Origin: Cirrosporium novae-zelandiae
Lineage: Eukaryota
DNA length: 64,000 nucleotides
Assembly (NCBI GenBank): GCA_026023565.1
Contig: JAPETS010000050.1
Coordinates: 1 to 64,000 of the forward strand
Reading direction: 5' to 3'
In this document: piece by piece, positions 1 through 64,000 of the stretch
How positions within the stretch are numbered: the first letter of the stretch is position 1
How the letters are laid out: each line of letters opens with the position of its first letter
Notes under the pieces: model-generated
What the model was told of the DNA's origin: nothing
Seen by the model: only the letters and a program-made list of their open reading frames with translations
Database searches by the model: none
Translations under genes and position numbers: made by a program

Positions 1-147
1 TGGGGGGGGGGGGGGGGGGGGGTTCTGTAAAGGCGAAGAGGGGCGCGGGGAGGATGGGGTCGCCGTCGTCGTCGTCGCTGATGTGATCGCAGTGGGAGGT
101 TGGTGGGTTGTGGAGCGGATAGGGATGTTTCGCTTGCGGAATGACAT
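1..147 (-). CDS. ELP4: Elongator complex subunit Elp4 (PAXNEB family), 5' end only; runs off the window edge
   Basis: Minus-strand ATG at 147 reads MSFRKRNIPIRSTTHQPP...; the MSFRKRN start is characteristic of fungal Elp4 as I recall it. Only 49 codons are visible. Confidence 0.6.
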   Translation of the reverse strand, partial: MSFRKRNIPIRSTTHQPPTAITSATTTTATPSSPRPSSPLQNPPPPPPP

Positions 148-676
148 TTTGGCGATAGTGCTGGTGGTTATCGATGATGTTGTTCGGAATGTTGGCAGGG
201 ATGGATGGGGGATGGAAAGATAATTTGATGTTACACAGATGGGCAGATAGGGCTGAAGTTTTTTTTAGGTCGACGTCATTTTTAGACGCCCAAGACCTTT
301 TAGATCAAGATTACTTTAGAACGCAAAATATCTACAATTCCGATGTTTTTTCATAGGAATCTTTTTAGTGATGAAATATGCTCTCTATTCGACTATTCGG
401 TTATCTGTATTAGATCTTGAATAGTTAATTATCCAATGCGCTTTACTTTGCTGCAATCTCACTACAACCGTCTAAGTCTGGCTGACTGTGAGCCTAGTTT
501 AAATTTATCTAACGGCATCCTTTCCATTCAGATCACAGTAACTTCAGACAGTGTATAGTAGCTTCCATCTACCTAATTAACTTCTGAATACTTCCTGCTC
601 CATGAATCCCCAAGTTGCTTACCGATTGTCTTCAACAGCTTGGTATTCATCATGATGAATGGGGGGAGAACATGGT

Positions 677-1222
677 TCAGTCAAGTCCAATCCTGATGTT
701 GTATCTCAACCTGCAAGCTGAGGACGGACAGAATTGTAGCTCCTCACCGTATTTGAATTCCTTGCAGCTCGCGCAATACATCATAGTATGTCCCTCATGC
801 TCGAACCAATAGGTGATATTTTCCTTGAAATGATGCATACACAAACAATCTGAACACCATCTTCCAGAACCCCTATAACTACCTCTGCCCAGGGCTTCGG
901 GAAACAAGATGAACTCTTCGGGTCCGTAGCAACGAAGGCAACAAAAGCAAGTGAGCTCTATTTCCCCCTTGCTGTTAGTGCATGATTCATCGGGCCATGT
1001 TTCCATAAAACGTAGGTAGTTGGCAACTTGTCGTCGGTTGAATTTCTGAGTTTTGGTGAAAAGAAGATCGTGGAAGTATCGGTTTACATGTGTGAGGGTG
1101 AGAAGCGAGGCAGATGGGAGTTTCGAGAGGATTATGTCGATTAGCTCTTGAGGGAATTTGAGGAGATGACGTGGAAATTTGACTGAGGGCATGTTGGATG
1201 ACACAGAAGGCTGAGACGACAT
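677..1222 (-). CDS. F-box domain protein with Cys-rich C-terminus
   Basis: LLKFPQELIDIILSKLPSASLLTLTHVNRYFH fits the F-box pattern; CxxC pairs follow (CFCCLRC, CSDC, CASC, CPSSAC). Intronless 181-aa ORF. Confidence 0.7.
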   Translation of the reverse strand: MSSQPSVSSNMPSVKFPRHLLKFPQELIDIILSKLPSASLLTLTHVNRYFHDLLFTKTQKFNRRQVANYLRFMETWPDESCTNSKGEIELTCFCCLRCYGPEEFILFPEALGRGSYRGSGRWCSDCLCMHHFKENITYWFEHEGHTMMYCASCKEFKYGEELQFCPSSACRLRYNIRIGLD

Positions 1223-2754
1223 TTTGATTGATTCGGGAAATACCTAGAAGACTTGAGATGAATGTATGAAGCTTCGTCGAAATGCTAGGACGTAGACTTC
1301 AAATGATAAGAAGTAATGAACCCTTCACCATCAGATCAAGAATAACTGACAATAGTCCCTAGGAAATAAATGGCCCAAGAGGAGTAATGAGTGGACGATG
1401 AGAAGGATGAAACATGGAAGAGTTGAAATTTGTGAAGTATCAATACTTCATGAACACAAGAGCAGCAAAGTAGGCAACAAATAAAATGAAACACTTCCTT
1501 CCTCGATTGTGTTTGGAGGCCTCGTCAACACCCACAAACACAGTCTACAAGCGATCAGGATTCTAGTACATGCCACTTTATCCATGATGATAATTCTAAA
1601 TTCTACACTAATTGTATGTAGCGAATGTGGAAACCCTTTTTAGGGCACTTTGATCTAGTTTACTTGATTTGACGTTAAATGGTTCATTTTGGTGGTAATG
1701 GTGATGGGGGTGGTTAGTGAAGTAAATATAATACGAAAGCTTATAAATCCGAATCTTTACAGTAAACCCTTTGTTAATTAATATTCATACCCCCCGAGTG
1801 TTTTAGCTACCCAGGTAGTTGAGGCCCTTAAGCAGCTGACAGTTATATAACGTACCTAGGTATATAGCAAAGTAGCACCAGCAGCAGCCATCCGTCTCCG
1901 TCTCTCCGTCTCTCCGTCTCTCTCTCGTACAACAAATTCCGCACAACTCCAGAGACCGCTCTTTCGCAGTCCTCTAGATCCTTTTGCATGCATGTTTCAC
2001 AATACTCATTGTTCTTATAGCCAAAACCATGTTACTTACTCTACAATCTATCCAACGTCGCCTCGAGAAATACGAAGGGCAAAGAAAACAAGGAACCTTC
2101 TTTCTTCATACTTGATTTACGAAAATCCTAAAAGCATGATTGTACTCTGGTACATCTCTCCTCTTTGACCCCACCGTTTGTATAACGGACACTGTCAGGC
2201 TGAGTGTTTCACGGCTTCGTTGTACCTGCCTGGTGCCTGCGTTGTACAGCAGCCTTCTGCTACAACCCCATACCAAAAAAAAAGCTTGCTGTAACTCACA
2301 ATAGCTAACCCAATCCACAATCATGTTCCGATATTTATCTAGGGGCCTCGGATAATTTTCTAAAGTGCTAACTTAGATACCTAGGTAGTTATCTATGAGC
2401 GAGATTGACGACCTATCTTCGTTACTCTAGCACCATGACACCGAACCTTGAGAGCTGTTATTGTGATTTTTCTCATTATGGAGATCACCGTCATCCATGA
2501 CGCGAATCCGATGTTACATTTCTTTCATAAAGAATGGCGATTGCGATTGCGATTGTGAGCCTTGGGTGTCTTTCTACCCTCTTGCGATTGCTATGCGGCT
2601 TTGTTGGACCAGCCCGATTGTATATATATATTTGCCAGTGATCCTCCCTGCAGTCAGAACTTCTCTTCTATAGTGATATTTTCTACTCCATACAACCATC
2701 GCCGATCCAACTAACAATCTATCCATTTTTGATCGGACAAACCCCTCAACGAAG

Positions 2755-3327
2755 ATGTACTTTCTTTTCTTCCCCCTCTCCTTCCTCCCTACCATCATCC
2801 TCGCCCTTTCCTCTCCTCCTCTCAATCCCCGCGAAGAACCCTGCATCCCCTCCTACGTCAACATCGGGTTCTTCTACGTCTTCACAGCCGACCCCCTCGT
2901 CACCGACCCCGGATCAAGTTGGATGACCTTCGAGAGTTACGCTTTTAACAATACCCCGGGACACTGCAGTCGCTTAGTACCTGCCAATGAAAGCCTCGTC
3001 TTCGTCGAGGCCTGGACCGTCTGCGACGACATGATGACAGCATTTATCTGGGGAGGTAGTTATTTAGCAATATGGGGAAAAATCAACTGCGGCGAGTATG
3101 TTGTTTGCCTTTTTTTCTGCTTCGAATTGGTTAAGAATTCAATAGAGGAGGGAAGAAAAAAATTGCTGATGCGCTTTTAAATCAGGACGATGCTCAACTA
3201 TTGGGCTAATTCTAGCATCTCCACATATTGTTATCCTCTGACTATCCCCGGTTTGGAATCTGGGACGTTTTGCCAGATGCCGGCTGATTGGGATGAAATT
3301 TCTATTGATGCGAGGACTGTCCTATAA
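2755..3327 (+). CDS. Small secreted cysteine-rich protein (about 160 aa)
   Basis: Hydrophobic signal-peptide-like N-terminus. Exons 2755-3095 and 3186-3327 are joined by a GTATGT..GCTGAT..CAG intron; the spliced frame is open to TAA at 3325-3327 and contains 6 Cys. Confidence 0.7.
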
Positions 3328-3781
3328 AAATGACGAGGGACTTTGCTAAACCCTAAGAAATTTTAATTACTGTGGAGGGTATTAGACCCCGGAGGAGGTC
3401 TATATGTGCCGAACTATAAACCTGTCTAGGCGTATTAAGTGGAGGCTGCTACTTATATTCGATTGAGTATTTTACGGTAATATCGGAATATTCTTTGATA
3501 ATGGGTGATGAATAATACGAATGATAATTAAACCATAGCAAAATTCTGAGGTATCATTATCTTCAAATGTAGGCTAATAGGTTAGGCAAAGACTTTTTCT
3601 CAATAGTTATCAGGTTCCTATATTTAGCTTCTTGTCCTTCAACATTCATAACCGCCGACAATTTGCCAATTCCTTGCCTCGTGGTATGTCATCTATGCAA
3701 TTGCATCCCATACAAAACCGGATTCTCCCATAATTATGTCATTCAATTTTCCCAAACCAGAAGTCATGACTAGACCTAAAA

Positions 3782-5575
3782 CTATATCCTGAAAACTTGA
3801 CTGCGACTCTTAATTCCATCGAACACACACGTATTGTCCACTGGGACATACTGCTCCGTAATCACCTTGATCGCTTCCTGTGAAACTATGCCGCCTGTCA
3901 GTGCAGCAATGTTATGCAATTCGCCTCCCTTGGCGCGTCCAATCTCCAATAACACATTTTGTAATCGTGGTAGGAGACTATCTCTGTCATCGTCTGTAAG
4001 AAGGGTGAAAACCGGAATATTTGAAAGCATGCTGCTTAAGATTGGGAAAAGTTTAGCACTGTCTTTGGTTGTTGGGGGGCGACCAGTTTCAGCGTAGAAT
4101 ACGTCGTAGGCAATGAAGGCAATAAAGGTGGGGAAACATGAATTCTCTTCCTCATCATTCATTAATTCCATCATGTACATTTTCACATCATCTCCAAGCT
4201 GAAATTCCCGCTGGCCCGCTTGGATAGGATGTAATGGTTTTCCGTGAATAACTTTAACGTAGGCGGCATTCTTGCAGAAAGCTTCGATTTCTTTCTCCGA
4301 AATGGGGGTTAAGCGCCCAACAGAGTGCTCGAGGCTTCGGACATACGAGATCACGGAAGCGATGTCAGAGGCAGAGCGGGCACGGTAAAGTGACTGCAGG
4401 GAAACATAAGTGTGTGATTCCGATTTCATGTCCGGCACGGAGCCCGGCAAAGGGAGAGCCTTGTTAGTATTGTAGAATTTAGAGATAGCGTTTGCAATGA
4501 GGTAGAATCTAGCAGACTAGGGAGAGGTTAGAATTACTCTTCCGGGAATTATTAAGGTGATGTGATAGATGATACTGACATCTTTTGTGGGGTTCTTGCA
4601 TTCTTCCATCTCGAATAACTCTCGAAGAGTCGAGGGTAGAGATGGCTTATTAATTGTCTTTAAAACAGCAGCAATAGCCTCTTCATAGTTCTCCTCACTA
4701 CCTTCTGCACTATTTTGTCGGGCTCCTGCCTTTACCATATCTTTAAAAGCTGTTTTCTCCTTATAATTCTCCGGCGCTCGACCATCATGTTCGGACCTCC
4801 ATATCTCAAGGTAATGTAGAAGAAGGATTATATATGGTACATGGCCATGGTCATGGTCATTGAGAGGATCTAAGTCTTTGTATTTTGCCGCTTCTGCTGC
4901 TAACTCTGGCCAAGGGTCTAGGAGACGGAGGTCTTGTGTACTAGCAGGGTCTGGGTGTGTATCCACAATGGGGAATGTTGGTGGTAGTTGGATGGAAAAG
5001 CAGGAATAGAATCCTACACAGTGTATATAGAAAAGTGGTATGCTGTGGTCTTGGGTATATTTGCAAACGGCTTTAAAAGCATCAGGCTTGATTGGACTCG
5101 TCACTAGGACAAGGGAATATTTCTCTAGAGCATCTGGTAGGGCATCTGTCTGAGATAATAATGTTTCGATGGGCTAGAGAACTATTAGTCTAAATTCGCA
5201 ATGAACAAAGAAGCTTCGAGACGAAATCACCTCCGAAATATAGTTCCCAGTCACATCTGGGTTTAGCTCGTTTAGAAGCTTACAACATTGTTCAGCTCTC
5301 GATTTACCCAGACTCTCCTCTTCCAGGAAGAAATTTATACCCAGATCCTCCTCTTGCACGGTAGCATCGTCAAGAATGGTGAAATGTCCAACCCCAGGAA
5401 GAATAAGGTTCTTTAAAGTCTCTATGCCGACAAGACCTGTGCCAGAATTAATCAACAGTATATGAGCTTCTTCGAGAGCCTTTTGACCACTCGCAGCCCA
5501 AAGACGCAATTGACGATCATACTTCCTCTCCTTGGAGGTTGGTACTTGGAGTGGGGTGGGTAAAGTTGTAGCCAT
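3782..5575 (-). CDS. ULA1: NEDD8-activating enzyme E1 regulatory subunit (Ula1/NAE1/APPBP1)
   Basis: KYDRQLRLWAASGQ, ETLKNLILPGVGHFTILD, DHGHVPY and ELHNIAALTGGIVSQEAIKVITEQYVPVDNT motifs; two canonical introns join the three ORF pieces. Confidence 0.95.
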
Positions 5576-5957
5576 GATAAAAAAGAGGGTATATCTTCAA
5601 CTAAGCTCACATGTAAATGTCAAAGCCTCAAAGGCTGAACGTTATGAACTTATGAACTTATGATTGCTATCGATAAGGCCTTTTGGTGCCTGGATTCTCA
5701 GGTAATGACAGCAAGGAAACCCAAGTTCAAGTTCGTTCGCAAACTAACGTAGCTGGAAGCCGACGATGCCCCCACTAAACATCCCACTTCCCTTCAAAAG
5801 ATCATTCCACTCGATGACACTTAACAGCTCATAATACAACCATTGATGAACCTTTTTCCCTCCTCTGAGTAACGTTACGACCTTTTCTTACTTGCTTACT
5901 CATTCTTGTACATATAGTTTCTAGGTATATAAATAATTCTTCATGCCAGCATTCTGA

Positions 5958-7000
5958 ATGCGATTGTTCCCTATCTTCCGTACCAATCATTCCCCCTTGA
6001 GGTATGTAGGCCATCCTATCAAGTAGCATGCAGCTAATGTGCTTCTTAGACACTTAACTAGATACCAGTTTTATTCGCCTACTCGATTCCCACCCATAAT
6101 TCTTAAACGAACCATGTCTAACATCGAAGCTGCTAAGAAAAATGCCGCCGAAACGGCAGTGCGCGAGAACTTCCCCAAAGATGCGAAGTACGTCGGAATT
6201 GGCTCCGGAACAACCGTTGTCTATGTCGTTGAAGCAATCAAGAACTCTGGATTAGATACTTCGAAAATTCTTTTCGTTCCCACTGGCGACGCCTCAAAAC
6301 AGGTCGTCGCCAATGCGGGATTGACCCCTATTGCTTTTGACGCTTTACCCGACGACGTGATTCTGGATATCGCCTTTGATGGCGCCGATGAAGTTGATGA
6401 TGAACTCAATTGCATCAAAGGAGGTGGTGCTTGTTTGTTTCAAGAAAAGATTGTCGCTATGCAAGCTAAGAAATTCGTCTGTGTTGCTGGTTTGTCCATC
6501 CTGTCACGCTTTCATTTTAGTAAGTTCTGGCCGAGAAGTCATACTTATATTTGCCTAAAGATCACCGAAAGCTCCAATCTCGCCTCCTTACCAATTGGAA
6601 ATATATCCCTATTGAAGTTGCCCCGATAGCAGCAAAACGAGTAATTCGAGAACTCAAGAAAATCGGCTCCACCAACCCTGTTGTTCGAGAAAACAAGGCA
6701 CCCAAGACCGGATCGTTAAAGACTGACCAGGACTTCTTCATCATTGATGCGCCATTCAAGCAGCTATTAACTGCAGGAGATGTCAAGGTAGGAAAGGACG
6801 GCAGCGGCAAGGACGGGGTCTGGGAAGTCGAGGCCTTGGCTGATAAAATCAAGTCCATCGTTGGTGTTTTGGACGTTGGAATCTTCTGCGGCAAGAATGG
6901 CAACGAGATGATGGCAGCAGCAAATATGGGCGGACAAAAACCAGTTGCGGCTTACTTTGGTATGGAAGATGGATCGGTGAGCACTAGGCGCTCATCATGA
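5958..7000 (+). CDS. RKI1: Ribose-5-phosphate isomerase A; core starts at ATG 6114, possible longer isoform from ATG 5958
   Basis: GIGSGTT, DGADEVD and [12 protein letters not shown] motifs. Intron 6490-6560 joins the core exons; upstream exon 5958-6001 plus intron 6002-6049 is in frame. Confidence 0.95.
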
Positions 7001-7457
7001 TGAATTTATGAATTATATACTTAGATGTTGGATGTGAAAAGGGGTTCTTGGATTTTAGAAAACATAATGACTTCCACCATGATCATACTGACTGCACCTT
7101 TACTAAATTAGCTAATCCAGTCAAAAAGATGCCTTGATTAGGACAACTGGCTATTAAGTCTAGAGAGCCTTCTAAGCAAAGCGAGATTGTCGAGGAATGA
7201 CATGTTTGAACGGAATTTCGTTTGCAATTGACGTGTAAGGAATCTCTGTCAGACGAACAATTTAGCTTTTGCAAGCCAGGTTTTCAATAGAATATCAAGA
7301 GGTATACCTGGGAATAATGGGCATGGTCAATGCCATTATACACGTTGATCAATCTTTGGACATTTCCATACAATTTATCATACAGATGCCATTGTCATGT
7401 GTATCTTCTATCCCGTTTTTAAAGATTCGGCTTTCCATCTTTCCATTCGCTAGTCGT

Positions 7458-7987
7458 CTATTTCTTGTCCTTCTTCTTTAGCATCTCTTCATCCTCTGCT
7501 GCTAGCCCCGCATCTATCTTTGCGCCTCTACTTGGCTCGTTACCGTGAACTTTGGCCTACAGGATCTATCAGTCATATACCCATGCTAATGAGTATATTG
7601 ATTACTTACCGGCAAAGTTGGATCTTTTTTCAACAGTCTAGTTTCTTCACTTTCAGGTTCTGGTTCTTTAGCTCGCTATGGTCCCCCATCAGCTCCTAGT
7701 CATGTGAAATTGCATGGAGAAGCATCATCATCATGAATGGACTAACCTTCTCCTCGCATGCAAGCTTGTTGGCGATGGTTCTTTCATCTTCTACATCACC
7801 CCAGGTACATCAGTCGCTGAAAGCATGCGTGGCTGGTTAGTGGAACCTCACTTGAATCATTAGCCAAATGGCTGTTCTTCTGACCTTCCTCGAATCTCTC
7901 CCTGTCATCGATCTCGCTATTCTTCATGGTACGTTGATCACCAGTCTCGTATATCGAGGACTGGCCAACATTGGATGTCCCGCTCAT
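7458..7987 (-). CDS. Small hydrophilic conserved fungal protein (possibly conidiation/stress associated)
   Basis: Four exons joined by three canonical introns give MSGTSNVGQSSIYETGDQR...SKDERTIANKLACEEKR...KKDPTLPAKVHGNEPSRGAKIDAGLAAEDEEMLKKKDKK*. Confidence 0.8.
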
Positions 7988-8541
7988 GTTGTTGATATAG
8001 CGTGTGTAGAGAGAGGTATGGAAGATGTGTGAATGTGTAGTAAATCAGGGGAACTAGTAATCAGGGATATAAGGAATATCTTCAATTTTCAGATAGTGAA
8101 AAGTTTTTAAGTAAGAAGAGTAGAGGTATAGGTAAATTTATATGTGATTAAATTGCTTTTTTTACTTTCTAATGATACTTTGCTTTTGTAGCTTTTTACA
8201 TGATGTCATTAAGAGATCACTATCCATGGGATAGTACTGTAGATCCATCCTATGATATAATTAAAGAACTGGAGAGTTACTGTAGATTAGATTAGATATG
8301 ATTAACCAGTGTATAAAAAACATCCGCTCCTTACCTCCGCAATTGCCGCCTACCCGACCACTCATACACTTATTAGAAAATGTATAGACATTATGAATTC
8401 CATCATATAATTCCAATAACCCCCATTCTGTGTGCTGATTTGTAGGACAATAACAACCCTCCCTCTCTGGCTGAACCCAAATTATAAGTTTTCATTCCCC
8501 AGTATTATTTATCTCATTGCCCCCATATACAGCATTTGGAT

Positions 8542-9153
8542 ATGTCGAACCTCAATAATAATAAAGCCAAAATTGCTCTTATAATTTGCAGCCAACGAAG
8601 TCCACGAATCGGTCCTAAAGTCGCGGATTTTGTTCTCAATGTGCTGGCAGAGCATCATCAATCCAGCCCCAGAGACTATGACCTCGTTCAGATCGATCTC
8701 AAAAACTGGAAACTCCCAATCTTCGACGAACCTACAATTCCAGCTCACGTTTACGACGCCGCCAGCTATGTCCAACCCCACACCAAAGCCTGGAGCGCCG
8801 AAATAAGTAAACACGCTGGTTTCATTTTTGTGTGTCCGCAGTACAATTGGGGCTATCCGGCTTCGGTAAAGAACGCTATCGATTATTTGTACCATGAGTG
8901 GGAGGGTAAGGCTGCGATGATTGTCAGTTATGGGGGGAGGGGAGGGGGTAAGGCGGCTGAGCAGCTGAGGCAGGTTTTACTGGGCGTGAGGATGAAGGTT
9001 ACTGGAACTATGCCTGGGCTGTCGTTGAAGGCGGAAGGGAGTATGAAGGCCGCTATGGAGGAAGGGGAGCTGGTGTCTCAGGCTAGAGATATGTGGAAAT
9101 CGGAACAGGATCTGATTTTGAAGGCTTTCGTGGAGCTGCATGAGCTTTTGTAA
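8542..9153 (+). CDS. NADPH-dependent FMN reductase / flavodoxin-like quinone reductase (Lot6-like)
   Basis: ICSQRSPRIG, FIFVCPQYNWGYPASVKNAIDYLYHEW and IVSYGGRGG motifs; intronless. Confidence 0.9.
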   Translation: MSNLNNNKAKIALIICSQRSPRIGPKVADFVLNVLAEHHQSSPRDYDLVQIDLKNWKLPIFDEPTIPAHVYDAASYVQPHTKAWSAEISKHAGFIFVCPQYNWGYPASVKNAIDYLYHEWEGKAAMIVSYGGRGGGKAAEQLRQVLLGVRMKVTGTMPGLSLKAEGSMKAAMEEGELVSQARDMWKSEQDLILKAFVELHELL

Positions 9154-9180
9154 GTCTTGGGGTGGACTATCGGATATGTC

Positions 9181-9182
<2 letters not shown>

Positions 9183-9211
<29 letters not shown>

Positions 9212-9212
9212 G
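9183..9212 (+). repeat. Poly-G homopolymer (30 nt)
   Basis: Direct reading; begins 30 nt after the FMN reductase stop codon. Confidence 0.9.
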
Positions 9213-9706
9213 CTGATATCTATTGGTATATTATCGAAAGTCTTATCATTGTGGCGCAGTTCAAATACACAGTTAGCTAAGGATTCTGACTGTGGGTGAT
9301 GGGAATGCTGATTTCTAGGGATAGATGGTACAGCTGTATTATATTTCTCTTAATCTAGCTTTTGGTCTTAGTTAATAAATTCACGAGGGAAATCGCTTCT
9401 TTATTTTAATAGAGGGAGACGGTGGCATAGGAAAGCTTGACTATGAAAGCTGATTTCGATATGGGTACATGGATATTATAGCAAGAATGATAAAATGAGC
9501 ACGATCAAGCTTTTTAGCTCTTCAAATTCTTACTCTAGTTTCTCTGACTTGCTTTAGTAGGCTATAGAACTACCTCCTATGCAAAGCCCTACACCAAATT
9601 TGCTCGCGCCTTACAAGATTAGCATATCATTGCCATTATAATACCATCGTAAATTGCCTACCTAATAAGCCCTACTTTTAGGATACAAATGCAGTCTCCA
9701 CAATCC

Positions 9707-12133
9707 CTACCCCCTGCTTCTCGTCATCCGCTGACTCGGCTTTGCAACCTCAAAAGCGTCATCGTCATCTTCATCTCCATCATCACTAGGTATCCTCTTC
9801 TTCCCCCTAGTACTTCTCGGTATACTCTGACTCTGTTGCGTCGACTGACTCCCAAAATTCAGCCTAGTTTGTCTCGTGCTCGCCGTCACCGCTGCCCTCG
9901 CTGGTGCCTTTTTCACCGGTGATGCCTTCCCCGTCGATGTTGTAGCGGCCTTCCCTCTACCCCTAGCTGGGGCTTTGGTCGGTTTTGAGGGTTTGACAAA
10001 TATGGCTTGACTATCTGATTCCTCTTCCGGGTCAGAGACCATGACAATGTCTTGATCTTCCTCTTCTTCGGAAGGCTCTTCAATAATTTTCTTTTTTCCG
10101 CGACCACGGACGATAGTGGTGGAGGCTTTTTTGGCAGCAGTGGTAGCGGTGGACCGGCCTCGTGTGGACATTGTCGTTTTGCCTCCACGACCACGAGTAG
10201 CAGGAGTGGGTTTGGATACACTGCCCTCACCATCTTCATCGTCGTCGTCAGTATGTATGAGAGCTCCAGGCTGATCTGCCCATTCACCATCGAGGTCTGT
10301 GTCCCAATTTTCGGGTCTAGGTTTGAGCTTACTGCTCCTCTTCGTCTTGACATAGCCAGCTGCAAATGCTTCTTCGTTCTTCGTCCTATATTGATCCATA
10401 GCAGTGATTAGGTCCTCTTCATCATCCCCCTGATCTATTTCTATAAGATGTTTGATTTGATTTGCCAAACTTTCATTGACAAACATTTCCATCGCATGCT
10501 TATCGTCTTTATCTACGAATTGGCTGACGGCATCACCGAATGAATTCTGGGGGAGGATAGTCAGGGACTGCGCTGATAGAAATTCACGGACTAATTTCTC
10601 GACTTTAACGGCATCAAGTGTCACCTGTGACAACGCTGATTCCTCGGGCATGTCGGGATCGTTTTTGGTTTTACGAGTTGTAGCAGATTTCTTACGGTAG
10701 AATTGGACGACGTCGTTAGTGTTTGCTACGCGGCCAACGAAGCGGTTTGAGAATCTCTGGGGATTTTCGCAGTCATAGCTGCCTCCGTCTGGCGCGGAAT
10801 ACTCGACTCGTAATCTCACTATGGGGAGTGGTGACTCGATCTCATCTTCGTCGTCTTCTCTCTCGTCCTGTGCATCTAACCACTCCGCAGTTGCTTCTGA
10901 AATGAGGCCATTCACAAGCTTAACGAGGAAATCCGTGACTTTCGATCGGTTTTCTGACTTGTTCACCCACTTCTTAGCTTCCTTCTCATCATTGAGGACG
11001 ATCTCCTTCATTATAAATGGCCTAACCGTCTTTAGCCTAATGGGTTCGCTCTTCATTTGTTTTCCTGTGATGCTCAGGATAGCCACCTGCTTCGGTACAG
11101 TTTCACCAGGGACAAGGGAGGTAGCAACGGAAGAGCCAGGTTGCATCACGTAGAAGCCCATTTCTGGATTTTTGCGAGGATCTATCAGACATTCATGTTC
11201 ATGGCCCCATATTACTAGATCAATAAAATCAGGCAGGAAATTTTCAGGAAGATAGCTGGTCTCTGTGTGGGCATGACTTCTTCATATTAGCATGACCCGA
11301 GTATGAGCGAAAACACATGGCACTTACTGATTTTGATGCACACTCATCAGATTGAACCAATCTTTTTTCTGTGTCGCAGGTTGAAAAAAGCGGACCTTTC
11401 CATCTCGGAATGTTCGAAAGAGCCTCTCATCTCTCACATTGCTCATCCCGTATAAAGCCAGCTTCGTGCGACCCTTCTGTAATAGTACTGGCTTGATAAG
11501 AATGTTGTCGGATTCCGGCGTACGTCCATAATAGTTGACTAATCCTGATATTTGTAGTAAATCAAGTGCAGCTAGATGACCTTCCTAACGACCGTAAGCC
11601 TGATCCCATCTTCCTCAGCGACTGAAGAACATACTCCAGAAGGGTCATCGTGGTTTCCGTGTATCGAAAAAACAGGGATTGCAACGTTTATATCTGGATC
11701 TTCGTAATTGACATGGTTGAATGCCCTAGAGTCCTATTAGAATGTATTCTGTCTGTTTTGGGGGAATATCGTATACCCTTCAAAATTCTCGCTCGCATCA
11801 CTCAACATCTCTAGTTCACAAGGCTTTTCTCCATAACAATTATTACGGAGTGAGCGCATCACTTGGTACATGGATTTTCTTGACGGTTTGTTCTCGTGAA
11901 AGAGGTCTCCAGCCAGTAGGACCATATCGACGTCCCTCTCTTTGGCAAGGGTCATTATCTCATCAAATGTTTTCCAGCTATCATCTCCACGTATCGGATC
12001 CCGTTCATTGTATCCGACATGGTTATCCGTCGAAACGAGTATCCGAATAGTGTCTGCAGCTGTTGTCTCATGTTAGCGATTTGCATCTTCACAAAGGTTT
12101 CCTACTGAAAGGCACACCTGTAAAGCCTGGCAT
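9707..12133 (-). CDS. MRE11: Double-strand break repair nuclease Mre11
   Basis: [55 protein letters not shown] and [15 protein letters not shown] motifs; four introns in the 5' half. Confidence 0.97.
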
Positions 12134-12269
12134 TCTAAATATTGCAAGATCGTTGAAATGGTATGGGCATTACAAACATATCAAGCTTGAACCCCTCACA
12201 AGAGATAAACTTATAAATTGGTGGCAACCACTAGTTGATTAGGCCCAAGGATGCCTGGAGGAAATTGAG

Positions 12270-12285
12270 ACGCGCCTGGACGCGT
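12270..12285. promoter_or_regulatory. MCB-like elements (ACGCGc, ACGCGT) in the MRE11/TF divergent promoter
   Basis: gACGCGcctggACGCGTcgg about 140 nt upstream of the MRE11 ATG; MCB elements are typical of fungal DNA replication/repair genes. Confidence 0.5.
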
Positions 12286-12441
12286 CGGTCTGGGACCTTG
12301 GTACTTCTTGTAATTACCGTAATAATTTACGAAACGAAGTAACTTCGCCGCTTTGATATCATTAGACTATATCTATCTTAAAAAACCATTTCATACTTTA
12401 CCTCTATAAAATAAGTAGTCTCTATCAAGATTTGCTACCTA

Positions 12442-15425
12442 ATGTCTGCTGGTGATATAAATGGAAATGCTCCAGATGTTTCTCAGCCACATAAATTCAA
12501 CTGTCGTTTCTGTGATCAAGTTTATCATAGAAAGGATCATTTAACGCGCCATGAGCGCAGTCATACCTTGGAACGCCCATATCAATGCTCTCACTGTAAC
12601 CGCCATTTTAGTCGCAGGTCGGTTCACGTTTTTCCTCGTTTTTGATCAAATGTCTATTTTTTATATTATTATCATTGGATCACCTATTTGATTTCTTCCT
12701 ACATTTGCTCAATTGATGTTGATGGGTCCAAATCAGAGATGTCCTGAAATGTCACATTGAGAAACACCGACCACACTCTCCACGAACAGGTCGAGCTTGT
12801 GATCGATGCTATGTTCGTAAGACCAGATGCAATGGACTAGAGCCTTGTAGTACCTGTACTACAACGGGAGCTGAATGCACACGCCGTCGTTTTGACCAAC
12901 AAAATGAGGAGAGTGAACTAAATATATCCTCAACCAATTCCTTTACTCCGAATACGACTCCTTCAAGAAATTTGATAGCCTCTATGAGTACCAATTCCTC
13001 TATCACGCCTGAGTTATCTCAACATCCGTCATATTTTGCTGATGCGCTACATACCGAACCTTCCGTCTCTGTTACTCGGGAATTGGGCTCTTCCGGATCG
13101 TTCGAGCCAGGTCTTGACCTTATCCTTTCAGAGATGCAGGAATTCTCCCCGCTCGGGTTCTCCAACTTTGAAATTCCTGGGTACCTCGGATGGGGGGGAC
13201 TGTCCGGTGATTCTATATCCTTTGAGCCTTCCAGACCTCCAGTAAGGCACAGGCTTTCTACACCCTTGCGAGAGGTACAGAATACAATTTCCGTAGCATC
13301 TATAGACAATGATGAGACAGATATGCGAAATTCTCATCCTGGAACTTCTGAAAAAGCCCCTGAGCTACCAGAGTCAAGTGTGATGAGTGACCTATCAAGA
13401 GCTACCCCATTCATTCTTAGGAGTCCAAAGTCTCTTCGGTCATCATCTGCATCAATTAGCCCCTGCTCTGCGGAATTTGAGACGCCATTCCATGATATAC
13501 TCTTCAGCCGAGAAGCACATCCAACAGCCGTAGATATTATTTCAGCAGTCACCAACGGGTGCCTCGATACCCTACCCCAATTTGTTGATGATGAAGTTGC
13601 GTGGGAAGGGATAAGCAAAAATCTCTTCCAAGAATTACATCCAGATGGTCCTATTTGTCCAGATGCGGAGCTTTCTATCTCCCCGGCAACAATGGTTGAT
13701 CATTTAATTGATATCTACTTCCTGAGATTCCATTCATCCTGGCCAATTCTTCACCAGACCACATTCCGTCGAAATGAAAAGCCGTCGCTATTAGTTCTCT
13801 CGGTTCTAATGATAGGCGCCTCTCTATACGAAAGCAACCATTCGATTTTGGTTGCCAACCGACTCCACGCTGCTCTAAGAAGCCTACTATACAATGTATC
13901 GGTGAGTCCTGGCTATGATATTCCATGTTCAAGTTTTCAGTGGGTTTCCGAAGGCTTATCTCTACACTAGGCCGATTTACGTCAGATTCGGAGTTGGTCC
14001 CTCTCTCTGTACCAAGCTGACATCCTGAACATCATATTTGGCTTTCTGAGTGCTGTTCGTCATTATTTTTCTATATTGTTTGCGGGCTCTCTAACTAAGG
14101 GGATTTTTTTAGCAACGAGCCGATGCAATTATGGCTGAAGTGGCGAACGGTGTTTTGGTAACACTTATTAGACGTTTAGGATTCTTTAACCAAGAGTTTG
14201 TGGCATCTGGCGAGGAAACAGCACAGATCTGGATTTACGGAGAAGAAAAGAGAAGGTATTTTTTCAACAACTAAATTATGTTTTACCTGCAAAAGCCGCT
14301 GACGGGGGCTGCTTTCTCCCTACCTCTTTTAGGCTTGCTCTCGCTGCTGTCAAGATCGACTCCTACATTAGTGTCGTACACAATCGCCCCCCCACAATTT
14401 CATACGAGGAGTTGGCGATATCGCTCCCCTGTACTCAATCAACATGGGATGCACAGAGGGATGCCAGTTGGAAAATACGGGACCAAGAGTCGATCTTGAG
14501 ATCCCACTCTCTTGTCTCTCAGGTCGTACAAGATGTTGTGAATAACACAGGGGATATCATGCCGCTACTGGAAGAAGATTACCAGCTTATTTTATGCCTA
14601 ATACAAGGCATGATATGGCGAGTAATCAAGACAGAGGCCCTTGAACGAAGAAAGCAAGCGGGAACCACGAGTCTAGTGACAGGACGATTTCCCAAAGGAA
14701 TAACTAAGGAAAGCCCAAATTCGGCTTCGCGTGTGTATAAGATCTTGGAGGTGTGGAAAAATCACTTCGCTGTTATAAGCGAACGTAAAAATACTCCTAC
14801 AGAGACGTCTAACCGAGTTAGCAGGGTCTTTAACTCCCTCATCCTGTGGCATCTGGATATCATTCGGCTGGAAGCTGATCTCGATCTTTTACAAAGTCTC
14901 GCTGGAAGTATAAAGATGGCATCTGAGCATTCTAAAGATGCTACCAGTAAACTCTTCAAGGTGAAAGCTTGGGCTCGTGACGCACAAGGCCGGGCCAGTG
15001 TCTGGCACGCCATACAAATTTGGTCTTTATGGGACAAGGAAATATCCAACGACCCAAGCATTGTTCTAGAACTTATTGCTCACATTGGACTTTTTCAAGC
15101 TAGCGTAGTTCTCTGGGCCTTTTTACAGGCATTTCACACTTGTGAAGTTTGCTCAGATGCGTCTAGAACGGCCAGTTCAGACAATGCGGATGCCTTGGAG
15201 ATTACTCAAGTGGACGATTCTTCATCATTAGAGACTTGGCTCAAGACAGGTGGTCCAGCTTCTTTCAATGGCCATCCACTTTGTTCATGTCAATTGCCAA
15301 ACATCATGAAAGACTTTCAGCGGCTCTTACAGAGACTGGCCCCGACTTCAGGTGTGGGGAACCGCCTTGCAGCGCTCATTCGCGACCTCGAATTAAAGGT
15401 CGAGGATAAGGGAACTAGGGCTTAA
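12442..15425 (+). CDS. Fungal transcription factor with two C2H2 fingers, a Zn(II)2Cys6 cluster and a fungal-specific TF domain
   Basis: CRFC..HERSH and CSHC..HIEKH fingers (the second split by intron 12617-12736), RACDRCYVRKTRCNGLEPCSTC..C binuclear cluster, and YFLRFHSSWPILH plus EEKRR...LPC middle-homology motifs; about 4 introns. Confidence 0.88.
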
Positions 15426-15741
15426 AGAGATGGATTAACGCCTTAAGGGTTAGTATTATACGATGTTTCTTAGTGTTGAATGAATTCAACGCTGCCGAAT
15501 CTTAGTATGTTAATATACTAGGAAGCACATGATGAGAAAATATTTTCCAAAGGCACTCCCTATTTTCTGAGCTGCTCACAAGAATTCCTGCTATGTCTTA
15601 TTTCAGGAAAAAGGAGGAAGGTGAGAAGTAATACGTATAACCATTTCTTGACACAGCTTTCCCAGTGCTAGAGATCGTTATTATCAAAAACCACAACACT
15701 AGAAACTATATTATTATTCTATAGGGAAAGATTTTCCTAGT

Positions 15742-17345
15742 TTACTGGCCAAACCCATACTTCGTCTTCCAACCGGCATTGACAAGTGCTCGGGTCTCTT
15801 CTGAATAACCTTTATCGAACGAGGCTTGAGTAAATACAAAGTCGTCTTGAGTATACTGCTCAATAAACAAGCAGTCAGCGACAACCCGGCCGCCTTGTAT
15901 TGGATCTCCTGGCCCATGTGACATGTAGGGCATCAAAGTAAACCCCTTAATGTTTTCGAAAACATACTCGTCTTGTCCCGGGCGGCATCGTGTCACATGC
16001 GCCCAAAGAACGTCATCAAAGTTTGTTGGGTCAATGTCGTCTCCCACAATGACCAGTCGCGATACTGCGTCGGCGGCATGAGATCCCCAAACTACGTCAC
16101 CTATCTTTCGACAGAAATCCTGTGGAGATATGTTCATTCCTCGGAGTTTCTTGGTATCGACCTGTATAGCTCCCCATACGGAATGCGTTTCCCAAGAAAC
16201 CCATGCGAAATTGACGGGCAAGCCGTGTCGTTGACAAACTTCGATAATTGCTGCAGAAGCCAAAACACCGGTGATTGTATGCTATGAATATTTGATCAAT
16301 AAATGAACGATGTGGAAGAGGCTTAACTTACAGTCTCCTCGGGAGCCCGGCCGGCTACTGCAATTGGAAGAATTGCTCCTTCTCGATAGGTAATAGCATT
16401 GACATGGAATATTGGCTGTGGCCTTGTTTTCCCGGGAAAGAGCAATCCAAACATTTCACCCATTGGTCCTTCTGGTGCCGTCTCCGTGGCTGATATAGTC
16501 CCCTCCAAAACGATTTCAGACGTGGCTGGGACATAAAGATCGTTCGTCTCACATTTAACGACATCCACGGGAGCGCCAGCCAAAGCTCCAACATAACCAC
16601 TTTCATCCACGTTGGCAGGAATTGGCATACCACTCACAGCAATTGCAATAGGCGGAACCCCAAAAGCTAATGCCCATGGGGTATCTTGGCCTTGCTGCTT
16701 CCATTGGTTATGAATTATCCCAATGTGCTGTGTTGGGGCAACAAGACCAGTAAGCTCATTCTTACTATGAACCATGGCTCGAGCAATTGACCAATTCGTC
16801 CACGACTTATCTGGAGTTTGCAAAATATGCATACCATAAGATTGAATATATCGACCTCCATCAAGACCATGCAGCTGTGGAATTGGAAGTTTAGTCAAAT
16901 CGATATCATCCCCCTTGATCACTGTTTCTTTACATGGCCCTGTCTCCACAACCCTTGGTAGGATTGGTTCGTTAAATTTGACGGACAGCATTTTGTTGAC
17001 AATATCCCGCTCAGTAGCATCAGATGGAAGTCCGAAATGCATTGCAACTCTCCCGAACTGCCCTGGGCCTTTCTTTCGAAGACCACCTGGGGCTCCTAAA
17101 ATTCGGAGAAGGCCATTCCTAGAGCCACGAACATTGTTGAATAGAGGTGCCTTCTCTCTTGTTTCGTAAACTTTGCGGGTGACAGCTCCCACTTCTCCGT
17201 CAGAATCCACAGAGGCATTGATGTCCACCAAATCGCCTTCTCGGCGCAGAGCGTCGACAAAGGATCGAAAATTCAGGTAAGGTTTATAATTAGCAGCAGT
17301 TAAACAGCTCGCTGCTTTTGATGATTTAGCTGCGTTTGATGTCAT
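15742..17345 (-). CDS. UbiD-family prenyl-FMN decarboxylase, Fdc1/ferulic-acid-decarboxylase-like
   Basis: FRSFVDALR, GPCKE, DGGRYIQSYG, WTNWSIAR, EGPMGEM, VGDDIDP and TRCRPG motifs; one GT-AG intron near 16283-16331. Confidence 0.92.
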
Positions 17346-17559
17346 GCTCGGCTGTCAAATCCTCCCTTGGTACTCGACTGGCCAGGCTATTGTTTTGAAT
17401 GTATGAAAGAGATACCCACGTATTAGTGAGGTATAGTCAACACCACTACTAGACACATATAAAGATAAGGCAGGAAAGTGGATTGAATATGAATGATATC
17501 GTTTTACGAGGAAAGAAGGAGATGTATTTGGTTTATATATACATCCTAGGGTTAAGCTC

Positions 17560-17695
17560 TCCACCGGAAACGTTGGGGTCTCCATCGGATTTTACTCCAT
17601 CGGAAACTCGGTACACGGATAGCATCCAGCAGTAGGTCGTCATTCGATAGTGGAGATTCGACCAGGTATTTGGAAAGGGACTCTTCATCGGAAAG
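17560..17695. promoter_or_regulatory. Cluster of CGG-containing direct repeats upstream of the UbiD gene
   Basis: TCCACCGGAAA, TCCATCGGATT, TCCATCGGAAA and TTCATCGGAAA, plus two further CGG triplets, just distal to a TATA-like run at about 17532-17542. Confidence 0.55.
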
Positions 17696-18595
17696 CTTTT
17701 CTATTTGCTATATCCCACTTGGGTATTCAATGGACATAGGATATTAGCTAATAATGAGAGGTTAAACTTGAACAGACGGTCAGTTTGGGATAGGGAATAA
17801 GGGAAAGTACAAATTTTTGGTAGTATAATATTTTTTAGACATAGCAGACACGGGAGTTATGTCCCGAGCTTTAACATAACAAACATAATATCACAGCATA
17901 ATCCTCTGCAACGAGATATTCATTATTGTCATTGTCAGTTGTGCCAGGTAAATAAAACAAGCAAACACTGCAAACATCAATCATAATTGTCTAAACTCCC
18001 AACCTCATTTCTACCTTTATTTCTATTTACTGGCTCTTCAGACTTTTAGGAGACGTTCAGGTAAAATCGGGTTATTGTTCAAATCGATATTTGATTGAAA
18101 CCCGATTTTGTTTAAAGGCTTCCCTTTGCTATATAAAGGACTTCTCGTTTTGTCTATGACGCGTTTCCCCGCATCTCTTCTCGCGTCATGTCCTTATGCT
18201 TCCCGTACCCGACCCACATTCCTAATCCCCTTCCTCTACCCCCTTAGGCCCTTTAGTTTATGACAAGTTTTCCTTTTCCAATATGTTGTTGATCTCATAT
18301 TGAACAGCAGTTCAGCATTGACTCCTTATACCTCTCTATAAATAGGGTATAATCTCTCATCTAATCCCTTTTTATTTCTTTTTATTCCCTTTCTTCTAAC
18401 TCTTTTTACAGATGACCACATTATACTCTAAAACAGTCGAGACAGTCACATCAACTTAAGGCTATTCCAAGAAGTAGCATCAGTTCCATGCAAGACGCTA
18501 ACCTCTAGAAACTGTGATTAGTCTAATAGAAAAACCACTTCACTCTATTGTTTGTTCGGCTTCTCCACCAGAAACTGTCTTCAAAAACATTCAAT

Positions 18596-20209
18596 ATGGC
18601 AGATCTAAACTACAGAACAAGCTTCATGTCAGCACTGGAATTAAAATTCTGCGAAGAACTACTGAACGAGATGAGAGAAGAGCGATATGATAATATTTCA
18701 TATCTTTTCAAAGCCCCATTCAAGACTTGGGTACCCTATGAAGCTGGCTCAATCCGTATGGATCTTGAGATATTAGGCCAGAAACTCGAAGATCATCAAT
18801 ATGAGAAGGCGCAGCAATTTCATGATGATGTGAAACTCATGTTTCGCATTTCCCGCCCATACTTCGGATCAGATCTTGTATTCTTTCAGGACAGGAAGCA
18901 ATTTGAGAACTTTTTCGATGAAAAATGGATATAAAAATGGCAATGGCTTAAAGAACATGTTATAGCATGTTCTAGGAGACTCTCAGGACAATATTTGGCC
19001 GAAAAGCATTCGTATGCTATTTATCCGTATCCAGCTTCCCAACCCATCGAAGAAAAGCCACCTGTATCCTCAAGCGCCTCATCAATTTTTGAAGCATCGC
19101 CAACTACTAGACTTCTCCTTAATAGTCGCTCTAGCGTGGTCTTTGAGCTAAGTACAGGCCCTTTAGTCGCACAAACCACAGAAAGTATAACTGGGAGTCC
19201 TCCGAGACTTGCTCACCAGCCATCAAAAGTGTTGATCATGTTTATATGTCTGCGGGTCAACCAAATTTGATTTCCGGCCTCGATGCATTACAGCTCTCGT
19301 ATACTGTTATTGATATGGAGTCCCGGAGCCCCTTGCCCAAACGAGAGGGCGCTTCTGGGATTGGATCAAATCCAGTTGGCTGGTAAGTGAAATTAGTATT
19401 TATGGAAAGCTAGGCTATGTTACTTTCAGTGATTCCCGAATATTTTTCCTCTTTGGGTCGAAGTTCACTTCTTTGATATCTGTATTTTCCGTTTATATGC
19501 CAGTATGATGATAAACATGCAGGCACGACGAAACTCACGACCTTCACCTAAAAATTCTTGCTGGGGTCCCAGAAACAACTTTCCGCCTCCCACAAAGCCA
19601 ACTCCTCTCCTGCTCTCAATACTTCCGACATCTTCAAGAGGAGCATCACTCAACAAAGCAACCTACGCCATTTCATTGTCAGGAATTTAAACTTCCTACC
19701 ATTCGCCCGATAGTATTCAAAGAATTCGAAAAATGGCTTCCGGGCTACAAATGGAGAAATAGCATGGATGTTCTCAGTCTGTACTGGCTTGGGGAAAAGC
19801 TTGAGGTTCCAAAGCTTCGAGACGAGGCCATCCAGAAACTTTGGACACAGTGGGTATGGAACGGCATCTTTACGGAAGCGCAGTTGCTAGATGGAATGAT
19901 ATACAAAAAAGCAAGGAAAGGGTCCTCGATGTACAAACTTCTGTTATTTATCATGACTAAAATGCTCTTTCTGGAAATCGGGAAGACCAGGTTACCAAAA
20001 GTATCCAAAGATACCCAAAAATGGCCATCGAGATGGTGCAGAAGGCCTTCATCACCTCTCCGAAATTGTTCTCTCTCAAGAACGATGGGTCCCAGGCTTC
20101 GAAGACATTGGCGGTAGAGATCCTTAGATCGTTCCTTGAGGACGAATCAAATATGACCCAATGGTGTCTCGATTCGATTAACAAAACAGCATTCAACAGC
20201 AGTGTGTGA
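18596..20209 (+). pseudogene. Degenerate bromodomain-like plus BTB/POZ-like locus
   Basis: LKFCEELLNEM..MDLEILGQKLEDHQY..FHDDVKLMF resembles a BET-type bromodomain but has an in-frame TAA at 18932-18934. The downstream frame LKILAGVPETTFRLPQSQLLSCSQYF..LYWLGEKLEVPKLRDEAI is BTB-like, with an apparent frameshift near 19970. Confidence 0.6.
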
Positions 20210-21227
20210 GTGATGGACCAGTTGGAGTGGGTTTTGCAAGGAAGTCGACTTGAAACTCCATGCGCAAATACGTATCCCTGGAAGTAAACTGTTCATTGAT
20301 TCTACATGGACGTTTCTGCGGTGTACCCCATAAACCTGTACACTCCGCTTCCGGTCACCTTTGGGCCACCAGTGCCATTGGAGGTGATGTTTACTTCAAT
20401 CGGCATGGGATTTATCCCTACGTTGCTATGAAAAGGCAGTTTGTTATAGGCCCTATTCCAAATCCCAGGATAATGAAACCAATATTATGGGACCAATAGC
20501 TATCGCCGTAGTAATTTCTGTAAATAGCACACCCAATTCGTTATCCGATAGTACATATTAAACCCGACATTCAAAATCACGTAGACTATCTGAACTTCTT
20601 TCCTCCCCCCCCCCTTCTTCTCCCTTTTCCAACCAAACCATAACCTCTATATAAAGTAGTAGTTGAAGAAAAAAAAGAACATAACAATCCGTACAAGTAT
20701 TTTAAATAATTATTAATTACATATAGTTACCCCCTATATCCCCTTACTATAAATCACGTGCCTCTTCTGCTGTATCTATCTCCCTACTCCAAGTGCCGAA
20801 CACCCCTCCCAAAGGCTTCTATCGGAGGGGGAACACAAAATGTGGGGTAAATCATTGTACCCAACCCCTCCTCTCCAAGGTCCCTTAGAGCTTGGAGATT
20901 ATTAGTCTGAAAGGATCCCCGGAGATCTCGTGAAGGTTACTTTCTTTATTTTTCTTTCTTAATCAACAAGTACGGTAATAATCAGTCTTTGCGTAGTTTC
21001 ACGAACTTGGAAGGGGAAGAGGTGCATATATTAATTGACCAAGGGTACTTGCAGGCTTTTGAGGAATATTGGTTTAATTGATGGCTTATAAGGTGGATTC
21101 TTTCCTCTGATAATTGATTACTTCACAACTATTCTTACTTGCTTACCTTGCTTGTTGTGGAAAATCGAGGAAAATACCAAAGACTCAATTGCTCAACTCA
21201 GAAGTACAACCACAGCCTCTTCCAATC

Positions 21228-22304
21228 ATGGATCCCTCTCAAGTGGAGATACCTCCCCTCAAGGACCTTACCATCGATAACATAACCGAAAACGTTCACA
21301 ATATAAACTCGCGTTGTCCAGACCCCCGTATGAAATATGTCCTGGAACGCTTGGTCGTCCACCTTCACGACTTTGCGCGTGAGACTCGCCTTTCCACGAA
21401 TGAATGGATGGCCGGTATTCACTTCCTCACACAGGTTGGACAAATCTGCAGCGACGTGCGACAGGAGTTTATATTGTTGAGTGATGTGTTGGGGTTGAGT
21501 TTGCTGGTCGATTCTATTGATCATCCGAAGCCGGAAAATAGTACCGAGGGGACAGTGTTGGGCCCATTTCATACGCACGAAGCGCATAATGTGGGTCATG
21601 GGTCATCGATTTCGCATGATCCAGATGGGACGCCGTGTCTCGTCAAATGCACCGTGAAGGATACATCCGGCAAGCCTATTGCCAATGCCAAGATCGATGT
21701 ATGGGAGACAGATTCAAAAGGGTTTTATGACGTGCAGTATGCGGACCATAGTGCACCAGATGGAAGGGCGATATTAGAGAGCGATGCGGACGGCGTATTT
21801 TGGTTCAAGGCTATTGTGCCGGTTCCATATCCGATTCCGCATGATGGACCGGTGGGGAAGCTTTTGCAAAAGCTATACAGACACCCATATAGGCCGAGCC
21901 ATATGCATTTTATGTTCGCGAAGGAGGGTTTCGATCATCTTATCACGTAAGCATTTATCCTTTCTTTGATTTCTTTGCGTTCCTCCTAGTTCGATAAAAA
22001 TTTTTTAGTAACATAACCCTCCTGTTTCTATAGTTCCTTGTATGTGCGTGGCGACCCCTACGAATCCTCCGATGCTGTCTTTGGCGTCAAAGAATCGCTC
22101 ATCATTGATGTTGGCAAAGTGTCCCCCGAAGATGTTAAGAGATATGATGTCAAGGAAGGAACTTCGCTGATTGCACACGATTTCGTCCTTGTTTCAGACA
22201 AAGAAGCAGGCTCATTGAGGGAGAAGCTAGCACGAGAGGCGATGGAGGCGCAAGGAAGGAAAATGAAGTATTTCCAAGGGTTACCAGTGCCAGACGTGGA
22301 TTGA
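21228..22304 (+). CDS. Intradiol ring-cleavage dioxygenase (hydroxyquinol/catechol 1,2-dioxygenase type)
   Basis: RQEFILLSDVLG, TEGTVLGPF, GFYDVQY, YPIPHDGPVG and RPSHMHF iron-ligand motifs; intron 21947-22033. Confidence 0.93.
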
Positions 22305-23903
22305 TTGGTCAGGAGACGACTAGAAATTGTGTGTTTCCTAATTATCGACTTAGTATGGCAGTGGTTCATGCAGTTCATCGTTGATAAAACAAAGTTAGAG
22401 AAACCAATCCCAAGATGAAATTCCAATAAGAGCAAGATAGTAGCCAAGATGTAAGCTGAAGTACGGTGAGCCGCACGGCTATAAATGCGGAACCTCCGTA
22501 GAATCTAAAACACCAACATACAATATGCGTTGGACAGCCAATATGTAGTAGCCAGACATTTAATAGATGCTGTTTGACGCTTGCGGAAGAACCTGCTATT
22601 TCTCCTTGAGTCTTATTGTAGCATTCGAACTCCGGTAGGAAGAAGATGCTACTATGAACCGTTTTGGGTAGATAGAGTGGTAGGAGACCTGAAGCTGAGA
22701 AGGTCTTCGATGCTCGCTTTAGTCTCGAAAGGATCTCAGTCTTTGTAGGTCATGAGCGGGTCACGAGCAGGTCACGAAGGGTGGTGTCTAGGGCGGTCCG
22801 TGCGTTGATTTGTATCGCTAAATATTCTCCCAATTAGCCGACATTAGCGTGGCTTATAATAGCTCCCCACACTCAACTTCACTGAAGCAAGGCTGTAGGT
22901 CATGATTCCTCTCATCTGCAAGGTCCCTGAAGACAGTTAATATGGCCATCTCCTTTGTATATATATGCAGTCTTCCCATCAGCATCAACCCTTTTCTATA
23001 TTCTCCTTCAAGCAGGCAATCATTCCGTGTGCCAACTCATCTGCTGTCTTTTTCAAATCAAGTCCAAGATTCCCATTCTTCATTATAGCTTCGCATGATT
23101 GCCAATGCCAATATACCCACCTATCTCATCAAATATAAGTCGATATTGCCCACGAGGATCTTTTCAAATATTCTCAGAGAGTGAATAAGATGGCCATCTG
23201 GTCAGGTTGCACGGTCCCCTTTAGCAATACCCAAGGAAGCGATGCGCGGAGCGTTACATGCCTAGTTACCTAGCAAACGGAACAGTAAGAGTATGCTTAG
23301 CTTAAGGCATGAAGCCCCCATCCTTCATCGTAAAATAACAAACGGAGCTATGATATAGTCTACCAGCAATGCCGTTGGAAAATTGCCCATCTCAACAATA
23401 CTTTCCACAATGTTCCCGGTGGTCGACTATATGTCTTCTCAAGCCAAGGAGAAGAGTACATAGGATACAATTATTCCTAGGACATAGTTAGCTACCCTAT
23501 TTATTCAGCATGGAATATTCCCTGAGGACCGAAATCGCGCTTACAATGCTATTGGGCAAGGGGAGGTTCATGAGTCCAGTATCCTGAACGTATATGGTCA
23601 GAAAACGTATTCCTACTGGAATGATTTGCATTCCCATGTGCAAATAGTAAGAAACCTAAGGAGAAGTAGTAAGTCGAGGTTTCATGCATCTATTACCAAA
23701 AAAAAATACGAGTACCGTATGTGGAGAAATTCATGATCGGCTACCTGTAGTATGGTATGTTGTGAAGTTTGGGCATCCCTTAGGTTTTCTCCCACACTTC
23801 TCATATTGAGGTCTTTCACCTTTACGCGAAATAATTGTTCGCCATTCAACTCCATTTATCCCCACCTTAGGTTACTTGTTACCGAAGCCCGAACAAAATC
23901 AAG

Positions 23904-25240
23904 ATGGGGACTGACTTGAAGAACGAGTATTCTCCTCCTGGTGACCCCAATCTTGCTTGTCAGCTTCAGGTTGAAGTGATCAGTCTCTGGCACGCAGGCA
24001 TTGAGGATCTCATGGACTTTTTTGCCGTTACCAATCGCCCCCATCCCCTCTTGGAGACTCTTTTTCGAGACCCCGAACACAAGGCAGTTTATAAACGTGC
24101 TGTTGACCGTGAACTTGACATCATCATGAAACGTTCACTAGACCTCAACTTGAACGAGCTCAACAAGTACCAAAAGGCCCTCTATGCACTAATGAATCTT
24201 GACGAAAATGACAAAGAGAAATTTGGCGCTATGGAACTCTATCTTCTTGGGATTCTCGGTGTTTCTGACGATGGAAACATCGAAGACCTCTACAAAGCCC
24301 TAAACATTGTCGAGTCTAGCCAAGTTTTGGCTGAGAAAGGTGAGCTTCCCAAAGCATTTTAGAATAATCTAGCTATTATTGTTTCTACATTTCGGTTCTA
24401 ACTAAGTTATTTCTAGGAGGCTTGAAACATGCTCTTCCTGCTAAGCCTCCAGCTCCCATGCTTGGCCATTATCATGTTTATCCACCAGGAACCTTTTCTC
24501 CTAGCAATGTCTCGCCCGATGGAGTTCACAAGGACGAGGGTCGTGAAGTCAAGTTGGAAGCACAAGATTCCTACTTTCATGCATCCAGTGCGTCCGGTAC
24601 TAACAAGTCTGGCAAACCCCTGGGCTCTGATTCACATACATCTCTCTCAGATAATGTCACTGCAAGGTCGCGAGGTCCAAGTACCTCCCTCGACGGTCAT
24701 GCCTTATCTCGACTATGGAAAGTATATGACAGGGCAAAGGAGGAGTTCAGTCAACTTCCCGACATTGAGCCAAACACTATTGAGAAGGCCCAAAAGGCAC
24801 AATTCCTTCGTGATACCGTAGAAAACCTCTTTAGCTTTGTGGGACGAGACAAGCTCCCACCTTTTCAATATGTTGACCTTCACGAGACCCTAAAAGTTAC
24901 TAGAGACTACTGTGAGAAGAGCTTTGGAGGATCGAAGAGGAAATTTGACCCCGGGTATCAGCGGCAGGCGGCGCCAAATCGAAAATATGATCGTTATTTT
25001 CCTAGACGTGCTTCTAGTCGTGCTCCACGACGCGATCGTATCAGTGAAATGTCTCCTAGTCGCGACGTAGGTTATCGCCCCCGTGATCTTTACGATCCTA
25101 GCAGAAGAGGTTTCAGTCGCAGCCCATTATACCGCGAGGGTCCACCATTCCACGAAGGCCCAACGTACCGTGAAGTCGCCGACTACCGCCGCCGATACAG
25201 TCCTCCTCGCCGAATTTCATATTCGCCTGTTCGCTGGTGA
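23904..25240 (+). CDS. Hypothetical protein with basic Arg/Ser/Pro-rich C-terminus
   Basis: Two long ORFs joined in frame by a GTGAGC..CTAAC..TAG intron (24340-24416); contains a KRKFD basic patch and an RS/RSP-rich tail. Confidence 0.7.
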
Positions 25241-26977
25241 TATGAACTCTATGGTTCGGCTGTAGAAGCGTATTACATATGCTAATTTTCATTTCTCTAC
25301 AGCATGATACAATGGCAGCTCAAATGATTGGAAAGAGTATTGCTTCCAGGATTGGCGACCGGATATGCAGAGATCGAGTCAGTGGGCCTTGATGGCTTAT
25401 CATGAAGACAGACGATGTGTAGATAGCATAAACGACAAGGACTGAATAAATACGACTGTGGGGAAGTTTGTAGATTCATAAATACAAATTCCATAAAATT
25501 CGAAGCTTCCTGACGTAAGAATTACGGTACTAAAATAATAAATTTCTACAAGAATATCCTGTGTTATGTATATGAAGACAGAATAATAAATTGTAAAATA
25601 ATAGATAATATGTATGGAAATTTTTGAAAAGGCTGAAGGTGATGGAGGTGCAGTCAAGGCTTTGAAATATATGTTGGTTAGCAAAGCATTTATTCCGGCT
25701 GTCATGGTCGAGTTGGGGAAGATTGCCTTTTCCCAGAACCCTGTTCCATTACATCCCAACGCGGGCTTGGTGCCCAGTTCGAATTTGGTGGGAGCCTTCA
25801 ACTCGTGTGGGCAACCCACGATTGCTTGGGAGACTTTAAGCTTGAAGATAACCCTTCAGGGAAGCAATTCCGCAGAGACATCTTCACCATCAGATGGCGG
25901 TACTGGATTACATCGGCTTGTGGTACGGAACAGTGGAGTTGGTTTGGTAGTCAACCTTTTTTTTATTTTTATTTTTTTTTTTGTTTGATATTATTTTCAA
26001 CACACCGCTATAGAAAATATAAACTACAAGTCTTTATTTTTGGTCTAGTGACCTTTTGCGATGATAACAACAGCGACGGCAACAGCAACAATGATAATAA
26101 TAATAATAGACTAGCACGTCAGTTTTATACCTGTTGAGTTTCATGATCTAATTACATTATTATTATTATTCTAGTCTAGTTGTTCCAAAATCATCCAACC
26201 AAGAGGTGGATGCTGCAAGGCACCCACAGCCGCCAAGTGTCTTGGTGATTGAGTGTAAGCCAGTCAATCATAAGCAAATTCTCACTACTCCGAGTATTAC
26301 GCGGAAAAATTAGGAAGTGCATCAGAATTAGGTATGTGCAAACATGGAATATCCTCACTGTCAACGAAAGCGGACAACGGTTTGATTGAGAAAGTGACCT
26401 CAGTATGGAGAATTGTTATCTGTCGAAGGTACCAATGAGGGGGCACGTGGTCGGCTCAAGCTTTCTGGATGACACGATAAAGTGTTCCGTTCGTCCATTA
26501 CGGTGATTAATAGCAGATGTTAGTGATGTTAGTTTTGTTGATTATTGCCCGAGCTTTGCCTCTCAACGGCTCAAGGGCATAGCTGTACAACTGTGCATAG
26601 TAGCAAAACACCGAAGGAGAAGGGGACCAGGTCTACTCAGTAAGAGTTGAGTGGAGTTTATCATCCGATCAAGCGAAAGCTCTGGATGCTGGGTGCTGGG
26701 CAATAGCCCTTTTAGCCCTTTCGGATGTAAAGTCTCCTTTCATCCAGCTTTTTTCTAGGCACGCGCTTACGGGGTTTAGGAAGTGGATTTGCAGTGAATT
26801 TGCAATCGACTTGGAGAGTGTCTTGGCATTAAGCTTTCTAATTTGGTGGGGTTGACTTTTATCTAAGTTGCGGATCTTGGGAGGGGAGGGGGGGATGCCT
26901 ACTGGTACGGACTGAGCAAAGGATCTTTGTTACAGGGAAGATTAGAAGATTAAAAGATTAGACACCAAAGAGCCCTT

Positions 26978-27019
26978 CAAGGGTTTTTCCAAGGGTTTCC
27001 CAAGGGTTTCCCAAGGGTT
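26978..27019. repeat. Four tandem copies of CAAGGGTT(TCC), about 1 kb upstream of aldA
   Basis: caagggtttttc caagggtttcc caagggtttcc caagggtt. Confidence 0.85.
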
Positions 27020-28027
27020 AAAGGAGGCTGAGGGGGGTGTCCACCATCACCACCTATCATTGCCAACCTGGGTTTGCCGTCGTGGCGACCAAAGGTGGAG
27101 CTCAACAACTTATATCTGGAACAATTGGGAATTTGGGTAGCTCAGCCGCCCTTGTTGCACAGCAGTTTTACACAATACAACAAAACATTTTCGGCATCTT
27201 GCTTATTAGGGAATGCCGAAAGGGGACTATGGCTCCTTTGAGGGCGGTGGATCGGGTATCAATTCATAATAGTTTTTTTCTTTTTTCTTTTTTCTTTTTT
27301 TTTTTCTTGCACAACAATGGGGGGTTATGTTGATAATGGTTAATGGTTGTACGGAAGATACGGGAGGACAATGGCTGGCTTCTAGATTGAAAAATCTGGG
27401 GGATGGCGTAGAGGGGTACAGAAACGGCCAGACGGTTACCCCTCATTTTCTCTAAATCTACACCAAGCACCAAAGCACAACTTGTCTGTTACAGACTTAC
27501 AGTTATCGCTGAGTAAATAATAATCACTAATCTTACTTGGCCTCGTCGGATAGACTTCAGTTCCATTGTCCGATGAAAAACCAGGGAAGCCAAAGAATCT
27601 TCAATGGCGACTTATCAAACTCAACCATGGGCGGGACGAGCTGTGATTGCTTGTAGTTTGCTTGAGTAGATAGTTTAGATAGGCTTGGTGATGCATGGTG
27701 GAGTAAATCAAAGTTACAAAGAGGCCAAGACCAGGTAAGCCGCCATTGGAGTGGATCCAGACTGCGTAGGTGTGCATTTTGCTAAACATTTTGCATTGCA
27801 TCACGGTCTGGGCGGACTTGCGGAGCCATTTTCTTTATTCAATTCCTCCTCACTAAATTGCTTCACTAATTACTTTAGTTGAAATCAATTCCTGTCCCAT
27901 TCGCAGTACAAATTGATCCCTTCTCCCACCGATCCCTCCTTTTCTCTTTTCTTTCACATTCATCACAAACCTCTCATCTCCTCTCCATCGAAGCTTATTT
28001 ACTACTCTCCACTCCAAATCAATCATC

Positions 28028-29997
28028 ATGTCTCTCTCAGTAAAGATCAAGACCGCCCAGTGCGAGTATGAACAACCAACTGGACTGTAAGTTAATCAAT
28101 CTATCAGATTTCCATCTCACTCTTATCATTACTGTTCCTGTTCCTTCTCACCACCATGATTGGGTACAATAACATGGTGAAATGTGGGGGAAAGGGAGAT
28201 TGGGGCTTAGGGATCTGGGGGGATATTCAGGGATGATGATAGCATGATGCAATGATTTCATAATCCAATTGTGGAGAAAGAACATCAGAATCAACCCCCA
28301 ACCCCAGACCCCCGGACCCCGAGGCCCCCAAATACCAAAATCAACCCCTCCCCCCCCCAGGTAGTCGCTTACCTTGTTTGCCCCCCCCATCCCCCCAAAA
28401 AACCTTGCAACTTCGGATTTCCATTAAACCGAAATATTAATAATAATCATCTGTTATTATCAAGTGTCCTGAGAAATCATTACTGACTCGGTGCCTTTTG
28501 TTCCATAGTTACATAAATGGCGAATTCATCAAGGGTATCGATGGAAAGACTTTCGAGACCATCAACCCTTCGACCGAGAAGCCCATTTGCTCGGTCCATG
28601 AGGCAACCGAGCAAGATGTTGACGTCGCTGTCAAGGCTGCTCGTGAATGCTTCGAGAATCACTGGAGGGATGCCATCCCTGAACAACGAGGAAAACTCCT
28701 TGTAAAGCTATCAGAGCTCTTTGAGCGGGATTCCGATATTCTAGCTTCCATTGAGGCTTTGGATAATGGAAAGGCTTTCAACATGGCTAAGGTCGACGTC
28801 AGCATGAGCGCTTCCTGCCTGAGATATTATGGTGGATGGGCCGACAAGGTTGAGGGCAAGGTTATCGATACCTCCCCAGACACATTTAACTACACCAAGT
28901 CAGAGCCTGTAAGTCTTATTTTGCCTAATATCTGTTTATACTCTCTAATTCTAACCCTGGACTAGATTGGTGTCTGCGGTCAAATCATTCCCTGGAACTT
29001 CCCTCTTCTCATGTGGGCATGGAAGATTGGCCCTGCCATCGCCTGCGGTAATACCGTCGTTATCAAGACTGCCGAACAAACTCCACTCTCAGGCCTCTAT
29101 GCGGCCAAGCTCGTCCAGGAAGCTGGCTTCCCACCAGGTGTCATCAACGTCATCACTGGTTTCGGCCGAACTGCCGGTGCCGCCATCGCTAAGCACATGG
29201 ACATCGACAAGGTTGCCTTCACTGGTTCTACCCCTGTCGGTCGTCAAATCATGAAGGATGCTGCCTCCTCCAACCTCAAGAAGGTCACCCTCGAACTCGG
29301 TGGCAAGAGCCCTAACATTGTGTTCGATGATGCAGACATCGACAACGCCATCTCATGGGTGAACTTTGGTATTTTCTTCAACCACGGTCAATGCTGCTGT
29401 GCTGGCTCGCGTATCTACGTCCAAGAAGGTATCTACGACAAATTCCTCGCTCGCTTCAAGGAACGTGCCCACAAGAATGTCGTCGGTGACCCCTTCGGCA
29501 AGGACACCTTCCAAGGCCCCCAGGTCTCTAAGCTCCAATTTGACCGTATTATGGGATACATTGAACACGGAAAGCAAGAAGGTGCCAAGGTTGAGGTCGG
29601 TGGTCAGCGTGTCGGCGACACCGGCTACTTCATTCAACCCACCATCTTCAGCGGTGTCAACGAGAACATGAAGATCATGAAGGAAGAAATCTTCGGCCCT
29701 GTCAGCTCGATTGCCAAGTTCTCCACTGAGGAGGAGGTCATCAAGCTTGGAAATGGCACCAACTATGGTCTCGCCGCTGGCGTTCACACATCCAACCTTT
29801 CCCGTGCACTAAGAGTAAGCAGCGCCTTAAAGGCTGGCACAGTCTGGGTCAACACCTACAACACTCTCCACCATCAGCTACCATTCGGTGGCTTCAAGGA
29901 GTCCGGTATTGGACGAGAATTGGGAGAGGCTGCACTGTCCAACTACTGCCAGACAAAGACGGTATCCATTCGGTTGGGAGATGCTCTCTTCGGTTAG
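28028..29997 (+). CDS. aldA: Aldehyde dehydrogenase (AldA/Ald5-type)
   Basis: [46 protein letters not shown] and EEIFGP motifs; introns 28087-28508 and 28909-28965; strong C-ending codon bias. Confidence 0.96.
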
Positions 29998-30724
29998 AGA
30001 AAGCAAAGGATCAAAATGGAATCATGACTTGTCTATACGATATGCTGGGAATTGTTTCTTTTCTGCCTGTTGGCCTGTGAATAGTAGCTTAAACGCCGGA
30101 ACGATAATTTGATAGGTATCAATGATGGAATCAATAAATATATTCAACAACTTTCTATGAGATTTGATCCATGTTTGTAAGAGTGTGATTGTAGATGAAT
30201 AGTGAGACGATAGTATATGGTTAGGTCGAAATTCGAACTCAGTCAGCCAGTCTATTAGCGGCTAACCATTTACTGATGAGAGGTATTTAGTTTCTCACTG
30301 ACCCACTTTGTCATGTGATACACAACAGCTGGCTTTCCACGTCGGACTCAGTAAACGATCAATTACCACTTTAAGGATTGTTATTGAAGGATTTATGAAA
30401 ATTATGTGAAAGGATTTTGGTTATAAATCAGGGGTAGTTTAGTTATTTGGACGGGGAGTTTTGGAATGGATTTAGCGTTCATAACTGCGCTTAGTTGCGT
30501 TTAACCGCATTTAACTGCGACTTAACTGGACTACCAGCCACTGCATCATTAGCCGGCCTCTTCCGTCCTGACCTTAAAGACTCTTTGCAACCCAATTTCA
30601 ATTCTCACCACCAAGATCTACCTCAATACCAATCCAACTGTTACCTATCGCACCATCGAAGCCATCAAATACAGTCTCGTACGCATCAAGGCTGTAACCT
30701 GCTTCTGTGCAGTAACCGCCCAAA

Positions 30725-32024
30725 ATGGGTCTCTCAGCTCGATATTTTCGCCTACCTAGGCCAAAGGTATCTTTACCTCTATCCATAATCCTGCTCATTT
30801 TAGCCATCATCTACAATAGCTAAAGAATGGAATACTAACGTTGATAAAAATCCATAGAACTTCCTTTACCTAATGTCGCTCCGTACCGGCACCGAACTCA
30901 TCACGTTGACCCTGTTCCTCAACAAAGTGTCGGGATTTTATGGTCTCCTAGCTCTCCTAACAGGCTACCATCTCTCCATGACCCAACTCTCCATGTACAT
31001 TTATTCCCTCGGTGCCCTGGTCCTCGCATTCATACTGGCACCTCATATCCGGAAAGCCTCTCTCCTTCCAAACCTCGTACTCGCTCACTTCTACACTCTC
31101 GACACCCTGATTAACGCTTCTTACACCATCGTTTTTGCAACAACGTGGTTCTTAGTTCTCGCCAACCCCTCAAATCCAACGGGTCCTGGAGCCTCAACCA
31201 TAGATGCCACCTCGGGGTTCACCTCCCCCGCAAACAATTTCACCCATGTCTCCGTCACCGCATCCCCTGCTGATGGGACTACTGGTAGTCAAGATGCCGT
31301 TGCTGTCGGCATTACAGCCAACTCTTCTCCTTCACTTGTCGCCGGCGGTCCCCCAGCCGAAGTTGTTCTCCATCCGGAATCTCTCTCTTCGGTCCTCATA
31401 ATCACATCTCTCAGTCTTGTCCGCGTCTATTTCTGCCTCGTCGTACTCGCCTACGCACGCTCTGTCCTCCGCACACACATTTCCCTCTCAGCCATCCGTA
31501 ACTATGGCTACAACCACACATACACCTCCCCCTTCAGTGGCGTCAGCACCACCACATCTGTGGGCGGGACTCCCATAGCCGCATCTACTGATGCTCAACT
31601 GAACCCCTTCATCGTGGACCCAGAATATAGTTTCGGTTGGGGTGGCGCCCTGGGCCGCTTCCTTATCTCTCTCGCACCCTCATACTGGCTCGGTGCGGAA
31701 GACGAAGCCGATGATATAAACCCCGACCAATCACTCGGATGGATGAAATTCGCGAGCGTGTCGAGGAGAGGACGGAATAACGGTGGATTCAGGAGCCTGG
31801 TACCCAGCGTAGGAAGTGCCTGGGAGATGGGATTCGGGGGACGACCGAGCGGAGAGGAAGGCGGTGTAAAGGAAAGGGAACGACGAAGGAGGAGCGGCAC
31901 AGGACCACCAGGTCTGCCTGTGGGATTGAAGGACGTTGTGGTCGCGGAGCCCGTCCGAACAAGCATTAGCATTGCTCCCAGCAGAAGTGCTAGTAGAAAT
32001 GGAGACGAATCCGAGAGGGTGTGA
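30725..32024 (+). CDS. KEI1: Inositol-phosphorylceramide synthase regulatory subunit Kei1
   Basis: PRPK|NFLYLMSLRTGTELITLTLFLNKVSGFYGLLALLTG, several TM segments and ERERRRRSGTGPP tail; intron 30767-30857. Confidence 0.85.
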
Positions 32025-32536
32025 GGCACCTACCTACCTAACCTACCTATCTGGCTCGCTGATCTACCTGATGTGAAATCGATAATGAGAACGGGCTATT
32101 GTTGTTATTAATACTGTTGCTGTCGTTACACCAAGGAAGTAATAAATCCACACGCACGGCGGGGGAAACGATAAAAAGAAAGCTCTCATTCAGAAATTCA
32201 GGATTTTTGTCATGTGGAATAAATAATGTCATGTCTTTTCTACGACCAAAAACAGGGACTATGAAAGTGAAGGATGAGGAATTGAATGAGGATGAGGACG
32301 AGAAGGAATTTGCATTGCATTGCATTGGGTTGGTTGGATTTGAATATCGGTCCCCCTCCCCCCGTTCGTTCGTGTGTTTATTCCATGGATTAATGGATAG
32401 ACTGAACATAGATGTTAATTTAGTACAACATTATGCTACGCGTTGGATATTCGTTCATTTGATGCATGCATGCATGTTTGCTTTTTTTTTTGAGGGGGTT
32501 TATGGGTAATGATGCCCTCTGGGTTTATTATGGGCT

Positions 32537-32538
<2 letters not shown>

Positions 32539-32565
<27 letters not shown>
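32539..32565. repeat. (ATTG)n microsatellite
   Basis: About 6-7 tandem attg units in AT-rich intergenic DNA. Confidence 0.85.
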
Positions 32566-32567
<2 letters not shown>

Positions 32568-33264
32568 GGGGTTATGGCGTTTATTGGATTTGGTTTTTGG
32601 TTTTGGGGGTTGAAAAAGGGGAGATAGGGATAGTTTATACAATAAGTATTGGGTTATTGGTATATATATCATTTATTATCATTATTATTATTTATTATGT
32701 TGTATTGTGTGTATCGTGTATTGTGTAGCTGGTACGACCTTTCTATTAATTCGTCCATCCATTTATTCGAGAGAGAAAAAAGAGATGGTAGAACCAAAAC
32801 TAGTCTATTCAGCTTGAATCGGTCTTGATTTTGTTTAGAAAATATATTCCCTGTTCTTATCAATATTGAAATACTCAGGGGATAAGTATGTTTGTATGAA
32901 TGGCTGAATGGCTGAATGGATGGATGGATGTATATACGTGCGTAAAAAAATAAAAGAGCGAGAGTGAACACAAGCAGTGCCAAAATCTAAGTATTTTATA
33001 AAAAATATTTTCCGAGTAATTAATCTACCCATCAGTCAAAAAACATTACAGCCGATTTTTTTTCAACATACAACTCTTTTTTTGTCATGTCAAACCCAAA
33101 TTTCATGGGCCCCTTCCTCGAAAAGTCTTGACCGTAGCTTTTTTTCTTTTTCTTCTTCTAGAGATTCTTAAGTCTAAAAATGTGACTAAAGCTGTAGGTC
33201 TAATATCGAGTAGTTGAGCTTCAAAGTATCATCTGGGGTCACTGACCGTGGTACTTATACCTAA

Positions 33265-35365
33265 CTATGCTCGGCTCAATTTCTCGCCTTCCTCGGCCTT
33301 CTGCAAGCCATACTTCTTCAGCCTGTTGATGGGTCAATCAATTAGCTACGTGTTCATCGGAGGATAAAACAACACATCGAGTGAATGAGAGAGAATATAC
33401 CTAATGGATTGAATTCCAATGAAGCCTGTGGTATCCACAGGGCTAAAGTTGTCAAGCGAGTCCATGGAAGCCTCCTCAGCCGAGTACAGCTTCTCAGTGC
33501 TGCTAGACCGGCCCAGAACGTAGGCATTGCCCTTGTAGCAGCGCAACTTGACCTCCCCGTTAACGCGCTTTTGGCTGAAGAGGAGCGAGTTCTCAATGAA
33601 CTCGCGCTCGGGCGAAAAGTACATGCCGTTGTAGAGGTAGATGGACCAGTTGTGGGTTACGAATTGGTCCCGCAGACTGCGGACCTGGGCGTCTAGGACG
33701 AGGCCTTTTGAGAAGAGCGGTCAGTTTTTATATGCTTCGTGATAAAAGGATGATGATGAGCTAGAGACGGAACGCTTACCTTCAAGATCGAGATGCGCAA
33801 GACGGAGGATAGTCATTGCGGGAGCTAGAAGTAAATAGTTAGCTTCAGTGCACGGCTTCTTGGAAGTATTAAAAGCGAGAGTTGAACCACAGCTTAGCGA
33901 AAACGATTTGGCTCGTCTCGATCGCATTAGTCGACGTCCTCCCCACAAATGCTCTCTGACATCCCACCTTATCATCTGCTCTAGGCCAACAAAGGGTATA
34001 AAAAAGGGCAAACTTGCAATCATAGCAGCCACGGCTCTTGAGTCCAATGTATCTATTCTCGACAATGTCAATTCTACCAATACCATGTATGTAGCCAATC
34101 TCATTGAGCTTTCGGAATAGTTCAACAGAGTCTTTGAGTTCTCCATCTGGGGTGACAAGCTTGACGGGTATGCCCTTCTCGAAGTGCAATGTGATCTCGG
34201 TGGGCTCATTGGGTGCAGTTAGGGGGTCAGCCGTCATCAGCCACATGTCAGAAGGAGGCGTGTGGTTAGGATCTTCCAAAATACCTGTCAAATATCTGTT
34301 AGCAATTAATCAAGCTGAAAGAAGAAGACAATTGAGAGCTTTGCTTAAGCAACTTACCGGCCTCGTAGCTAGTATGGGCGAAGTTGGCATCAATGAGGAG
34401 GTTAGCCTTTAGTCAAAACCATCTGTGTTAGGAGATAGTACGAACCCATAGACCAGGGTTTACTCTATTTCGTATTAGCATAAATTTCTGGCTCCACAGC
34501 AGCATCATATTTACCTTTGTGGAAGTCACTGGAATATTCATCTTCGCAGCGTATTCGAGAAGATCATTACGGCCAGCGAAGCGCGTGAAGAATTTTGGAT
34601 CGCGCCATGGAGCGATAATTTTGATTGTTGGCTGTGATACGATGCTTAGCACTGCTTGGAAACATTTACCTCTGCATCCAGCGTACCTGAATAGTATAAA
34701 ATGCCAATTCAAACCTATCAATTGATCAGCTAAACCTACCACCTCACTTCCGACAACATAGTTCAAACCTGACTTGGTCGTTTCCCTTGCCTACGCCTGG
34801 TCAGTAATGTGTAGATCGGCTAGACAGGTCAACTTACCTGTGCAGCCGTGACTGACATAGTCACATCCCTCTTGTTGAGCAGCACGCATCTGGGCCCTTG
34901 CGATGACCGGACGAGCCAAACTTGTTCCTATGTTGTGTTAGTCACTATAGTCGCATCCGCCCAACCCGGACAAAAGCAGACAGGCCGCACCTAGAAGATA
35001 TCGTCCCTCGTAAATGGCATTGCATTGAATTGCTCTGAAGCACAGCTCTTCTACAAACTCCCGTCGAAGATCTTCAATTATCATCTTCTTAGCGCCAATC
35101 TTGAGTGCTTTCTGCTCGACAGCAGCCCAGTCTTCCTCTTGTCCAACATTTGCTAGGAAGCAAACTACTTCATAGCCCTCCTCTTTGATCGAGCATTAGC
35201 TAGAGGATATCAAAGGTAGGATAGATTGTATACCCAGGAGCCAGCGTAAAATACAGCTAGTGTCGAGGCCACCTGTATAAAAGTCATTGTTAGTCATAGA
35301 TTATTATATGCACATGGTTAGTGAAGTATACCTGAATAGGCTAAGCAAACTCTTCCTTTCCCCAT
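33265..35365 (-). CDS. ARG1: Argininosuccinate synthase, 13 exons
   Basis: Spliced product reads [76 protein letters not shown] and YFSPEREF. Confidence 0.96.
33825..34017 (-). other. ARG1 intron 10, GC-AG type (193 nt)
   Basis: TAT GAT T|gcaagt...gctaactatttacttctag|CT CCC GCA restores GCYDSPAM. Confidence 0.85.
34391..34445 (-). other. ARG1 intron 8 with apparent non-canonical GT-TG boundaries (55 nt)
   Basis: TCT ATG G|gttcgt...ggctaacctcctcattg|AT GCC AAC; only this junction restores the conserved WSMD.N..H.SYE motif. Confidence 0.7.
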
Positions 35366-35504
35366 GTTTAGAGATTATAGTATTTGATAAGGTCTAGAGA
35401 AATTAAAAGTCACCACTTTAGTAAGTAGGTAGTTTATGCAGAACAATTGAATTTACTTCTTTACAGTCAAAGGAGAAGAATATAAAGCAGAAGGGAGAAA
35501 TGTG

Positions 35505-35510
35505 TGACTC
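35505..35510. promoter_or_regulatory. Gcn4/CpcA-like element TGACTC upstream of ARG1
   Basis: TGACTC 140 nt upstream of the ATG; arginine genes are classic cross-pathway-control targets. Confidence 0.55.
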
Positions 35511-37519
35511 GCTTAGGCCGAGGGGCATCCGAGGGGCACCCGGAGCTAAACCATTTTGTTGGGGGTGATAAGGAAGATCCATAGATATGAATACACCTTA
35601 TTACTTTAGCTGCCACTCAAAGGGCAAATGTAGCCGAACTTCAGAAGTGAAGGTAGGTTTTTCTCCTTGTTACTATGAACGCCCGAATGTATTAAATATA
35701 CACCCTCTTTCGAGCAACTGTTGTTTACTTTCTGTACCAATTACCTAGGTACTTGTTACTATGACAACGCTTTTGAGAAACGAGAATAAAGGAGTGGAAA
35801 TACAGACGGTGCTAACACTAGCGAGGAAGCTGAAGCAATTGAATGTAAAAATATAAAAAGTAGACACAAGACTAGAAAACCAAGGATAGGGACATTGTAT
35901 ATTGCCTAGACTTGCATTCATGGAGACCCCGTCGACGTAGCCTCCTCACTGCTCCAAGTATCCTATCAACAGCCCCCAAATACGTAGGAGTGGAGGATGA
36001 GGATAAATACGACACTTCCTAGGTTTCTTGATGAAAGCCGAGAGAAGCTGACTTAGGGAGTCTGATCCCTATGAACACCGCTAGTGGGGTGGGGGCATAT
36101 TTGGACATTTAGCAAGATCAGGAAGTGCACCAGCCTTTAAAGCTCTCCAGTCTTCTCCTTTCTGCATCATCAAAGCAGTCGCAGCATAGGAAATAGTATA
36201 CAGCACGTCATTTGTTGTTTTAGAATGCTCTGCCTATCATCATAATGCTTTTCAAGGTTCGAGTCAGTAAGGGCAGTTCTTGCTACAAATGGCTGTCTTT
36301 AACGGGAAGAGACACCATTGACTGACTCACATATCTTGTCTCAACATATCCAAATCATCAAATCCTTTTCAGTAAGTACCTAACTCTATGCACCATTATC
36401 ATCCAGCCTTTAGTCGCTTCATTATATCATCAAAATCATGAGCATGATGCTCCTCAATCTTGCCCAGAGCTTTCCCCGTCCTCTTCAATCTGCTGTTGCA
36501 GTACTATACTATACACACTTGCTTTCAACAGGGTGCATACTGTGGCGGTCTTCCTCTCTAGCACTCTTAGAGCATCTAGTGTTTCTGCTGCGGGCGCACC
36601 GGCCATTTCGTCGAGTTGTTTTGCTAGCTACCACACCAAAAAAGTAGTTGTCAGTCCTTTTACTGCGTCGGTAGTTTATGGAGGCGTAATTGAAATAAAT
36701 AGTGCTAAGTAATGAGAGAGACATACACGAGCCATGTTATCAGCCAATTTCGCATATTCATCTAGCAGTTCCTGCTCGAGAGGAGAAAGTTCTGGGGGAG
36801 TGACTGCCATTGTTTTTGGTTGGAGATTCGAATAAGCTATCTGTCGAGGGACAATGAAGTAGGCTAAGCAGTTCCGATGGCGTATTATAATGGTACGGTT
36901 GATGTTACGTTGGAGGTGGATTTTGAGTTAGCGGTCGTTGGAGGTTAGGCTATAATTATGTTGTTGGAGTTGAAAGGCGCATGTTCCGGTAGAGAGAATC
37001 CGCCGCTCATAGGTTACCCAAAAATAGGTAATTATAGAGTAAGCAAACCCAATCGATGTCCGAACAAACAATTTCATCCAGTTCACCAGGTATCAAGGTA
37101 CATTAGGAAGACTAAGACATCAAATTTACAATATAATAACACTATGAAGCTAAATGATAATATACCGAGCCGCTGGCAAGCCATGTCCAAAAATATCTAA
37201 CAGAGCATCAGAAGATAAAGTAGATATTGTAATTTCTGCTCAAGCCATTTCCAGCTTTTTCACATACACATTTAGAGAGATCATGGAACCCTCACGTTCA
37301 GATTTTTTGGTTTGCGAAAAATAGAAAAGGCCCATGGTGAGCACGTCGCAATCTTTCAAAGAGCGCAACCGGAAGAGAGAAGACGAAACACCCGGTACAA
37401 ATGTCTTTTGCTCCGAACACCTTGAAATATGAGGGAAGCCCTATAAACGCTCGAAGACCCATGCCATGCCATGCATTGCAGACCGTTCCATTCCATCGTA
37501 CACTCCGTTACACTACCAC

Positions 37520-39685
37520 CTAATGACCATCCAAAGATTCATCATCCGTTAATACATCATCCGGGTCACCATCGTGATGTAATGTTACACTATTGAATTC
37601 TTCAAATGGATCCGCAATATCTCCACCTGGAGTGGCTAAACCTGAATCCAATGGAACTCCTTTGTACCTTGGGGAAGTAAAATCAACGTCGTTGCTTTCC
37701 TTGACATTCCTGAAGTTGACAGTATCAGCGGCCCGGCCTCCTTGATGAGGTATCATTGGTGGTTTCATATGTCGAAGTAAAGCCCATTGGGTTTGACGAA
37801 AGAATGGGTGTGCCTTAACATCTGATGCACCAGCACGGGAACCCAAGCGCCGATTTTCATCCTTGATGAGGAGTTTGCGGATAAGAGTTTTACAAAGACT
37901 TTGGACAAATTAGTTACTTGGTGGTATCCCGGTATAAGGGGAGCTGAATACTTACTGTGAGATAGGGTCATGTCCTGGATTATCTGGAAATGGAACATCA
38001 TCCCGTAGGATATTCGCAAAAGTAGCATTCCGGTTTTTGCCTTTGAATGGCGTCGTCCCGTATAACATTTCGTATATCAAAATACCAAGAGTCCACCAAT
38101 CAACAGCACTTGTATGTCCACAGCCCTTAATAACTTCGGGGGCGATATACTCTTCAGTACCAACGAACGAGTTGGTTCTGAAGTCCGCTATGCAAGATTT
38201 AGTGTCAATGATCGGACCAGAGGAGGGATTGTTTCCATTTCGTCCAACAATCATCGTGGGTTTCCCGCCAGGGTCAGATTGTTTTGATAGGTCAAAGTCC
38301 GACAACATGATGTGACCTGATTGATGTAGGAGAATATCTGATCAAATAAATAAGCATAAAATCCCCAGATGATCAACACAAAACGCGATCATTGGTAAAT
38401 TTCCGTGTGTGTACTTACTTTCAGGTTTCAAATCACGATAAATGAAACCCATCAGATGCAAATATTCAAGAGCAGCTGTGACTTCTGCAGCATAGAATCT
38501 TGCATCATCTTCAGGAATGCATTTACCGGGTCTAGTTTGCAAAGCTAAGAAGAATTAGTATAATATAACGCAGCTTTCAAAAGCCGCATGCCATACCTCT
38601 AAAGAATTCTCCTCCACTACAATATTCCATACAAAGATATAGATGATCTTCCGACTGGAACGAATGGTAAAGCGTCACAATAAAGGGATGGTTACTTGTA
38701 GCCAGAATTTCTTGTTCGGCTAACGCACGTTTGATCTTGTTTCGTTTAATCATTTCCTTCTTGCTCAGAACTTTGAAAATGTCAATAAACAAGCCATCGA
38801 GATCAAGGTAGATAACATACCTTTCATAGCGTACAGTCGACTAGATTTCTTTTCTCTGACTAGGTAGACCTTTCCGACGTCTCCTTTCCCAATCAACTTG
38901 ATCTTATCAAAACTCCCAGGGCCAACCTCTACATTCCGGACTTTAATTGAATTTGAACTATAAGTTCTTCTGAAAGCCACCTGATTTCTTATTTTACCAG
39001 GCGATGGTATGCTCCCAACATCAGGAATTGGCAAAAGCCCTTTTGGTTGATCTACCAAGCCGAGACCTGATAATTTTTCATCATGGACCAATGGCTCTTT
39101 GCCTAGTTCGGCGGTTGCAGGTCTATCGTCGCCTTTGCCCGAAGCAAATAATCCTTGCGCATTAGGGGCCGATGCCACTCTGCGTAGTTTCCTAGCCAAT
39201 TCTTCTTTTCCTGCAGTTGTGGCCTTGTCTTCTGGATCCCCATCTGCACCATTCACCTTCAGCTTGGGGGTTTCGGGCGGAGAAGGCGGTACGCTACCTG
39301 CATTATGATGTCTCAGAGCAGGTGGGCCTTGGTGAACAAAGTAGGGATTTGCCTGAGCAGTGGGTGACATACTGTCATCAAGAGGATTTCCTTCGCTAGC
39401 AACGGTCGCAGAGCGGTTCCGTCCTAATCCCGTAAGGAATTTCGATTGTCTGAAGGAGGACTTGCTCTCGGACTTGGGCGTGAGGTTTCCGTCATGGCTA
39501 ACGGTGGTATTGTTGTTGCCAGAACTATTTATCCGGAAGAAGTTCTTGAGCTTCTGTGGGAAATGGGAGGTGGAATTATTTTCACTGCTTCCTTTTTTCG
39601 ATGTCAACGAAAGGCCAGAGAAATTTCTTTTTTCTGGCTTCTCCGACATGTTTGAGGAAGACAGCGGACTATGGAATTGAGTCAT
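37520..39685 (-). CDS. nrc-2: AGC Ser/Thr kinase of the Nrc-2/Kin82/Fpk1 family
   Basis: [44 protein letters not shown] and [14 protein letters not shown] motifs; four canonical introns. Confidence 0.93.
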
Positions 39686-41523
39686 GGGGAAAGGAGGATA
39701 TAAAACGATGGATAGGGAAACAGGGAGAAAAGGTCCTCAACGTCGTCAATGATTTCGGGTTCAGAGGCAGGAGGGAGTGAGTCAAGACTCGAGTTAAGAT
39801 GATGGTAAACGGAAGACCGAGGAGGTATAACGAGGCGTTTGACTTAACAAGCCATGTCTTGAGATTTGTATATCACCCAGGAGAGGTCTTAATCTCTCGA
39901 GTGACTGGGAGTAAGGTAATTGTTGATGAGAGGGTGGGGGGAGGGGTTGATTGAAGAGTGTATAGCGTCGATTGGCAGTGATGTAAAAGAGAGTGTGAAT
40001 GGTTCACAAAGAGAAAAAGCAAATGGGATGGTGAGGATTGGAGTCAAGCTGGAGATAATGTGTAGAGGCTCTAGCGATCAAACTAACCCAATGTGGAGGG
40101 AAAGATTGGTTGGATTGGCTGGAGTTCGACTTGGTTTGGAAAGTGGGGGATCATGGATCGAGGAGTTGGTCGCTGGGGATTTGAAGTTACACCCTGTCAT
40201 CTATTAAGCAACAAATACCAAGAGCATACCACATACCAAGCATACCAAAGGCCCGACCAAGGACCGAACCAAACAGACCAAACAAACCACACACAAAAAC
40301 ACTCAAAACAATGCTTTTCCAGCTCGTGTCAGGCACATCAAGGCTTGTCAGCTAGCCGCTAATAGAGATAGTCATTCACCCCCTAGATACTGAACAAGTA
40401 GTGGTGGTGCATTGGGGCTGAGCAAGAGAAATTCCAATATCCCCAAAATACTAAAATACAAATACAATCAAATTACCCGTTTTCTCCATCAATTCATCAT
40501 CAATTACTGATTCCTGCAATTCTGTACTGGTATATAAATAATATACACAGTCAACCAGCGATCAGTGTGGTCAATGTTTCATATGTTTTCATACTGTTGT
40601 AGGTAACAGGTGTACGCAGTTAAACCCAATCATCCGAGATCCTCCGTCCACATAATTACGTGATGCCCCCCAATCCAAAAGGAGCACGGGGAGCTAACCC
40701 CGTAATCGCCATGGATAGTAGTAGCACAGCCACTGTGCATCCGAGACCTTAGAAATCAAACTGTCCGAGCCAACCGGATATACCTTTCAACCTTCTCACG
40801 GCCTTGTGCATAAATCTACCTATTACTCCTATTTCAATGCCGCACTCTAGTTATTATATTAATAAAATCACGATAGAAATGTCCTTGGTGCGAAATAGCT
40901 CCTCCAGTCTTACCAATGTCAACAGACCAACGACATCGTGGTTTCCTACTATAGTTAGCCTAGCTACGTCCAGAGAACCAACCTGAGATTCCGTCCCGGA
41001 TATCCGTTATCAACTTATCACAAAACGATACGAGAGTGGTGCTGACAAATTGGACACTTAGAATCCGACAGAGCCTCATCCCTCGCTGCCTGTCTTACAA
41101 ACTCTACAATGACGCAGTTATCTATCAACTTTGTGCGAACAGACTATATTATTCTATCTCATCACGAGACGGATTCATAGCTATATACACAGTTTTCATA
41201 GCTTGCTGACTTTCTGATTCCCGACAACCTAGTAACATCGTTGACACGAAGGACCCTTCGCACCGGAGGTTAGAATGACAATAGAAAAATGAGATATGCT
41301 TCCAAAGGTATCCCAAACCATATCCATCTTCTCTCTCCGAGTGACCACCGGGCCGAAGCAATTATGTTCAACAAAATAGAGCATGAGGCTCTGACAAAAT
41401 AAGCGATACAGTCAAGAAGATGCCATATCGAGTACACTGAGACTAAAACCCTCTTGAATACACTGATGGGTCGATAACGGCTTGAACGCGTAGAGTTAGT
41501 CCATCTTCTTTAAGTGCCAATGG

Positions 41524-44500
41524 CTACCAAGGCTGATCGTTGGGGTTGTTCCTGGTCATGGTTTTCTGTTCTCCATCGCGGACTAGACCAAAGAGTGTTC
41601 CAAGTCCATGACGAGGTCCTTTGAGAATATCAAAGTGGGGGATAGGAACAGGGGAGGTAGACATGCCCCCACCAAGCGTTTCGTTGTTTTGAGTATTTCC
41701 AGTGATCTTAGAACCACCTTTTGGGCTGGTTTGAGGCAAAGAGCCCGCTGCACCATCATACTGAACGAAACCATGAGCTTGGAAATTTTGAGCTCCAACA
41801 GAATATGGAGTTTTGCTCATGCGGACTGTCTGACTGCCATAGCCCCAACCTTCCAGGGGATCAACATTGGAGAAATCGAAGGTTTTGTTCTCTTTGTTTT
41901 CGTCAACAGGGCTTCGTGGGACTGGGGACATGTTGGTTGATTTAGCCGGCATGTGCGAAGCAGGTACAGGCATAGGGTTTCCAGCTGAAAACCGAGAAAG
42001 CTGAAGCATGTTGCGTAAGAATTGCCCTTCATTGCTTCCATGATAATTGCCTGGTACGTAGTTGGCCCTAGCAAGAAATTAGCAAAGATCACTATTTTGT
42101 CCCTGGGAGACTCGCCCTCCAGATCCAGCAATAGATTTCAATTCCTGGATGTCAAGTCCATAATCCTTTGCCATGTGGTTCAATTCCTCCTCCGATAGGT
42201 TGCCAAAACGACGATGGGTGGCATCCATGGTTGGAATTGCAGGCTCTTCATATGGCATGACTGGGTGTTTTTCTTTCTTAATTGGGCTGCCATAGAAATA
42301 AGGTGTAGCTGGCGGCATCATACCAAGGTCATCATGACTACGAGGTTCGCCCCATGACTTAATGGAAAGCTCATCATCCTCTGTGCCCTTAAGTGCCTCG
42401 AGGTCAGGCATAGGCGGGATTTCTAGGTGTTTCCCCATCACGTTTAAATCCCAGGAGTTCTCTGAATTATCACTTGAATGTAGTGTCTCGTTGAATGTCT
42501 TATTTCCTTGTTTGATCCAATCGCCTAGAGAGACATTAGGTGCCATGACAGGTGGAGGGGGTGGAGGCATGTATTGACTTGATTGGAGCTCGTGGCCTTT
42601 ACGAGTTGGTGTCTCTGGCAATTCTTTTATTGGTGATTGGTGAGGTTGAAATTCCATCTGTCCATAATTGACGGCAGTGTCGCTCAAATATGATCGAATG
42701 GTCCCGGTGGCTGTAGAATGGCCCTGCGAGTCGTTATTGAATGAAGTCCACCCTACTCCAGAGTCCTGGCCATGTATTGGCTGATAAGGTACAAAGGCTT
42801 TCGCAGCTGCCAGAGAGGTTTCCTCCATAATTTCAGCTTTAAGGTGTTTAGGAGTTCCTTGAATCTCCCCGGCACGAATAGGCTCAAAGGTAAGATCCCC
42901 ATTTGAATCTATGTCAATCCGCACTTTGCCATCTCCTTTTCGCACGGCTGCAATACATTTCCCCCAATTTTGGATGACAGATAAGGGGGGTGTCCCTTCA
43001 CGAGTAAGATTTTCTTCTTGTATATTCCTTGGATCCAAAAGGCTCAAAACGGACCCGCATGGAGAAGGTGGGGGAGGAATATTATCATAGGGGCCCGTTG
43101 AACCGGGATTAATGCCAGCAATGCTGCTGCCAGTCTCACTTCGAATGAAAGTAGACTTAGAAAGGGCCGGGTCTGTATGAGCTGGGTTCCATGGTTGGGC
43201 TTGTGCATTCAGGGTACGTGCCTGATTATGTGCCTGACTATGTGCTTGATGTTGTCTAATATTTCCACAGGTCAAATTTGGGGCGAAGAATGGTGCATTG
43301 ATGCTTGAATGAGCCCAGCTTTGCTGTGGGGTTGTCGTTTGCTGCCAGGGTAGATTGCTAGATGCGGTCCTAAGAAACCCAGGATCTTTCAAGGATTTGA
43401 CTTCTTTGCGCAATTGATCAAGTGCCACAATTAGATTCCTGCGATCGTTTACCATTATTCTCCTAATGTGCGGTTGAAGCTCATCGCCTGCTTTAGCCAT
43501 GTATTGATCAAGCTCCTTGAGCGACTGTTGAAGCTGTCTATGGCTTGATTCCTTTTCCTCTATAAGCTTAGTTTGGGCTGCTGTCATGAGAGCATCTGAA
43601 GGAGGCTGTGGTAAAAGACTAGGATGATGAATTTGGGCGTCTATTCCATGCGCCACTCTTTGGAAAGGAACATGTCCATATGGTTGCTGGAGCAACTCTA
43701 ATTGCTGGAGGTGAGGTTCAGTCACCGAAAGAGGCGAAAGGCTTGGCAAAAGTGGCATTTGAGCATGATGCATCCCGTAAGGTGGATATCCATTGAACTC
43801 GGTCATGGGTCCAAGAGGACTTTGAAGGGCTGGGTGCCCATTTGGAGGAAGTGGATGATAAAATTGCTGAGGCCTTGTCGTTACTGTAGGGCTATGAGTA
43901 AATTGCCCACTGCTGGTTGCCAACCGAATTGATTCTGGATGAAATTGTTCCAAACCTGGAATGAAATCGAAATCCGGACCAGTGCCTTGAGTTGGTGGTT
44001 TTGCAGCTCTTGGGTCATGGGTGTTATGAACATCAAATTCAGCAGTACCACTATTTGAAGGACGGACCGGAGAAGTATCAGGACCATTTTGCTCATTATT
44101 ATTACTCCCGACATTCTCTGGGTCGAATGCAGGGGGTGGTACAACTGGATTCATGGGCACAATCCGGCCCCCTGCAGTCACTCGATGAGACGATGGTGAT
44201 GCATGTTCCTTGAGGAAACGAGCGAAACCAGCCTTCTTCTGATCCAAAGGGTCTTTGGGAGGCCCTAGTGGTTGACGAGAAGGATGCTGGACGCCATGTC
44301 CTGCAAAAAGCACTACGTCGTTTGAATCAACAGATTCGCTAGAGAGTGCTCTTGATCGGCTTCTATCAGAGACCTGTATATTGCGATTATGAGTTTCCCT
44401 TGACATCTGTTTGGGCTTGAGGATATTATCTAAACCATCAAGATATGTTAGTAGTGCTCTGATTATAGTGATTGCAGCTTATTTACATACCTTTCATGGC

Positions 44501-44937
44501 TTCCAAACTGAATTTCGAGATATCACAACCGACGTTTGGGCTGTTTCGGAGATGAAGTAAAGTTGAAATGCTGTATACGATAGCTTTCGACATGTCCCGC
44601 GAGACAAATGAGTCAATTTTATTTGTTCCTCTATGGTTCAGGCCAGCAAAGACGTCCTCTAAGGGCGACGGGCTCATTTTGATTTTAGGTGCTACCTGTG
44701 TGATCCGGGTGGTCATCGGGAGGCTGTTGGTTAGTTCCACTTCATAATGTTAGTCCTAATGTATTAAGGGATGAAGCCATGTCACATACAAGACGAAATA
44801 AAGATATTTTTGCCTTCAATTTCGCACCGGTGGCGGCCAAGAGATTCTTGAATATGCTCGAAGAATTGATGCTCTGCGGTAGAAACTGCTCCTAGCAGGA
44901 CATCAACAATCGTTTCAAGCTTCGGCAATACCGACAT
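41524..44937 (-). CDS. Large low-complexity fungal protein of unknown function (about 1080 aa; start uncertain)
   Basis: Four exons splice in frame through two GT-AG introns and a GC-AG intron at 42068-42115. Contains FARFLKEHASPSSHRVTAGGRIVP and a short coiled coil (LKELDQYMA..DRRNLIVALDQLRK). Confidence 0.75.
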
Positions 44938-46131
44938 ATGGTATTTGGGACCTTGCTTCTCACTTACTAGTAGAATCTGTGGAACGGGTTAAAATCCCTG
45001 AGTTGCGATTGCGACTACTGTTGCTGTCCTCGCCAATATCTTCCCCGAGGGAGCTAGTACAAACTCTCAAAGAGTCAAGTATCTGAGGGCATGAAATTGT
45101 CACACTAAATGAAGTCCAGAATCAGAGATGGCACCTGAGATAGTCCTCCACACTGGAGCCGATACTTACCTGAGAGCAAAGGAAGGTTGAGGCTGATGTG
45201 AAAATGGATAGTTCGGAGCAAATGACTGAGTGTCGGTGCTAGCGATTGGAAAAGCCAAGTTCCGGCTTTGAGCTGAAAGCTCTTCGGCTGTGAGAGAACT
45301 ATGCATACTGTCAGTAGGTATTTCTTGGGATGACTTCATATATGTGGTTGATTGTGATATGAGGTCAAGTGTTGTTTGTAAATCTTAAGCCATGAACATC
45401 ATGGGTAGCTTACATTATGTGGCAGCGAGTTTGAGCGAGATACACGTACGAATGGGTGAGTGACCGCCAATAAAGAAGCTTCGAAAGCTTTCGAGAGCTC
45501 AAAAGATCAAACGAGTGGTGAATATGCAGTAGAAGTTAAGTTCGCAGAGAAGAGGGGGAGATGAAGGTCGATAGAGTTAACCGGGGAAGGACAGAGGAAA
45601 GGACAGAGGGAGAGGGCTTGATTGCGGAGGGAGGCACCATACCCTTGACAGCAACTTAGTCGAACGCTGATTATGATGGCTGGTGTTGGTGTAAGTCCGC
45701 GAAGCAAAACAGAGAAAGGCAGGTACAGCCCGTCAGGTCAGGACCCAACCGTGACGTGACTACGATTAATGAAAATGGATTCATTACCTGTACTTTTTCA
45801 CATTTTCAACAAAGGTAGTGTTACTATCAACGATGGTAAAGGACATTGTGAAACTATCTGCATGACTTCAGAAATCTCCTTTCATCAGTCCCACTAAGAA
45901 GCTAGTTTATGGGTTGCTTAAGAACAAATCAAACGACTGAGAAACAAATGGGGTATCCATTGATGCAGCTACCAGAAATATCCTGAGAAGATAGAACTAT
46001 CAACAATTTATCAATCAATAAGTCTTCACTAAAAAAAATACCACGAATAACAAGAATGAGCTCATATTGTTTACCAAAACATACACACGTTAAAATCATC
46101 ATGGTCTGAAAGCTAGCAGCGAAGCAATAAT

Positions 46132-47847
46132 TCAAACTCTTTCATCAGCCTTCACAGGATCTGGTATCTGGTGTTCAGAAATATCATCATTAGCTTGGTA
46201 ACTAGGATGCCTTGCTGAATGTGTTTGGGGCCCTTCCCCAATATCCATAGCTTTGGCTTTGTGACCTTCACTAAGTTCCCAACTTCCAAGTCGTTGATGA
46301 TCTTTGTTCAGAACTGTAGCTCCAGAGCTGCCCTTCACAACAGTCAAATCGGGATCCGAAGCAAGCTTTTCGGCTCCTTTGAATCCTCCAAGTTCCGAAC
46401 GCCTCTTGGACCTTGATCGAGTCATACGAACCCCGCCGAGGAGCATCATAAGGGCAAAAGCTATTCCAGCTACAGCCAATGCAGCAACCGCTCCGATAAC
46501 TCCAGCGACAGCTGGTTGCATCATATTCATTTTGCCGCTATTGCTATTATCAAAAGATGAATTTGTACCCCATCTAATGCTGCCGCTGTTTGCATATCCT
46601 GCGCAAAAAATACTCAAACTGCCACAAGTATTGCACCAATCCTCAACTGAGCCAAGCGTAAACGAATCCATGCCACTTGTAAAGTCTTCAAGCGACATGT
46701 CAACTTGACTAGGACTATTGCCAAATAGTGGGTAAGAGATTAAGGCTGACGAATCGTCGGTACCGTTTCTAAACAGAAAGCGGACATAAAGCTGATCCAT
46801 ATCCGGGTAGGTATTGATGTCATCGCCAACACCGAATAGCTCGAAGACCATTGAAGACCCTGGTTGGGGGAGTTGGTTGAAATAAGAATTGATATCGCTG
46901 AGTTTCGCTAGAGCTGCAAAGGAAAGGAATGGCTCAAAGCTTCCAAAAAGTAGGTTAATCTTTGATGACGCCCCTAATGTCGCAATATTATTCATGAGTA
47001 AACCGACTACTTCTGACGCAAATGTACGACCAGCAACAGCTTGGATTTGTTCGCGGAAGTGTCCATTTGTCAAATTTCCATTGATAGCATATACGTATTG
47101 ACTAGCAAGAGCACGAACTTGTTCTAAATCGGAATCATTCAGATTGCTCCGGATAGTATCATTATGGATGTATCCAAAATTGACGTAGTCGAATATGGGA
47201 TATGCATTTCCATAACCGACGGAAGAATTAGACAAAACACCCTCGAGAATCGGAGAATACAAACTCTGGTAAAATGACATGGAATTCTCCTCAGTATACG
47301 TAAAATCCGCTGTGTACAAATAATCTGCGGCAGAGCTCATGTATGCAGGGCAGTTGACTTCTCCGGCAATCCATATGGAATTTGGATCAAGCGATGAAGT
47401 TGTATAAATAGTAGGATATTGATATCCGCCTAGTGGAAAATCTATATTTGAGCCATTTGCCAACACTGACATGGAATTAATGACAGTATGGTTTGTAGAG
47501 ATGTCCAGTGGAGGATATAGTCCCTGCATGAATGCTTGCGCAGACGTCACAATATAGCCGTCAGCAGTTGACATAACAAAGGTCTCGGACCCATCGATCT
47601 CTAGTGCTGAAATGTTGTTGATAGCTTGTGGGCTGGAAGGGATAACATAACGATCGCGAAAGGTAGACCCAGCGGAGTATAATTGTTGTGCTCCAAGAGG
47701 CGTTAACACGGTGTCACCATCAGCCAGGTAAGGATTTCGATCTCCGTAGAGAGTGAAAACCACGGCACTGTAGACGGTCTCTGTATATCCAGACTGAGCG
47801 GATGCTAAGATCATAAATAGGCATCCTATAAACATAGCCAAGAACAT
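46132..47847 (-). CDS. Histidine acid phosphatase superfamily type-I membrane protein
   Basis: Signal peptide, divergent RHGxRxP motif (LYGDRNP), LTPLGAQQL, SAQAFMQGLYPP and a C-terminal TM helix; the catalytic His appears to be absent. Confidence 0.85.
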   Translation of the reverse strand: MFLAMFIGCLFMILASAQSGYTETVYSAVVFTLYGDRNPYLADGDTVLTPLGAQQLYSAGSTFRDRYVIPSSPQAINNISALEIDGSETFVMSTADGYIVTSAQAFMQGLYPPLDISTNHTVINSMSVLANGSNIDFPLGGYQYPTIYTTSSLDPNSIWIAGEVNCPAYMSSAADYLYTADFTYTEENSMSFYQSLYSPILEGVLSNSSVGYGNAYPIFDYVNFGYIHNDTIRSNLNDSDLEQVRALASQYVYAINGNLTNGHFREQIQAVAGRTFASEVVGLLMNNIATLGASSKINLLFGSFEPFLSFAALAKLSDINSYFNQLPQPGSSMVFELFGVGDDINTYPDMDQLYVRFLFRNGTDDSSALISYPLFGNSPSQVDMSLEDFTSGMDSFTLGSVEDWCNTCGSLSIFCAGYANSGSIRWGTNSSFDNSNSGKMNMMQPAVAGVIGAVAALAVAGIAFALMMLLGGVRMTRSRSKRRSELGGFKGAEKLASDPDLTVVKGSSGATVLNKDHQRLGSWELSEGHKAKAMDIGEGPQTHSARHPSYQANDDISEHQIPDPVKADERV

Positions 47848-48662
47848 GGTGAGCCTCTAGCATAAAAAGTCCTAGCTCTAATCAGCACCAGATTATCAGG
47901 TGTAACAGGGTAAAGTGGAGAACAGACAACGTATTCTGTGGTCAGCGACACTGAAAGAAATGGCTAGTTTATTGCGGCAAATATCAATATTTTCCCTCGC
48001 CGTCTACTTTTATAATAAAACAACGGGCTTTAGTCCTGAGTGCCAGCCCAGCGTAGTATTAATTAGATTCGAGCTCGAGGTACGGATAGGACTGTCAGAG
48101 AGGAGAAGTTGGGTGATTATGTACATTGGATGGATACACGGCTGCTGCAGATGGGCTCGTACTGCATGAGATCGCCATGACGCCAAGGTATGAGGAGCTC
48201 AAAGCTCTTTGTAGATAAGCAGGAAGCTTCATTAGGCTCAGCATGCCTAAGTTGAATAGACTAGCTATGGAGTTGCTGGAGAGGGTGGGATGTCTGCATC
48301 CGGCGATGGGCTTGCATACAAAGGATTGGCAGGTTAGCAGCCCATAAATGTAAAAAGAGTGATAGAAGAATAAGTAAAGTCACTACTACATATTCTTTAG
48401 CCTTATCCAAGCAAAGGAGGGGAGGAGTTTAGCACATAAGGTACATTAGGTGCCTAGGTAGTAGATGTTGGCACAAGGGCACGAGGACCAGATAGGTAAC
48501 AGATAGGTAATTAGGTGTAAGCCCAAAGGTGGTCTGGGGAGGGACTGGAGGGACTCCTTTCTCGCTTAATTTAACAAAAAGCATGGATAATGGATAGCGC
48601 TTAATGACAATAGAGAAATGGTGAGGGGTTGAGAGCATCCCATCATCAATAATCATCAATCA

Positions 48663-48680
48663 TACCACAGTACTGTGGTA
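48663..48680. repeat. Perfect 18-bp palindrome TACCACAGTACTGTGGTA
   Basis: Direct reading; lies between the divergent phosphatase-like gene and TBF1. Confidence 0.9.
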
Positions 48681-49218
48681 ATCAATACAAAATTAATCGA
48701 TAACAATACGAGGTTAAAACATGGATAATATGTACCTATAAAACCAGAATCAAATAATAATAATAATAATAACAACATAATTTCAATTGAATATTAACCA
48801 AAGAAACTTTCAAGAGACCTAGATATGGAAACTAGACTGTCTTCCCTGATTACACAGAACCTGCTGCATTCCGACCGAAAGATCTGAGGGTAGACAAAGC
48901 ACCTTATTCACTATCCATCACCATAATTATTTTCAGATGTTATTTATCATCATAAGGAATTTGCATATCAAGTAGAGGCAATTAAGTTTTTCATCAAAAA
49001 GTATTTGATTCTTCACACCCCTTCTGTTGATAGGGGAATAGAGCGAGAGAAGGAGAATTACCTAAGTAACTAAGAAATCTCTAAATTTTTGACGAAACCT
49101 TTCCAGAAACGGCTAGTCTACTTTAGACACAGAACGTGATTTTCTTCCCGCCCTAAAATCCATAGGTTTTCTGCCCTACATCGACTTCCTCAAGATAGCC
49201 AACTCCCTTGAGATCAGC

Positions 49219-52123
49219 ATGGTGAGAACTCGAGGCGCTCGACAATCTGCCGAGGACAGCGAGCTTGCAGCGCCGCCAGCTGCGCTCTCAGCTGTAGCTT
49301 CAGCTCAGTCAGGGAAGCCAGATGGTCAGTTACCTTAATCAGCTGTTCCTTTGCGACTGATTGCAATCGCATATCAACCACGAATTGAAACTCTTTGCAC
49401 TTCCTTGAGGGTCATTTACGACTAGCCCTTATTAAGAACGATAACTGACTGTGCGATTTATATACTTTAGTTCCTCCTCAACCCGAGCTGTCCGTTCCCG
49501 CAGATACAGACAATGATACGATCGGATCGCGCCTTCGCAAAAGACGCCGAACCGGGTCTTCGACCTCAGAGATCAACGCAAGTGGAAATAAAAGGCCAAA
49601 TTTATGTCATGCAAGTCCTGCTGAAGCAAAAAAGGCAGACAGTCCAGAGAGGAAACGAAAATTGGATAATCCCAAGGGCAATGGCGAACCGAGTGGGAGT
49701 AATGGAACTGTGAATGGGCATAGTAAAGCTTCACCGCAGCCAACTCCTCGGGCCCCCTTCCAACCCTCTGGACAACCTCAAATCGAGCAAATAATATCTC
49801 TGGATACCAATGTGGTCAACGATAACGCCATAGCCAACAGCGTTGAGACCCCACCGCTATCAAAACCAGATTACTCGGCCATTATCGCAGAAATTGTAGA
49901 GCATGGGGTAAATGTTGATAGACGCTATGCACAGGAGTACAAAGATGGAGATGAGGAGGCTGTGGATACAGATAGCTGGCAACCAGGGGATGCAAGCATA
50001 CATCTCAAAGTTCAAAGCCTGCCCATTCTCGATAATTTGGTAAGTTTAAAGAATATATTCTTTTGAGTTGCATTACTAGGACTAATCTGAAACTAAGTCC
50101 ACGCAAATTCTCAATACCTTAGCCAAATCGACCTATCAAGAGATCTGTGTTATTGTCACGCAGCCCGAATCAGGTCCTGGACAAGCATACGCGACTCTCA
50201 AGAGTCTTTTTGACCATACGAAGAAGGTCTACTCGATTCATGAGAACTTTCTCTCTGCTACCGAACTCCGTCTCACTGAGCAGAAACACATTGACATAAT
50301 TCGAAAGGCAAATCTTGCCACTTTCGTGTCAAGCGTTTTTGGTGGTCAAGATGTGGGGTTCTTCTATCTTGATGACCATTTTCTCGAAACATTTGTTCCA
50401 GATGGGTCACGTCTCTTAAAGTCACAGGGAGGCCTCTTTCTAGAGCTTAAAACACAAGCTTATATATCCGCGATGACAAATAAGGAAACTAATAGCAACC
50501 GTGAAGATCTACTGAATACGTTATTTCCAAAAGATATTGAAAGGCGTTTGCTAGAACGGCGTCCAGGTGCCAGGAGTCTGGCTCCAAGTGAGGCTGATTT
50601 TGTCAATCGTGTACGCTCTCGCCGAGAGCATCTTTTGTCAGAGCCAGACACAGACGAAGCTATCCAAAGGCTTTCAGAAAAATACATCTGGGAGGATTTT
50701 TTACGTGATCTCTGTCAATATGTTAGCAAGAACTTCGATTCTATTGGTGTGCAAGCTCATGTAAGTGATCTCTTTTTCATTTACTATTCTCGTGCTCATA
50801 GGTTCATAGGCTCGAAAGCCACTTAAAACTAGGCCATCGATATATTCGAGTAGTGAAGTTCGAAGCCAGATCCAAGAAGCTAAGCAGGATAGGCCAGAGA
50901 GGTCAGAGCAAAGTGTTAGCCCAGAAAAGCAGAATGGACAGATAGTCCAAGAAGATGAGCCAAAACAAGGTGTGCAAGAGGGACTATCGGTTCCGACTGG
51001 GGACCTTTCTCCTGGTCAGCCGAGTTTTGATATCAATATCGATGATATTGCTGAAAAAGCTGCCCGTGCTGCCGAAGTTGCATTACAGAAAATTCACGTG
51101 GCTCCGAATTCGCAACAGAACTATCAACAGCAACGAGATGCCCAGGCCTTCCAAACGATGAACACGTCTCCTACTCCCCAGCCACAGCAAAACACGCCCT
51201 ACGCCGACCCAAACGCAATTCCGTACCATACTCAATCTGCTCCGACACAGGTCTTGTACGAACGGGCTAGACAAGCTGCCACAGCCAAGTCATCACCGAC
51301 AAACCGTCGTGCCGGGGTGCCTAGTCAGCGTCGCCCATGGACAACTGAAGAAGAAAATGCTCTCATGGCAGGCCTTGACCGTGTGAAAGGGCCCCATTGG
51401 AGCCAGATCCTCGCCATGTTTGGGCCTGGCGGTACTATTAACGAATCCTTAAAGGATCGGAATCAAGTCCAATTAAAGGATAAAGCCAGAAACTTGAAAC
51501 TATTCTTTCTTAAAAGTGGAATCGAGGTTCCTTATTACCTTCAATTCGTGACCGGAGAGCTCAAGACACGTGCTCCAGCTCAAGCTGCAAAAAATGAAGC
51601 AAGAGAACGTGCGAAGGTACAGGGTTCTGAAGACAAGGCTCACATTGAGGGGATCATGGCTCTAGCAGGAAGCTCACAAGGGGGGAGCGAGACGAATGGC
51701 GACTCCACGATGTTCGTTAATCGTACCTCCCCGACTTATGCACAAAACGTCGCACAGTCTTTACAAGCTGCAACGGCAGCTGCTAATGCCGGTGCTGCAT
51801 TCTCTGGTCGTGCTACCGCCAATCTTCCTGCCGCTTATAACTACCCGGCATACACCGCAGCTCCCATGGGAAGTCCTTTCCAAAGCACAACATCAATGAC
51901 AGCTAATGGTTTGCCAAATACACCGACCCATTTCGGCTCTGGTGCTATGCCTTCCGAATCTCCTCATATGCCTCCATCCGCTCCAATGTCAGCCAGCGCA
52001 GCCGCTGTTGATTCGGCTGAACGTGAACTCTCGGCAGCACTCTCAGCAGCAACTGCAGCCGCGACTGCGTCTTCTCAAACAACAACACCTAAGATAGAGA
52101 CAGGCAATGGCCATTCATCGTAG
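49219..52123 (+). CDS. TBF1: Telobox/Myb telomere-repeat-binding factor Tbf1
   Basis: TRF-like region ([33 protein letters not shown]) and Myb telobox [43 protein letters not shown]; three introns. Confidence 0.92.
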
Positions 52124-55100
52124 ATATGGGGTCTGTTCATCAATACGTTAGCGACTTCAACTACCTCTATTAGTTGATTGACGATTGACGAGTTGAACCC
52201 AAAACCATACACTGCAAAATAGCTACATGTTAATTTTGTGAATCAAAGCAGTTTTTGGTTACGATCTCGATATTACTGTCGTCTGGCCTACACAAATGAC
52301 AGTTGAGATAAACACCAGTACTTTGTCTGCGTGTAAAAAATACTAACACCGTTCCTTTTTCTTAACACCGTTCCAACGAATATTTACGTAATTCGATCAT
52401 TATTTATGAACGAGCGAGGCGTCTGAAAGGCCTGGTGAGTGACGGCAGCATTACGGGTTTTCTCTTTCTTTTTCTGATAGGGGTTTGGCCAACAGCATAA
52501 ATCTCGGCTCTATCAGTCGGAGTCAGGGACGTATGGTGTTTTGGTGCATGGGTGTTTTCATGCGTGCGGGGCAATTAAATCACGGGGATATGTAAATGTA
52601 TTACATAGATACTACATCGCTCTCCTACTACGAGGAACGGGTGATGAGAACGTGGTATCGAAAAAGTTTATGTACGATACTCCATTCCAGAATTTAGGCG
52701 GCTGGCATCAAACCAAAGGATATAAAAAAAATATAGTCTTAAAAAAATCTTCTGGCCCATTTACTGTAACTAATCTAGGGAGTTCTCTGCTAAGAATAAA
52801 AAAAATTAATCGCAGACCTAGCTAATCTAATAGGCAGGCGTTCATCTATGCTAACAACCAAGGGAAGCCGCTAATAATTAGAAATATCACCTAGGTGAAA
52901 ACATCGAGCTAAGGATATATCAAATCCCTCGGAATCGCAAGAACAGTTGTACCACCATTATCGTACACAAGGCTAACCTCTCCCCCTTCCCTCTCTACTC
53001 CCTCTAGCGCCACGGAGTCTGTCTGCCTGTCTCCCCAACAGCACTATCATCAACCTAGATTATTAATATTTCCATGTCCCCTACGGCGGTTTTTCGCAGC
53101 TGGAGTGGTATCGAACGCGGGGGCGGGCACGCTTGGGGAATGGAATCGTAGAAGGGCTTTGCTTTGGGGATGAGGTTTTCCAGAGCTACTGGCGGTGCAG
53201 ATTCTGAAGAAGCTGCTGTCGGTGTATCTGGCGAGTGGTGCTCGAGATGCAGTATTAGGTGGATGACTTCTCTTCGGCTGCTGATTTTTTGGGGAGGGTG
53301 GTAGAATGCTGCGGAAGGTTTCGTTGTAGAGGGTTGGAATGTATTGGGGGTGGGGGTGCGGTGGAGAGTCTAGGTCGTTGGCGAGGCTGGTGACATGACC
53401 GTTTTTTGTGCAGGGGTTTTCTTCTACTTCTTCTTCTCTATTATTATTATGGGAGAGGAAAATGTATTGGGGGTGATGAGCTTAAATAAGGGAAGGGAGT
53501 GAGTTTGAGGTCCTATATAGTGGTGGTGACAACTAATTTCTGTTTGCTTTTGATATCGTCACCTGGAGAGGCCCTCGCTATGACTAGATAGACGGCTATG
53601 CAGCGGATTTCAAGCCCGGAGATACCGTGCTGGAGAGGCTATCAGGCAGAATAATAAAAACGTACACCTGCTAGGCGAGGGCCTCAGGCGGGTTGTATCA
53701 GTGATCAGGCTGCCAGTTTTGGGATATTAGAAGAAGCGTTAAAGGAGGGTTGAACGTTATCCCACAATGACCTCCATTCTTGGTTTACTCCCCCTCCAAC
53801 CCCTCCCTATCCGGGTGGTGGTTATCAACTTGAGCCCAACGTTGCACCAAAATGTATGTTTCCTGAGTGTATGCTTTCCACATCCTACTAGGTGTTTTTA
53901 TCCCAGCCATAATTGACCAAATTTCATGTACCGTCGAACCACACATGTACAAATGACCCGGCAATTTTTCACCGGCTATTACGCCTTCGGGCATTACGAA
54001 CACATGCAGTTTAACCCTAAATAGCGATCCCCATATATCTGGAAATAGAATAGCAATGGTGGTAACCCCTAATGAAAGACGGATATTCTCCCCACGATTG
54101 ATCATAACATATGCTTTTGGAACATGTAAACATATCGCTTCTCCTGCGATAGTAGGTCGAATGTGTCTCGGCTGATGAAGTTGCCATTTCCCCCACATAT
54201 GTGAATTTGAAGGTCGCTGGATATGCTAGGGATATGGTGTTCTAGGCGACCCAAAAAAATGGGTTTAACACGTTCTATGCAATTATAAATGGAAGTGTCA
54301 ATGAGCCTTCGTCTGCTCTTGACATGGTTATCTAGATATCCTGCAATAGAAATTAACGAGTGCTTGGCTTCCTTAAACACGAATATGGTAAACATTATGA
54401 ATAAGGAAAGGCTGCTCGCTCATTTTATTGGAAGACTTGTTGGCATATTGAATGTAGAGGTTAATTCGGGTGAGCACTTTCTTCCAATTTTCATCGTTTC
54501 AATCAACATCAATATTCATAAAAACCCAAAGCGATGCCACCATAAACTAAGTACAGACTATAGGTTTAAATGCGCCATGTTAGGGAACCTCCTGAGTAAG
54601 ATAAATGGAAAAAGGCACGGGAATCGAATAAAAGATTGAGATTGCATTGTAAACTGTTTTGATTTCTGGAATATTTCTGAAAAATGACCAATCTTATAAG
54701 CTATACAATTCTTAGTCATGGGTTTGACTATCAATAGTGATGAATATAAATTGAGTGTAGCTAACCTAATGAAGGTAAGAAGAGTATATCTATATCGAAG
54801 AGGGACGTTTGATGGTGCGCGTGTACTCGGCTAATTAGGCTAATTATAATTATTGCCGCGGGCGGGATATCTAACCCAATGCTGTTGTGCAGCGTCTGTG
54901 TGCCGGATCTCTGTCAAAGCGTTTGAAATATATTCTGGTTGATTTCAAAATAATAATAATTAATGGCTTTCACGCAAGAGAAATATCAAATAACTCTTTA
55001 AGGCCATATATGCCATATACCCTCCGATTTATAGAACAATTGCTTTGAATAGGGTGTTGCAACTACTTCTCTTAGCTCATTCGTCTGAACTGTCCTCCGA

Positions 55101-55187
55101 CTTATCAACCACCATCACCATCCATCACATCATTAATCCCCGCTTACTATTAGACTTGCCACACATCATCTACTTAGCCTTGTGAAA

Positions 55188-55963
55188 ATGTCGTCTGCCA
55201 GCATCAACCAACCACCTTTAGAGCCTCTTACCAACCAGAATTCCTCAGCCCCTTTGCAACAACAGTCAAATACTGAAACGGAACTTGAAGTCCCTCTTGA
55301 TACAGATATCGACATGTCCAATCCCAGTACCAACCAAAATATGAACCTTGATGGTGCCGGTGATGACCCTACACAGACGGAACCTCATCCGACTGCACCG
55401 AGCGATCCCCGCGTCCCCACCAAGAAGGATGCTAGCTTGCGGGAATTTCTAAGTAAAATGGACGATTATGCTCCTATAGTACGATCTAACCTTCTTGACG
55501 TTTGTGTAAAAGGATCTGTTGAGCTGACTACTATGCCTAGATTCCCGATGCCGTCACCACATACTACCTCACCCTCGGAGGCCTTCCCCCACCTCCGCAA
55601 ACCTCCCCACACCTCGCACGCCTCCTTGCGCTCGCAACTCAAAAGTTTATCGCAGATGTTGCTGCTGATGCTTATCAATACGCTCGAATCCGAGCGTCCA
55701 ACACCTCATCAGCAAATAATCCTCTCGGAGGTCTAGCGACAGCTGCAGGTGTCCCTGGCGGAGTTGGTGTGCCAAGTGGAGGCGGACAAACAGGAGGAAG
55801 TCAGGACAAAAAAGGAGCCGCTGCGCTTGGTATACAGAGAGCCGGATACGGCGGCGGAGGTCAAGGCGGTGGCCAGGGGAGGACTGTTCTGACGATGGAA
55901 GATTTGGGAATGGCGGTTGGAGAATATGGTGTGAATATTAAGAGAGGGGAATTCTATCGGTAA
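55188..55963 (+). CDS. TAF10: TFIID/SAGA subunit Taf10
   Basis: [60 protein letters not shown]; intron 55479-55540. Confidence 0.95.
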
Positions 55964-56485
55964 CATGCCATCAAGGACATGCATTAAGATACAAGTATTT
56001 CCTCCTGCTCCAGAGCGAGCCCACATATGGATGGATTGACAATTATTTCCGGAGTTTTAATGAGATACGGCGCAATGGGACCGACCCGACAGAGGTCATG
56101 GCATGGAAGACTGGTAGGATGAGGATGGATACCTAATCCCTAGGGATTTAACTTGCTTCCTAATGGGGAGAATATAGTATGTTCTTGTTGTACCATAGCA
56201 TATCAGGGAAATTGAATCCGAATCCATTTGGCCTGTATGTCCAGCGACTAAGGCGCAATGGGCCCATTATTTTGCTTCGTCACAGTAGTGAGTAGTCATA
56301 CAACATGCCTCTAGGACCTACCACTTCTGGCGTTTCTCTCTGCAAAGATATGGTATAACTCGATAATGCTCTCCACTTCTGTCCTAGAAACAAAACGCCC
56401 GCTTCATGCAAATATACATTCAACACCTCCCTCCATCCACCCAAACCAAACCAATTGCAGTACCCCCTCAACCCACCTCACTCAT

Positions 56486-57018
56486 CTACTTCTTACGGCC
56501 TCCCTTATAATGAAACATCTTCCTCGTCCTAAAGCCCCACCCAGGAAAAAAAAACAGCGTCAGCCCAAGTCCAATTCCACACCCACATCCACAACTTCCC
56601 CACCAAACAACCCAACCCGACCAAAAAGAATTAACTCTACTCACGGCGAAAACTCCCCCAGCTTCTTCCCAACCATCTCCTCTGTAACCGTAATTTCATG
56701 ATACACGATCCCATTATGGATTTGGAATCTGAGGCCGACGAAATTGGGGAGGATCGTGGCGCCCCGCGCCATTGTGCGGATTGGTGGCGGCTTTGTAAGG
56801 GAATTGGGGTTTTGGCGCACGATGGGGAGGGGGACGATGTTGGGGCCTGTGGATGGATTGGGGGTGGTTAGTATGGTAGTAGTGGAGGGACGTAGAAGAT
56901 AATAAGTAGTAAGTGAGGGTGAGTGGGTTAGTTTGGGAGATGATGTGGTTGTAGTTGGGATGAGATGAAGCGGACCTTTCCAGACGCTCCGCGCGAGGAG
57001 CGAGCGGGTGAGAAACAT
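56486..57018 (-). CDS. RSM19: Mitochondrial small-subunit ribosomal protein S19 (nuclear encoded)
   Basis: [24 protein letters not shown] and [16 protein letters not shown] motifs; intron 56847-56975 and a second intron before the last exon. Confidence 0.92.
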
Positions 57019-57716
57019 GGTGGGTGTGAGGAGAGGAGATGTACAGTATTTGGGGAATTTGATTGAAATTGAGGTTAAAGTTGAGCTCTCCGTCGTTCGT
57101 TGGCGCGGATAAAGATTTCCTTCCCCGGCTTCGAGCTTCCAAATATCCCGTCAGTGTATCGTAGGGCTGAAAGAACATGACTAAGCGGTATTTTTGACGA
57201 AGACGTCAGAGAAAATTTTGCAAAACTACGCTCAGAGAATCCTAAAAACCATAGTCATGACGGCTAAGAAGACCAGGTTTACTGCGCTCTACGTCTGCGA
57301 TTGGTTTATATCATCAACAGTATAGCGTTTCCCATTAGTGGAGTGGAGATGTGTCGTTCAATGGCAATATTTTACAGCCGAACATACTCATGATAAAAGA
57401 AGTAGCTTCCTGTACCATCACGCCCTGATTTCAAATCCCCTGAAATTTAGCATCCCTACCAGAACGCACAAGTAGTCTATCCTGCCAGTGCGTGCTAAAA
57501 TCAAACGCGCATGAGTCCAGTCATGTAAGAAATCATGCCGCCGGACTTCCCCCAAATAATGGGAAGCTAGCAAATTCATTTAGTAGTATACAAGAATATG
57601 TATTTGTGTCATCGTCCTCGGAAATTTTTAGGGCTATCCGTCCTTGGAAAGGGTATTAGTTCCTAATATGGATAGAACCAGATCCCTCTTTCATGGCAAA
57701 TATTGAGGCTTCCGGT

Positions 57717-58427
57717 TTATTCGATGCCAACACCGGGCATATCACCTGGGGCAAAACCGGCAGGACCGAATGGACCGCCGTTGGGCGGACCCCCGAAAGC
57801 CTGAACAGATAATGATGGATCCAGCGCAATCATCTGAGCAAGTACATCAAGGACTTCCTTAGGAACGGTCTTGTCCAGGATACCAATGATGTCTTGCGGT
57901 GCGGGGTACACTTTTAAGGCTCTGTAGAAAGAGAGGGCGGCATCGATAGGGTTGGATGCTGATATAACATTGATTAAGACCAATTAAATAGAATACATGG
58001 GTAGTGTTGGGATATAAGGGAGCATACTATCAGCGCACTGGGCTTCGCCCTTTGAAACCATTTCCATGAAATAAGCTTCTTTATCGGCGGTGTCTGTCGG
58101 GAAGCCCTCCTCCTTAGCATCTCTTACAACATCCTTTATATTTTGGATGAAGCTGGCATTCTGCGCTTCAGCTTCTTTTCGGGCCGCTTTGGCGTGTCGT
58201 TTTGATTCTCGTTGAAGGGCTTTTCGGAAGTTTGGATCGGTTCGCCTCTTGTGGTCAAAGTACACAGCGTATGCTGAAACGACTTGTTAGCATTAACTCT
58301 AAAGAGGAATTGGAAGGTATAAAAAGGGAAGATTAAGTATAGAGATGTTTGAATAATGTTGGTACGCACCTACTAAAGCTGTAACTGCCGTGCCAATAGA
58401 AACTGCAGCAACAGTTGAGGTCTTCAT
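57717..58427 (-). CDS. TOM20: Mitochondrial import receptor Tom20
   Basis: N-terminal TM anchor, [29 protein letters not shown] and [11 protein letters not shown] motifs; two introns. Confidence 0.95.
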
Positions 58428-58929
58428 CCTCTGGACTTCGACCTCGTTCAAAGAATAATGATTGGAATTGAATTAAATAAGAGTTCTAGGAAGCGTCGAG
58501 GAGGAGGGCGTCGAGGAAGGGGATCGAGGCAATCTTTTTTGAGTGGAAGAATGCAGGTTGAGAAATAAAATGGTCGAGATGAATGGATGTTTCCGACCAA
58601 TCGGGGAAGGCGTGTCCGTAAATACCCGCGCAAAAGATGAAAAAAGACCCAAGACCCAAGGCACAAGAGCACAAAGGTACAAAGGTACAAAGTCAAGTGC
58701 AAATATGAGCAAACAGAAAAGAGTAAACGAGCAAACCACGATAGGCGCAATATCCCAGGAAAGCCGAGGATGCTAGGCACAAACAATCTATCCTACTTGA
58801 ATATCATGCAACTATAATTATTACTTCCTCTTTCCATTTCCATCGTTGCTGCTGACAAGCTGGACGCCTGTCATCCTTTCCGGGATGCCTTACTTGCCTT
58901 ACTTCTGTAGAATAAATTTCTTAAATTAA

Positions 58930-58976
58930 TGACTCCTCCTCGTTTCCTTACTTAGTTGTGTCTATTCTTTGACTCA
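58930..58976. promoter_or_regulatory. Gcn4/CpcA-like elements TGACTC (58930) and TGACTCA (58970) upstream of ARO7
   Basis: Two consensus matches within 180 nt of the ATG of an amino-acid biosynthesis gene. Confidence 0.5.
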
Positions 58977-59105
58977 GCCATTCCTCAACTTAAAGGCCCT
59001 TTTAATCGATCAAGAATCCACTCGTGTTACTTTAATTTATTTTTGTATGGGCCTTCCCATTTACACGAGCGCATGAGGCAGCACTTATTCATTCCGCAGG
59101 CACAC

Positions 59106-60002
59106 ATGGACGCTGCAATTGATCTATCTGATGCTTCTAAGGCATTGGATCTAGAAAATATCAGATACCAGCTAATGTACTATCTTTTGACCTGGAATCC
59201 CCCAATAGCTAACGAGAGTATAGACGACTAGAAGATACTATCACCTTTCACATGATAGAACGAGTTCAGTTCCCTTTGAATTCTACCATCTATAAACCTG
59301 GCGGTGTCAAAATGCCTAACTCTGACCTGAGCTTGATGGATCATCTCCTTTGCGAGCTTGAACGAGTCTACTCACGAATGCGCCGATACGACTCTCCGGA
59401 CGAACACCCTTTTTTCCCAGAGGCGGTGGAAAACCCCATCCTAGCGCCATTAAAATATCCAGATATCCTGCATCCTAACGATGTGAACATCAACGCGAAA
59501 ATCAAAGAAAGTTATATAAATACGACTTTACCCCATGCATGCCGGGATTTTCATAAAGAAGACCGAGGAGAAACCAAGGAGAATTATGGTTCAGCAGCAG
59601 CAGCAGATGTTTTATGTCTTCAGGCTTTGTCCAGGAGGATTCACTTTGGGAAATTCGTCGCAGAATCAAAATTCCGAAATGATACCGAGCGATTCGTGAA
59701 GCTTATTCGCGCCGAAGATCGACAAGGCATCGATGACGCGATCACAGATGCAAAAGTTGAGAAGAAGGTTTTAAATAGGTTATGGACGAAGGCAAAGACA
59801 TATGGAAGCGACCCTAGCGTGCCGGACCAAGGAGGCCAGAAGATTAATGTGGATGCCGTTGTGGCCATGTATAAGGTTGGTAATGTTGTGTTTTCTTATT
59901 GGACAACCGCTGATGATTTCAAAGGGACTGGTAATTCCTCTGACCAAAGAGGTTGAAGTAGAATACCTCATGCAGCGATTGCGCGGCACTGAGTGGGAAT
60001 AG
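59106..60002 (+). CDS. ARO7: Chorismate mutase (AroQ, eukaryotic type)
   Basis: LDLENIRYQLI|RLEDTI, RRYDSPDEHPFF, LQALSRRIHFGKFVAESKF and VIPLTKEVEVEYL motifs; two introns. Confidence 0.96.
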
Positions 60003-60051
60003 ATTGGGTATGGATCTGGTTGTGGCAGGGTTCTACCGCATTGGCAAAAAG

Positions 60052-61031
60052 TCATGATTGAGCATTAACGAATTGTGATAGTGCTTTCGTCGCTTCTTCA
60101 AATTTAGCAGCATCGATTAGAATCATCTCGCCCTGAGGCTTGATACCCAATTCCTGGAAAGCTCTCTTAGAATCCGAGGCTCCATCAGCTTCTGAATGCG
60201 AATATTCATATGAACCATAACAAATCGAATGTTGCTCCAGAATCTCATCTTCTGGATGAAAATAAAACGTTTCGTTATTGCCAGGAGCCTTCTTCTTCTT
60301 TTTAGAAGGCCTGTTGTCTTCTTGGTCCAGCTTTGATTCCACTTCTAAATATATTTTTGAGAGAACCAAGTAATGTGTAAATTTGTATGGTTCCCCTTCC
60401 TCCAACGCCCAACCGATCTCTTCCTGTAACATTGTGTACATTGGAGGAACTACTTGCGCAGGGATATTTAAAAGTCTCTCCGTTAGTATCAAGCCGATCT
60501 GTGGAACTTCTCTGCTTGATAGGAGATCGAAAAGAGGGTCTAATTTCGTATTTTTACTGGCCTTCTTGTGGATATAAGCCAAAAGATCTTTGACCACTTC
60601 CTTATCCTGCAACAAGTGTAAGTACGTAAGTGTGAAATAAGCCACTCCTAAAGCTTTAGAACGTACTTTGTGTTCATGTAAATTCAATACCGTCAGAAAC
60701 GCATAAGGGTCTGTTTCATTTCCATCCACCTTCACAGTAGAGCCGAGTAACGGCTGAGACAATATAATATCGGCTAGAGCCGACAGATTGAATATTTGAG
60801 CATCCACATCAAGCAATTGGCGTAGCAAGGTTTTTAAGCCATGAAAATCCACCTTAGGTTGTGGATCAAACCATTCGAAATCAACATTGACCGTTTCCAT
60901 ATCCTTGAGGATATTAGTTCAGGGCGTCAAAACTACCGCAGATGAGGATGAAGGTGAAAACCTACACTAGAATCGGAGTCATCCATATTTGTGTCGCCAT
61001 TGTCATCCTTGCGGCTCTTTCGTTTTCCCAT
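60052..61031 (-). CDS. BCP1: Bcp1 (BCCIP) 60S export/Rpl23 chaperone
   Basis: VNVDFEWFDP..DFHGLKTLLRQL, LILTERLLNIP..PPMY and FHPEDE motifs; two introns. Confidence 0.93.
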
Positions 61032-61331
61032 GGTGGCTTGCTATCTTATCCAAACTGTGAATTGTTGGAAGAGGTAATAGTTGGGCTTGGTATGTAGTAT
61101 GGGCCGACCAAGGGCGCTTGAATAAAAATCTGGAGTGGGAATTGGAGGGCATTTTTTTTAAAGTTTGCGATAAGATAAGGTCCGTGGAGCCCCTCGGTGC
61201 AACTATCGATAACTTTTTCTCTCGCGACTTGAAATTCCCACTGGGCTTCCTACTTTGGTCATTCTTTGTGCCCACCTTTGCCTTACCTCTTCTCTGGTCT
61301 CGAGCAGATTCATTCAAAAATTAATATAGCC

Positions 61332-63030
61332 ATGGCAGCAAACGGTGATAACGGAGATGCTGTCAACATTCCCCATAAAACTTTTGATACTATACTGGTT
61401 CTTGATTTTGGGTGAGTAAAGATTGAAGAAAATCTCAGCCAAGATGTCTTACCCAATTGATTGACAATATGAAAGATCTCAGTATTCTCATTTGATTACT
61501 CGTCGCCTGCGCGAGCTCAATGTCTACTCTGAAATGCTACCGTGCACTCAGAAACTCAAGGATCTGTCATGGAAACCTAAAGGAGTCATACTCTCTGGAT
61601 CACCCTACTCTGTCTACGAAGAAGGCGCACCACACGTTGACCCCGCCGTTTTCGACTTAGGTGTCCCGATTCTAGGTATATGCTACGGCCTGCAAGAGAT
61701 CGCATGGCATTACGGCAAGGACGTTCTGGCCGGCGAAAGGAGGGAATATGGTCATGCCACTTTGCAAGTCGAAAGACACGAGGGCAAAGCTGTGCATGTT
61801 GATCAACTCTTCCAAGGTGTCGGCGACACTCTGACTGTTTGGATGTCCCATGGAGACAAGCTTGGAAAGTTGCCGAGCGACTTCCTGCCGATTGCAAAGA
61901 CCAGCAATGCTCCTTGGGCTGGTATTGCACATGAGTCGAAGCCCTACTATGGCATTCAATTTCACCCAGAGGTGACTCATACCCCTCAAGGGACTGAACT
62001 CCTGAAAAACTTTGCGATCACAATCTGCACTGCTCGCCAGAACTGGACGATGGAAGAATTCGTCTCCAAAGAAATTGCTCGCATCCGTACCATGGTAGGA
62101 GAAAAAGGCCAAGTCATCGGAGCCGTTAGTGGTGGTGTCGACTCTACCGTTGCTGCCAAGCTCATGAAAGAAGCTATTGGGGATCGTTTCCATGCCGTCC
62201 TAGTCGATAACGGCGTTCTCCGGCTAAACGAAGCCAAAACTGTCCATGAAACACTCACGAAGCACTTGGGCATCAAGCTCACCGTTGTCGACGCGAGCGA
62301 GCGTTTTCTCGGCCTCCTCAAAGGCGTCACAGATCCCGAACGCAAACGCAAGATTATCGGAAACACATTCATTGAGATCTTCCAGGACACAGCGAAATCA
62401 ATTGCTGCTGCTGCTGCCGGCTCACCCAGTGCAGGCGAGATTGAGTGGCTTCTTCAAGGCACACTATACCCCGACGTCATCGAGAGCATCTCTTTCAAAG
62501 GCCCCAGCGCAACCATCAAAACACACCACAACGTAGGCGGACTCCTCCCAGACATGCATCTCAAGCTCATCGAGCCACTGCGCGAGCTCTTCAAGGATGA
62601 AGTTCGCGCCTTGGGCGAGAATCTCGGCATTCCTGAAGACCTCGTATGGCGACATCCCTTCCCTGGACCTGGCATCGCCATTCGCTGTCTCGGTGAAGTA
62701 ACACGCGAAAAAGTAGAGGTGTCTCGCAAGGCCGACCATATTTTCATTTCCGAGATCAGGGAGGCAGGGCTTTATCGCAAGATTTCCCAAGCCTATGCGG
62801 CCGTGATGAGTGATCGGGCGGTGGGCGTCATGGGAGACAAGAGGGTTTATGGATACATTGTGGTGCTTAGGGCGGTAGTGACAACGGATTTTATGACCGC
62901 AGACTCGTTTGAATTCGAGGAGAGCTTCCTAAAAAGAGTGAAGAATAGGCTTACGAATGAAGTTGAGGGCGTAGCAAGGGTTTTCCATGATATCACTAGC
63001 AAGCCACCTGGAACAATTGAAATGGAGTAA
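61332..63030 (+). CDS. GUA1: GMP synthase (glutamine-hydrolysing)
   Basis: [48 protein letters not shown] and SKPPGTIE motifs; one intron. Confidence 0.98.
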
Positions 63031-64000
63031 GGGTCCCCACCAAAAAAGGGAGAGAGAGTGAAAAACAAAACAAAAAACAAAATCTAGGAACGATCTAGAG
63101 AAATGGCTCTACTATTTATGGTGTTTTTTTTTAATATTCCAGGATAAGAGACCCACGAGCATGACTTGTTTTCTCGAAGCTTATAGAAAAAAATTTCGAT
63201 CCTTTTTATTTGGAGTTCTGAAAAGATGATAAATTAGCTCTAGTTAGTTAGAATTATACCCTCTATTAGAAACCAATACCTTTTTTTTACGTTTTAAGTA
63301 AATTGTAGATGAATATTGCTAAATTAATCTTAGATTCACATGACCCTGAATATGATATTGGTAAGTACGTAGAGTTGGGGTACAAGAGAAATTAGGGGTC
63401 AAAGCAAAATGTGATATTGTGGTATATATACAGTACAAACTTCAACCCAGAGTTAGCGATGGTTAGGTTAGCTAGTGTGTTGAGTCCAGGACACTTGTAC
63501 CCTTGAAGTACACATTAAAATGAACATGAGAGCTAAGAACAAGATAATAGAACATAATGAATAGGTACCTAGGTGTTACGGATGCCAAGCCACATACACG
63601 TGACATCATGTGACCCACTGTATATAGATTCTCACCTTGCACCTTAGCTTCGAGAACCTTAAGTTATCATAGAATCCAAACCAGTTACACCTAGATTGAG
63701 CCTCACTGAGCCCCATATCCTAGGCGTCGTAACACTAGGTTATAGATATGTAAGTATATATATATATCAACATTCATTTCCCCCCCTCTAGATCCTTTAC
63801 TCAATCACCCAAAATCTTCCTCTATAATTCTGCCCCCCTCTAGGAATTATGAAGTGAGGGGGTGAACGAGAAGGACAAATCACTCATCATTGACTGCTGT
63901 CCCTCGTGTAATGTTGAGGGTTATGGCCTATTGATAGATATATAAATAGCGTTTGGATGTAGCTTGGAGAAATAATTGGGATGGGAAGGGGAAGGGGGAG

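Follow-up and report, generated by a model that had tools for sequence, protein, structure and literature searches.

The DNA analysed here, referred to below as the window, is a single stretch of 64 kb that carries on its minus strand (35365-33265, ATG to stop) an ARG1-type argininosuccinate synthase gene with 13 exons and 12 introns. The introns were first set by eye and the exons were then joined by their coordinates; the result is an open frame of 1,248 nt that encodes 415 amino acids, and all 13 exons are open. Ten of the introns are of the GT-AG type, intron 10 is GC-AG, and intron 8 begins with GT and ends with TG. Exon 3, searched singly, matches the N-terminal HUP domain of Pfam PF00764 (E 3.8e-18), while the match of exon 7 to the same entry (E 0.0046) lies under the gathering score when that exon is taken alone. 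The C-terminal domain, PF20979, is matched by exon 10 (E 1.4e-28) and by exon 12 (E 5.1e-24). The W-S-x-D...H-x-S-Y-E motif of the family is present in the ARG1 product when the TG splice is used. By its domains and its conserved residues the product is an argininosuccinate synthase, and the corresponding enzyme activity is predicted. The features of the gene that matter for what follows are these:

33265..35365, minus strand: ARG1 gene, defined by exon splicing, by Pfam PF00764 and PF20979 and by agreement at 122/123 conserved columns
34446..34464, minus strand: exon 8, 19 nt, encoding S-K-P-W-S-M and the first base of an Asp codon; ends ...TGG TCT ATG G
34391..34445, minus strand: intron 8, 55 nt, GT...TG; starts GTTCGT and ends CATTG
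34440..34445, minus strand: donor of intron 8, GTTCGT, with T at +3, as in intron 5 (GTTTGA)
34423..34432, minus strand: CCTAAC and then CACAG inside intron 8, 23 nt from the donor; the AG is at 34424-34423 and its use leads to a stop
34407..34408, minus strand: AG of the AAAG acceptor used by the public annotation; exon 8 is skipped and the exon starts at 34406
34401..34407, minus strand: branch-point motif GGCTAAC, with the branch A at 34402, 11 nt to the last intron base
34391..34400, minus strand: tail of intron 8, CTCCTCATTG, with the TG acceptor (T 34392, G 34391); pyrimidines at 7/8 pre-terminal bases
34358..34390, minus strand: exon 9, 33 nt, encoding the rest of the Asp, 10 residues and the first base of a Gly codon; begins AT GCC AAC
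34369..34370, minus strand: first AG past the branch point, 22 nt into exon 9; the exon would start at 34368, with a frameshift and a stop at residue 200
33825..34017, minus strand: intron 10, 193 nt, GC-AG, donor GCAAGT; needed for 23 conserved residues that the deposited protein P0027 lacks

The remainder of the gene map of the window was drawn from Pfam scans of 244 open frames, which placed the following genes around ARG1:

3785-5596, minus strand: ThiF-family E1-like protein
6027-6997, plus strand: ribose-5-phosphate isomerase A
8488-9150, plus strand: FMN reductase
9710-12072, minus strand: Mre11
18530-18931, plus strand: bromodomain protein
30858-32021, plus strand: Kei1
37955-38840, minus strand: protein kinase
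46135-47856, minus strand: histidine phosphatase
50086-50823, plus strand: TRF telomere-binding factor
55541-55960, plus strand: TAF10
56644-57150, minus strand: ribosomal protein uS19
57720-58286, minus strand: Tom20
59213-59953, plus strand: chorismate mutase
60055-60918, minus strand: BCCIP
61465-63027, plus strand: GMP synthase

The window also holds a UbiD-family decarboxylase (15745-17354, minus strand), a catechol-type dioxygenase (21114-21947, plus strand) and an aldehyde dehydrogenase (28447-29994, plus strand) within 15 kb, beside a fungal transcription factor of the C2H2 + Zn2Cys6 type (12415-15422, plus strand). The decarboxylase, dioxygenase and dehydrogenase may form a neighbourhood devoted to the catabolism of aromatic compounds.

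Intron 8 is the unusual element of the ARG1 gene. On the plus strand, 34391 is C and 34392 is A, which gives the intron its minus-strand end T-G. A first-pass annotation of this DNA had described a 55-nt GT...TG intron at 34391..34445, and the borders, the donor, the branch point and the CATTG end were all verified. The distance from the branch A to the 3' end is 11 nt, as compared with 10-17 nt in those 15 further introns of the window whose motif is recognisable, and its length of 55 nt compares with 47-193 nt for the other ARG1 introns. The pyrimidine share of its tail (0.88) is the highest among the 12 ARG1 introns, and its acceptor context consists of T at -3 and A at +1. By the features that were measured, intron 8 is thus an ordinary local U2-type intron, the T at -2 excepted, and the simplest history for it would be that a TAG has mutated to TTG.

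Other accounts of the ending were tried and rejected. The donor, GTTCGTAC, is unlike the extended donor consensus of U12-type (minor) introns, (A/G)TATCCTT. A stwintron is not a solution because, on inspection, the sequence left over after use of either inner AG (intron positions 22-23 and 38-39) ends in TTG as before. Sliding of the borders does not help either: moving both by one base leaves the mRNA unchanged but turns the ends into GG..TT, no shift is canonical and none other keeps the motif. A-to-I editing was rejected on inspection of the intron 8 sequence. An RNA structure that hides the downstream AG or presents the TG was also dismissed, since the 131-nt fold has a z-score of -0.33 and is equalled or surpassed by 68 of 200 shuffles. 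An introner-like origin was set aside in the same way, as all 12 introns are without a match to other introns or to sites in the window beyond 14-nt chance hits.

Reading through the splice choices around exons 7 to 9, we find that the family's conserved motif is predicted to be restored only by removing 34445-34391. The earlier reading is borne out in three respects: the AG that lies 23 nt into the intron (intron positions 22-23) leads to a stop, the AG that follows the branch point (34370-34369) shifts the frame and brings a stop at residue 200, and retention of intron 8 breaks the open frame with a stop at residue 195. A second AG lies near the TG, at 34408-34407, 16 nt upstream of it. The annotation had also asserted that no AG is usable; this stands for a product that keeps the motif, but it overlooked a canonical skip of exon 8 that stays in frame when the exon 7 donor is joined to the AAAG acceptor at 34408-34407. 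Skipping of exon 9, likewise overlooked, also stays in frame, but the core motif is lost. Its description of the remaining gene as intact is right in that the 13 exons are open, but it holds only if intron 10 (34017-33825) is taken as GC-AG, which had escaped notice.

Searching with the exon 10 peptide yielded 4,159 proteins at E <= 0.001 among 4,201 candidates, of which 120 were listed. Our comparison set consists of 77 fungal homologues of 395-440 amino acids drawn from these 120 listed matches, P0027 being left out and 43 dropped. The TG-spliced model agrees with the set at 122 of the 123 columns with a conservation of 97% or more, and the lone mismatch is K for R. On the exon 8 side of the junction the residues of the model are shared by most of the 77 homologues (P177 by 75, W178 by 52, S179 by 74, M180 by 60 and D181 by 74), and in exon 9 N183, H186, S188, Y189 and E190 are each found in 75. 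When scored against a profile of the same 77 homologues, the TG model reaches 832.1 bits, the form in which exon 8 is skipped (form B) 813.3, the form in which exon 9 is skipped 789.0 and P0027 730.2; the shortened products that result from the downstream AG or from retention reach about 364 bits. The 77 members and the model together score between 637.5 and 842.7, with a median of 806.8. The gene appears to be fully constrained, and the best family member would be the product of the TG junction. We considered a decayed pseudogene and rejected it, as the exons are open throughout (13/13) and the single mismatch in the conserved columns is a conservative one.

The 120 listed matches included one near-identical protein, P0027 (392 amino acids), to which its source gives the name 'MAG: Adenylosuccinate synthetase [Cirrosporium novae-zelandiae]'. 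The protein is misnamed, for its domains, PF00764 and PF20979, are those of argininosuccinate synthase. It is equal to the TG model at 386 of 392 aligned residues and the differences are confined to residues 175-180 and 259-281. In the P0027 model exon 8 is skipped and the AAAG acceptor is used; the model also avoids the GC donor of intron 10 and so loses 23 residues that all close homologues keep. This segment, kept in form B, is the sole difference between the two and separates 730 bits from 813. Because P0027 also drops 23 conserved residues at a GC-AG intron, its annotation reflects a predictor that accepts GT-AG introns only: the deposited model is mis-built at two junctions, and it illustrates the behaviour of such a predictor and is not evidence of splicing. 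Intron 10 itself, at 193 nt, far exceeds the other eleven ARG1 introns (47-78 nt). With the substrate-site motif and the 23 conserved residues both missing from the deposited protein, surveys of pathways that use annotation of this kind could arrive at a wrong picture of arginine synthesis in a lineage that is poorly known.

Relatives of the gene were sought by scanning metagenome contigs with the exon 10 peptide. The scan found 80 loci, among which only L001-L008 are fungal-like (62-73% identity to exon 10) and the rest are more distant; L001-L012 were examined. None of the eight fungal loci has an intron at the position of intron 8. The W-S-M-D site lies in uninterrupted DNA in seven of the eight, and L008 carries a GT-AG intron that is displaced by 5 nt in the downstream direction. 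Introns 7, 8 and 9 of ARG1 (34285-34514, minus strand) are near but off three introns of L008 (L008:780-1020), which lie 2, 5 and 8 nt downstream of the respective ARG1 positions; two of the L008 positions are common to L006 and L007. These offset introns could reflect near-intron pairs, sliding or independent gain. The 12 introns of this ARG1 gene are to be compared with far fewer breaks in L001-L008, where L001 runs without interruption through residues 69-415 and a single break near residues 19-27 occurs in each of L003 and L005, and the neighbouring genes tested in the window have one to a few introns. All six junctions tested in five of those neighbouring genes have an in-frame GT-AG solution, five being obvious by their motifs and the one in the ribose-5-phosphate isomerase gene being ambiguous between canonical choices. 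When the other 11 ARG1 introns are included, the TG end is found once in about 18 introns, a small sample that gives no sign of a general laxity in the choice of acceptor. A census, by their last two letters, of intron-like stretches with GT, a branch motif and open flanks (30 codons) counted 239 unique ends for AG versus 135-301 for other pairs; AG was thus no more frequent than the others, and the test is without power.

Acceptors ending in TG are very rare in U2 introns, as the first-pass annotation had stated, and the counts in the cited portions of three studies agree with it (PMC2374985, PMC4528330, PMC11590231). In human genes, as far as the portion of the study drawn on here extends, TG 3' splice sites have been described in 36 genes, always as alternative sites that have an AG no more than 28 nt away (Szafranski et al. 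2007, PMC2374985). These sites favour pyrimidines at -3 and purines at +1, and the same portion of that study states that TG is 'never the sole 3' splice site' (PMC2374985). Intron 8 is like the human TG-AG tandems in its U2-type donor and branch point, in its bases at -3 (a pyrimidine) and at +1 (a purine), and in possessing an AG partner 22 nt downstream, within the limit of 28 nt. It differs in that the human TG stands beside a productive AG, whereas here the AG leads to a frameshift, only the TG form encodes the normal enzyme, and TG use is predicted. Human disease mutations of AG to TG represent the identical one-base change at -2 of an otherwise normal intron; in the cases covered by the cited text the neighbouring AGs are activated, the TG is unused and the gene is inactivated (PMC2374985), an outcome that, if it applied here, would amount to a null allele.

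Precedents from other organisms, again as given in the parts of the papers cited, are closer to intron 8 in some features and more distant in others. The FlyBase 'Rule-Benders' account lists 23 GT-TG introns in Drosophila melanogaster, where GT-TG is the commonest non-canonical U2-type pair; 19 have RNA-seq junction support, 13 are within coding sequence, and for 22 of the 23 there is a similar alternative splice (PMC4528330). Intron 8 has the same U2-type GT-TG pair as these RNA-backed introns but is known from DNA alone. That GT-TG introns can occur in fungal genes is indicated by the curated annotation of Ganoderma lingzhi, which has 22 of them versus 89,855 GT-AG introns (0.024%); this fungus, however, belongs to the basidiomycetes, and transcript data went into the annotation of its introns (PMC11590231). 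Yeast spliceosomes can ligate at UUG and at other non-AG sites with the aid of poly(U) tracts (PMC10711555). The non-AG ('BG', including UUG) sites of Saccharomyces cerevisiae resemble intron 8 in lying near the branch point and in depending on a strong U/pyrimidine tract, but most of their use was seen without Prp18, in prp18-delta cells; the AUG site of GCR1 is another example of such a site (PMC10711555).

Taking these observations together, we put it at an even chance that intron 8 has a real TG acceptor, one that would probably be leaky or inefficient. It would then be an ordinary short U2-type intron in which the acceptor is TTG in place of TAG and the exons are still joined there. The first step of splicing would employ a normal donor, GTTCGT, and a normal branch point, GGCTAAC; docking of the TG, lying 11 nt from the branch A behind a strong run of pyrimidines, would follow in the second step in a part of the transcripts, and the mRNA spliced in this way would be the sole one to encode the normal enzyme. 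The other transcripts would use the AG 22 nt downstream, with a frameshift and probably nonsense-mediated decay as the result, or would skip exon 8. The site would represent a TG-AG tandem acceptor whose TG form is the productive one. The indirect evidence leans towards a functional TG: signs of decay are absent from the gene, the predicted product has the best fit to the family, the geometry of the intron is normal, its tail is rich in pyrimidines and an AG lies 22 nt downstream. Counting against it are the competing downstream AG, which is still present across the Thr-Ser codons ACT AGC, and the experience from the species studied, in which TG appears to be almost never the sole productive site.

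One A/T difference would account for everything. The T might not be the true or the sole base at this site, either through an error in the consensus or because it is the major variant of a sample in which an AG allele coexists, and to this we assign a very slight chance. Reassembly of the reads of the public DNA run X1 with a different assembler gave a contig that is identical to the window over 33200-35400 (2,201 of 2,201 bases, with 0 other letters and no gaps), shows no alternative letter and has a mean k-mer depth of 364 over the ARG1 stretch. A search of public runs for 33200-35400 listed X1 as the lone DNA run that contains the stretch, and no RNA run. X1 may be the assembly's own source, hence non-independent, and contigs drop rare variants; the agreement therefore argues against a slip in the assembly and not against a minor allele. 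X2 and X3, which come from the study that produced X1, were compared at 80% likeness and contributed only short pieces of other organisms, none of them across intron 8. The suggestion of the first-pass annotation that CATAG had been read as CATTG through a one-base assembly error is disfavoured by the contig from X1, even if that run is possibly the source of the assembly, and the TTG letter is probably correct. In a null or near-null allele a recent change of A to T would have killed the acceptor, the transcripts would use the downstream AG, retain the intron or skip an exon, and this individual or lineage would make no working enzyme and need arginine from outside; we regard this as the main rival, unlikely but well short of negligible. 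It accords with the human AG>TG mutants, which, in the part of the study cited, turn to neighbouring AGs and not to the TG (PMC2374985), and a usable AG is present 22 nt downstream, at a distance of 33 nt from the branch A. P0027 stems from what is labelled a metagenome-assembled genome, and the individual is known from its DNA alone. A very recent lesion would leave the remaining gene intact, as is observed; against this, it would have to be the one lesion of a housekeeping gene that is strongly conserved, has all 13 exons open and keeps 122 of 123 conserved columns. The very pyrimidine-rich tail is moreover what the yeast non-AG sites need, according to the cited part of that work (PMC10711555). 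The family of the organism for which P0027 is named is described, in the text cited, as saprobic on wood or bark (PMC6712537), a mode of life in which the fungus would be expected to need its own arginine synthesis and in which auxotrophy for arginine would be costly.

The skipping of exon 8 is an alternative that we regard as improbable: the real mRNA would encode an in-frame protein of 414 amino acids in which six unrelated residues take the place of exon 8's seven. Its ends are canonical GT-AG, it keeps the frame, AAG acceptors serve introns 2 and 11 of the same gene, and a CCTAAC motif lies 20 nt upstream of the AG at 34408-34407. The product, however, is 19 bits lower on the family profile (813.3 versus 832.1) and loses P177 and S179, which are shared by 75 and 74 of the 77 homologues. 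The serine at the position of S179 is, we take it, the one that binds citrulline in solved argininosuccinate synthases. The deposited model P0027 takes the same route, but that annotation also missed the GC-AG intron and dropped 23 conserved residues there. Intron 7, for its part, has its own branch point and a TAG only 50 nt from its donor, and the perfect preservation of exon 8, of its donor and of its phase would be left unexplained if the exon were skipped.

A functional TG acceptor in intron 8 would be a feature of a known kind, and the unusual trait here would be that the use of the TG is obligatory. We suggest tentatively, and with rather less than even confidence, that the TG may be the sole productive 3' splice site in an essential amino-acid gene of a wood-dwelling ascomycete, with an AG partner that does nothing but shift the frame, and that arginine synthesis might in this way be throttled, and possibly regulated, by the fidelity of the second step of splicing. 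Since the human TG is 'never the sole 3' splice site' in the study cited above, so far as its cited portion goes (PMC2374985), the present case, if true, would be one of natural obligatory TG use. If the TG is unused, the finding would come down to an auxotrophy caused by a single gene in one environmental genome and would be of minor interest. Should the TG be used, ARG1 would offer a natural test case for the choice of a non-AG 3' site by a fungal spliceosome, in which a single short intron is combined with a growth phenotype that is easy to follow, arginine prototrophy, and with a competing AG only 22 nt away.
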